This document shows, piece after piece, positions 1-64,000 of a stretch of DNA of 64,000 nucleotides. Origin of the DNA: Rhizophagus irregularis (Eukaryota); assembly GCF_026210795.1 (NCBI RefSeq), contig NC_089434.1:1674001-1738000 (forward strand). Reading direction: 5' to 3'. The stretch's first letter is position 1; each line of letters begins with the position of its first letter. The notes beneath the pieces are model-generated. The model had not been told where the DNA came from, made no database searches, and saw only the letters and a program-made list of their open reading frames with translations. A program made the position numbers and the translations under genes.

Positions 1-149
1 GAATTTTAGTAGAGAGAAAATCATCTTTTTCCTTTAAAATAGTGAATGAGGTACACGCTCTTTTTGCTATAGGAGAGAATTCCAAATTTTGGTTTAGATA
101 ATTATTGTTCAAATGCCTTTTTTTGTGATGAAATTCGATCTTTTTAGTG

Positions 150-1437
150 TCATCAGAAGTGGCTTCCTGATCATCAGGTTCGTGGTCAATACTTTGTGGT
201 AAAATGATTATACGTTGCGGTATAAACTTTACATCGCATGGTTTTTCAATAATTTTCCTCTTACAACTTCACCACCATTATGAGTATGAAAAAAATCTTT
301 AAAAAATTTTTTATTAGTAAAATGTAAAACATATAAGAATTTAAATAATAAAATATTACCACATGTTTTTCTCCTTGAATTTAAAGGAAAAATTGTTTTA
401 CACTCATTATTTTCAATTTCAGGCTATTAAATTAATAAATAAAATTAAATAATTTGTAATTAGATAATAAAAATTGTAAATTTATACTTACTATATGAGA
501 TCCATTAAATAAATTTCTCAACAATGATATTAGATCAATATCATCTGGTATTTTCATGTAGCGATGCCATTTTTCGCCACTAACATACTTTTCACATCCA
601 ATTATATATGTTACTACTAAAGTACCATTACATTTAACTTTTCTCAATGTAGCTTTGCCAGTACATTGCACATTATTAGATTTAAATTTACATGTTGATT
701 CTTGAGCAGCTAGAAAGAAGCTTTTCAAAAGAAATATAGGATAAGAAATTATTTAGAAAGTTAATGTTGTGACTTAATTTGAAAACTGTAATTATAAAAA
801 ACTTATTATTGATAAATTTAAATAAACAAATTAGATACTTACGAGCAAGTTTTTCTTTGTACTGTGTTATTTTCTTGTTGTGCAATGATTCTTTTAAAAT
901 CTTCTGAATCAAAATCAACACATTGATGGCTTTGGTTGATAAATTCAGCATCTGCAAACTGGCAGTGCTTTATTCCTCAGCACTTACGTTCATTTTTTTT
1001 TACTGAAGTGCCAAGAAATGGACAGTCTTTAAGTGTAATACCACCACCTGATCCATTTATAGAATACTGTATCTATAAATAAAACAAGAATGTTAGAAAT
1101 GATTTTAAATGAATAAATAGGTAAAAATATATTTACATCACTGAAACAAGCAAGAGGATTAGACCATCCAGTTATGTTGTAAATTGTAGCAACACCAGTT
1201 GGTGATGTTCTTGGATACTCTATAGGAACTGAAGTATGGATTATAGTATTTACTGAAAACTTTTTTGTAAAATATGCTAGAAAGTCTTCATTATCATCAT
1301 TGCATTCTTCATCACTCTAAAAATTAATATTTTAAGTGGTGCTAAATGTCAATAAAAACAAATAGTTTAAGCTAAAGTTTTACCTGAGAATTAATAGTCT
1401 CATTGTCTGATATAAATTCTATGTCTGATAAACTCAT
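150..1437 (-). pseudogene. Multi-exon Cys/His-rich hypothetical protein gene with a premature stop
   Basis: ATG at 1437. GT-AG exons at about 1437-1384, 1316-1137, 1072-843 and 721-492 splice in frame (MSLSDIEF..IEYPRTSPTGVATIYNITGW..CPFLG..YIIGCEKY..WHRY). In-frame TGA at about 979-977. The 3' exons are degenerate, so the left limit is approximate. Confidence 0.6.
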
Positions 1438-2859
1438 TTTTGAATAAAAAAAAAAATAAAAAAAATAAGAACTTGAAACTATTTGAGTTTATAAAACTGA
1501 TATTGTATATAAAATATTTTATTAAATTGAGTGAAGGTTAAAAGTTTTCAAATTGACAGACGCGTCACGTAAAAAGTATATAACTCACATAACTGAGAGT
1601 AAGCCACAAAACTATTTATAGAACTATATGAACTATATTATATCGAATCGCATGATTTAACTCTCATAACATAAATATTACACAATGTTCATCATACGTT
1701 ATGTATGATTTTGATGCTTACATATATGTATGGTTTAAAATCAACCATACATTACATACTTCGTCATCCATACACTACATGTTATATATATACTCAAGAA
1801 AGAGAAGGCCAAAGGTACTGAAGAAGATAAAAGAGTGTTGAATATAATAGTCTGAGGTATATTTTTCTGCGGTTGTGTATTAATATCTAAAACATTATTC
1901 TTAGCAAGTCCGCCTTCGGTAATATTACTTCCGCTATCGGAACATGAGTCCAGCTGCAAATAAGGTTTTAAAGGTTCATACGGAACTGAGGAAAAGTCTT
2001 TTTTAACGTGGTTTGAAGAGGACATATTCCCTAACAGCTACTAAGTTTGGGTTATGATAAGAAATAAACCTCGTATAATGACCGAGGTGCCCTAAAGGGC
2101 CTCTTCCCCTCAAAGGTTTAAAATAGAAACTAGAAAAAAATTAACTATGCGCTATTTACTGCGGAAAATGAGAAAACGTAAAAAAAGGGGAAAGAGTTTT
2201 TTCTGATTTATCTGTTGCTTTAATAAAAAATAACGATAAACTAATCACATGATAATAGTCTAAACACGTGACATTTGAGGACTAGCTGTAGCGATAAAAA
2301 AAAATCCTTAATTTAATTTATTTATTTATTAACTTTAAATTAACACATTTTGATGTTGTCTCCTTGTCATGCTGGTTCGCTTTGGTCTCCTGGAAAATTA
2401 TATATGTATTGGCATTTCTTGCACTCCTGTTGGATATTTCGGCTAACTACTATTATTTAAAAAAAGTGTATTTAGAGAAAATATTCAGCCAAAAATAGTA
2501 GACGTTGAACCAATAAAATATTCAAGATCAACATGAATTTTTTTCGGCTGGGTGTTGTTAGCCGAAAATTTACTGCACCTTCAGCTGAATTTTTCGGCTA
2601 ACTACACCATTATTTTCGTAATTCGTTTTTTACTAATTTTATTTCATTTTTTTTAGATCTTTTAGTTCTTTCAGTTCTACGATTAATAAAAGTATGTTTT
2701 TATTTTTTATTTATTTTTTTTATTTTGTTTCTATCTTATATTTCATTTCTTACTAACTTAATTTCAGTTTTCTTTTACTTTATGGTTTATTTTTTACTTG
2801 ATTTCCTATCATTATCTTTTGCTACCCAACCCTCTATCATGATCATTTTTTTTATTTTT

Positions 2860-3420
2860 TGTCTCTCATTAATTTTCACCTTCTATTACTTCTCATTATT
2901 CTATCCTTTTCGTCTCTCATTATTTTCTATTACATCTTTTCATTTTCCATTATTTCTTTTTCTCTCCTGTTTATTTCCCATCATTTCTTTTTGTCTCTCA
3001 TCACTCCTCTTTATCTTCCCATCACTTTTTTTTGTCTCCCATCACTCCTTTTCATCTCCCATCACTCTTTTTCGTCTCCCATCACTCCTCTTCATCTTCT
3101 CTTTATTTCTCTTCATCTTCCCATCGCTCCTTTTCGTCTCCCATCACTTCTCTTCATCTCCCATCATGTCCTATTTCTCCTTTTTGTTTCTTATCACTTC
3201 TCATTACTCTTTTTTACTCTCCATTATTCCATTGTTATTTCATTTTTTTTTTTATTAGCATCTTTCTTCTTGATCATTGTAATTTACTTGTCTTTTCTTT
3301 TATTTGTATCACTTCATTAAAAATAAATACAGTGATTTTTTTTTATTTAAAATCGTAGATGTGTGATTTAAATTTTAATATTTGCAAATAAAATTTCATT
3401 AGCTAAGATTATTTTGAATA
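2860..3420. repeat. Pyrimidine-rich degenerate minisatellite (ctcccatcact...) plus unique tail; dispersed repeat
   Basis: Repeated tctcccatcactc/cttttcgtc units. About 3030-3400 matches the reverse complement of about 49600-50100. Confidence 0.8.
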
Positions 3421-3773
3421 GATATGTTTGCAAAAAATTTTTTTTAAAATATCTTTTAAAAATTTTGAGTTTGGCCGATCAATAATTAGCTAAGTTGCTG
3501 ATTAATAAATTTACTCTTTATATTGTACATCATGTGACATATTTGAAAAAAAACCAAGGCGACAATAGCCCAGGCGACGTTTAGCAATTCCCAATTATGT
3601 TTACAATAATGTAGCTGTTTATATTAATGATCTGACGTTTGAATGTAGAATGAAATTCGGATTAATTAAAGAATTGTGAAAAAATAATTATTAATAAAAA
3701 TTGATTAATTTTTTAGAAGTATTTTCGAAAAAACTTTAATATTATGAAAATCATACAAATATTTTTATTAATT

Positions 3774-4083
3774 TTATAATGAATAAATGTATTTGTAACA
3801 GCCTGTTACATATCTTATTTGTAACATCCTTTTTTTATTTTTTTTAATAATAAATTTAGTATATAGTTTACAAATAAAATTTTTAAGAGTGTTTCATAGA
3901 CAAAATTTCAAGTTATAAGCAGTTTCTTGAAATTTTTTAAAAAATTCTTTTGTCTTGGTTACACGACTGATCTTTTGTTTTTGTTTACATTACGCCTGAT
4001 CTTAAATTTTAATTGGATAAAATTGGGATTGTTACAAATAAGACGCGTAACAGGCTGTTACAATTAGATTTATCCTTTTATAA
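3774..4083. mobile_element. MITE with ~60-bp imperfect TIRs
   Basis: Left ataaatgtatttgtaacagcctgttacatatcttatttgtaaca is inverted relative to right tgttacaaataagacgcgtaacaggctgttacaattagatttat. Flanks are TA-rich. Confidence 0.7.
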
Positions 4084-4310
4084 TTATTTCTTATTATTTT
4101 ATATTACATCAATCTTAAATGTATTAGAATCTGTTCATTTCATCTATTATTATTCTTTTAATACTCATTTTACTCATTTTACTCAATAAATTATTAATTT
4201 AACTAAACCATTTGAATTAAAACTTTATTTAGAGAATCTCGGATATGGATTTGGTTGTAATAATCTATTATTAATCAACAATTTCTTCAATCAATTAATT
4301 ATAAAATATT

Positions 4311-4980
4311 GGGTGTGTTTGCAAATTCATTTGGATCGGATTGAGTCGACGCCTCAATCCAACCCAATTACAAAATTAATTTAGATCTAATTGAGTTGAT
4401 CTGGATTTTACTATTAAATTTCCGTATATACCCCACGATTAAACATACCGTACTACTTACTATCCACCACCCTACTACCACATGTTACCCACTATGATCA
4501 CCTATATAAATTTTTTTTGATAAAATAATTTTTTTCTCATATTAAATTTTCTTTCATATTTCATTTAAATAATGGAAACAACACTTCATGACAGTGCAAC
4601 TTTTAGTAAAAATGATAACGCGCAAAATTCTACTAAGGTGGACCTTAAAAACAATAAAAAAAAATCATGCCAATGGAACGATGATACTATCAAGCTTTTA
4701 CTTTCATTTTTAATAGAACGGAAAGAAGAAGCAAACCATATAGTACCAAACGAGGTGACAGTGGTAATACAAAAGAAAAGCTTTGGCAAGACGCGTCAAA
4801 TATATTTCTTAGCAGTCATTGCCAGTATTCTGTCGAACAGTGCACGGTTAAGTGGAAAAACATTAAAAAAAAAATATGGTACTACTTGAGAATCTACTTA
4901 TTCAAAATCCGATGCTCGTATTTTCTGATCTAATCCGAATGGATCGGCAATTCAATCTAAATCTAATTTGTAAACGAAAA
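4311..4980 (+). mobile_element. Degenerate PIF/Harbinger-like element with a frameshifted Myb/SANT (trihelix) ORF
   Basis: Left end gggtgtgtttgcaaatt; partial right end aatttgtaaacg. ORF from 4572 (CQWNDDTIKLLLSFL) continues after a frameshift as KEKLWQDASNIF..YSVEQCTVKWKNIKKK, the W..W..QC..KW trihelix pattern. Confidence 0.65.
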
Positions 4981-5722
4981 ATATCAATTTTTTTTGATTT
5001 TATGAATTTGAAAATTTATCCAGCGTTCAATTTAATTGAAAAACCTTAATCAACTTTCTATCAACGTCGGTCAATATTCCTACATGTTACTTAATTTTTT
5101 TTAAAAAAATAATAATTTTGTAAATATATTTAATACAATATTTTATTTCTTTATTTAATAAAAAAAGTTAAAAAAAATTTGGGGAAAGAAAAAGAATAAT
5201 GAAAGAAATCGGTTTAAAAAAAGGAAATAAGTACTGAAAAAAAAGGATAATAATTCGGTCCAAAAAGAGTGAAAAAAAAATTTTGAAAAAATAATACGGT
5301 CTAAAAAAAAGATTATAAAAAAAATCGGCCGAAACAATTTCAGTTTTGGAAAAAAAATTAAACCTAAACGGAAAAAAAAAGGAACCAAAAAAAGCTAAAA
5401 ATATTTGAAAAAAAAAAATCGGTCATAAAATTTCATTAACTGAAATTGGATTAGTTTTTTGGATTTTAATGGGATTTCAAGTTACGCAATTCAAACTATT
5501 TATACATGTAGTCTAAACGTTGCGGTTAAACTTGTTTGTGTAATTGTTACATAACATTTCGGGTCATACCAAAATTCAAATTTATGTTACACTATTAATT
5601 TATTGAATTTAAATTTTTTTTTAAAAAAAAAAATTTCATTTTTCCAATTATATTTGTATTTATTTTAATAATAAAATAAAAAAAAAGTTTTCATTTTAAA
5701 CCTTTATAATAAAAATTGCATT

Positions 5723-5974
5723 ATGCCTACGGTTCAAAGAGAATTAGTTTATGCAACAGCTAATAGAGCATATTCGTTAATTGATTATAATATTCACACT
5801 GACATGCACAAACGATATGAATTTCAAAAACAATTTATTCCTGCTGATAAACTTCTTACGGATGATGAAAAATCTGAAGCAATAAATTACATAACTGAAA
5901 CTTATGATCGAAATAAAGTTCGTTTTAATTCAGGAACAAAAAGAATTTGTGAAAATTGTAAACAAGAATGTTGA
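5723..5974 (+). pseudogene. 5'-only stub of a TKL kinase paralog (83 aa)
   Basis: Near-identical to the N-terminus of the 6861 gene. Homology breaks at CKQEC, followed by TGA. The conserved upstream block is retained. Confidence 0.85.
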
Positions 5975-6860
5975 TGTTATTTAAATGAATGAACATTGTA
6001 ATAACTGCGGACTAAAAAGGTTAATATTTCCTAAGACGGTAATAGACAATTGCTTATTGATTACCTTTTCAGATTTAATTTAATTACTTTTTCGACACAT
6101 AAATTCATTGATGAGAAAAAAATATTTTTTTTTTCACATTTCACAATTTTTTAAGATTATTAGGATTTTCACCGAAGTATTCCTTTAAATGTATGAGTAG
6201 ATCACAATTTGAATGAATGAACTATATCATTAAGCCTCAATATTTCTTAAGTCGGTAATGATCGATTATATTATGGCTGCGGGATTGTTTAAAATTAGTT
6301 ACTGAGGGCTCATCAATTATTTTTTCAAATCAAATTAATTTTAACTAAAAAAGAAATTTTTTTTTCATATTTCATTACAAATTACATATATGTGGTGCTA
6401 CTCTGCTCAATAATGACTAATGACTAATGATTACTGTATGGGTAGATCATGACCAAAAAAGAGTATTTATTCAAGTGGAGTACATATATAAAAATAAATA
6501 AATATTACTTGAATAACATTTGCGTTACAAAGTCCAAATAAAATAAATAGGGGACTTGTTTTCTATCCTATGATAATGCAGATACTTAAAAGCGGATGAG
6601 AGAATTGATAAGCGAAAAAAATCCATTAACAGATTCTTTTTCTTAATATATTCTACATTATTACAAACAAAAACATAAAATACACAACTCACAATAAATA
6701 ACACATTAACTGAAAAAATATTAAAGGTTGATTCCTGGTGCCACCCTAATTTACACTATAAATTTGTTTCGTTTAAATTTTTCCAATTTATATTTGCATT
6801 TATTTTAATAATAAAACAAAAAAAAAGTTTCATTTTAAACCTTTATAATAAAATTGCATT

Positions 6861-9379
6861 ATGTCTACCATCCGATATGAATTAATTTATGCAACAGCTA
6901 ATAGAGCATATTCGTTAATTGATTATAATATTCACATTGGCATGCACAAACAACATGAATTTCAAAAACAGTTTATTCTTGATGATAAACTTCTTACAGA
7001 TGATGAAAAAACTGAAGCAATAAATTACATAACTGAAACTTATGACCGAAATAAAATTCTTTATAATTCAGAAATAAAAAGAATTTGTGAAAATTGTAAT
7101 CAAGAATGTTTAGCTACATTATATTGTGAATATTGTGTTCGAAATTATTTAAAAGCAAATTTTAAAAATTGGACATCCGGAAATAATGATATTGATAATT
7201 TAATACAGAAATGTCAATTAGAAACACTTATGCCAAGTAAAGTAGTTGAATGGATTCCATATAATAATCTAAAAAATATTAAATATCTAACAAAAGGTGG
7301 ATTCTCTGAAATTTATACAGCAAATTGGATTGGTGGAAGATATGTAAAATGGAATTCTAATGAACAGCAATTAGAAAAATCTGGAACTATGACAGTAATA
7401 CTTAAAAAATTAGAAAATGTTGAAAATGCAAATCAAATTTGGTTTGAAGAGGTAAATGTGATAGGACCCCGAAATATACATAAAAGGGTCAGGTCAGAGT
7501 TTGAGTATAATGAGTCAAAAAAATCATGTAGATCATTCCTTTTATGGATAATCCCAGCCAAAATAATATTTCCTAATTTAGATAATGGCTGAAATTATCG
7601 TAATTCCGGCCCTGAAAGAATGCGTATTTTGGACCACTTCTGGACCTGACCTCTACATATATATTTCGGGTCCTAATGTGATTATATTTAAATTTTTTTT
7701 TATGAAATTTTACGGTTTTGTATTAACAATGGCATGTTATCATTTAGGCTAAATCACATTTAACTATAGGCAATAAACGTACTTCTATTGTCGATTGCTT
7801 TGGTTTAACACATGATATATCAAATGGAAATTATATGCTTGTAATAGGAAAAATGGATATGGATTTAAGAAAATATTTACAACAAAATTATATTCAACTT
7901 GCATGGAATGAAAAAATTAGAATTGCTTTTGGAATAATTAACGCACTTTATTTTATTCATCTTGAAAAGGTAATTCATAGAGATTTGCACTCCGGAAACA
8001 TATTATATTCACTATATAATGATAGATGGTATATTAGTGATCTTGGATTTTGTGGACCTGCTGATAAATCATCAAAAAGTATATATGGAAATCTTCCTTA
8101 CATAGCACCAGAAGTTATTAATGGAAAAGGATATACTTTTGCATCTGATATTTATAGTATTGCAATACTTATGTGGGAAATTTCATCTGGATATTCACCA
8201 TTTATTGATTATAAGCATGATGATTATAATCTTGCAATGGATATAATTAATGGTATGAGACCAGAAATTATGTCAGATATTCCTTTAGAATATAAAAATT
8301 TAATGGTACAATGTTGGAATGCTGACCCATTAAAAAGACTTGATTTACAATCTCTTCGGAAAAAAATAAGAGAAATTCATCTATCATATCAAAATATGCC
8401 AAATGAATTTTTCCAGTCAAAAGCAGTGAATAATTTTGAAATAAAAACTAGCATAAATTATATAAGCAGCAGATTATTTACAAGCAAAGTTCATCAATTT
8501 GAAAATTTACCCGAACCAAAGAATGCAACAGAAGGTATTATTTATTGAGTTTTTTGTTCTTGATTAAGATATGACGTTACTAATTTTTAATTTACTAAAT
8601 GATTATACTCGTTATAGAAGAACAAGAAGGTTAGCTTTTTTATTGTTATTTTATTAACTATTATAATAATTTATAACCTATTTTTCTTATTTTTTAAATA
8701 GCATTTCATAGTAAAACATATGATTTTAATATTCCTGATAATAGTAGGTATTTATTGAATATTTCATTTGATGAAATATTATTATTAATCAAATTTTCGT
8801 TTTATAGTTGAAGATTTTAATAGTTCAAACGATCAGAAGATTAATAAAACATCAAAAATAAATAGTATTTTTAAAGGTAATTTATTTATAAATTTTTGAA
8901 ATAAGGATACAAATTTATAAATTTATTTTAATTTTAGGTGGTAGTAAAAGATTATCTAAAGTATTTAAAAGATTACAATTAAGTTTAAAGAATGGTAAGT
9001 AATACTATTCTAGATCAGTAAATTTTAATTGTTTATTAAGCAATATTTATTATAATCTTATTTATTTATTTAAAATTTAGACATTCAAAATGATCATAAG
9101 AAAGAAACAATGCGACAAATGAAAAAATTAGGTAATGGTAAATAAAATTTTTTGTTACAAAAATTTCATTTTATTTTGCAATGTCAAATTAAAAACTTTT
9201 GTCCTATTATAGTAGATGATGACGAAATACATAATAATCCGAACCTTCATTCAGAAGATCAAGATAAATTTGAGATTCCTGATGGTTAGTTTCTTAATAT
9301 TTTTCTTAATATTGTTTAAATAATATCTTAATTACTAATTTATATTGTTTGTATATATTCTTTTTTAGATGGATTTTAA
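6861..9379 (+). CDS. TKL-group protein kinase, copy 1 (9 exons, ~564 aa)
   Basis: Exons 6861-7451, 7748-8534, 8618-8629, 8702-8743, 8808-8876, 8938-8994, 9081-9137, 9216-9284, 9369-9379 total 1695 nt, in frame. Motifs: TKGGFSEIY, VILKKL, HRDLHSGNIL, DLG, GNLPYIAPE, DIYS. N-terminal CxxC..CxxC. Confidence 0.92.
7463..7674. mobile_element. 212-bp MITE (AGGACCC termini, 8-bp TSD) in intron 1 of kinase copy 1
   Basis: TIR aggaccc(c)gaaatata / tatatttcgggtcct. TSD aatgtgat at 7455-7462 and 7675-7682. Near-identical inverted copy at 28791. Confidence 0.92.
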
Positions 9380-9596
9380 AAATTATATTTATAAACAAAC
9401 AATATTGAAAATTTTATTGGAATATTTAAACACTAGGACTAGAGTAGTAAAATATTTTACACATTTCTTAATTTGTAATTTAAATAATTTATTTATTTAT
9501 TATATATTATCAATAAATCTAAATCATTATTTTTTATTTATTAAATCAAAAAACGCGAAGAAAAATAATAATCTGTGAAAACAATAATGTGAAGAC

Positions 9597-10346
9597 TAGA
9601 GGTCTCCGGCCCGCACTTGGAAATTAACCTAAAGTGCCCGGCCCAGCCTGAACTCAATATATTAAAAACCCGGCCCGGCATCAATTTGTTGTATCGTAAA
9701 AACAAAAAAATCGGCCAACTTAATTTCGGCCAGAATTAATACGATTTTGGCCGGAATTACGAAAACCTAGGTTTAACGGAAAATCATGTGTCCGGTGTAA
9801 TGACGTGCCTACGATAAATCACGTTTGCCATCACGCCATTAAACATTGTTTTATTAATTTATAAAAATATACAAAATAACTAAAAATATCCCGAATTCTA
9901 TGTTTGATGATGATACAATGACTATGATCATCACGCAATTTCGAAGTTCTTTGTATTATCTGATCTACAATCAATCACATTCAAATTTATTATTCATATC
10001 ACATTCACAGTTTCGTATAAACAAAACGAACCAATAAACTAATAAAAACAAATTATAAATTACAAGAACTATAATCCAATAATTCGGACTATATGATACA
10101 GTTTAACGTCATGTGTCTGGACTTAATTAATAATCCTACTTACTAATCCAATAGTTTAACGTCATCGCGAACGCATCTAAAAAATAAAATTTCTAAGTAT
10201 CTATTCTAAGTATAATACTGCGCCCAACATTTAATAATTCACTAGGTAAATTCCGGCATTACACAGGCCCGGACCTGGCCCGGGTGAATGTTGAGAGAAA
10301 GTTTTCCGGCTCAAACCCGGTTCCGGGTCCCGTTTTCAAGCCTCTG
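9597..10346. mobile_element. hAT-like non-autonomous element
   Basis: Termini tagagg / cctctg with GC-rich ccgg/gccc subterminal repeats at both ends. Degenerate TSD gtgaagac / gtgagat. The right flank resumes homology with the region downstream of kinase copy 3. Confidence 0.6.
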
Positions 10347-10689
10347 GTGAGATTAAAAATAGTATTCACTTATAATAATTACAAATTTAAATTCCTTACT
10401 TTTAAAGAATTTCAAATTCTTTTTAACCTCTAAACATTTATTATTATTCAAATAATTTGTACAATGTTTATGTAATAATGTAAGGCCACAATTTCCTCCT
10501 TTGACAGTTTCTTTATACAATTTATCATTTCCAATTCCTTGTTCATATTAATATCCAAGTTTAAAATGAATCTAACGACGGAGCTTTAATTTGTTTTTGT
10601 AAATCATTAGATGATGAAAAATATCAAGTTTCGCATTAAAAGTTAAAATACCAATGTTTAGTAATCATATTTGACAGTAACACTTGATA

Positions 10690-11749
10690 TATTGATCAAT
10701 TGACGTGACGGATATGATGGACAAATTTTGTGGTATTTCGTACCATCGCCGCAGTCGACGATCATAAAAGTTGCTTTGATCAAAGAATGAATATTTAGCA
10801 AACAATAATAATATAACGAATAATTTAAATGTTAAACATAATTTATAAATATAAAACTTACTTCCAGGCTCTGTAAGTCTGTGTTCTCTTTTAAAAGCTA
10901 GTAAGCTACTATGCATACAGTAAATTGGCACGGCTTCTACTATATTAATATTTCTTCATATTAATACATTTAATATTTATTGTCGTAAAAATAACGAGCA
11001 TAAACAAATTAACGTTAAACATACGTTCAGTTGTAAATTGCAATCTTTCAGAACGTTTGTCACTAATTAGCCCAGCATTAAATATACATTCCCTCAATAT
11101 AGCTATATTATTTCTGAATATTCATCTGGTACAATAACAACCTGTTCCATAAAGTCAATTCTATACCAGTATTCAGGAATTGTTTCTTCAACTTTATTAA
11201 CTAAAATAAATAAAATTAGAGAATATTAAAGCTAAAATAGATTATTTAAAATTCAAATAATCCGATTATTTATTTACCTCTCCAATTCTACAGTAATTGC
11301 CCTTTTAAAATGTATAATCCTATATGTCAACATAAAACGGATACAAAAAGAGTATCATTGTTTTGTTATTATTATCATCTGTACTTTTCTTGAACAAGGC
11401 CGGATAACCCCAAAATTCAACCTCTTCAAAGTCATCATCATATCAAAGTGCTGTATTTGTTTTGAGTTTCCCCGTCGCTCCAGGGCCCAGGCCATTCAGT
11501 ATTATGTTATAATGTTCGTTAGATCATTATCATACACATGACATAAAGAAAATCTCTATCAAAAAGAAAAATTCTTTCATATAGTAACAATTCTAACGTA
11601 ACGTAACAAAAGTATATTTATTTACCGAATAAATGATTCCAAAATCTACGGATTATATTAATGCAATTAATTAATTTGGCATTAATATTATGCTTTACCT
11701 AAACCAACCACAACGCGAGTATCGATTGCCATGAAATTACATCCAACAT
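10690..11749 (-). pseudogene. HSPA12/Hsp70-like actin-fold ATPase pseudogene
   Basis: Spliced fragments read DTRVVVGL|DFGIIYS, EWPG..GKLKTNTAL*YDDDFEEVEFWGYPAL, LQFTTE|..EAVPIYCM and IVDCGDGT, matching the DFGTTYS / TTEPEAAAIYC / IVDCGGGT motifs. Stops and frameshifts are present. Confidence 0.8.
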
Positions 11750-13758
11750 ATTAAACTAGTAAATAAACCGATTGTATTTATATAAAACGTTTTATTTTTT
11801 AAACTTCTTTGTTTCTTTTTTCTATTATTTACATATGAAAATCAAAGTACTCCGAGAATTTTAATAAGTTTATTCATTGGACTTCTATATCTTTTATAAT
11901 ATAATGTGCACATTTTCATTCATAAATGTTCTAAAGTCTTTTCTAAAATGGAAACAACGGTCTTTTAATACAATGGTAGTATTTTACGTAACAAAACTAT
12001 TTTTTAGATAGTTTTATTAAAAAAAAAAGTGCAAGATTTTACACAACTGTTTAAGATGACAAAGAACTTACGTTCGTACAAAAATAATCACGTGTTGATA
12101 AAACGTGATTATTCTGTTGATCAGTCAGCTACGCTTTATTCTGCTTTTGAATAAACAAGTTTTGAATATTGCAATGTACGAGTTTATGCTGTAAAGAACA
12201 TATCTATAATTAATGGATTCATTATAACGAAAATTAAATGAGAGCCTTTCAAATAAGGCAAATTAATATTAGTTTTTAATATTGCTTGCACAATACTCGT
12301 AAAATCCATTTGATAGCAATAAAATAATGTAATTGCCTTACAAAATTTGACTTTATTTCCTTAAAAATTAATCATTACATGACCTTTTTACGACAAAAAA
12401 TTGTTGACATAATATCTAATTGAATGAATCTTTCTTCCTACTTTGATATGTTTTTTTGAAGTACTTTTACAAAAATAAAATGAATAAAAATTTACATAAA
12501 TATTAAAATAATATTTGAATTATTTATTAATATATTAATAATTACAAAATAAAGCACAAATTGTGAAAAAAAACTCACGTTATTTCAATAATAAAATTCA
12601 TTTTTTAAAAAAATGAAATTTAATCATCTGATCCTCAAATTAAGATATCCAAAACTTTCTTGTTAGGTTATTTATTGCCTAAGTAATCTAAAAAATAAAA
12701 TATATGGTAAAAATATATTAGAAGACTCGAGTACTCTAAGTAAGCTTTGTAGAAAAGACAGATTCAAGCCCCCATGCCTATTATCAACTGACATTAACGA
12801 TATATCGTGAGTGATCAAACTCGTGCAGAGGTACTGTCATATTGATAATAAGACATGAGACCCACCACCAAAGGGAAGGGCCCCACATACAGAAGTCTGC
12901 GACATAGCTTGAGATATTATTATTTTTCCATTATTTTTCTCATTAAGGTAACCAGACTTCTAGAAGAGGAGGATAACCAAAGCACTCTAGGTGCACAAAT
13001 CCCTTATACATCCCAGCTTAGTCATTTCCACTTACCAAAACAATAAAAAGCCCAATAAATTTATCTTCATTGTTTGATATTAAGTAGAAGTCTTCTTTCT
13101 AAGGCTTTTTGTATATAAAAATATAAGTTTGAGAAAGATATGATAAATATTAAAAGAAAAATTATGAATAATGAAGGAAATGATAAATATTAGAGAAATA
13201 ATAACAAATATTGTATTAAAAAAAAAATAATATTAAAAGGAAAAAAATTTCGAAAGTTATTTATTTCTCATTAAAATATATACTGAGTGTCATTATTATT
13301 ATATGATATAAGATTGTTTACGCGCTATAATCAATTAATCATTACGCGCATTACACGAATGTTGATCACGTTGTCAGCGGGTTGTCATCCTAATAATAAC
13401 GAAAATATTTCACTCAATATGAATGAAAATCTCGTCCCTTTTGTGATCTCTCAAGTTATCAAGGTTGTTAAAATGCCTTACGTACGATTACAGTTAGTAA
13501 CTTCGTCCCAAAAATTCCCTAATGATCATAGGACAGTATTTTGGTAATTCAATTTCCCACCCAATATCAAATCGAACCGCTAAAGTGAAAAAAACCAAAT
13601 ATCAATAAACGAGAATTATGAACTTATCAAAACTTTGCAAAATGATGGGATTTTGTATAATGTATATGTGCTTCAATCCCGTTGCACTAATCACAATTTC
13701 TCGCTTTGATTATCTATAAATCTTATTAATCAAATGTGATAGGAAATCTTCGTTTATC

Positions 13759-13934
13759 TCCCTGTAAAAAAAAGTCGATCCATTTTTATATTCCACCTTC
13801 TTTCCGTAAAAGGCTAATATTTCTGGAATTAATAACCTTATATCACGGTATTTATCGAATTATTTACATTTTTTTTTTGTGAAAGGCTCATTTTTACGGA
13901 GTTTTTGCAGAAATAACGGATAAAATTTTTTATA
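13759..13934. mobile_element. Small MITE family (CCCTGTAAAAAA...TTTTTTATAGGG), eroded copy
   Basis: Homologous to 32606-32758 (shared taataaccttatatcacgg and tttttacgg..cagaaataa..taaaattttttata). Confidence 0.6.
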
Positions 13935-16199
13935 CTATTTCAATTCGATACATAAAATTTTTTTGATCCGTTAATGGTTTTTATTGCCATTATTTTTCTT
14001 CTTTTTTTAGTATTATAAGCAAACTTTGTATCTTATAATGAATAAGACGATGTGAATTTTTTTTTCAAAAGAAAAATTCAGCGTGCATTAAACAAATCAT
14101 GTTTACGTATCTTTATTTTTAGTTACAGTATTTATTTATTATAGTTGTTAAGCATGTTTAAAGATAGTTAGTTAGTTACTGTGTTTATTTTAAACACGAG
14201 GCAATTTTCTATATCAACCATAAGAGATTTATTTTAAAATATTTCAGAAAGGAGGCGCAGTAAATTACCTATGAAAGGATGATTAACTTACGTTAATAAT
14301 TTGTTTTTACAACATATTTGAAACAGAGATAAAAATGTTAGAATTGCGCCTATTTTCTAATCAAAGATTTTACAAATAATAATGTCACTTAAAACACGAT
14401 TTTAAACACGTGATATTTTTCCAGTCGTTGCAGTCATTGCGACATTTTTCAAATATTCTTTTTCACTGCGTGAAAATTAAAATTTTCCAAATACAAAAAT
14501 GTTATAATAAAAAAATAATGATTTAAAAAAAAATTGATTATCGCAAGCAAAAAATTTATCACGAAAATTATTATTTTTTTTAATTAAAAATTTTTTTTTT
14601 CTTTTGATTAAAATTGGATCATGGAATATCAAATAACACGAAAAATAAAAATTTTTAAATGAAAAAAAAAATAATTTTGAAAGTTGAAACAAAAATAAAT
14701 GAAATAAATGTAATATAAAAAATTTTTTTAAAAAAAATGATTGTACACATAAAATAAAATGTAATGATACCTGAAAATTAAAAATAATAATTGAAAATAA
14801 CGTAAAATTTGAAATTAGTTGAAATATAGTACTTTAATGAATATTTTTTATTTTTTATTAGAGAGATGTCAGAACATAATTTTATCTATATTTTTTATTA
14901 TAATAGTTACGAGTTTCAAAATAAGGTGATAGATGGTACACCAATGACACGTCAAAGGTAAAATTTCGGCTTATTTAATTTTGTTTTGTAAAAAATTATG
15001 AACTGTAACTCCAAAAAATTTACTTTGCATGTAATGTAACATACAACATTTATCACTTACTATACAAAACTTTTTGAAATGATTAAAGACGGCGATATAA
15101 AATCTTTCCTGAAAATTTATGATGCAGCAATATCATGACGTTTTATATTTTTTTAATAATTACTATTATTGTTCAGTCGAGCGGGATTAAGACATCCAAT
15201 ATTGAAATCAGTATTAGTAGCATTAATTCCTATTGGTCACCGCAGTATTCCAATAACTCCTAAACTTTTTTACATATATAACGAGAATTTGACCGTTACT
15301 TGACTAATAAATTTCACAATAATCGTTGTCGTTACCATTTAATGGCTAAATTGGAGCACCAAGTTATTATTTGGTATCGAAATGTTTTTTATTACTTGAG
15401 ATTGTATACATGAATCCTAACGTTATAAATTATTTGGATAATATTTCTTCTTTTTTTTTACCAAAGAATGTTCGTTTCTTTATTGAATGCAAAAGGAATT
15501 ATTTTTGGTATGAATTTCGTATGAATTGAATTCTTTTACAAAGTTTCAGGGTGTACGAAATAAATCATAATAATCACACGATATGTTAATCATTATTAAA
15601 AAAAATTGTGTTCATGTGTAAACTTTTATTTTTCCTAAATATTTATTTATGCTAATGGTTAACTGTTAAACATGTCTAAAAAATTCATGTTACACTATTA
15701 ATAGTTTAAATATCAAAAATAATAATCATAATAATATTTTTTTTTATATTAACTTTATTAGTATTGCCATAGTTACAAAACGTAATTAATACCAATGTCG
15801 ACGTAAATATATCGTGTTAATAAAGTATCTATCTATAAATCTAAATTAATATAAAAGATTCTTGATTTATACTACAAACAAACCTAACTATATTGTGATT
15901 AAGTTTATTACAATATAAAAATTGAAACTTACACACCATCACTGTCATCCCTAGCACCCTGAGTTTGCGCGATACATTTTATATTTACGTTCAATTTTTC
16001 ACTATCCGTCTTAAATTTCTTTACCTTTACCTTTTGATCCTTCTGCGTTACCATTAATATCTTTAATTCTATCGCTAAAAACAGCATTCAATCTGTTAAA
16101 TTATTCGATCAAATCCGTTTTATTAACCGTCAAAAATAATTTTTTTTCAAACTTTATCACTAAAAAATATTTTTTTAAATTTTTACAAGGAAATTCATT

Positions 16200-16349
16200 A
16201 TGCTTACCATCCGACATGAATTAATTCATACAACACTTAATAGAGTGTATTCATTAATTGATTATAATATTTACACTGACATTCACAAACAATACAAATT
16301 TCTAAAAAAGAAAATTTTTGCTGACGGACTTAAAAAAAATATCAATTGA
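16200..16349 (+). pseudogene. 5'-only stub of a TKL kinase paralog (49 aa)
   Basis: MLTIRHELIHTTLNRVYSLIDYNIYTDIHKQYKFLKKKIFADGL then a stop. Not in the ORF track. Lies tail-to-tail with the 3' end of inverted copy 2. Confidence 0.8.
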
Positions 16350-16565
16350 CATTTCCTATTGTTCACATTAAAAGTTTCAATCATTAATTATTTTTTTTTC
16401 TCTGTATTTTGATTTTAAATTTATTAATAAGCCATAATATATATTTAAAAAAAAAATTATTTACATTACAAACTAAGGAATGCATAAAATATTTTGCTAC
16501 TCTAGCCTTAGTGTTTAAATAATTCAAAATAAAATATTCAATATTGTTTGTATATAATTATAATT

Positions 16566-19500
16566 TTAAAATCCATCTAAAAAAAAAATGTATATAAATA
16601 AACAACAATTAGTAATTAAAATATTATTATTTATAAAATATTAATATTAAGAAACTAACCATCAGGAATCTCAAATTCATCTTGTTCTTCCGAATGAAGG
16701 TTTGGATTATTATGTATTTCATCATCGTCTATAAAAATATAAAAAAGTACTTATTTGGGGACCATGGTGAACTCTTCCGGACGATCATTCAGACCAAAAA
16801 TTCACAGGAAGAAAAAAATTTAAAAAATACTTCATTTTCTAATAAAAACACTTATAAAAAGTCAAGGAAATGGAGTCATATCTACACCAGGATGAGTTTG
16901 ACTCAAAAATACTAAGGGAAGTCAGCACTTTGGTGAATAAAAATTTTAAAAACGCAGAGACAAGGTCGTCAGAAAATTTGCAAGGCGAGCTTGATAAAAT
17001 TTTTTTCAGAACGCTGCGAACACACAAAGTAATAGCAGATATAAGTGAAACTACGGGAATAAAGGGAGAGATAGTGGAACTACTCTTAAGAGGTTGCTTG
17101 AGATATGCTTATAGAGAATATGATAACGACGTTAAACAGATAGGAAAACAAAATACTAGGCTTCGTTCATGGCTGCGCCAGGCACAGCAAAAAAATCAGC
17201 CACATGAAGAAGTTCCAAAAAAAGTAATCGATAGCAATGTTAAAGCACCAACCAAAAGTCAGAACAAACAAAGAAAAAAGGGGAAAAAAAGAGAACGTGA
17301 AAAAGAAACGATTAGGGAAATTGCACTACATACACCGGACGATCAACAGCCGATCGTACAAAATTCAAGGGACGTATGTGCAACATCACGTGACATAATG
17401 TTTTATGATATACCAGCGCGTTATAGTGAAAGTGAAGTTATTTCAGCCATTAAAAATATAGGAAATGTTCATAGAATAAGGATTAAAAAGCACTATAAAT
17501 ACCAATCGGTAAGAGCTGAAATTAGTTTATTTGATGAATACGAAAGTGAGTTCGTGAGAGAAACGTGGAAAGTACAACTTTTATTTGGTAATAGTGAAAA
17601 GAAACAAACAACGATGCAAGTTCGTTGGTTTCCAGGACAAAGTACAGTCAAATCTATAAAAGAAAAATGTAAGTGGAAGGCATACAAAATAATTCGTTCA
17701 AATTATTATCAAGACGTAGCTAGAAAAAATTACTCTTTTGAGTATGGCAAAATGGCACGTTTTGGAAAAAACTTAGTATTTCTTGCATACTTTAAAGACA
17801 AAGATCAGTTGGACGCAGCTAAGGCATTGGACAAAGGAGCAGACGATACTTGGATTATTCATGGTAAGGGTTTGGGCAATCAACCGGTAGAGATCTCAAA
17901 AAGGGACTCACGTAGTGATTTGGTCAGCACTACGCCAAGAAATAATGGAAAAGTAACGCCTGCAACGAAAATACAACCTATAGCCAAGCCAACAATTATA
18001 GATAACGTTAGTACAGACGAGGTGGTTGATGTAGTAAATAAATATAGGAAGAATTTATTAGATGAATCTCCACAAAATATCGCATCAACATCGATAAAAG
18101 ACTACGCCTCACCAAAGAAAGTTGTAGACATAGTTTTGGATTTGAGAGCAGAAATCAACAAAGAGTTGTCACAGGATGAAAAAGATGATGAAAAGTGGAT
18201 TGACAGATGTAGAAATGGGTACGCTGTGCTAGTTACAGATTTAAAAGAAAGAAAAAAGAAGATGGATGAAGCAAGGTTGGAACGTGATACTTTACAAAAA
18301 GAATTGGAAGTAGTTCATACCAAAGTGAATGAAAATCAAAAAATACTGGATAAGATTAAAAGTGAAAAAGAGAAAAAAGCAAAATCCAATGAAAATACTA
18401 AACAGGTATCACCATTAGAATTACACGAGTATGAATCGATAAATGAAACATGTAGCAAGAGGCTAGATGAAAAAAAGAAGAATGAACCGATTCGTACTCC
18501 AGAATATATGGAGCGACTACAAGCGCAGCGTGATACTTACAGGAAGGCCTTCGAAAAAGCAAAAGAAGCAGCAGAACAACGGAAACGCCTAAGAAAGACA
18601 CAAGGTGACCGTGTAAAAGAGGAAGAAGGAATAGAAAGTGATAGTGATGAAGAAGAAGAAGATCAAGTGGTGGTAAGTACAGAAGCGCATAACAAAAGAG
18701 GAGGAAAACCAGGTAGTCGTGGACAAGGTAGAGGAGGCAGACGTAGATTAGTTAAAAAGAAATAGTTTCACGTATATAGAAATTGTATAGTGTAGATATT
18801 TTATTTTAATTTTTATATAGATAGTTTTTTTCTCGTAGTTGTGTAGTTATTTTAAGGGGATCGTGGGTTGACCGAGCGGTAGGCCGAAGCGCCCGGTATG
18901 GAGAGGTTGAATTAGTGCTTGCACTGGTTACTTCAAGTGATTCTCCAGTTTAATTTTGTAATTGGTGCGCTTTTTATAATTTTAATAAAGGAGTTTCGCA
19001 TTTACGCGAGTGAAAAAAAAAAAAAAAAAAAAAAAAAGTACTTATTTAATTAAAATATTGCAAAATTAAAAATTTATAATAAATATTCTACTTACCAATA
19101 ACTGGTTCTCTCACTTGTTGTATTGTTTCTTTTTTATAATCATTTTGAATTTCTATATCTTTTTAAATAAAATAAATAAAATTTTATTAAATATTGCATA
19201 AACAATAAACTAAGATTTAAATTTATTTTACTTACCATTCTTGGAATTTATTTTTAAAGTTTTAAATACTTTAGACAAACTTTTACTGCTGGCTATAATT
19301 GAGATAAATTTGTATTATTATTTCAAAAATTTTGGATATATAAATAAATTACCTTTAAAAATACTATTCATTTTTGATGTTTTATTAATCTTTTGATCGT
19401 TTGAATTATTAAAATCTTCAACTAAAAATGAAAATTTGGTTAATAAATATTTCATCAAATGAAATTTTAATAAATACTTACTATTGTCAGGAATATTAAA

Positions 19501-21148
19501 GTCATATGTTTTACTATGAAATGCTATTTAAAATGGTTAAAAAATTATTATAATAGTTAAGAAAATAGCAATAAAAAATATCAACCTTCTTGTCCTTCTA
19601 TAAACATTTAAATTAAAAAAGAAATTAGAAATGTCATGTCTTAATCAATAAACAAAAAAGTCTTATAAACAATACCTTCTGTTGCATTCTTTGGTTCAGG
19701 TAAATTTTCAAATTGATGAATTTTGCTTGTAAATAATTTGCTACTACTTGTATAATTTGTACTAGTTTTTGTTTCAAAATTACTTTTTGCTTTTGATTGA
19801 AATAATTCATTTGGCATATTTTGATATGATAAATGAATTTCTCTTATTTTATCATTAAAAGATACAATATCAAGTCTTTTTGATGGATTAGCATCCCAAC
19901 ATTGTTCCATTAAAGATTTATATTCTAAAGGAATTTCTGACATAATTTTTGGTCTCATACCATTAATTATATCCATTGCAAGATTATAATCATCATGCTT
20001 ATAATTAACAAATGGTGGTTGTCCAAATGAAATTTCCCACATAAGTATTGCAACACTATAAATATCAGATTTAAAAGTATATCCTTTTCCATTAATAACT
20101 TCTGGTGCTATGTAAGGAAGATTTCCATATATACATTTTGATGATTTATCAGCAGGTCCACAAAATCCAAGATCACTAATATACCATCTATCATTAAATT
20201 GTGAAAATAATATATTTCCAGAGTGCAAATCTCTATGAATTGCCTTCTCATCATGAATCCAATATACTGCACTAGTTATTTCAAAAGTAATTTTAATTCT
20301 TTCTTTCCATGTGAGTCGTTCATTATTTTGTTGTAAATAATTTCTTAAATCTGTATCCATTTTTATCATTACAAGCATATAACTTCCATTTGATGGATTT
20401 TGTGTCATTCCATAACATCGGACAATTTCTGTACATTCATTATTTATTGTTAAATGTGATTTAGCCTGTAAATATAAAAATTCTTTATTGTAAAACAAAC
20501 AATTGGCTAATTTATAAATACATTTAGAATACAAACCTCTTCAAACCAACTTTGATTTGCACTTTCAACATTTTCTAATTTTTTGAGTACTACTTTTGCT
20601 ACCAAGTTTTGCATTCCAGGTCTTTCAATTCTTTTTAATTGTTGTTTTTTAGAATCCCATTCATCATAATATCCATTAATCCAATCTGCAGTATAAATTT
20701 CGGAGAAACCACCTTTTGTAAGATATTTAATATTTATTAAATTATTATATGGAATCCATTCAATTATCACATCTGGCATAAGTGATTCCATTTGACATTT
20801 CTGTATTAAATTATCAATATCATCATTTCCAGATGTCCAATGTGAAAATTTTCCTTTTAAATAATTTCGAATACAATATTCACAATATAATGTAGCTAAA
20901 CATTCTTGATTGCAATTTTCACAAATTCTTTTTGTTCCCGTATTTTGAAGAATTTTATTTCGGTCGTAATCTTTAGTTATTTTTTTTATTGCTTCAGTTT
21001 TTTCATCATCTGTAAGAAGTTTATCAGCAAGAATTGTTTGTTTTCTAAATTCATGTCGTTTGTGAATATCAGTGTGAATATTATAATCAATTAACGAATA
21101 TGCTCTATTAACTGTTGCATTAACTAATTCATATCGAATGGTAGACAT
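16566..21148 (-). CDS. TKL-group protein kinase, copy 2 (inverted; 9 exons; intron 7 carries the retro-element)
   Basis: Exons 21148-20537, 20465-19676, 19597-19586, 19523-19482, 19421-19353, 19292-19236, 19152-19096, 16728-16660, 16576-16566. HRDLHSGNIL, DLG, APE. Ends PDDGF* like copy 1. Confidence 0.9.
16757..19031 (+). mobile_element. Non-LTR (polyA) retro-element carrying ORF1 only, with no RT
   Basis: Perfect 16-bp TSD aaaaaagtacttattt at 16741-16756 and 19032-19047. A-run at 19013-19037; AATAAA at 18984. Single intronless ORF. Absent from the homologous ~75-bp intron of the paralogs. Confidence 0.9.
16870..18765 (+). CDS. LINE ORF1p-like nucleic-acid-binding protein (RRM-like + coiled coil + acidic/RGG tail), 631 aa
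   Basis: Intact ORF, richer in GC than its flanks. RRM-like segment DIMFYDIPARYSESEVISAIKNIGNVHRIRIKK..VRAEI. K/E-rich heptads at about aa 455-580. C-terminal RGGKPGSRGQGRGGRRR. No RT (YxDD) or endonuclease motifs. Confidence 0.75.
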   Translation: MESYLHQDEFDSKILREVSTLVNKNFKNAETRSSENLQGELDKIFFRTLRTHKVIADISETTGIKGEIVELLLRGCLRYAYREYDNDVKQIGKQNTRLRSWLRQAQQKNQPHEEVPKKVIDSNVKAPTKSQNKQRKKGKKREREKETIREIALHTPDDQQPIVQNSRDVCATSRDIMFYDIPARYSESEVISAIKNIGNVHRIRIKKHYKYQSVRAEISLFDEYESEFVRETWKVQLLFGNSEKKQTTMQVRWFPGQSTVKSIKEKCKWKAYKIIRSNYYQDVARKNYSFEYGKMARFGKNLVFLAYFKDKDQLDAAKALDKGADDTWIIHGKGLGNQPVEISKRDSRSDLVSTTPRNNGKVTPATKIQPIAKPTIIDNVSTDEVVDVVNKYRKNLLDESPQNIASTSIKDYASPKKVVDIVLDLRAEINKELSQDEKDDEKWIDRCRNGYAVLVTDLKERKKKMDEARLERDTLQKELEVVHTKVNENQKILDKIKSEKEKKAKSNENTKQVSPLELHEYESINETCSKRLDEKKKNEPIRTPEYMERLQAQRDTYRKAFEKAKEAAEQRKRLRKTQGDRVKEEEGIESDSDEEEEDQVVVSTEAHNKRGGKPGSRGQGRGGRRRLVKKK

Positions 21149-22921
21149 AATGCAATTTAATTACAAAAGTTTAAAAAGAAAAATTTTTTTATTGGTATAA
21201 AAAAAAAAATATGAACTGGGAAAGGAATTTTTGACAACGAAATTTAAGTTTCAAAAAATTCCCGAATAGTGTAACCATAAATTCGAATTTTTTGTATGAT
21301 CAGCAGAATAATGTCATGTGACAATTACACAATTTTAAAAGATAAACAAAATAAACTATTTTTAGATATGCTTGTTGATCATCCCTATAAATAAATATTT
21401 ATTTTAAAAAAAAAACTAAAAATAGAAGATAGCGTGAATACTAAAGTAGGAAGTTACCGGATTGTGATGACAAATTTAAAAATAACATTGACAGTAGTAG
21501 TGATTATTGAATTAGTGATACATGAAATTACATAGAAAAATTTCTTGTAAAAAAAAGCTTTAAAATTAGTAAATAAAATAAAAATAATTTATATTATATG
21601 AAGCAGAATAGATGAATACTTTCGTATTATTTGAAATTATAATATTTCTACATTACTATCAAGTTTTATTGAAATTCTCACTCTATAATGAGTTAAGAAA
21701 AGCATCAAACAAAATAAATTAAGAATCTCATACTAACCTTTTTGAGTAAATCAAGTCTTAATTGTAAAATATACTAACATTATAACATTAAACTCAATTT
21801 CTTATAAGCCTGATTTCTATAAACAACTTAGCCTGTTTTAAACCAAAACTAGTACTATATTGAACTTATTAATAAATTAAATATTTTTCGTAACATTATA
21901 AATTGCAATTCTTTTTTTTTTATAATTCATACATAATTACTAGGAAACAGTAACTGTTGAAGCATCCGAAGCATTATAATCATCGTGATCAATTACTTAT
22001 CACAAGAAATTGAAATTGTCTACAAAAAATATGTATTGCTAAAGTTAAAAATAATGTATTGCTAAAAAATGTATAGTTAAAAGATGCAGTTTTAGATAAA
22101 AATATTTATTACCACTTTAAAAAGCCAATGATATTTATTATTATAATTTATAATTCGGTACAAAAATTAATATGTAACATTTATATTTTGTTTCTACACA
22201 AGCGTTACGTCTGATTCTAAAATCCCATTGTAATTTATTGTTTTTGTTACTACGTTATTACTGTAATCGTTTCATAAACTTTATTGGCCATACACGTAGC
22301 GCGACGGACAGACATTGCATGAGTAGAATGGAAAGTTCTTCGATAACGCTTTGGACAATAAACTCAGAAACAGGAAATTGTATACTAGTACAACAGTATA
22401 AGCAAATTTCATATGATTGCATTTCATTTATAATGACTTAATAGTAATTGTTCATTAACTCGCTAATTAATTCGTTATTTTTGCATGACAGGCATTCTAC
22501 GATTTCTGTAAAATTAAATTTAAACGCTTGTCAGCGACTGGTTTGATCAGGTTTAAACCAAATTTACTGTCAAGATAATTATTTATAAAATAATAATAAA
22601 ATGAAATAATCTTTATTACAAATATTTAATGACTTTATGTTCATCCACCAATTAATCAACTATATCATTTGGCAATAAACTAGGATAACGGAAGGTCCGA
22701 AGTAGTGATTAAATTACGAAATCTGTCATCTAAGGAACATAGGTTCAGTTTCTAGGATGAGCGGAATAATTGGGAATTATACGGACATCTGGACATTATG
22801 TCATCAAGCGCATAAGTATATAGTCCTTCGTTACACTTCAGACTAACAAGGTGTTACTATAAAAAATTAATTTGTAATTTAAAATGATACATTTGATTTA
22901 TGAAAATATTTTATGCTCTTA

Positions 22922-23322
22922 GTTAATTATCGCTGTTTTCAAATTAGTGGGACCCCTGTATGTCACCCCTAAGGAAATCGATTTCCAAAAATTTGCGAAA
23001 ACCCAGAATTTTTCTGAATAACTATGTAGGAAAAGATCAATTATTAGCGATTTCCAGAGGAAATCTTAGGAAATTCTCAATTGTAAAGGTAGTTTGCTTA
23101 TAAAAAAGTGTTTATGTTACACAAAGTTTTATCACTCACTTATAAGCAAACTATTTGAATAATTGAGAATTTCCTGAGATTTCCTCCAGAAATCACTAGC
23201 AATCGGACCTTTACTACAAAGTTATTCAGAAAAATTCTGGGGTTTCCACATTTGCGAAAACTGATTTCCTTAGTGGGTGACATGCAGGGGGTCCCACTAA
23301 TTTGAAAACAGCGATAAATAAC
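22922..23322. mobile_element. ~400-bp foldback (whole-length inverted repeat) MITE
   Basis: ttatcgctgttttcaaattagtgggacccc..tagtttgcttataa is mirrored by ttataagcaaacta..ggggtcccactaatttgaaaacagcgataa, with a short central loop. Confidence 0.88.
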
Positions 23323-23365
23323 AAAAAAAAAAAAAAAAGTTTAGTTTATCATTACAGGATTTAAG

Positions 23366-23787
23366 TAGGGTTGAATCGGTCCGGTCTGGTCCCAAAAAGA
23401 CTGGTCTTTCAATCTGGACCGGACCGATTTAAATTTAAGAAATGATTTTAAGACCTCTAAATTATGCTAAAACATTAAAGAACGTTTCGAAACGTTTTTT
23501 AACATGTAATTTAACAAATAAAAAACGTTTTTCGCAAATGTTTTTAATTATTTTAACAAACAACGTTGCGAAAACGTTTTTATTAAGTAATTTACGTTTT
23601 GCAACGTTTTTTATTAAAGCAATTTAATTAAAAAAAACGTTTTCGCACGTTTTTTTAATTATTTTATTAATAGGAAACGTTGCAAAAACGTTTTTTATTA
23701 ATAATTTCACGTATTCGCACGTTTTTTTAATAAAAAACGTTGCGAAAACGTTAAAAACTGAACCGTTTTGGCAAAAACCGTGCCCTA
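23366..23787. mobile_element. hAT-like MITE with internal aaaacgttttcgca repeats
   Basis: TAGGG / CCCTA termini, cggtcc/ggaccg subterminal motifs, and internal repeats shared with 61059-61596. No clear TSD. Confidence 0.6.
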
Positions 23788-24481
23788 AAAGTAGGACTGT
23801 TCACCAATAAGTCATCTAGTAATATTAAAAAAAAAAAATTTTACCATTTCTAGTTATTTCACGGGAAGCCGTTGATATCATTGATCATCATGGCGGAACC
23901 GTACCACGGAAACTAGCGTCCCGTATGCAATTTTAAACTACTAATAGACTTTTTTAGCTTTTCCTTTTAAATAATCATAATTGGTATAGTATTCCTTATT
24001 TGCATTAACATTTTTGTATTTAATTTAATCATCTGTTGAAGTTTTTAATAAAAAATTCCTCCAATGATAAATTAAAAGCAGCTGAAAAATTATTGAAAGA
24101 ATGTTAAAAATTCAGTATGTTGGTATGATGATTAATTAAATCTCCACAAAAATCTTTTGATTTGATGGCTAAATTTAGCGTAACTAGTGCTACATTATGA
24201 CGTACTTTACTGTACATTACTGTATTTGTATAAAACTTTCGGAAAAAATTGCTGAATATCATTCCCATGTTTTAATAAAAGTTACATTTCGATCAACACA
24301 ATTATTTCTAAATATGTTAACCAACATTAATAGTTTTACTTCGGTAATGCTGGGGAGCCAGTTTTTTCTTTTTTTATTTTGTAATTTTTTGTATCAATCA
24401 ATAGTTTTGTACCGTTTATTTTAATACTCTTAACAAAATCAAAACACAATTAACGCAGTTGCACTATTTAATTGTTACATA

Positions 24482-25065
24482 TAGAGATGGTCATATCATG
24501 CGCATGATGCAACATGATGCAATTGATACATGTGATGCAGCATTTTGCGATCATACTATAAACTTTTTTTTTTTATAATTTACGTAATTTATTTGTATTA
24601 TCGAATATATGGAAATTTTACAATAATAGTAATTTTACATGATTTTTTTCAGTTGTTTTTTTTCATCTTCATTGTCCGTTTCATCATTTTCTATTCTTCA
24701 CTATCAATTACTTCATAATCTGAATCATTTTGTAATAATTCTTCACTTTCATCTTCTGTTAATATTTCCATTATATCAGGATGTAATTCTTGTCGCGGAC
24801 AATTAATTTTATAATTGCTATAAATGTATACCAATTTTAATACCCGTTCATTAGTTAACCGATTTCGTTTCTTTTCATGTCCTAGTTGATTAAAACATGA
24901 CCATATTAAATGGATCTGATAGTGGCATTATTGATAATAATTTTTATTGAAAATAATTTCATTGATTTTAAAATAATTTAATAATCCCATTTTGATGCGC
25001 AGTCATGCACGTGTATGAATCATGACTGCATGGGTGGGGCATCATGTGCATGATGCCTATCCCTA
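24482..25065 (-). mobile_element. Internally deleted hAT transposon retaining the transposase C-terminus
   Basis: Termini tagagatgg / ctatcccta. Perfect 8-bp TSD gttacata at 24474-24481 and 25066-25073. Minus strand 24879-24691 reads HEKKRNRLTNERVLKLVYIYSNY (hAT dimerisation motif) plus an acidic tail. Confidence 0.88.
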
Positions 25066-25217
25066 GTTACATAACATGATCAACAAATTTATTATGTTAC
25101 ACTTCGGAATTTTTTGAAAAAAAAAAAATTCATTTTTTCAATTTAAATATTTTAACAATAAAATAAACAAAAAAAATTTTTCCTTTTAAAAACTTTTTAT
25201 AATAAAATTTTTATATT

Positions 25218-27433
25218 ATGTCTACTATTATTCGAAGAGGATTAATTAATGAAACAGTTAGTAGAGCATGTTCGTTAACTGATTATAATATTCGTACTGA
25301 TATGCATAAACAATTTGAATTTCGTAAACAATTCATTCTTGATGATAAAATTCTTACAGATGATGAAAAAACTTTAGCAATAAGAATAATAAATGAGTTT
25401 TATGATCAAAATAAAGTTCTTTCAAATTCTGGAATAAAAAGAATTTGTGAAAATTGTGATCAAGAATGTTTAGCAACATTATATTGTGAATTTTGTGTTC
25501 AAAATTTTTTAAAATTAAATTTTAAAAATTGGACATCAGGAAATTATGATATTGATAATTTAATACAAAAATGTCAATTAGAAACACTTATGCCAAGTAA
25601 AGTAATTGAATGGATTTCATATAAAAATTTAAGGGATATTAAATATTTAACAAAAGGTGGATTTTCTGAAATATATACTGCACGTTGGATTAATGGATAT
25701 TATAAACAATGGGATTCTAAAAATCTACAATTAAAAAGATTTGGAACTATAAGAGTAATACTTAAAAGGTTAGAAAATGTTGAAAGTGCAAGTCAAAGTT
25801 GGTATGAGGAGGTATATATATATTTTTTAATTTATTTTATAAAATTGAATCATTCTTTATATATTAAACGATAAAATTCTTAAATTTTTATAGGCTAAAT
25901 CGCATTTAACTATAAACAATAAACATACTACCATTGTTAAATGCTTTGGTTTAACAAGAGATATACCAAATGGAAATTATATGCTTGTAATGATGGAAAT
26001 GGATATGGATTTAAGAAAATATTTACAAATTAATAATCAACTTACGTGGAAACAAAAAATTAGAATTGCTTTTGAAATAATTGATTCACTTTTTTTCATT
26101 CATCTTGAAAAAGCAATTCATAGAGATTTGCACTCTGGAAACATATTATATTCAAAATATAATGATCGTTGGTTTATTAGTGATCTCGGATTTTGTGGAC
26201 CCACTGATAAATCATCGAAAAGTATATATGGAAATCTTCCATATATAGCACCAGAAGTTATTAATGGAAAAGGATATACTTTTAAATCTGATATTTATAG
26301 TGTTGCAATACTTATGTGGGAAATCTCAACTGGATATTCACCATTTATTGATTATGAGCATAATGATTATGAGCTTGCGATGAATATAATTGATGGCATG
26401 AGACCAGAAATTGCGTCAGACACTCCTTTAGAATATAAAAGTTTAATGAAGCAATGTTGGGATGATAATCCATCAAATAGACTTGATATTCAATCTCTTC
26501 GGGAAAAAATGAATGAAATTCATCTATTATATCAAAATATGCCAAATGAAGTTTTTCAGGCAAAAAAACTAAATAATATTGAAATAAAAATTAGTGATAC
26601 AAGTAGCAGATTATTTACAAGTAAAATTTATCAATTTGACAATTTACTTGATCGAAAAAATACAACAGAAGGTACTACTTTTTATATTTTGTTAGAGGAA
26701 CAAGAAGTTAAGATTATCATTTTATCAAATTATTATAACAACTTTTAAACGACTTTTCTTTTATAAATAGCAATTTATAGTAAAGTATATGACTTTAGTA
26801 TTCCTGATAATAGTAAGTATTATTAAAAAGGTTTCATTTATTGTTAATATTTATTGAACGAATTTCATTTTTTAGTTGATGATTTTAATAATTCAAGCAA
26901 TCTAAGGGTTAATAAAACATCAAGAATAAGTAGTAATTTTAAAGGTAATTTATTTATATATATATTTATTTAATTATCCCTTAAATAATAATGGCACAAT
27001 TATATCTCAATTTTAGGCATTAATAAAGGATTATCTAAGGTATTTAAACCGTTAAAGATAAGTTCAAAGGATGGTAAGTAATATGATATTAAATATTAAT
27101 TGTTCATTAAGCAATATTGATTGATCAATTGTTTAATAATATAGACATTCGAAATGATCATAAAAAAGTAATAATGCGACGAACGAAAGGATCAGTTAAT
27201 GGTGAATAAAATTTTTTGACATAAATTTTTTAATTTTGCGATATTTAAATTAAATATTTTTGTCCTTTTATAGATGATGACGAAATACATAATAATCCAA
27301 ACCTTCATTCAGAAGATCAAGATGAATTTGAAATTCCCGAGGGTTAGTTTCTTAATATTAATATTGTATAAATAATATCTTAATTACTAATTTATATTAT
27401 TTATATGTATTTTTTTTTTTAGATGGATTTTAA
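25218..27433 (+). CDS. TKL-group protein kinase, copy 3
   Basis: Exon 1 at 25218-25811, exon 2 at 25894-26671, short 3' exons ending ATGGATTTTAA at 27423-27433. HRDLHSGNIL, DLG, APE. The micro-exon region is degenerate. Confidence 0.9.
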
Positions 27434-27900
27434 AATTATATTTATAAGTAAATAATATTGAAAATTTTATTTAAACACTAAGGTTAGAATAGTAAAATAT
27501 TTTACACGATTTCTTAGTTTGTAATTTAAATAATTTTTTTTTAATATTATATCTTATCAATAAATCTGAATCAATATTTTTATATATTAAATCGAAAAAA
27601 AAACAAAGAAAAAAAGTCAATGAGAAAGGGACGATAAGAAATATCGTGGTAAAGATTAAAATAAGAATATTCCAGAAAAAAATAAAAATATTAGTAATAA
27701 TTAAAACCAAGTTATTATAAATTAGTAAAGAATTTTTAAAAAACAACGAAATATTCACTTATAATCTTTTAAATTCTTTAGTTTTAAAGAATTTCCAATT
27801 CTCATAAATCTCTAAATATTTATTATCATTCAAACATTTTATACAGTATTTTGACTTGTTTCTATAATAATGTAACGAACTTTTTCTAATAATAAATAAT

Positions 27901-28056
27901 GTATTTCATCCGGTATTACGTGATTTTTTATAATTAAAAATGGTTATAATAAATCGTGTATCAAGCAAAAATTCGTGTATCAGGCAAAAAATTCGTGTAT
28001 CAGGCAAAAATTCGTGTATCAGGCAATATTAAATCACGGGATACCAGATAAATCAC
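27901..28056. mobile_element. Small MITE with internal aaaattcgtgtatcaggc tandem repeats
   Basis: gtatttcatccggtattacgtgattt is inverted relative to aaatcacgggataccagataaatcac. Four internal ~19-bp repeats. Confidence 0.6.
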
Positions 28057-28160
28057 TTATTCGGCACTTCGAACCGAATAACTAACGCTACCTAAAGGTA
28101 GCTTGTTATATTGGGAATCAAATTTGATCAGTTGATCTCGGGCTCCGAAGTGCCGAATAA
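28057..28160. mobile_element. 104-bp MITE with perfect 15-bp TIRs
   Basis: ttattcggcacttcg ... cgaagtgccgaataa. Confidence 0.75.
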
Positions 28161-28790
28161 CTATTAAGTATCAAAAATAAATTTCATGTATTGATATCAT
28201 CGATACAAAGAGTAATATTTTTTCTGCATGTAATAATAATTATTTTTTGCATGAGTTATAATTATTTGCATCAGTTATAATTAATAAATTTTTATTTTGC
28301 ATCGCATATTCGCATCATTAAATTTTTTAATTTTTTTCTATATTAGACTTTTATTTATACATGATTAATTTAATAATCGCGGTGGTAATGTCACTAATGT
28401 GATTCGATTTCAGTGTAATTGTAGGTGACATAATTATTTATGCATCAATTAAACTTTTTTTAGTCCATAATTATTGTCAATAATTTTATATCACATCAGC
28501 TAATAATTCATAACGTTTTATATATTTTACACTAACTTTATTTCGATTATTAGATAAAATGGTCAAAATGGCCACTATTAATATTTTTATTATGATATTA
28601 ACTATATGACTAATTAAGCATATTGTGATTATGATGTGTAAATTGTCACGAACTTCTGCCGATTTTCAGCCACAATAAATCAACATATGAGAAAAATCAT
28701 TTGAATGGTTCGTAATAATTTGCGTGTTCTGAAACTAGAACTTTTTTCATAGTGCATAGAATAGAATAAATTAAAATTTAAGGACCTAAG

Positions 28791-29003
28791 AGGACCCCGA
28801 AATATATATGTAGAGGTCAGGTCCAGAAGTGGTCCAAAATACGCATTCTTTCAGGGCCGGAATTACGATAATTTCAGCCATTATCTAAATTAGGAAATAT
28901 TATTTTGGCTGGGATTATCCATAAAAGGAATGATCTACATGATTTTTTTGACTCATTATACGCAAACTCTGACCTGACCCTTTTATGTATATTTCGGGGT
29001 CCT
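28791..29003. mobile_element. 213-bp MITE (AGGACCC termini), second copy
   Basis: Reverse complement of 7463-7674. TSD gacctaag at 28783-28790 and 29004-29011. Confidence 0.92.
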
Positions 29004-29469
29004 GACCTAAGAATAATCATCCCTTATAATATTATCATAATTTTTCAAGAGTTTTTTTTTGCATTCATATATATATAATTATCAAATTAAAATAATTCAA
29101 AGTAATCATAACGACAACTCAGCTGCGATAGTGCCGCAGTTGTGAGGTCACGTGTGCACGAGTAATTGTTTGCATAATAGGTATTTATTTTGTACCTTAG
29201 TTTTGTCATTTATTTCTAGAAATGTAAAAAATATTTTTTTATTACGTTAAACATGTCTAAAAATAGTTTATTTTTGTTGTTTATAATTGTTTGTGTAATT
29301 GCCACATGAACATTAGATCATATGGTTACACTTTTTAGAGTTTAGTAACTTTCAGTTCATCGTCAAAAATAATTTCTTTTTTTCACTTTTTTTCAATTCA
29401 TATTTATTTTTTTTTTTAAACAAAAAAAAATTTTTCATTTTTTAAAATTTTAGCAACAAAATTGCAATT

Positions 29470-31576
29470 ATGTCTAACATTCGATATGAATTAGTTAATT
29501 CAACAGTAAATAGAATAATTTTATTAACAGATTTAAAAATTTATAATAACATACATAAATATTATGAATTTCGAAAACAAACAATTCTTACTGATAAACT
29601 TCTTACAGATGACGAAAAAATTTATGCAATAAGATTATTAACTAAAAATTATGATCGAGATAAAGTTATTACTAATTCAGGAACGAAAAGAATTTGTGAA
29701 AATTGTAAGAAAAAATGTTTAGCTACATTATATTGTGAATATTGTATTCAAAATTATTTAAAAACAAATTTTAAAAATTGGACATCCGGAAATAATGATA
29801 TTGATGATTTAATACAGAAATGTCAAATTAAAACTATTGGACCAAATTATATAGTTGAATGGATTCCATATAATAATTTAGAAAATATTAAATATCTAAC
29901 AAAAGGTGGATTCTCCGAAATTTATACTGCTGATTGGATTAATAGCTTTTATAAAGAGTGGGATTCTAAAAATCAACAATTAAAAAGATTTGGAAGTGTA
30001 AAAGTAGTACTTAAAAAATTAGAGAATGTTGAAAGTGCAAATCAAAGATGGTTTGAGGAGGTTTGTATTTTAAATTTATTTATAAAGTTAACCAACTCTT
30101 TATTTACAATAAAAGTTTTATATTTTTATAGGCTAGATTACATTTAATTATAAGTAGTAAGCGTGGTAGCATTGTCCGTTGTTTTGGTTTAACACAAGAT
30201 CTATTAAATGGAAATTACATGCTTGTAATGTTAAAGATGGATACGGATTTAAGAAAATATTTACAACAAAATTATAATCAACTTACATGGAAAGAAAAGA
30301 TTAAAATTGTTTATGAAATATCTATTGCACTTAGTAATATTTATAAAGAGAAAGCAATTCATAAAGATTTGCATTCCGGAAACATATTATATTCTAAATC
30401 AAATGATCGTTGGGTTATTAGTGATCTTGGATTTTGTGGACCTGCTGATAAATCATCAAAAAGTATATATGGAAATCTTCCATATTTAGCACCAGAAGTT
30501 ATTAAAGGAAATGGATATACTTTTAAATCTGATATTTACAGTATTGCAATACTTATGTGGGAAATTTCATCTGGATATTCGCCGTTTATTGATTATGAGC
30601 ATGATGATTATGAACTTGCAATGAATATAATTAATGGTATGAGACCAGAAATTATGTCAGATATTCCTTTAGAATATAAAAATTTAATGGTACAATGTTG
30701 GGATGCTGATCCATTAAAAAGACCCGATACTATTACACTTGAAGAGCAGATAAGAAAAATTCATTTATCATATCGGAATATGCCAAATGAGTTGTTTCAG
30801 TCAAAGACAATAAATAATTTTGAAATAAAAACCAGTACAAATTATACAAGTAGAACATTATTTACGAGTAAAATTTATCAATTTGACAATCTACCTGAAC
30901 AAAAAATTGCAACGAAAGGTATTACTTTATATATTGATGATTTTTTTTCATTATTACTAATTTTTTTTTTAATTTAAATAATTGTTTACTGTCAATTTAT
31001 TATTTATTCTGATTTTTTCTTGGTTTTTTTTTAAAAAAAAATAGCACTTTATACTAGTAAAGTATATGATCTTAGAATTCCTGATAATAGTAAGTATTTA
31101 TTAAAATTTTATTTAATGAAATATTTATGTATTAAACAAACTTTTCATTTTTAGTTGATGATTTTAACGAACAGAAAATTAAAAGAACATCAAAAATAAG
31201 TAGTATTTTTAAAGGTAATATATTTTATATATATTTAATTATCTTCAAATAATAATAATACAAATAAATCTCAATTTTAGTCAGTAATAAAAGCTTATCT
31301 AAGGTATTTGAAACGTTAAAGATAAGTTCGAACAATTGTAAGTAATATAATTCTAAAATTTAATTGTTTTGTTAAGCAAGATTAATTTATTTTATTTAAA
31401 ATATAGACATTCAAAATGATCATGAAAAAGAAACAATACAACAAATGAAAGAACCAGTTAATGGTAAGTGAAACTTTTGCTATAAAATTTTTAATTTTGC
31501 AACGTTTAAATATTTTTTTTCTTTTATAGATGATGACGAAATATATAATAATTCAAACCTTCATTCAAAAGATTAA
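29470..31576 (+). CDS. TKL-group protein kinase, copy 4 (HKD catalytic loop; slightly truncated C-tail)
   Basis: Exon 1 at 29470-30060, exon 2 at 30132-30918, next exon at 31045-31089. HKDLHSGNIL. A CAA>TAA change at 31574-31576 is followed by a ~140-bp insertion splitting the penultimate exon. Confidence 0.85.
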
Positions 31577-32139
31577 GATGAATCGGTCAGTTAAAAAAAA
31601 ATTGATTTTGATCTCAAAGAATAATAATAACGATGATTTTTGGTGATGATTTTTGATTCCAAGGATATGATCCTTTTAAATAAAAAATCAAATAATTAAT
31701 TAAATTACAAAACATTAACTTTCGAAATTCCTGATGGCTAGTTTCAATAGTATTAATGTTGTATAAATAATATCATAATTACTAATCTCTATTATTTATA
31801 TGTATTGATTTTAAAATTTAATTATATACTGAATATTTTATTTTGTTGAAGCTAGAGTAGTAAAATATTTTATGCGTTCCTTAATTTGTAAATTTAAATA
31901 ATTTTTTTTTCAATATAGCTTATTAATAAATTTAAATCAATATTTTTTTATTTATTAAATCTATCGGTTGTCTGTTAAAAAATGGATATTCAGATATCTG
32001 AATTGAATGGATATCTGAATATAGTTTGGATCTGTTATACAAATCAGTACCAAATTTGATTTTAGACATATATTGTCCTTCGCTTCACTCCAGAGTCACT
32101 CCAGAGTCACTCCAGACAATTATGATTCATATTTAATAT

Positions 32140-32339
32140 ACCCTATAAAAAATTTTTATCCGAATATTTCCATTATTTCTCCGTGTCTTCCGTAAAAATT
32201 CCGTGAAAATGATACATTCACGGATATCCGTGTTAGCGAGATGAAAATTTCCATGATTTAAGGCTATAAATTCCATTAAAATGATACATTCACGGAAAAA
32301 ACATGGAAAGATAAAACACAGATCAGATTTTTTACAGGG
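32140..32339. mobile_element. Small MITE (CCCTATAAAAAA...TTTTTTACAGGG)
   Basis: accctataaaaaatt / ttttttacagggat termini; inverted member of the 13759/32606 family. Confidence 0.55.
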
Positions 32340-32605
32340 ATATTATTTGGAATTTTGCAATTTGAGCTGATTTTTTATTTGATAACCAATATGATTCGAT
32401 TAATTCAATTTTGATAGAATCGATTCCAATCACTAGACATTTTGATAACTTCTTGCAGCATTGCGTAATAGTATCTGCTAATTAATATTGCAATATATTA
32501 ATAAATGATTTAATTATATTTACTCATCATTTTTTAAAAAACCCTATTATGTAATTACCTATATTTGACAATGTCTTTCAAATTATTATATTATTTATAA
32601 AAATG

Positions 32606-32758
32606 ACCTGTAAAAAAAGTTGATTTATTTATATATTCCAAGCTAATTAATAACCTTATATCACGGAATCTATCAATTATTTTCATTTACGTGAATCCAT
32701 GAGAGGTACATTTTTACGGGATTTTTACAGAAATAATAAATAAAATTTTTTATAGGGT
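32606..32758. mobile_element. Small MITE (CCTGTAAAAAA...TTTTTTATAGGG)
   Basis: Inverted termini; homologous to 13759-13934. Confidence 0.6.
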
Positions 32759-33169
32759 GAAAAAATTGACTGACCGGTTTTATTTACAAAGTTCAAAATG
32801 GGTATATTTACTTCAAAATGGCAGTCTCAAGATATTCAAAATAGGGATGAAAAAGGTAGATTTTAGTGATAGTATTCTATGACTAGACCATAATTTAAAA
32901 ATCCAATAATTTCATTTAATTCAATAAAAACATTTTTTTGAATGGTGTTCTACGCAAACTCAGACCTGATCTTTTATGTGTATTTTTTCGGGATTATTGT
33001 GAAATTCAAAAATCCATAAAATACGCAAATCATAATTAGTTTGCTTTACATTTGTCAAAAAAATTTTTTGTATGGTCCTTTAATAAATTTACAGGAATGA
33101 TAAATCATATAGTGTTACGCAGTAAAATGTCGCGCAGCAATCACATGATATAACCGGACCCGTGATGTT

Positions 33170-33350
33170 GATCAATGTCGTAAATGTCGAATATGTTCGA
33201 CATGTTCGATATATCGAATATATAGCATTTATCGAATTTATAGCATATATCGAATATGTAGCATTTATCGAATTTATCGAATATATAACATTTATCGAAT
33301 ATATAACATTTATCAAATATATAGCATTTATCGGATTTGTTCGATATATT
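33170..33350. repeat. Degenerate 9/18-bp tandem repeat (gaatatatagcatttatc)
   Basis: Directly visible tandem units. They generate the spurious ORFs 33089 and 33162. Confidence 0.85.
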
Positions 33351-33783
33351 AGATATTTTTTTTTATAAAAATTTGTTATAAAAAGACGGTGTAAATGCGC
33401 TTTAGAAAAAATAACTACAATTAGAATTTAATAAAGTTAGTTTTAGAACAGTCCTTTATAAAAATCATTAATAAAATTGATTATTAAAACTCATATACAC
33501 TTTATTTTTCGTGTTATTTCTTATACACTTTATTTTTTTATTCATTGTTCATATTTGGTTAGTTTAATCCTTTACTTGCGTCTGATCGTATAGGCTATTT
33601 GGAGAGCTATACCATATTCGCATTTTTACGTTGGATTTACATTGAATTAATAAAATTAGTATAAGATTTACGCTGATCCTGTTAATTTCCGACCCTATTA
33701 ATCCTTCTGCTTACATTTAATTTAACGCTTATTTTTAAGCACATAAAGAACTGACATATAACAATAGTAAATAATTTTTTGGT

Positions 33784-33914
33784 ATTGCTAAACATCACCT
33801 TTACCAGCATTAGGATGGCATTTTGGGTGGAATTACATTCATATTCTTAATTTTGCCCCAAGTTCCATCCTAATGCTGGTAAAGGCGATGATCGCCCAGG
33901 CGATGTTTAGTAAT
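33784..33914. mobile_element. Hairpin MITE remnant
   Basis: catcacctttaccagcattaggatgg / ccatcctaatgctggtaaaggcgatg. The outer end gcccaggcgatgtttagtaat also occurs at about 3568-3590. Confidence 0.65.
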
Positions 33915-34913
33915 TTTCATATATTGTATATGAAGTAGTGTATTAATAATTTTTATTTTTAAATATATTTTATTGAGATTGATCCTGAATATATATCATT
34001 GATTCAAATATGATACAAAATTAGTTTTTCGAATGTAAAATAATTATTCATGTAGTTAATTTTCTTTTGTATGAGACTATGAGTTTTTCGAAGATGTGGG
34101 TGACAAATTTAATAGCACTTCTCAATGAACTTCACTATTTCATATTTAAAGTTTTGCAACCAATCTTATCGATCAGGACAAGATAAAATAAGTTTAATAC
34201 TTTAAATGAAATAATCTTTAATATAAAAAAAGTAAAATATGTAATAGTTTTATGGATTTTTTATAAATAGGAACACTATTATTAAAATTTTTTAACTATT
34301 TTATTGACTAATTATAGCGTAAGAAACTTCAATAAATTTGTTAGAAAAATTTTCATTTCAAATAATTTACAGAGAAATGAGAGAATTCAATTATTCCGCT
34401 AACATAATATACTGTACGTATATATTTTTGGTTTACTGATTTTAGGTCTTTTTGTTTACAAAAAAAAAATTCAGCATGTACTATATGAAACAAATCATAA
34501 TCACAAAGTATTACAATATCATCAATATTTTCTATTATTTTTAATTCCTTCATCAAATTTAATAAATTATAGTTTTTATAATTTTACACTTAGAATTCTC
34601 GGTAAACTCTAATTTACATTCATGTGTATTTTTAGTTACAGTATTTATTTATAAAATGTAAAAATATTTATTGTAACGATAAACATGTCTAAAAATAGTT
34701 TATCGTGTTTATTTTTAAATTTGTTTGTATAACTGTTACATAACATTCAAATCGTACTAAAATTCAAATTTATGTTACACTATAAATTGTTTCTGAATTT
34801 TGAAATTAAATTTTTTTTCTTTTTAAAAAAAAAAATTTTTCGTTTTTCCAATTTATATTTGTATTTATTTAAAAAAAAGTTTTCATTTTAAACCTTTATA
34901 ATAAAATTGCATT

Positions 34914-37177
34914 ATGTCTACCATCCGATACGAATTAGTTTATGCAACAGCTAATAGAGCATATTCGTTAATTGATTATAATATTTACACTGATGCTCAC
35001 AAACAATATGAATTTCTAAAACGAACAATTCTTGCCGATAAACAACTTACGGATGATGAAAAAACTTTTGCAATAAAAATAACAGATGAGAAATATGACC
35101 GAGATAAAATTCTTTTTAATTCAGGAACAAAAAGAATTTGTGAAAATTGTAAACAAGAATGTTTAGCAACATTATATTGTGAATATTGTGTTCGAAATTA
35201 TTTAAAAGCAAATTTTAAAAATTGGACATCTGGAAATAATGATATTGATAATTTAATACAGAAATGTCAATTGGAAACAACTAGACCAAATGTGATAATT
35301 GAATGGATTTCATATAGTAATTTACAAAATATTAAATATCTTACAAAAGGAGGATTCTCCGAAATTTATACTGCAGATTGGATTGATGGAGAATATGAAG
35401 AATGGGATTCCGAAAAACAACAATTAAGAAGATTTGGAACTACAGAAATAGTACTTAAAAAATTAGAAAATGTTGAAAATGCAAATCATAGTTGGTTTGA
35501 AGAGGTTTGTATTCTAAATGTATTTATAAAATTAGCCAATTTTTTGTTTTACAATAAAAGTTTTTATATTTACAGGCTAAATCACATTTAACTATAAATA
35601 ATAAATGGCCAGCCATTGTCAGATGTTATGGAATGACACAAAATCCATCAAATGAAAATTATATGCTTGTAATGATGAAAATGGATATGGATTTAAGAAA
35701 ATATTTACAACAAAATAATGAACGACTCACATGGAAAGAAAGAATTAGAATTACTTTTGAAATTACTAGTGCACTATATTGGATTCATAAAGAGAAGGCA
35801 ATTCATAGAGATTTACATCCAGGAAATATATTGTTTTCAAAATTTAATAATGGTTGGCTTATTAGTGATCTTGGATTTTGTGGACCTGTTGATAAATCAT
35901 CAGAAAGTATATATGGAAATCTTCCATATATAGCACCAGAAGTTATTAGTGGAAAAGGATATACTTTTGCATCTGATATTTATAGCATTGCAATACTTAT
36001 GTGGGAATTTTCATCTGGATATTCACCATTTATTGATTATAAGCATGATGATTATAATCTTGCAATGGATATAATTAATGGTATGAGACCAGAAATTATA
36101 TCAGATATTCCTTTAGAATATAAAAATTTAATGGTACAATGTTGGGATGCTGATCCATTAAAAAGACTTGATATACAATCTCTTCGGGAAAAAATGAATG
36201 AAATTCATCTATTATATCAAAATATGCCAAATGAAGTTTTTCAGGCAAAAACACTCAATAATATTGAAATAAAAACTAGCACAAATTATATAAGCAGCAG
36301 CAAAGTTCATCAATTTAAAAATTTACCCGAACCAAAAAATGCAACAGAAGGTACTATTATTTGCTAAGTTTTTTGTTTGATATGATGACGTTACTAATTT
36401 TTTTTTTTAATTTAAATGATTATACACATTATAGAAGAACAAGAAGGTTAGTTTTTTTATTGTTATTTTATTAACTATTGTAATAATTTATAACCTATTT
36501 TTCTTATTTTTAAATAGCATTTCATAGCAAAACATATGATTTTAGTATTCCTGATAATAGTAGGTATTTATTGAGATTTTCATTTGATGAAATATTTATT
36601 AATCAAATTTTCGTTTTTTAGTTGAAGATTTTAATAATTCAAGCGATCAGAAGATTAATAAAACATCAAAAATAAATAGTATTTTTAAAGATAATTTATT
36701 TATATATTCAAATTTTTGAAATAATGATACAAATTTATCTCGATTGTAGGTGGTAGTAAAAGATTATCTAAAGTATTTAAAAGGTTACAAATAAGTTCAA
36801 AGAATGGTAAGTAATACTATTCTAAGTTTTAATTGTTTATTAAGCAATATTTATTATAATCTTACTTATTTATTTATTTTATTTCATAAAAAAGAAACAA
36901 TGCAACAAATGAAAGGATCAGTTGATGGCAAGTAAAAATTTTTTGCTATAAATTTTCAATTTATTTTGCAATGTTTAAATCAAAAACCTTTATCCTTTTA
37001 TAGATGATAACGAAATACATAATAATCCAAACCTTCATTCAGAAGATCAAGATGAATTTGAGATTCCCGATGGTTAATTTCTTTAATATTTTTCTATTTT
37101 TCTTAATATCGTATAAATAATATCTTAATTACTTATTTATATTATTTATATGTATTCTTTTTTTAGATGGATTTTAA
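34914..37177 (+). CDS. TKL-group protein kinase, copy 5 (kinase domain intact, tail splice sites damaged)
   Basis: Exon 1 at 34914-35504, exon 2 at 35576-36350, micro-exon at 36435-36446, exon at 36518-36559. HRDLHPGNIL. Donor GT>AT at 36691; exon-7 acceptor deleted near 36880. Confidence 0.85.
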
Positions 37178-38118
37178 AATAACAAACGATATTGGAAATT
37201 TTATTTGAATTATTTCAACACTAAGACTAGAGTAGTAAAATATTTTGCGCGTTTCTTAATTTGTAATTTAAATAATTTTTTTTTATATATTATATATTAT
37301 CAATACTTAAACTTTTTTAAAAACATAAAAATTTTGTGAAAGAAAAAATTTTACTGCCTTTTCTGTCTCATCACTGATGATTTTATATTGTTTTATTGAC
37401 AGTTATTATTCCAAAGTTGTGATAACCGCAGTCAAAAGCCGCAGTTTAAAGTCGTTGGCATACAGTATAATCTTAACATCATTTTACAAATCTAGATTGG
37501 ATTGAATTTTTTCATGGAAAAGTACATATCTTCACAATAAATTATGATTTTATTGTAAATTTAATTGTGGTTATATAATGTTGGATGCAAATGTAAAATA
37601 ACCGATAAAATTTATATTACTTCATTGCTAGACTTTAACTTTTGGAATTATTTGCTTTCAAGATTTTTGATCATCAAAATCACGAACCATCGAGATATTG
37701 TTGATTAAACAAGAGGAGTAAAAGAGTAAAAACTTGGATATTTTTAAGATATTATAATATTTACCATAACTAGTTAAGCTGGTAATAAACTTTTTATAAT
37801 CTGGAAACATTTAGTATAATTTTTCCGGACCCGTGGTAAAATCCCAATGATCCATAATACTGATAGTAAAATAAATAATCTATAAATTAAAATTTTAATT
37901 ATTCATGATATGTATATATTCTTCATTGATATTGTCATATCATAAAGTCATATGATGCTGATAATCAAAAATCAAATAGTTAGAATTACTAATCAATTAT
38001 CATAATTACTGTAATCAAATTTTATTTAGCTCAAAAAAAAAAAAAAAAAATTTTTCAACATTTTGTTTTCATTCAAACAAAAAAAAAAAATTATAAATTT
38101 TAACCAATTATATTAATA

Positions 38119-40605
38119 ATGACAAATATTTATGAAGAATTAATTAAACTTAAACTTAGTGAACATGAAATAAAGAAATTATATATTCATTTCACTAAAA
38201 ATTATAATCAAATATATGAGGCGGAATTAATTCTTAGCAAGTATTGCAAAACAGATGATGATAAATATGAATATTTAGAATCTTTATTAGAAAGTTCCTT
38301 ATTACCTGATGGACCTGTTGGTATGTTATAATAATATGTTATAGTATTAATAAACTTTATTATTGAGATTTTTTTTTTATTCATATTTTTTGTTTTTAAC
38401 ATATGATAATTAATATTTGTATTGATATCGATTTTTTTCTTTTAGTAACTAATAAATTAAGAATAAGAGATGATTTTTCCGAAGGTATATATCAAATAAT
38501 TCTAAAATTTAATATTTTTTTATATTATAATTAAAAATAAAAAGTATTTCCTTTCTTTATTAGGTTTAATATATCAAAAACCAAAACCTTTACTTTCTAC
38601 TATTGGTATTAATTGGGAATATCAACCAGATCCATCTTTACATAATATATTGCGAAAAGAAATTAAGGATCATTATAGATATTTTACTCAAGAAAAATTT
38701 GATAAGGCTTATATGCCTATTTATTTCTTTTTATCTGGTGCTGGTACAGGAAAATCACGAAATGCTACTGAATTTCATAATACAGTACTTAAATGTTTAA
38801 ATAATAAAGAAGATGATTCAAAATTAAAGGATATGATTCAAAATGCTTTAGTGTTTAATGTTAGCTTTGAAAATGGTACTAGTTTAAAACAAGTGGAATC
38901 TGATACTTATAAAGCTATTGGTACTCGAATGTTATTACAACTCCTTCCTGATATGAATTTGGATGAAATTATTTCAACTTATGAGGCACCTTATCCATGG
39001 GAAGTTTTACAATTGGTTGCTAAAAATAAGAAACAAGATTTGAAAGAAATTCCAGTTTTCTTAATTATCGATGCATTACAACATATTATATATGATTCAA
39101 GAAGGGATCATTTAGATCCTGAATACAAATTTTATCGGACTATATCAAATATTGCAGATCTTACATGTCAGGGTGCTTTTTTGATTCCATGTTGTACTGC
39201 TACAACTACTAGTCCAATTCATAGTGTTACAAAAAGTCTATCTAATAAATGTGTATACCTACCAGTTCCTACTTTACATTCTCCAACAATTTGTAAAGAA
39301 AATTCTCAGGAATCAACAGAAGTCTTTCCAAAAGATCTTATCACAAAAATTCTTGTAGAGGATTGTGGAGGACATGGGAGAGCTCTTGAAACTTTACAAG
39401 AAACTTTAATAAATCATCATGATGTTAGTGAAGACAACATTAACTTACTAATGAATGATTTGCGTAATGCATTAACTAATAGATATATTGATGTTTTTAG
39501 TCTTTCCAATGCTGAAATTCAGACTATTGCAAAAGCAATATTATTACGTCAACCTTTAGATTTTGACAAGAATATTCCTGGAATAAATAAAACTCCAGAA
39601 CAAATTGTTCAACATGGACTTGTTCAATTTGAAAGAGAAGGTACTATTGTTAATTCCAAAACAGGATATCTCGTTGCACCATATAACTGGATTTGGATAT
39701 TAGCACAACAAATTGGTATTGATGAGTTACTTCAAAAATGGCAATTTGATGATTATAAAGAACAAAAATCATTATTATCATTAGAGTCTCAAAGTTCGCG
39801 AAATTTTGAACAATTTATTGCAACCATTCGTTGTTTAAAGTCACGGATTATAAAAGAAGGCGAGTTAACGAAAATTTCTGAAGTTCATTCAGGAGCACGA
39901 TTGAATGGAGATATTGAATTTGTAAATCATCATCTAAAATTGAGAATTCCTGATTTTCAAGAACCTACAAATTCTGAAAATTCTAATGTAAATATTTTAT
40001 GTGGAAATGAAATTATTAATATTCGACAAGGCAGATATTGTATTGTTAATCATGCATCTGCACAATATGGTGACTCTTTTATTAGTTTGGATTTAGAGAA
40101 AAATAAAGAAAAAGTAAATGAAAGGAAAAAATATTTTCCCTTAATTTCTAATGAAGTTCATCAATACAAATTCTGGAATGATAAAGAAGTTAATCAAAAA
40201 GTTTACCTAAATGAACGAAATAAAGTTGCATCAACGCACGATTTTTTAATGCTCTATACAACCAAAGATTGTGATAAGCTTGAACTCCCAGAAAATTCAG
40301 GAATTGTTGATAAAAAAAATTGGAATAAATACTTTGGACCATTTGCAAATAGAGCATTTATATTTGCTACACCTCTTGATATTAATACAACAAATCGTAA
40401 AAGTCTTCAACAAATAAGAGCTATTGGTATCCAAAATACAGAAAAAATCTTATCAAAGAGGCCATTTATAAATATTGAAAATGCAATAGAAAAAACAGGT
40501 TTATCGGAAAATGTTTTGGAAAAATTTAAATTTCCTTTTAGAAGGTATCATAGTCTAGCTCGTGTGAGTCATAAAATTTGTCAAAATATATTTCGTTACA
40601 TATAA
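38119..40605 (+). CDS. Crinkler-related P-loop NTPase + PD-(D/E)xK-like nuclease + C-terminal helix-hairpin-helix protein (~760 aa)
   Basis: Exons 38119-38320, 38446-38484, 38564-40605 total 2283 nt, in frame. Walker A GAGTGKS, Walker B FLIIDA, DCGGHGRALE, nuclease-like YGDSF..EVHQYK, ComEA-like LDINTTNRKSLQQIRAIGIQNTEKILSKRPF. Confidence 0.8.
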
Positions 40606-43600
40606 TTGTATTCCATATTATAATCCCTATTGAAGGAAACTTTATATTAAATATATTAGTTTGAAGTTTAATACTAGTTTAATAAATTGAAAAAATTAAA
40701 AGACCACAAATAATTTTAAATATTATGTTTTTGTGAGATATCAATATTTATATAACTACGGTATTTCAAAGTAAAATATATAAATCAAAAGTATTCTAAA
40801 CAAACACTCATTATAAATTAATTATTTTTAAGTATCAGTTAACCATACATTTTCGTCCGCTATCATGATGCTTATTTTCATATTAATGTTGTATACAGTT
40901 CCAAGTTTATTTATGGTTTATATATAAGATAATATATTTCGTAAATTAGCATTATTATGAAAAAGAAAAATAATCTTTACAGAACTGAAATGATTTTTCA
41001 TTACATGATAGATATAAAATGAACGCGATGCTGATTTCAAAATCGATCATATTTCTTTGTTTTGTTTAATATAAGCTTTTTTTTGTGATTTCATATTTCA
41101 ACTCGAGAACTTTTAGTTGCATCAAGTCTTGAATCATATTTTTAATTAAATAACTATATCACCTTTGCGTTCAATAATACTGATCTTAGGAACTATATGA
41201 AATGCTCCAATTTTGCCATCATACACGCAGTTTGCGTTTTTAGCTTAAAGAATAAAATTTTATTATGAGAAAAATGAATGTTAACATGATAATGACAATA
41301 AGAAGATTATATGAAAAGAATACGTCACTAATACGTCCATGATGTGGTGATGTTTTAGTTTGTAAAGCTGCATACTGTAAATTGTTGGAAATGCCATCCT
41401 TGAGAAAAATGTAAAGTAAAAAGTTTATTAACATTGAGGGCTTAAAAAAAATTGGTGTTTATATTACTTTAATATTACAAATATTTTTATCACAACCTAA
41501 AACAATGATTGGCAGTGAAATTTTAAAATGTAAGTCGTAATGACGTATTTATTCTAATGTAGTTATCATTTGAGTTACTCATTATTATGAGGTAATCGAA
41601 ATTCGGGACCGACCTTCGACAAATCGAATTTATTTGACGATCATTTAACCGACAAGTAACATTTCACCAGATGATCGGATCGTGAACATATCATTTAACA
41701 CTAGGATATATATCCTTGTCTGTTTATTTGTCGCATAATATAAAGTGTAATTTTTTTATTTTCAAAGATATAACTTTTAAATTACATTATATTATATGTT
41801 ATAAATTCTGGCTAGAATGCTTGAATTATGTTGGATTTTTATAATTTGGCGACTATCACATGATGCAGCTCTTCTAAGATAATGAAGTGGTACAAGTCCA
41901 AAAAGGTTTTATTAAACTATCCGATAAGAAGGTCTGACAAGTTCATGTAACTTTCATTATCTTATCATTTGTTACAAAAGCAACACCTTTCGTCTATATA
42001 AACAATAGCAAAATTGACAAAGTCACAAAAAAAGAATAAGCAAATATGAGTATGTATAAACAAGATAATATCTCTAAAGAAACAATAGCAACAATGGGAA
42101 GCGTTATAAGCGACGCAACAGATTTATTCGAAGAAGTATTACAACGAATAGAAAACCACGAAGACAAAAAACAAAGAAAAAATTACTTGATGAAATTTAT
42201 TAGAACTTTAAAACAAAAACAAAAAAAAAGGAAAGAGTAAACGGAAACTCGTGATATTACTTCTGAAAGCAAAAGCTTTATTTTTTAAAAAATAAGACCA
42301 TATCAGTAAAACAAACAGAAGAATATAAAGAGAGAAGTAATTCGCAAAGAAATTCTATTACGGCAACGAAAAAACTCAAGAATAGATAGAAGGCACAAAA
42401 AAATTATCATTTTTCGTTTCATATCGATTTAAGCTAATTAGGTGTCATTAATGTTATTAAGTTTTGGTGGTTCAGAATCCCAAAATCATTCTTTATTCTT
42501 ATCTTCTCTAGCACTTAATTTTTTTTTATTTGTCCGCAGTATGTAACTGCGATATTTTATTTATTTATTTATTTATTTATTTGTAACAATAAAACTTTAT
42601 GTATTATGGGACAATTTTGTCCAATAATATATTTTTGTATGTGGGTCGTAAGAATCTGGTAAAAATTATTAGTGTGTGTGGACATGTTGGTATCAAACTT
42701 TTTTACTCGGATAATTTACACCTTTTTGTATTGGTAAAGCGCAGTCATGGTAAGAATTCTTAATATGTATTAAATATTTCGATTAAGAATTACGTGCATA
42801 AAGCTTTAAGTCATCGATATAATTGTACGCCTGAAGGCTTTATAAATATGTCCAAAAATTTTACAGGACGAAAACAAAAGACAGAAGAGGGTTTTTTCGG
42901 TGAAACCAGTATAGAAATGTTGCCTTCGTAAGCTTATTAAGCTTTCCAACTAAACTTTGCTTTTGACAGGTTCTTTACGCATAAAGTTTGGTCATTAATG
43001 AGCTACAAAAAGAAGGGGGACAATATCGTACGTTTAAAAAATTTTTCCGCCTTCTTTCTGGCCGTTAAGGAGTTAAAGGAATTTTTCGATCAGTATTTTT
43101 TGGAGAGATTGTTGTTCGCTACGAGTGGCGCAGCAAAAGTCATGCGACTACCCTCACTTGACATAGTATGTGACGAATAGGATTTTTTCCACTAAATAAA
43201 AATTTATGAAAAATGGAGACAAGGTGATGAAATAATCACGTGAATTTTCGTGATATTTTTTCGTGGTTACGCTGGGAAAGTCGAAGAAGCACAAGATTAA
43301 GTTAGTGTATATATTATTAAATACAAATTAAAACAGAACAGACGGAAAAGGAATAATAAGTATCAAAAAAATCAGCATTTTATTATTTCTGCATACTTAG
43401 ACTCTTATTAAACTCGCATATTAGATTATATTTCATCAGTTGAAACGAGCATAGAATGCATCTTCTGTTAAATCATCAATTTCTTAGTTATGATAATGTC
43501 TATGTTATTCGATCATTAGCGGGTTATACATTAAGTTTTAAGTATTCGAATTAGATTTAGGAAGGAGATCTACTAGAAATACTGATAGAAACAGCGTTGA

Positions 43601-44963
43601 CCGACATGCAATTAGAGAAGGAAAATATTTATACAGATAATATTTTATTATTTTATTAATCATAAGTATCATGATGCTACGTATTATTAGAAATATGTTA
43701 CCATAATTGAACTTTTTTAAAAAAAATTAAAATTTTTTTTCATTTTATTGTATGAATCAAAAAGTATATGAGCGTAGAAAAAAAAATATTCATTAAAGAA
43801 ATATTGTATATAGAATACAGTGTGTATCTTGAGGAGTAATAGAATCTAAAGATTTTTCTTTTATTAAAAGTATATGATACAATACTTCTATTATATTATG
43901 TTTTTTATTGTTTTACTAATTACAAAATATATAATTAGTCATAATAAAGTAATACGTTCATAAATAAATAACACTAATAAAGAAGCGGAGAAAAATATGT
44001 TAAGTTTTATGCAAAAGCATTACAAAAGTAATTATATGGAATTAAATGAACTATTCAATTTATTAATATCAAAGTAAACGATCTTGCTGATGTTAATAAA
44101 TAAAAAGCTATTGATTAATCCAGTCAAACTTTTTTTTTTGTAATTTGGATTTAAATGTCGCAGTTATTATTAGAAGTTTTCATTTATCAAATCTAAAATG
44201 AAAGTTACAGTATATATGTAAGACAATTAAAAAATAGTATATACAGTATATAAATCATTGTTTTTTTTTGTGGTTAATGAGCTATTTAGGATTACTTATT
44301 TTAATAATAAAAATATTAGAATATTATTTTTATTGTTTCTTGCTTGACTGAAAAAAATTTCAGTTGGCATTTTATATTCCTAAGATGATTCATATTTTAT
44401 AAACTAGAATATGCGATTTGCCAGGGGACTTCGTCCCCCAAACATAACATTTATAATTAAAAAAATTTTTTGATATAAATAAATTGAATTGTATGTAAAA
44501 TATTACCAAATAATAAAATTTTATTATAATTAAACCTATAAAAAATCATGTTTTTAATAAGGTTTTATACAATTTTTTCTTAAAAATAATGTTTCTAATC
44601 TATATAGGGATACGGAAAAATGCACAATTCCATATCACAAAAATGTATCATTTTGCATGATTTGACCATAATTTATGCCGAATTTATATTGATTTGATCA
44701 CAGAAATTACATAATTTAAGCATAGAATTTACACGATTTGGTTAATGAATTTACTGCTTAAATTACAATTATTAATATTAGTTGCATTTATATGAATTTG
44801 ATTTTAATAATATTTTACTAAATTATTAAATCAAATATAAAATCCTTAGTATCATGTGATTATAATTAGCCAATAATATAAATTAATTCTTATTATTTAA
44901 AATAATGACGTAAGTTGTAATAAGTGTTTTAAAGTTAATACAGCTACAAAAAAATAAAATTTT

Positions 44964-46268
44964 ATGAAAATTAATATTCAAGTGCTTTTAACCTGCCTGA
45001 ACAACTTTCAATTAATAAATAAAGTTGATTTCATTTGTCCAAAGTGGAGATATTACGCTCTAAATTAAAGAAAAATAGAAAAGAGAGTTAATATCATCAA
45101 GAAAAATGCAATCTTCTTTAAGCACTACACCTACATTCATGAAAATTAATATTCAAGTGCTTTTAATCTGCCTGAACAACTTTCAATTAATAAATGAAGT
45201 TGATTTCATTTGTCCAAAGTGGAGATATTACGCTCTAAATTAAAAAAAATAGAAAAGAGAGTTAATATCATCAAGAAAAATGCAATCTTCTTTAAGCACT
45301 ACACCTACATTCATGAAAATTAATATTCAAGTGCTTTTAATCTGCCTGAACAACTTTCAATTAATAAATGAAGTTGATTTCATTTGTTCAAAGTGGAGAT
45401 ATTACGCTCTAAATTAAAAAAATAGAAAAGAGAGTTAATATCATTAACAAAAATGCAATCTTCTCTAAGCACTACACCTACATTCATGAAAATTAATATT
45501 CAAGTGGTTTCAACCTGCCTGAACAACTTTCAATTAATAAATGAAGTTGATTTCATTTGTCCAAAGTGGAGATATTACGCTCTAAATTAAAAAAATAGAA
45601 AAGAGAGTTAATATCATCAACAAAAATGCAATCTTCTCTAAGCACTACACCTACATTCATGAAAATTAATATTCAAGTGGTTTCAACCTGCCTGAACAAC
45701 TTTCAATTAATAAATAAAGTTGATTTCATTTGTCCAAAGTGGAGATATTACGCTCTAAATTAAAAAATAGAAAAGAGAGTTAATATCATCAACAAAAATG
45801 CAATTTTCTCTAAGAACTACACCTACATTCATGAAAATTAATATTCAAGTGGTTTCAACCTGCCTGAACAACTTTCAATTAATAAATGAAGTTGATTTCA
45901 TTTGTCCAAAGTGGAGATATTACACTCTAAATTAAAAAAAAATAGAAAAGAGAGTTAATATTATCAAGAAAAATGCAATCTTCTTTAAGCACTACATCTA
46001 CATTCATGAAAATTAATATTCAAGTGGTTTCAACCTGCCTGAACAACTTTCAATTAATAAATGAAGTTGATTTCATTTGTCCAAAGTGGAGATATTATGT
46101 TCTAAATTAAAAAATAGAAAAGAGAGTTAATATCATCAACAAAAATGCAATCTTCTCTAAGCACTACACCTACATTCATGAAAATTAATATTCAAGTGGT
46201 TTTAACCTGCCTGAACAACTTTTAATTAATAAATAAAGTTAATTTCATTTGTCCAAAGTGAAGATTAT
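44964..46268. repeat. Satellite array, ~7.5 x 172-175 bp
   Basis: Unit starts (atgaaaattaatattcaag) at 44964, 45139, 45313, 45486, 45659, 45831, 46006, 46178. Confidence 0.97.
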
Positions 46269-46834
46269 AATGTATTTGGAAAAGAAGTTTAATTTAAAAA
46301 AATTTTATATAAAAAAAATGTAATATGAAAATTAAGAACTGAGTTGACAAAAATTTGAAATAACATGAATTTTAAATTAATTCTTTCATTAATTATAAAT
46401 TCAAGTAGTTTAAAATAAAAATAGTAAGAAAAAATATTTTTTATGAAATATCACATTATTTTCTAAAAGAAAGTCTTATAAATTTAATTTGTAATTATGT
46501 AATATCCAAATATTTAATCTTACAAATAGAAAAAAAATGTAAAAAAAATTTATGATGTTTTATAAAAAAAGAAAAAATTTTAAATTTTTGAAAAAAAATT
46601 TCGTCTAACACTTTTTAATTGATTATCACAAGATCTGCATGATCATCTACACGTTTTAATTTTTTTAACGAAAAAAAGAAATATATTTGAATATTTTATT
46701 TCTTTGTAAATCAATAACGATCAACAAAATTAAATACAAATATAAAACTTATTGCTTGATGCCGCAAGTTAATATGTAGTAAAAGTGGCACAAAAATGAA
46801 TATTTTGTAATTTTATTCTAATGATATCAAAGAA

Positions 46835-46972
46835 GCAATATTGCAATATTGCAATATTGCAATAACAACGTCTATAGCTATAGCTATAGCTATAGCAATA
46901 GCAATAGCAATAGCAATAGCAATAGCAATAGCAATAGCTATAGCTATAGCTATATAGCTATATAGCTATAGT
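46835..46972. repeat. Compound microsatellite (gcaatatt)n-(tagcta)n-(tagcaa)n
   Basis: Directly visible; a shorter version is at 54900-54960. Confidence 0.9.
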
Positions 46973-49900
46973 ATAAGATTCAACTACGAAGTTCACATGG
47001 TGCATTCCCAAAAAGATGAAAATCTGCATGAAGATCAGAGGACAAACTACAAATTAAGCGAAAAAGTGAATGAATAAGGAAGGTCATGCAGGATGATCAC
47101 CACTTCAAAATCATACTATCGCCAAATAATCAAAAAAATAAATGAAATTTAACCCGATTACTTTATCGTAAAAAATCGGAATTGAGGTATTACATACGAT
47201 AATATTTTAGGTTAAAATCACGAACGACTCGTTTGCAATCCAAAACGATTTTTTGTGTAAACTTATGGTAACAAATTGTTAAAATACTGATAAATTCAAT
47301 TAATTTTTCGAAGGATGGCTATTTTTATATTTGTGTGTAATAATGTTAGTTACAATGATATTAACAATTTCGTATCAAAGTTTATTAACCAATAAGAGCT
47401 TCATGGAGTATAAATATTGGAAATTAACTTGATTAGTCTATGGTATTTAATATATTTAACCAAGAACGTTATTTTATATTATGTAAACAAGAACTCAAGC
47501 TCACTTGCGAATGATATATTTTCTTGTAGGTTTTGTTTCTATCTTTTGCTTAGATTTTTATGGTCAAGAAAGGTTTACGATACGTAAATATGAGTTTTAT
47601 ATACGTAAATTAAAATGGATATTAAATAGCCAGAAACAGATTATATAAATCATTTAAAGAAATATCTTTTACAAACTTTATTATAAGTCTAAATTTCAAA
47701 ATACACTTTTATTCTTGCAAATCAAAATTTTTTCAATTTTTTATATCTATTACTAATCAATTTGAGAAATAATCCATTTCATAATTTTCATGACACCGAA
47801 CATTCTTATTTGGTGATTTTTAAGCTTAAATGTATACGAATGTAAAATGGTTTGAAGTTGAACATAAAGTTTAATTAATAAGGTGTGAATTTAATTAATA
47901 AGGTGTGAATTCAGTTGTAAAATTTTAGATTTGAACTAGCTGTAACCTGTTGCGTTGCAACAGGATTAATTTATGCTAATGCGCAGCTCGTTTATAAAAT
48001 TCATGCTAATAGCCTTTTTTCTTTTTTTACTACAAGCTTTTCTTTCTTTACATAATCTTTTTTTACATTATTCAAGCACCTCAATTTCAAAAATTTCCTG
48101 AAAAGAAGTCATTTGGATTATAGTATTAACAACCCTTCGCATTATATTTATAGAAGAAACAGCTGCATTAGTATCATTGGAAACATATCCGATTTATGAG
48201 GACCCAGAAATATATATATAGGGGTCAGGTGATGAAAAAAATTTTTTACTGAGCTGTACGCATTTTTTCAGGGCCGGAATTATGATAATGCCAGTCGGTT
48301 ACTATAATAGGAAATAAAATTCTGACTGGCATTATCAAAAATTATCTAAAAAGGAAAGATTTTCATGATTAATAATCAAATATTTTATTTACCACTAAAA
48401 AAATTTACTATGACTTATGTTATGGAGACAACCGAAAAAAAATTGCAATAAAGAATGAACTGTAAAAAAAATAATAGCAAAAAAAAGTCTTTCATTCTAT
48501 TGTCATTAATCATTAATCATTATTAATAATTAATAAACAAAATTTGTAATAATAATCAAAAAATCTATTTAGCAACAAGAAAAAAAATCACAAACCAAAA
48601 ACGAATGATAAAAGAAAATTTTATTATGGTTTTGAAAAAAAAAATATTAAAAAAAATAAAAAAAAAAATATTTTCCAGTAACTAAAATACAAAATCATTA
48701 AAAAAAAAAATATTTTTTATTTTGAAACAAAAAAAAAACAAAAAAAAATAATGACTAAATAAAAATTATTTTCGGTTTTGAAACAAAACAAATTTATTTT
48801 TTGGTTGTTTGAACCAAAAAAAAAAATAAATAAAAAGCAAAAATTAAAAAAAAAATTATTTTCGGTATTGAACTAAAAAACTGAAAATAAAAAAAAATCA
48901 ATTAAAAATAATTTATTTTTCAGTTTGACCAAAAAAATAAAATAAAAAGATTAAAAAAAAAATTTATTTTCGGAATTGAACTAAAAAAACCTAAAATAAA
49001 AAATAATTAAAAAAAAAAAAAAAGTAAAAAAATTTTATCCAGGTTGAAAAAAAGAGGTAAAGAATATAAAAATATAAAAACTTAAAAAAAAAAAGAACAG
49101 TTTATAAGAAGAACCAGTAAAAAAAAAGATATTTAAAAAAAAATATAAAGATAAATCAGATATCTTCAGCGATCTGCTGTGGCTGATCTATGGAAAGCCG
49201 CCATGGTCAAAAGTGCGTAGCAAAACATAGCGTGTATACGCTATGTTTTGTAGCGCATATACATTATATTTAACGGCGGGTTACCCCTGTTCTGTCTGTT
49301 TCAGGGGTAACCTGTTGCAAAAAATAGCGTTTAATACGCTATATTTCATAGCGTTATATACGTTATATGTTATGACGGGTACCCGTTATAAGAAACGGCG
49401 GGTACCTGTTATATGGAATGGCGGGTACCCGCTATAAGAAACGGCGGGTACCTGTTATAAGGAACGGCGGGTACCCGCTATAAGAAATGGCGGGTACCCG
49501 TTATAAGAAATGGCAGGTACCCGCTATAAGAAACGGCAGGTACCCGTTATAAGAACTGGCAGTCAGCATATTAACTTTTGATATCAATAATGATAATTAT
49601 TTATTTAATGAAATTTTATTTGCAAATATTAAAATTTAAGTCACCCATTTACGATTTTAAAGAAAAAAATCACCATATATTTATTTTTATTTAAGTGTAA
49701 AAATAAAAGAAACAATAACAATAAATAAAAAAGATAAGTAAATTACAATGATCAAGGAGAAAGATGCTAATAAAAAAATGAAATAACAGTGGGAGTAATG
49801 GAAAGTAATAGAAGATGAAAGGTAGTAAAAAAGAGTAATGAGAAGTGATAGGAAACAAAAAGGAGAAATAGGACATAATGAGAGATGAAAAGGAGTGATA

Positions 49901-50199
49901 GGAGACGAAAAGAAGTGATGGGAGACAAAGAGGAGTGATAAGAAATAAAAAGGAGTTATGGGAGACAAAAAGAAGATGAAGAGGAATGAAAAGAAGTGAT
50001 GGGAGATGAAAAGAACGAAAAGGAGTGATGGTAGACGAAGAGGAGTGATGGAAGATGAAAAGGAGCGATGGGAGATGAAAAGAAGTGATGGGAAGATGAA
50101 GAGAAGTAAAAATTTATTAAAATTGTAAATTTAATAAAAAATTTTCCAATAAATTTTCAATCAATTTTTATAAAAAAAATTAAAAAAAAATTTCAAGCC

Positions 50200-51110
50200 A
50201 AAATTCTCGATACACTTATTAAAAAAAAACTATTATCAATAAAATTTTCTATTAAGATTTCTAAACAAAATTCACCATCAAAAAAATAAAAAAAATTTTC
50301 AACAAACAATTCTCTAATGAAATTCTCAATCAAAAAAAATATCCCCGATTAAAAAGATTCTTACCACCTATTAAAAAAAATTCTCAAAGAATTTCTATAT
50401 CAAAAAAAAACTCTCCTATTAAAAAAAAAATCTTTACCGAAATTCTCTATCAAAAAAAAGTCTCCCCTGTTAAAAAAATTTACACTAACGAAATTATCTA
50501 TCAAAAAAAAATTCTATGATGAAATTTCTATCAAAAAAAAAAAAATTCTCAGCGAAATTCTTTAATGAAATTCTCTATCAAAAACAATCCCCCTATTAAA
50601 AAAAAAATTCTCTAATAAAATTCTCTGTCAAAAAATACTTTCACCTATTAAAAAAAGTCCCAAAAGAAATTCTTTATTAAGGAAAACTCCTTCAATTAAA
50701 AAAAAATTCGTAACAAAATTCTCTATCAAAAAAAATTTCACTTGTTAAAAAATTTTCTAACGAAATTATCTATCAAAAAAAAAATCTTCAAATAATTTTC
50801 TACAAAAAAAAAAAATCTCAAATAATTCTCTATCAAAAAAATCTCTCCTGTTAAAAAAAAATTGCTCCGACAAATTAAGTATACGTCAAAAAAAAAAAAA
50901 TCTTATTAAAAAAAATTCTCCAATGAAATTTCTATCAAATAAAAGTTTTTAACGAAATTATCCATCAAAAAAAAAAAAACTCAGAAATGTCCCTATCAAT
51001 GAAAAAAATTTTCTAACAAAATTTTTTATCAAAAAAAATCTTCTTATTAAAAAAATTCCCAATGAAATTCTATCAAACAAAGCTTTTGCCTATATTAAAA
51101 ATAAAAGTTC
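50200..51110. repeat. Degenerate A-rich tandem repeat (aaattctctatcaaaaaaa / cctattaaaaaa)
   Basis: The motif recurs many times through the interval. Confidence 0.75.
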
Positions 51111-51132
51111 TCTACAAAATTTGTTTATAAAA

Positions 51133-54100
51133 CTAGAATATGCGATTTGCTGGGGGACTTCGTCCCCCAAATATAACATTTATAATTAAAAAAATTCTTT
51201 GATATAAATAAATTGAATTGTTACTGAATAATAAAATTTTATTATAATTAGACCCTATAAAAAATCATGTTTTAATAAAATTTATACAATTTTTTCTTAA
51301 AAATAATGTATCTAAACTATATATAAGGATACAGGAAAATGCACAATTCCATATCACAAAAATGCACCATTTGTATGATTGACCATAATTTATACTGAAT
51401 TTATATTGATTTGATCAAAGAAATTACATAATTTGAGCATAGAATTTACAAGAATTGGTCAATAAATTTACTGCTTAAATTATAATTATTAATATTAGTT
51501 GCATTTATATGAATTTAATTTTAAATAATAATATTTTATTAAATTATTAAATCGAATAGTATCATGTGATTATAATTAGCCAATAATATAAATTAATTTT
51601 TATAATTTAAAATAATGACATAAGCTGTAATAAGTGTTCTAAAGTTAATACAGCTACAAAAAAATGAAATCTTATGAAAACTAATATTCAAGTAGTTTCA
51701 ACTTGCCTGAACAATTTTCAATTAATAAATAAAGTTGATTTCATTTGCCCAAAGTGGAAATATTACACTCTAAATTAAAAAACAGAAAAGAGAGTTAATA
51801 TCATCAAGAAAAATGCAATTTTCTCTAAGCACTACATCTACATTCATGAAAATTAATATTGAAGTGGTTTCAATCTACCTGAACAACTTTCAATTAATAA
51901 ATAAAGTTAATTTCATTTGCCTAAAGTGAAGATGTTATGCTCTAAATTAAAAAACAGAAAAGAGAGTTAATATCACCAAGAAAAATGCAATTTTCTCTAA
52001 GCACTACATCTACATTCATGAAAATTAATATTCAAGTTGTTTTAACCTGCCTGAACAACTTTCAATTAATAAATAAAGTTGATTTCATTTGCCCAAAGTG
52101 GAAATATTACGCTATAAATTAAAAAACAGAAAAGAGAGTTAATATCATCAAGAAAAATGCAATTTTCTCTAAGCACTACACCTACATTCATGAAAATTAA
52201 TATTCAAGTTGTTTCAACCTGCCTGAACAACTTTCAATTAATAAATAAAGTTGATTTCATTTGTATAAAGTAAAAATATTACGCTATAAATTAAAAAACA
52301 GAAAAGAGAGTTAATATTATCAAGAAAAATGCAATTTTCTCTGAGCACTACACCTACATTCATGAAAATTAATATTCAAGTGGTTTCAACCTGCCTGAAC
52401 AACTTTCATTTAATAAATAAAGTTGATTTTATTTGCCCAAAGTGGAAATATTACGCTATAAATTAAAAAACAGAAAAGAGAGTTAATATCATCAAGAAAA
52501 ATGCAATTTTCTCTAAGCACTACACCTACATTCATGAAAATTAATATTCAAGTGGTTTCAACCTGCCTGAACAACTTTCAATTAATAAATAAAGTTGATT
52601 TCATTTGTATAAAGTAAAAATATTACGCTATAAATTAAAAAACAGAAAAGAGAGTTAATATTATCAAGAAAAATGCAATTTTCTCTGAGCACTACACCTA
52701 CATTCATGAAAATTAATATTCAAGTGGTTTCAACCTGCCTGAACAACTTTCATTTAATAAATAAAGTTGATTTCATTTGCCCAAAGTGGAAATATTACGC
52801 TATAAATTAAAAAACAGAAAAAAGAGTTAATATCATCAAGAAAAATGCAATTTTCTCTAAGCACTACACCTACATTCATGAAAATTAATATTCAAGTGGT
52901 TTCAACCTGCCTGAACAACTTTCAATTAATAAATAAAGTTGATTTCATTTGTCTAAAGTGGAAATATTACGCTCTAAATTAAAAAACAGAAAAGAGAGTT
53001 AATATCATCAAGAAAAATGCAATTTTCTTTAAGCACTACACCTACATTTATGAAAATTAATATTCAAGTTGTTTTAACCTGCCTGAACAACTTTCAATTA
53101 ATAAATAAAGTTGATTTCATTTGTCTAAAGTGGAAATATTACGCTCTAAATTAAAAAAAAACAGAAAAGAGAGTTAATATCATCAAGAAAAATGCAATTT
53201 TCTCTAAGCACTACACCTACATTCATGAAAATTAATATTCAAGTTGTTTTAACCTGCCTGAACAACTTTCAATTAATAAATAAAGTTGATTTCATTTGTC
53301 TAAAGTGGAAATATTACGCTCTAAATTAAAACACAAAAAAGAGAGTTAATATCATCAAGAAAAATGCAATTTTCTCTAAGCACTACATCTACATTCATGA
53401 AAATTAATATTCAAATGGTTTCAACCTGCCTGAACAACTTTCAATTAATAAATAAAGTTGATTTCATTTGCCCAAAGTGGAAATATTACGCTCTAAGTTA
53501 AAAAACAGAAAAGAGAGTTAATATTATCAAGAAAAATGCAAGTTTCTCTGAGCACTACACCTACATTCATGAAAATTAATATTCAAGTAGTTTCAACCTG
53601 CCTGAACAACTTTCAATTAATAAATAAAGTTGATTTCATTTGTCTAAAGTGGAAATATTACGCTCTAAATTAAAAAAAACAGAAAAGAGAGTTAATATCA
53701 TCAAGAAAAATGCAATTTTCTCTAAGCACTACTCCTACATTCATGAAAATTAATGTTCAAGTTGTTTTAACCTGCCTGAACAACTTTCAATTAATAAATA
53801 AAGTTGATTTCATTTGTCTAAAGTGGAAATATTACGCTCTAAATTAAAACACAAAAAAGAGAGTTAATATCATCAAGAAAAATACAATTTTCTCTAAGCA
53901 CTACATTTACATTCATGAAAATTAATATTCAAATGGTTTCAACCTGCCTGAACAACTTTCAATTAATAAATAAAGTTGATTTCATTTGTCTAAAGTGGAA
54001 ATATTACGCTCTAAGTTAAAAAACAGAAAACAGAATTAATATCATCAAGAAAAATGAGCACTACACCTACATTCATGAAAATTAATATTCAAGTAGTTTC

Positions 54101-55115
54101 AACCTGCCTGAACAACTTTCATTTAATAAATAAAGTTGATTTCATTTGCCCAAAGTGGAAATATTACGCTCTAAATTAAAAAACAGAAAAGAGAGTTAAT
54201 ATCATCAATAAATGCAATTTTCTCTAAGCACTATACCTATATTCATGAAAATTAATATTCAAGTGGTTTCAACATGCCTGAACAACTTTTAATTAATAAA
54301 TGAAGTTGATTTCATTTGGCCAAAGTGGAGATTATAGTATATTTGGAAAAAGAAGTTTAATTTAAAAAAATTTTATATAAAAAATAAATGTAATATAAAA
54401 ATTAAGAACTGAGATGATAAAAATTTGAAAATGACCTGACATGAATTTTGAATTAATTCTTTCATTAATTATAAATTCAAGTAGTTTAAAAATAAAAATA
54501 GTAAGAAAAAATATTTTTTATGAAATATCACATTATTTTCTAAAAGAAATACACTTAAATACACTTATAAATTTAATTTGTGATTATGTAATATCCAAAT
54601 ATTTAATCTCACAAATAGAAAAAAATGTAAAAAAATTTATAAAAAAAGAAAAATTTTTGAAAAAAATTTTCATCTAACACTTTTTTATTTTGATTATCAC
54701 AAGATCTACATGATCATCTACACGTTTCAATTTTTTTAACGAAAAAGAAATATATTTGAATCTATTTTTATTGAAAATCAATAAAGATCAACAAAATCAA
54801 ATACAAATATAAAACTTATTGTTTGATGCCTCAAGTTAATATGTAGCGAAAGTGGCACAAAAATGAATATTTTGTAATTTTATTCTAATGATATCAAAGA
54901 AGCAATATTGCAATAACAACGTCTATAGCTATATAGCTATTGCAATATATATAGCTATATAAAATTGAATCAAAAAAGTTCACATTGAGCATTTCCGAAA
55001 TTATGAAAAAATGCATGTAGATCGTATGACAAATTACAAATTAAGCGAAAAAGTGAATAAATTTGGAAGATGATCGTCAGAAATTTATCATCCAAAAGCA
55101 TACTATCGCTAAAAA
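51133..55115 (-). mobile_element. Non-autonomous Helitron with internal satellite array, copy B
   Basis: CTAG at 51133-51136 and an 8-bp-stem hairpin tgggggac-ttc-gtccccca at 51151-51169. Homology to copy A starts a few bases before the CTAG and runs through both array flanks. Confidence 0.8.
51674..54337. repeat. Satellite array, ~15.5 x ~172 bp
   Basis: Unit starts at 51674, 51846, 52018, 52190, 52362, 52534, 52706, 52878, 53050 and onward to 54245. Confidence 0.97.
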
Positions 55116-57109
55116 GCCAATAAAAAAAAAAATTTTTTTTTAAAAAAAAATTTTTTTTTAAAAAAAATTAAAGGCAGGTACCCGATATGTAAAATGGCGG
55201 GTACCCGATATGTGAAACGGCGGGTACCCGATATGTGAAGCAGCAGGTACCCGATATGTGAAGCGGCGGGTACCTGATATGTAGAACGGCGGGTACCTGA
55301 TATTTGAAACGGCAGGTATTCGATCCCTTAATAATTTAAAATTTGGTCCAAAATAAATTAATAAACCGTTATAATATAAAGCGCATACGCGTTAAATTAT
55401 GTAGCGTATACACGTTGCTTTTTATGGCGGGTTACCCCTGAAATTGACAGGTTAACCCAACAGAACAGGGGTAACCCACCGTGAAATATAACGTGTATAC
55501 GCTATGTTTTGTAGCATGTACACGCTATGTTTTGCTACGCACTTTTGACCACTACCACTTGCCATACTGATCGCATCGTACCGTGAGATCAGATGGATGT
55601 GTTTTAAATTGTTTTTATTTTTTTCAAGTCCTTTCGCTATAATTTTGTAAAGTGCTCTATTTCCTAATTATTATTTTTTCTTACTATTTTATTGCATAGT
55701 TGAAAAAGTTTTTAATACTAAAACACATATTTGAACCATTTTTATTGTAAACTTAGGATGAATAACTTTCAATAAGTTTTGCGCGTTGCGCTTGTTGATA
55801 GTTTAAATATATTTAATTATAGAAGCTTGCATAGAAAACATGGTGTCTAAAGTTGTCTTTTAAAGCATAACTTTTTTTATTACCTTTTATAAAAAAGAAT
55901 TGCGATAAATGGTATGCAAACGCAAACAAATCAGACCAATAAAATCTGATCTTACGTGATGTTATTTTTGCCTTTAAAAATTTCCAATCAAAATAAATGT
56001 ATAACCATGATATTTTATCTATAATAAATCAAGCGACACATCACAGTCATCGCACGTTTCAAATTATTTATATGGAGGTAATCTAAATATCACTGAATTT
56101 TAGTTATATAGATATAAGGTATTAAATGTGAAGGTTGTTAGACTGAGTGTAAAGTTATTTGTTGCTGAAAAAAAAAATTCAACTGTAATGTAAATCAAAT
56201 TCGTAGTTATTCTTCTTTTATAGTAACTTTCTGTTTTGAATTTCTCTTTCCTGATAAAAAGAAAAGTAAAAGGTGGGTTCTTGAATTTTCAATCTATTCT
56301 ATTTTGTGAAATATTAATTTTAAATCATTTCTGAAAAGAATTTTACCTAATCTAAAAAATCTTTAGCTAGACGTTCAATTTTTAATGAAACTCAATTAAT
56401 CTTGGAATATTTATAAATGGATTGAATATATTAAAATGTGTCCGTACTATAAATATTTACACTTATTGGATTCATTTCAATTTTTGAATTAATTAAAGCT
56501 TTCATTTAAAATTACCGAATGAAATAGAAATATTTATAATACATAATATAAATTATAAATTACTATATTTAAAATAGAAATAATTAATTTATTTAATATA
56601 TACAAGGTAACCAAATAATTTGATGAATTAAATCAAAAACGAAATCTAAATTTAATTAAATTAAAAATGGTAATCAATTTTTGATTTTTTCTACATTGTC
56701 AGATATGGTATGATATCAAAAGAGTGCATCAAAAAGATTGAAATTTTACATGAAGATCAGAGGACAAATGAATAAATAAGACGGAAGTCAATGCAGGATT
56801 AAAATTAGATTGTTACGAATCGTTGAATCATATGATGTTGGCCTACAATTACGATATTCATGTGCCAAAAAAAAAGTATCATATTATTTTACTTTGTTAA
56901 CTTGATCAAATAAATTGATCTAATGATTTTTATTTTTTTTTCTCACAATTTAACAAATTTTTTTTTTTACAAAGATGTTTGGTATGCTATTGAGACATAC
57001 GATTATAACTCATGAAAATTATCAACTAAAACCTTAAACCAGTGGTGTGTATTTTAAATTATAATTATACTAATAATTTTTGATTATTTTATTGAATTTT
57101 CTCTCTGTA

Positions 57110-57482
57110 GTTCTGAAATCTTTAAAAAATAAAGCCTAAGGAATAAGAATAAACTAAAGAGTGAAATCTTTGATGTTAAGAATGACGTTGTTCGAAACAA
57201 AATAAAAATGTTCGTGAATTAAAAAATGAAATTGGAAATGTTCGTAACAATATTAACAAACTAAAAAATGAAATTTCTGGCATTGAGAAGAGTATTCAGA
57301 GTTAAATTGGAGATATCAAAAATATTTGCAGTGAGGTCCAGAATTTTTGCAGTGAGATTCGTGGTGAGATTAAGAATGTTCGCAGTGAGATTCGTGATGA
57401 GTTTTCTATGTTCATGAAAGTATTCAAAACAAAATGGCCAATCAGAAACTTCAAGTGTTTATATATTTCATGGGTGCAACAG
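57110..57482 (+). pseudogene. Decayed exon encoding heptad/coiled-coil repeats
   Basis: Fragments LKSEIFDVKND, LKNEIGNVRNNINKLKNEISG and EIKNVRSEIRDE occur in shifting frames, flanked by AG/GT. Confidence 0.4.
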
Positions 57483-58379
57483 GTATTTATTTAAAATTAT
57501 ATTTCTTTTATTTTAGTATTTAAATTAGTAACTTATTGAATTTTATAACCAGGTATCAGTAGTTTCAATGAGTAAGATTTGCCATATTACAAAAAAATAT
57601 TATCAATTAACATATATTTCTTTTACAGTTTATCACATGAAGGCATCAGATAATGTTAATTTGAAAAAATTAAATCTTCCTTATATTACAAAAAGATATT
57701 ATCAATTAACATATATTTATTATACAGTTTATCATAATACGACGATTTACTGAAAAGATAACAGTATAATCAATTGAATATCTCAAATGTATTACACTAT
57801 TACTAAATAAAAAATAAAAAATTTATTCATAGAAAAATATGTATAATTTAAGCAACTCGAAGTACTCACTCTTTTTCATAAACTCTGTAAGGAACTGGTC
57901 AATAATCATTTTCATCATTTTCAATATCATGTATGAATTCAATTATTGTATCTTTTGGCCCTTTGTGGGCTCATTCTTTTATTTCATCATAAAATTTTTT
58001 GCAATCAAATTGATTGCTGAAATGTATGTATCCAATTCTAATAAAAATGTAAACAAAATGTTAGTAAAAAATAATAATAATAATTTGTCTAAAAGTGTTC
58101 CACATACTGATTGTATCTTCTTTTAACAATATGAACAAAGTTTAACGTCATCATTTTTTATAACCATTTGTCAATCTCCACATAGGTTAAGCCTCTCTTA
58201 TTGCAATCAAATTTGATTGTACGCTCTAACTTGTTACAACACGATAAATGTTCGTATATTGGTAAGTCTAAATCTGCAAAAAAAAAAAAATGATGATAAT
58301 CAATAATGATCCAATTTAAATCAAGAAAAATCAACCAATGAGATTCTTAATAGAATTAGATCAAAATGGGTAAGATTTT

Positions 58380-58800
58380 CATGCAGGTGCATTGGTTTCT
58401 TTGAATGATGAAGGAGATACATGATTGATTCCTCCTTCAGATCAGTAGACCTTCTCAAAGAGACCATAATTATGAGAATGGCCACTTCCTACTATTACAG
58501 TTGCTATGAAAGAGCTATTTTCACAACTTTTACACCTTTACATTACATTCTTACAATTTTTTACACTACATTCTTACAACTCTTTACATTACATCCTTAC
58601 AATTTTTTACATTCTCGCCATGCAGGTGTATTGGTTTCTCTGAATGATGAAGGAGATATATAACCAGTTCCTCCTCCGGAATCAGTAGACCTTCTCAAAG
58701 AGACCATAATTATGAGAACGGTCTCTTCCTACTATTACAGTTGCTACGAAAGAGCCACTTTCACAACTTTTACACCTTTACATTACATTCTTACAATTCT
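58380..58800. repeat. ~240-bp tandem duplication within a decayed minus-strand Cys-rich gene
   Basis: catgcaggtg..gaccttctcaaagagaccataattatgag..ttacattcttacaatt at 58380 and 58619. Minus strand reads CKSCESGSFVATVIVGRDRSHNYGLFEKVY with stops. Confidence 0.75.
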
Positions 58801-61058
58801 TTACATTCTTGCTTAGTCTTACAACTATTACATTTTTTTTCTTACAACTATTTACATTCTTTACATTCTTGCCTACATTCTTACAACTATTACATTTTAC
58901 AGATATACATTTTATAATTATTACATAAATTATTTTTGCATGTATACTTACTGTTATCCATTTTAAAAAGCTACGAGAATGAAGAGACTGAGAGTGAGTG
59001 GAGTAAGTGAAAAGATTTGATATTTATATTTATCATGAACTGATTTTGTTATTATGCGCGTGATTAATACTAATTTTACTGATTTAAACTTTTTGTTATT
59101 ATACGCGTGATTTTACTGATTTAAACTATTTGTACTTATACGCGTAATTAATTCTAGGATACTATAATCATGTCTTTATATCAGAATTAAGTCCGATCAA
59201 TTTTAGGATACTCTGAACCTTTTTGATTGTTATTTCATGTCTTAATATCAGAATTTTAAGTCTGAAAACTTAATTTTATATTCTAGAAGATGGAAAAACT
59301 TAAGTTAAAGAATGCGAACATTACAAAAAAAAGTAAAAATGTCATGAACACAGATTGTTATGCTGTCAAGCTAAAAAACATGGTTTTCAAAGTTTATTTC
59401 AAAATGGTGAATCACTGATTATGTAAACAATGAAGAAACTTTGCTTTTGAAGAACAACTCTTTTTACCGATGAAAATGGTATTTAGTCATATGATTAATA
59501 ATCGTTATTTGTAATCGTTGATGGAAACTGAGATTAGGGTAAATGACACCTAATAATTAATTATTTATTCGCATGAGGCTCTATTCTGATACCTTTGAAT
59601 TAGTCCTGGTATAAAAATGTTTTTTTGAACATTTTAAACTAGAAAAATTTTGAATCATATACTGAAACAAATCAGAATCTACAATAACATCTTTAATTTC
59701 TAATTGTGATTTGTTCTCTGGATTCCTTTGGAATCATTTCCTTTTAGGAAACAAAGAAAACGCATGTAGAAAATTAGGAATCCAAGTTTTACAAAGTTTA
59801 AGGGACAATAATCTAAGTGGAAAAAATTTTATAATCAAGATCAGTAACAAATAGTTCTGATTTTTTCCCGTGATCATTTTTTGTGACTTTAAAAAAGTCA
59901 TTCTTTTATTTCCTAAAAGGAAAAAGTTCAAAAAACAAACATAAGAAAATAACTATGTTCGGATGCATAGTTATTTGCAGAGATGACTTGAGTTATCAGT
60001 AGCTGTTCCTTCAAACAAGTTCGGACACAACTAGCTATTTCTATTGATATTCTCATTAACTAAACCTCTTCAAAATCCTACGATTAGTTTCATCAAAATT
60101 TTACTATAGATTTATTATAGTTTCAGCAGAGTTTCGGCAGTTTCGGCATTTATAATAAGTTTCGGCAGTTTCGCCATTCTCCAAAGTTTCGCCAGTTTTT
60201 TAATATAACTTTAATATAGTTTCGGCAGAATTTCGCTTTTCGGCGAAACGCCATCTTGCCTAAACCCCTAGGTTTCGGCAAGCAACCTTAATTCTCATTA
60301 ATCTGTCTCCTTTAAAGTAGAAGATAGTCTCACTATGTGCTACTATCCGGAAATGCCCAATTTTACTGGAATAATGATTCCCCGTTTGCATGTAATAGAT
60401 CTTGTTATATTAGTTTTTTTATCTGACAAAAAATTAATACAATTAAAAAAAGATAAATCCTTAGTATGAGATCAAGCTGCGCAGCGTGTGATTTTTCATG
60501 CATTTGATGATTCTTATCATATATGTTTTGTCTGGTCGCTCAAAGATGAGGTTCACCACATCGGACTTGAGGAACTCAAGGCAGTCTAACTAGTCGAATT
60601 AGATAGGTATATCCCGCCTAGTTATTACTGTAAGGATCGGACAATTTCAAGATCATCAGATATTCGAGACTAGTTAGTTATTCGCTTTTTAGTCATACAT
60701 TTTAGTTACGCATTTTCATTACACATTTTTCATTATACTTTTGTTGCTCAAAAAATCATAATTTGGTTAGTACTATAACTGTTATACTGGTCACTTACAG
60801 TTTAGTATTGCTAAGTTATGGTCAGCTTCTTGGCAAAGGCGCTTTGTTAAGAAGCTAATACGTATTATTGTAGAGTATAATAAATAGATTTATACCTAGG
60901 TATTTTTTTTGTGCTTTTCGGTTGGTTGAATTTTTTTTTTGTTTCCTGTATTACACGACAGAATTATAGTCTAGGATCATCATTTAGCCGAAAACAAGAT
61001 ATTGTTATTATATGACAGTTATGATCAATGTTTTCACGTCGACAACCTTAATTATGAT

Positions 61059-61596
61059 TAGGGATGGCAACAGTCGGTTATGGTCGGTCATCGGTCGGTC
61101 ATGACCGGTCAAGAACCTTTGACCGACCGACCGACTGTTTGACCGACCGTTTGACCGATCATTTTTTTTATATTTTCGCAGTGTTTTTATTAAGGCAATT
61201 GAAAAAACGTGCGAAAACATTTATTTTTTATTAAATTATTAATAAAAAAACGTGCGAAAACGTTTATTTTTTATTAAATTATCAATAAAAAAATGTTTTC
61301 GCAACGTTTCTATTAAAATAATTAAAAAAAACGTTGCAAAAACGTTTTATTTTAATTATATTATTAATAAAAACGTTTTCGCAACGTTTTTTGTTAAAAT
61401 AATTAAAAACGTTTGCGAAAAACATTTTTTTTTAATTAAATTATTAATAAAAAACGTTTTCATGACGTTTTTTATTAAATTTTTCATAAAAAAATTTGGT
61501 CAGTCAAACGGTCGGTCAGAAGTCTTGACCGACCAATATCGGTCACGGTCATGACCGGTCATAATCGGTTAATGACCGTGACCGTTGCCATCCCTA
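61059..61596. mobile_element. hAT-family MITE
   Basis: TIR tagggatggcaac / gttgccatcccta. Perfect 8-bp TSD attatgat at 61051-61058 and 61597-61604. Subterminal cggtc/gaccg repeats and internal aaaacgttttcgca repeats. Confidence 0.92.
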
Positions 61597-62699
61597 ATTA
61601 TGATGAATAAGTATACGTTAATAAATAACCATATGAGAGATAACATTTCTATCAAAAAAGAAAATGGAAGTGAGCAAGGCTTTAATTTTATTAGAACATT
61701 AGGAACTTCCGATACTGGTCCTTTGTACTTTTGCAGATAACTAGGGAATAACTTTTTCGTTCGTTCTATGTTTTCTCATTATTGTGAAAGCTCTTCTACT
61801 GCCTATAAACATGAATCCAATCTCAATCAATGAGATCATCCCGCATGCTGAAAATAATAATATGTCATAATTTAGAAACAGAGCTATAGATACGTAATGA
61901 TCTGGAACTGTGTTTCGGAAAATAGTTTTGCCGTTAGTTAACTAATAACTAAAATGCATGTGCTATCTTGTCATCTGACACTCTGAAAAATGCTTAGAGT
62001 GTCATGTGTCATCTGGCGAATCAGAGACATGCTTACAAAGAAAGTTAAGATATACAGTGGTGATCAAAATTATTTGATAACGAGGCGCATTATTGTTGAT
62101 CATTTCCAAAAGGTGGTTCTCTCTGATATTACAAATGGCATAGCTCCACCCGATTGCTGTATTTACGTTATATCACACTGTGCTTGCATAAATTTGTAAG
62201 TCTCTTACTTTCCATATGTCTATCAAAAAATATTACACATGTCCACATTGTTTCATAGTAGATAGCGATTTATTTTTTCCGAAGTTATCAGGTCCAATGA
62301 CAGTAACACAAGATATATAATACTTTGATTAGTAGAAAGAACAAAATACAGTACTTTCTTAGGCTATGAGATAACATGTCTAAATGAAGAAATTCGGTCT
62401 AAATAACGTATATTACATGGTTAATGATCAATACATATTAAATAGATATAAACGCAAAAAGGACATAGGTTATGCCTACGAAGTAAATTTTAATATTTTT
62501 ATTGACAAGAAATAGAATAACTAATAAAACAAAATAAATGAGAAGCAGGTTGTTTTAAGGGAGGAAACACTCGAGCCCTAACCCATAAAACGAGAGTTCC
62601 TTCCCCACTACTCATTATTTCGTACCCACACACTAATCTTATCTAATGTTTTACACTAGAAACCTAGGTTTCTAGAACTTCCTCTGCAAAGGTTTTAGG

Positions 62700-63050
62700 A
62701 AATGTGTTCCTAATACTATGAGAGTTATTCTTATGATAAAAATTTTTCACAGTTTGTGCGCAAATCTTTCCTATGCCATAATCACTAATTTCAATTGCTA
62801 TTCTATTGCATACTTCATCCAAAGTTAATTTTTTTTCGGACATAATTCTATCGGTAATGCGTTTAAAACGAGTCCAAATGTTGCACGAAATACCTTCGGA
62901 TGATGCATTGGACGAAGAGTTGACGGATGAGTTAATTGATTCTGTCTCATTTTGCCCTTGGGCGGTCTCCGACTGATTAACTCTTTGCACTTCCTCATGT
63001 CTTCTTTTTTCTTCATAGAGAATAATCATGTATTTTATGTAACTATACAT
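62700..63050 (-). pseudogene. Fragment of a hypothetical protein with a possible HTH-like segment
   Basis: ORF has protein-like composition (IWTRFKRITDRIMSEKKLTLDEVCNRIAIEIS..ICAQTVKNFY). No complete gene model can be built. Confidence 0.35.
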
Positions 63051-64000
63051 TTTACAGCTATTATTGTCTCAACTATAAATGATTTTAATGTAACAATGAG
63101 TATTTGCTATAAATAAATATAATTATTTTCGTTGCTTGTTAATATTGACAGTATCCGACATTGAATAAATATTGCAAAAGTATATTCCACATTGCTTCTA
63201 CCGGCCAACCATGATCCTTTCATCATTTGTGCTACAAAATAAAGTTTGATATTTTTTATTTTTTTCACAATATTTTTTCCACATGTATCACAAAAGATAA
63301 TATATAACTATTTCAACAGGATTAATTTATACGCTCATCTTTCATTTAAATATTTTATTTTATATATTGAAATTTACTACAACTTATATTAGGGGAAACA
63401 ACAAAAAAAAAATTGCAATAAAAAATGAATAAAAAAAAAATAGTAGCAAATTATAACTAGAGAATGAGACTTATGGGAGGAGTCCGGAGCGTGATCAGGG
63501 GTCCTTTCACTCATTTGTATAACATTTACTTGTTTGTTTGACGTCAATATGATGTCCCAATCAGAAATGACACGACGTGCACAAACGGAACTAACCGAAA
63601 AATAAAAAAAAATGCTAATAATTTTTCGGTTTTGAACTGAAAAACAACAATAGAAAAAAGTTTACAAAAAATAGGTATTGAGCTAAAAAACTAAAATAAA
63701 AAAAAATTAAAATTTTTTCTTCGATTTAAAAAAAAAAGAACCAAAAAATAAGAATATTAAAATAAGTATTATAGTTATAATAATTATTTGAAACAAATTA
63801 TTTGTCTAATTAAAAATTTTATTAATTTTTAGTTTAAATAAAAATAATTTATTTATTCTAACTGAATAAAATCACACAAATTACACGAATTATTTATTTC
63901 GATCTTGATCATCGATCCAAACCTAAAAGGCAAAAAAAAAAAATTTTGGTAAAAATAAAAATAAAAATACAATATCAAAATCCAGTTAAAAATTATTAAC

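What the first reader, a model, noticed from the sequence alone, without database searches (positions are those of the whole stretch)
16757..19031. Young ORF1-only retrotransposon (HAL1-like 'half-LINE') in a fungal kinase intron
Seen: a 2.27-kb insert with a perfect 16-bp TSD, a 25-A run and a TAT/AAAAAA target. It has a defined G-rich 5' start, a ~110-nt 5' UTR, one intact 631-aa ORF and a ~250-nt 3' UTR, leaving no room for reverse transcriptase. Known: TSD, polyA and a T/A-rich nick site are hallmarks of target-primed reverse transcription by APE-type LINEs. Ordinary LINE truncation removes the 5' part (ORF1) and keeps ORF2 ends, the opposite of this case. ORF1-only non-autonomous elements (HAL1) are described in animals. 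Inference: a protein-coding non-autonomous family that supplies its own RNA chaperone and borrows RT/endonuclease from a partner LINE. I do not know of a description in these fungi.
Basis: partly seen in the sequence, partly recalled or inferred. Interest (0 to 1): 0.9.

Follow-up and report, generated by a model that had tools for sequence, protein, structure and literature searches.

The report
Fungal half-LINE retrotransposon in kinase intron
This 2.3-kb insert in a kinase gene's intron of a root-symbiont fungus bears the marks of a reverse-transcribed insertion, carries one intact gene for a predicted RNA-binding protein but no copying enzyme, and likely belongs to a family of jumping genes that would borrow that enzyme from complete elements, a way of life known from animals.

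Summary
Observation confirmed: unique 16-bp target-site duplication, A25 tail, 113-nt 5' UTR, intact 631-aa ORF, 247-nt 3' UTR, no RT or endonuclease. Removing it restores a 76-nt intron found in four paralogous kinase genes. The ORF belongs to a dispersed, mostly broken family named almost only from Rhizophagus (31 hits, 33-96% identity; 8 locus tags in one assembly). Its predicted fold is two tandem RRMs plus long helices, without zinc knuckle; RRM1 is under purifying selection (pN/pS about 0.13, one pair). A second copy likely ends at the same poly(A) site. Not shown: other copies' ends and TSDs, a partner LINE, or homology to a proven LINE ORF1p; no genome was held. New here: RNA contigs show the host kinase transcript splicing into the element's antisense strand. 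Best reading: an ORF1-only non-autonomous retrotransposon family (0.65), working like HAL1 but not a member of it. The scan noted such elements before in animal DNA only; ten paper searches found no fungal case.

The parts
16741..16756 (+). left copy of the 16-bp target-site duplication
   Evidence: only two copies in the window
16757..16869 (+). 5' UTR, 113 nt, starts with four G; holds an upstream ATG at 16764 opening a 19-codon frame out of phase with the main ORF; presumed internal promoter (inferred)
   Evidence: a contig in runs X2 and X11 shares the first part up to 16800 and then differs
16870..18765 (+). intact 631-aa ORF: N-terminal helices, two RRMs, long helices, acidic patch, RGG-rich basic tail
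17389..17634 (+). predicted RRM 1 (residues 174-255)
   Evidence: (pLDDT mostly above 90 in the core model); 9 of 14 differences to another copy are silent
17674..17865 (+). predicted RRM 2 (residues 269-332)
   Evidence: RRM and ACT-type folds, Z 6-8.5
18112..18387 (+). predicted long helix, likely coiled coil (residues 415-506)
18766..19012 (+). 3' UTR, 247 nt, with AATAAA at 18984-18989, 23 nt before the tail
   Evidence: gene model P0010 reads into the same UTR at 97% identity over 18834-18950
19013..19037 (+). poly(A) tail, 25 A (the last 6 shared with the right TSD)
19032..19047 (+). right copy of the target-site duplication
16729..19095 (-). host intron near the 3' end of the kinase coding sequence; 2367 nt with the element, 76 nt without; the element sits in its pyrimidine tract
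18970..19095 (-). new 126-nt intron: host donor spliced to a cryptic acceptor on the antisense strand of the element's 3' UTR
   Evidence: joint 18969-19096, CT..AC, in 3 of 4 runs laid (X2, X11, X16)
17978..18112 (-). 135-nt intron spliced out of antisense RNA inside the ORF
   Evidence: joint 17975-18111, CT..AC, in 2 of 4 runs (X2, X11)
19096..21148 (-). upstream exons of the host protein kinase gene, one of at least five paralogues in the window

Best explanation
The insert is an intact, RT-less copy of a multi-copy Rhizophagus family that likely moves as an ORF1-only non-autonomous retrotransposon: it would be transcribed and polyadenylated as a 2.3-kb unit, make its own predicted tandem-RRM protein to coat that RNA, and borrow endonuclease and reverse transcriptase from a complete LINE. 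Shown: TSD, A tail, T-rich target, restored empty intron, single ORF, dispersed family with many broken members, purifying selection on RRM1, and splicing of the host kinase RNA into the antisense strand. Predicted: two RRMs and a coiled coil. Inferred: internal promoter, RNA binding in cis, descent from a LINE ORF1p, trans-mobilisation by an APE-type LINE of the same genome (LINE/L1-Tx1, L1-R1, I, CR1-Zenon and RTE families are reported for R. irregularis in PMC11075540). The antisense intronic position diverts host splicing: the kinase would lose its last short acidic tail (six new residues, then a stop) and the transcript runs antisense through the element.
For: Insertion marks. No RT/EN; no longer fused relative among 7981 and 7976 candidates scored (weak); 0 of 41 distant hits with RT/EN Pfam. 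Family: 31 hits, 29 named R. irregularis, 1 R. diaphanus, 1 unnamed; only 4 of 31 cover the whole protein without a large gap; four 633-634-aa and one 571-aa copy, 91-96% identical, on five contigs of different length; 8 OCT59 locus tags on four contig lengths; 630- and 687-aa relatives at about 27% identity keep the same layout. Same 3' end: in run X1 a variant with 10 listed substitutions and 1 insertion at 18913-18992 continues 33 letters into the A run; P0010 reads into the same UTR. Unit size: Logan contigs of 2317 and 2323 nt carry P0014 and P0059, whose 2-residue difference equals the 6-nt length difference. Selection: pS 0.24, pN 0.03, binomial p 2e-4. Fold.
Against: No DNA around any other copy could be read (no genome; six collection scans by protein and two by pattern found nothing), so shared termini, separate TSDs and absence of ORF2 behind other copies are not shown. 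No link to a proven ORF1p: no Pfam ORF1 family in 1 of 1 query, 0 of 41 distant hits or 0 of 29 alignment members; Foldseek and VIA-align list ordinary cellular RRM proteins; Atlas hits to CCHC/RRM Mucoromycota clusters score only 0.76-0.83. The protein lacks the CCHC knuckle of type I ORF1p (0 of 220 stored proteins). AATAAA 23 nt before the tail fits ordinary mRNA cleavage as well as a retroelement. No partner LINE found. The RNA shown for this copy is spliced on the antisense strand; sense transcription is not shown (contigs carry no strand). The selection test rests on one pair and 203 nt; in the linker 8 of 12 changed codons were replacements (15 of 89 differences seen). No 3' UTR hairpin beats shuffles (z -0.7 to -1.4).
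Confidence: 0.65

Rival explanations
1. Same way of life, different origin: a self-spreading retrogene family whose tandem-RRM protein comes from a host RNA-binding gene, not from a LINE ORF1p, and whose copies are mobilised again and again by LINE enzymes.
For: All structural matches are cellular tandem-RRM proteins; no ORF1 Pfam family matches; architecture fits neither ORF1 type I nor II as defined in PMC4120745; canonical AATAAA before the tail.
Against: No cellular RRM protein is a sequence relative: the profile hits looked up are named only from Rhizophagus or are unnamed, and the best PDB sequence hit is E 0.019. ORF1 proteins evolve fast and often lack matches across lineages (passage in PMC4641428). 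Related shorter proteins (HH probability 99.7%) are themselves multi-copy in R. clarus.
Confidence: 0.15
2. The ORF is ORF1 of an ordinary two-ORF LINE, and this copy arose from a transcript cut short at an internal poly(A) signal.
For: AATAAA 23 nt before the tail; flanks of other copies were not read; loose ends at 18860 and 18970 show other sequences that share only the last part of the UTR.
Against: The 247 nt after the stop hold no ORF2 start; a second variant likely enters the same A run; none of the 6 loose ends listed for X1 (13 not shown) is a read-through at the tail; gene models that run past the stop (P0010, P0063, P0089, P0108) show no endonuclease-like sequence by eye; contigs of about 2.3 kb for a sister subfamily.
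Confidence: 0.1
3. A one-off processed retrocopy of a conventional, fast-evolving host gene family that multiplied by DNA-level duplication.
For: Full mRNA-like anatomy (UTRs, AATAAA, tail); purifying selection on RRM1 fits host genes too; this fungus has many expanded gene families (section 5 of PMC11075540).
Against: 27 of 31 relatives are partial or gapped gene models; copies are dispersed; two gene models join pieces of the ORF to kinase-like sequence, as for insertions (P0052, P0179); a second copy likely has the same tail.
Confidence: 0.1

Closest known systems
HAL1 (half-L1) of mammals (passages in PMC5753468, and PMC3627910; Bao and Jurka 2010 not held)
   Same: One ORF1-like gene, no ORF2, poly(A) tail and TSD, coding capacity kept over long times, presumed trans use of ORF2p.
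   Different: HAL1 is derived from L1 and has the type II ORF1p (coiled coil, one RRM, CTD). Here two RRMs are predicted with the long helix behind them, no Transposase_22 match, the parent clade is unknown and the host is a fungus.
HeT-A (Jockey clade) and Ag-Sponge (CR1 clade), the other 'ORF1-present' non-autonomous LINEs (passage in PMC5786205)
   Same: Protein-coding non-autonomous LINE lifestyle that arose independently in several clades.
   Different: Both are from insects; HeT-A is telomere-bound (abstract listing of PMC13534243; its gag-type knuckles are recalled), whereas this family is dispersed and has no CCHC.
Type I LINE ORF1p (I, Jockey, R1, Tad1, plant L1, L2; passages in PMC4120745; Candida Zorro3, PMC3956500)
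   Same: One or two RRMs in the first ORF.
   Different: Type I has CCHC knuckles right after the RRMs; none in 220 stored proteins.
EKA family of barley powdery mildew (passages in PMC4641428)
   Same: A fungal multi-copy family of LINE ORF1-derived open frames.
   Different: Described as degenerate or truncated copies of the two-ORF LINEs Kryze and Satine, some co-opted by the host; the passages read do not describe a self-contained unit with its own tail and TSD.

Membership tests
Insertion by target-primed reverse transcription | Short target-site duplication of variable length | tested here: met
   16 bp, exact, unique in the window
Insertion by target-primed reverse transcription | 3' poly(A) tail next to the right TSD | tested here: met
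   A25 at 19013-19037
Insertion by target-primed reverse transcription | T-rich nick site and a restorable empty site | tested here: met
   Six T then A on the nicked strand (the TTTT/A preference of L1-type endonucleases is recalled); empty 76-nt intron matches four paralogues
ORF1-present non-autonomous LINEs (HAL1, HeT-A, Ag-Sponge class) | One ORF, no RT or endonuclease in the unit | tested here: met
ORF1-present non-autonomous LINEs (HAL1, HeT-A, Ag-Sponge class) | Multi-copy, dispersed family | tested here: met
   At protein level: 31 hits; 8 locus tags of one assembly; five 91-96% identical copies on different contigs
ORF1-present non-autonomous LINEs (HAL1, HeT-A, Ag-Sponge class) | Copies share both ends and have their own TSDs | tested here: inconclusive
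   One variant likely enters the same A run; one contig joins other sequence at 16765, one at 16830; 2317/2323-nt contigs; no flanks read
ORF1-present non-autonomous LINEs (HAL1, HeT-A, Ag-Sponge class) | The protein is homologous to ORF1p of an autonomous LINE | tested here: inconclusive
   Tandem RRM fold predicted; no Pfam, PDB or fused ORF1-ORF2 link; Atlas leads under 0.9
ORF1-present non-autonomous LINEs (HAL1, HeT-A, Ag-Sponge class) | An autonomous partner that shares the 3' end or the target preference | not testable with these tools
   No genome held; loose ends at 18860 and 18970 are 30-letter leads only
ORF1-present non-autonomous LINEs (HAL1, HeT-A, Ag-Sponge class) | Coding capacity kept by selection | tested here: met
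   RRM1: 9 of 14 differences silent, pN/pS about 0.13, one pair; RRM pair 94-96% identical where linkers are 59-73%
HAL1 in the strict sense (L1-derived) | Type II ORF1p: coiled coil, single RRM, CTD (Transposase_22) | tested here: not met
   Both models give two RRM folds with the longest helix downstream; no such Pfam hit at E up to 1
Type I LINE ORF1p | CCHC zinc knuckle right after the RRM(s) | tested here: not met
   0 of 220 stored proteins match a CCHC pattern; none in the element's six frames
Processed retrocopy of a host gene | An intron-containing parent gene elsewhere | not testable with these tools
   No DNA of other copies could be fetched

The most novel reading that the evidence does not exclude
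An old, self-standing lineage of protein-coding non-autonomous retroelements in mycorrhizal fungi, diversified to about 27% identity while keeping one ~630-aa ORF of a new architecture (tandem RRM, no knuckle, C-terminal coiled coil, RGG tail) that did not come from any described LINE ORF1 type; and this copy, by capturing the host kinase's splice donor in antisense, supplies long antisense RNA against its own family, a natural silencing trap.
Probability: 0.15. Interest if true: 0.75.

Novelty: new variant of a known kind. Interest (0 to 1): 0.52.

Why it matters
If true, the ORF1-only way of life, described for three animal LINE clades, arose again in fungi with a different RNA-binding protein, which supports the view that an ORF1p made in cis is worth keeping even when the enzyme is borrowed. 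It would also explain part of the unclassified repeats and 'hypothetical genes' of Rhizophagus: the curated library of PMC11075540 kept only sequences with a transposition domain (section 5), so such a family would be left out by design while gene callers list its copies as host genes. The intact copy is a ready substrate for a trans-mobilisation assay, and its splice capture shows a direct effect on one member of the expanded kinase family.

Tried and rejected
No genome was held. Scans for DNA around relatives found nothing: metagenome contigs with two alignments, viral contigs with two alignments and two DNA patterns, prokaryote genomes with two alignments; these collections probably hold little fungal DNA, so the blanks say nothing. 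Searches for longer fused ORF1-ORF2 forms gave none (weak by the tool's own note). L1 ORF1p was not among the rows listed by Foldseek or VIA-align; absence from a list excludes nothing. The BFVD search gave only generic RRM matches. Pfam SLATT_4 (E 0.0012, below cut-off) is a coiled-coil artefact. Rfam: three sub-threshold snoRNA hits, rejected. 3' and 5' UTR folds do not beat shuffles. RNA contigs of X2 and X11 begin at 16762 and 16764, near the 5' end, but a second sequence family shares this head, so a graph branch explains it as well as a start site; not used. The joint 16729-19099 that skips the whole intron has one letter unlike this locus and is taken as a paralogue's. No empty-site joint among 15 joints listed, 19 not shown. 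Five small cluster members were dropped: P0044-46 and P0068 are unrelated by sequence, P0047 was not fetched. A homotrimer prediction was not run, so oligomer state is open. Searches of earlier findings by sequence, place and fungal words gave nothing.

Full report
Observation. A 16-bp duplication (16741-16756, 19032-19047) occurs only twice in the window and frames a 2256-nt body plus an A25 run. The body has a 113-nt 5' UTR starting with four G, one ORF of 631 codons (16870-18765) and a 247-nt 3' UTR with AATAAA 23 nt before the tail. No other frame on either strand exceeds 117 codons between stops, and none of six frames holds an RT, endonuclease or CCHC motif. Of 13 A runs of 12 or more in the window only this one has a 16-letter upstream match.

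Site. The insert is antisense in an intron (16729-19095, minus strand) of a protein kinase gene. Removing the element and one TSD leaves 76 nt; that empty stretch aligns across the junction with four paralogous kinase genes of the window at 80-81% identity. So this is a true insertion, later than the kinase duplications, in the pyrimidine tract just before the acceptor. The nicked strand reads six T then A, like the L1-type endonuclease preference (recalled). The organism is not given; 29 of 31 protein relatives are named Rhizophagus irregularis, one R. diaphanus, one is unnamed, so an arbuscular mycorrhizal fungus is inferred.

Family. The word-based search gave 31 proteins at 33-96% identity among 7994 candidates scored; only 4 of 31 span the whole query without a large gap, the pattern of gene models drawn over decayed copies. 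One cluster holds four 633-634-aa and one 571-aa protein, 91-96% identical, on five contigs of different length. Eight OCT59 locus tags on four contig lengths appear among the names. Four small cluster members proved unrelated and one was not fetched; they were dropped. The profile search found 185 proteins at E up to 0.001 (150 listed). A tree of the RRM region of 42 chosen rows gives two well-supported sister subfamilies (99/97 and 95/91), more distant 630- and 687-aa proteins of the same layout at about 27% identity, and a clade of shorter proteins with a basic tail; the latter match the family at HH probability 99.7% over 165 columns. Of 10 distant proteins looked up, 5 are named from Rhizophagus and 5 are JGI records without organism. 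No longer fused form was found (weak), 0 of 41 distant hits carry an RT or endonuclease Pfam domain, and 0 of 220 stored proteins have a CCHC knuckle.

Protein. AlphaFold2 predicts N-terminal helices (low confidence), two beta-alpha-beta domains at 174-255 and 269-332, a long helix at 415-506 and a disordered acidic and RGG-rich tail (mean pLDDT 54); with a deeper alignment the core reaches pLDDT above 90 for 134 residues. Foldseek lists tandem-RRM proteins (Sex-lethal, HuD, PABP, DBHS; best E 3e-5); VIA-align gives RRM and ACT folds at Z 6-8.5, which is middling. No tool tied the protein to a proven LINE ORF1p; Atlas neighbours are Mucoromycota clusters, some with RRM or CCHC, all under 0.9. 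By the types given in PMC4120745 (passages) it fits neither type I nor type II. The RRM pair is 94-96% identical between this copy and four sister copies where the linkers are 59-73%. A contig of another copy in runs X2 and X11 differs at 14 of 203 nt in RRM1, 9 of them silent: pN/pS about 0.13, binomial p 2e-4; this is one pair, and in the linker 8 of 12 changed codons were replacements (15 of 89 differences seen).

Ends of other copies. No genome was held and eight collection scans were blank, so flanks of other copies were not read. Indirect signs: in the DNA-like run X1 a second copy covers 17924-18718 with 89 differences, and a variant with 10 listed substitutions and one insertion at 18913-18992 goes on 33 letters, into the A run (71 difference rows were not shown, so 'same tail' is likely, not certain). 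Gene model P0010 reads into the same 3' UTR. Two Logan contigs of 2317 and 2323 nt carry the sister proteins P0014 and P0059, and their 6-nt difference equals the 2-residue difference, which suggests fixed ends about one element apart. Loose ends show other sequences that share only the head up to 16800 or only the tail from 18860 or 18970; these may be other subfamilies, truncated copies or the partner. No read-through at the tail was among the 6 loose ends listed (13 hidden).

Effect on the host gene. Runs X2, X11 and X16 behave as RNA, with many CT..AC joints at kinase introns. All three, from three coded studies, join the kinase donor (19096) to a cryptic acceptor at 18970-18971 in the antisense 3' UTR; X1 does not. 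X2 and X11 also remove 135 nt inside the antisense ORF, in X11 on a 900-nt contig with no difference from this copy. The diverted transcript would replace the kinase's short acidic tail by six residues and a stop and carry long antisense RNA of the element. The joint that skips the whole intron has one letter unlike this locus and is probably a paralogue's; 19 joints were not shown, so normal splicing here is not excluded. Sense transcription of this copy is not shown. The fungus has 40 AGO-like genes (passage in PMC11075540), so a silencing role of this antisense RNA is conceivable but untested.

Mechanism. Most likely (0.65) the unit is transcribed from an internal promoter, cleaved at its AATAAA, translated to a tandem-RRM protein that packages the RNA, and inserted at T-rich sites by the endonuclease and RT of a complete LINE. 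Shown: insertion marks, lack of enzyme, family, selection on RRM1, splice capture. Predicted: fold. Inferred: promoter, RNA binding, ORF1p ancestry, partner. Rivals: a self-spreading retrogene family of host origin (0.15), a prematurely polyadenylated two-ORF LINE (0.10), a one-off retrocopy (0.10).

Known kinds and literature. ORF1-present non-autonomous LINEs are HeT-A, HAL1 and Ag-Sponge (passage in PMC5786205); HAL1 encodes only ORF1p, arose several times and kept coding capacity for tens of millions of years (passages in PMC5753468, and PMC3627910). Bao and Jurka 2010 was not held. The fungal EKA family is ORF1-derived but described as truncated or degenerate copies of two-ORF LINEs (passages in PMC4641428). 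The two AMF transposon papers do not contain the words ORF1 or non-autonomous in their main text (PMC11075540: passages, section 5 and one supplement file searched; PMC11952901: passages only), and the first kept only sequences with a transposition domain. Ten searches (listings only, apart from the papers named) showed no fungal ORF1-only family; subscription journals, Repbase, Dfam, the GitHub library and the supplements of PMC11952901 were not seen and may hold one. Earlier notes of this scan describe such elements in animal genomes only, unchecked here.

Verdict. Real insertion, real family, plausible and probably correct lifestyle, but the two defining links (ORF1p ancestry with a partner LINE; shared ends across copies) remain open. 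It works like HAL1 and is not a HAL1. New variant of a known kind; interest 0.52.

Noticed in passing
window 22919-23325: About 407-bp imperfect palindrome (80% self-complementary) ending at an A16 run; looks like a MITE or foldback element.
   Followed up: no
window 44961-46265 and 51674-54332: Two tandem arrays with a period of about 172 bp, 89-96% alike, inside a larger duplication.
   Followed up: no
window 23476-23757 and about 61164-61486: AT-rich, partly palindromic repeat rich in AAACGTTTT, present twice.
   Followed up: no
window 38506-40602 (+): Stop-free stretch of 699 codons with no Pfam match at E up to 0.01.
   Followed up: partly
window about 6800-9500, 25100-27600, 29400-31900, 34600-37300 (+) and 16400-21400 (-): Cluster of at least five paralogous kinase genes, 77-86% alike; the one with the insert is inverted relative to the others.
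   Followed up: partly
proteins P0052 and P0179: Gene models that join kinase-like sequence to pieces of this family's ORF, hinting at other insertions in or beside kinase genes, in sense orientation.
   Followed up: no
window 16757-16800, runs X2 and X11: A contig shares the element's head and then goes on for 255 or more letters with unrelated sequence; summed depth in this bin is three to four times that of the ORF. Perhaps another family with the same promoter head.
   Followed up: partly
proteins P0130, P0184, P0207, P0212, P0214, P0219: A related clade of 290-550-aa tandem-RRM proteins with a basic tail and a short terminal helix, multi-copy in R. clarus; best candidates for the ORF1 of a complete partner LINE, context unread.
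   Followed up: partly
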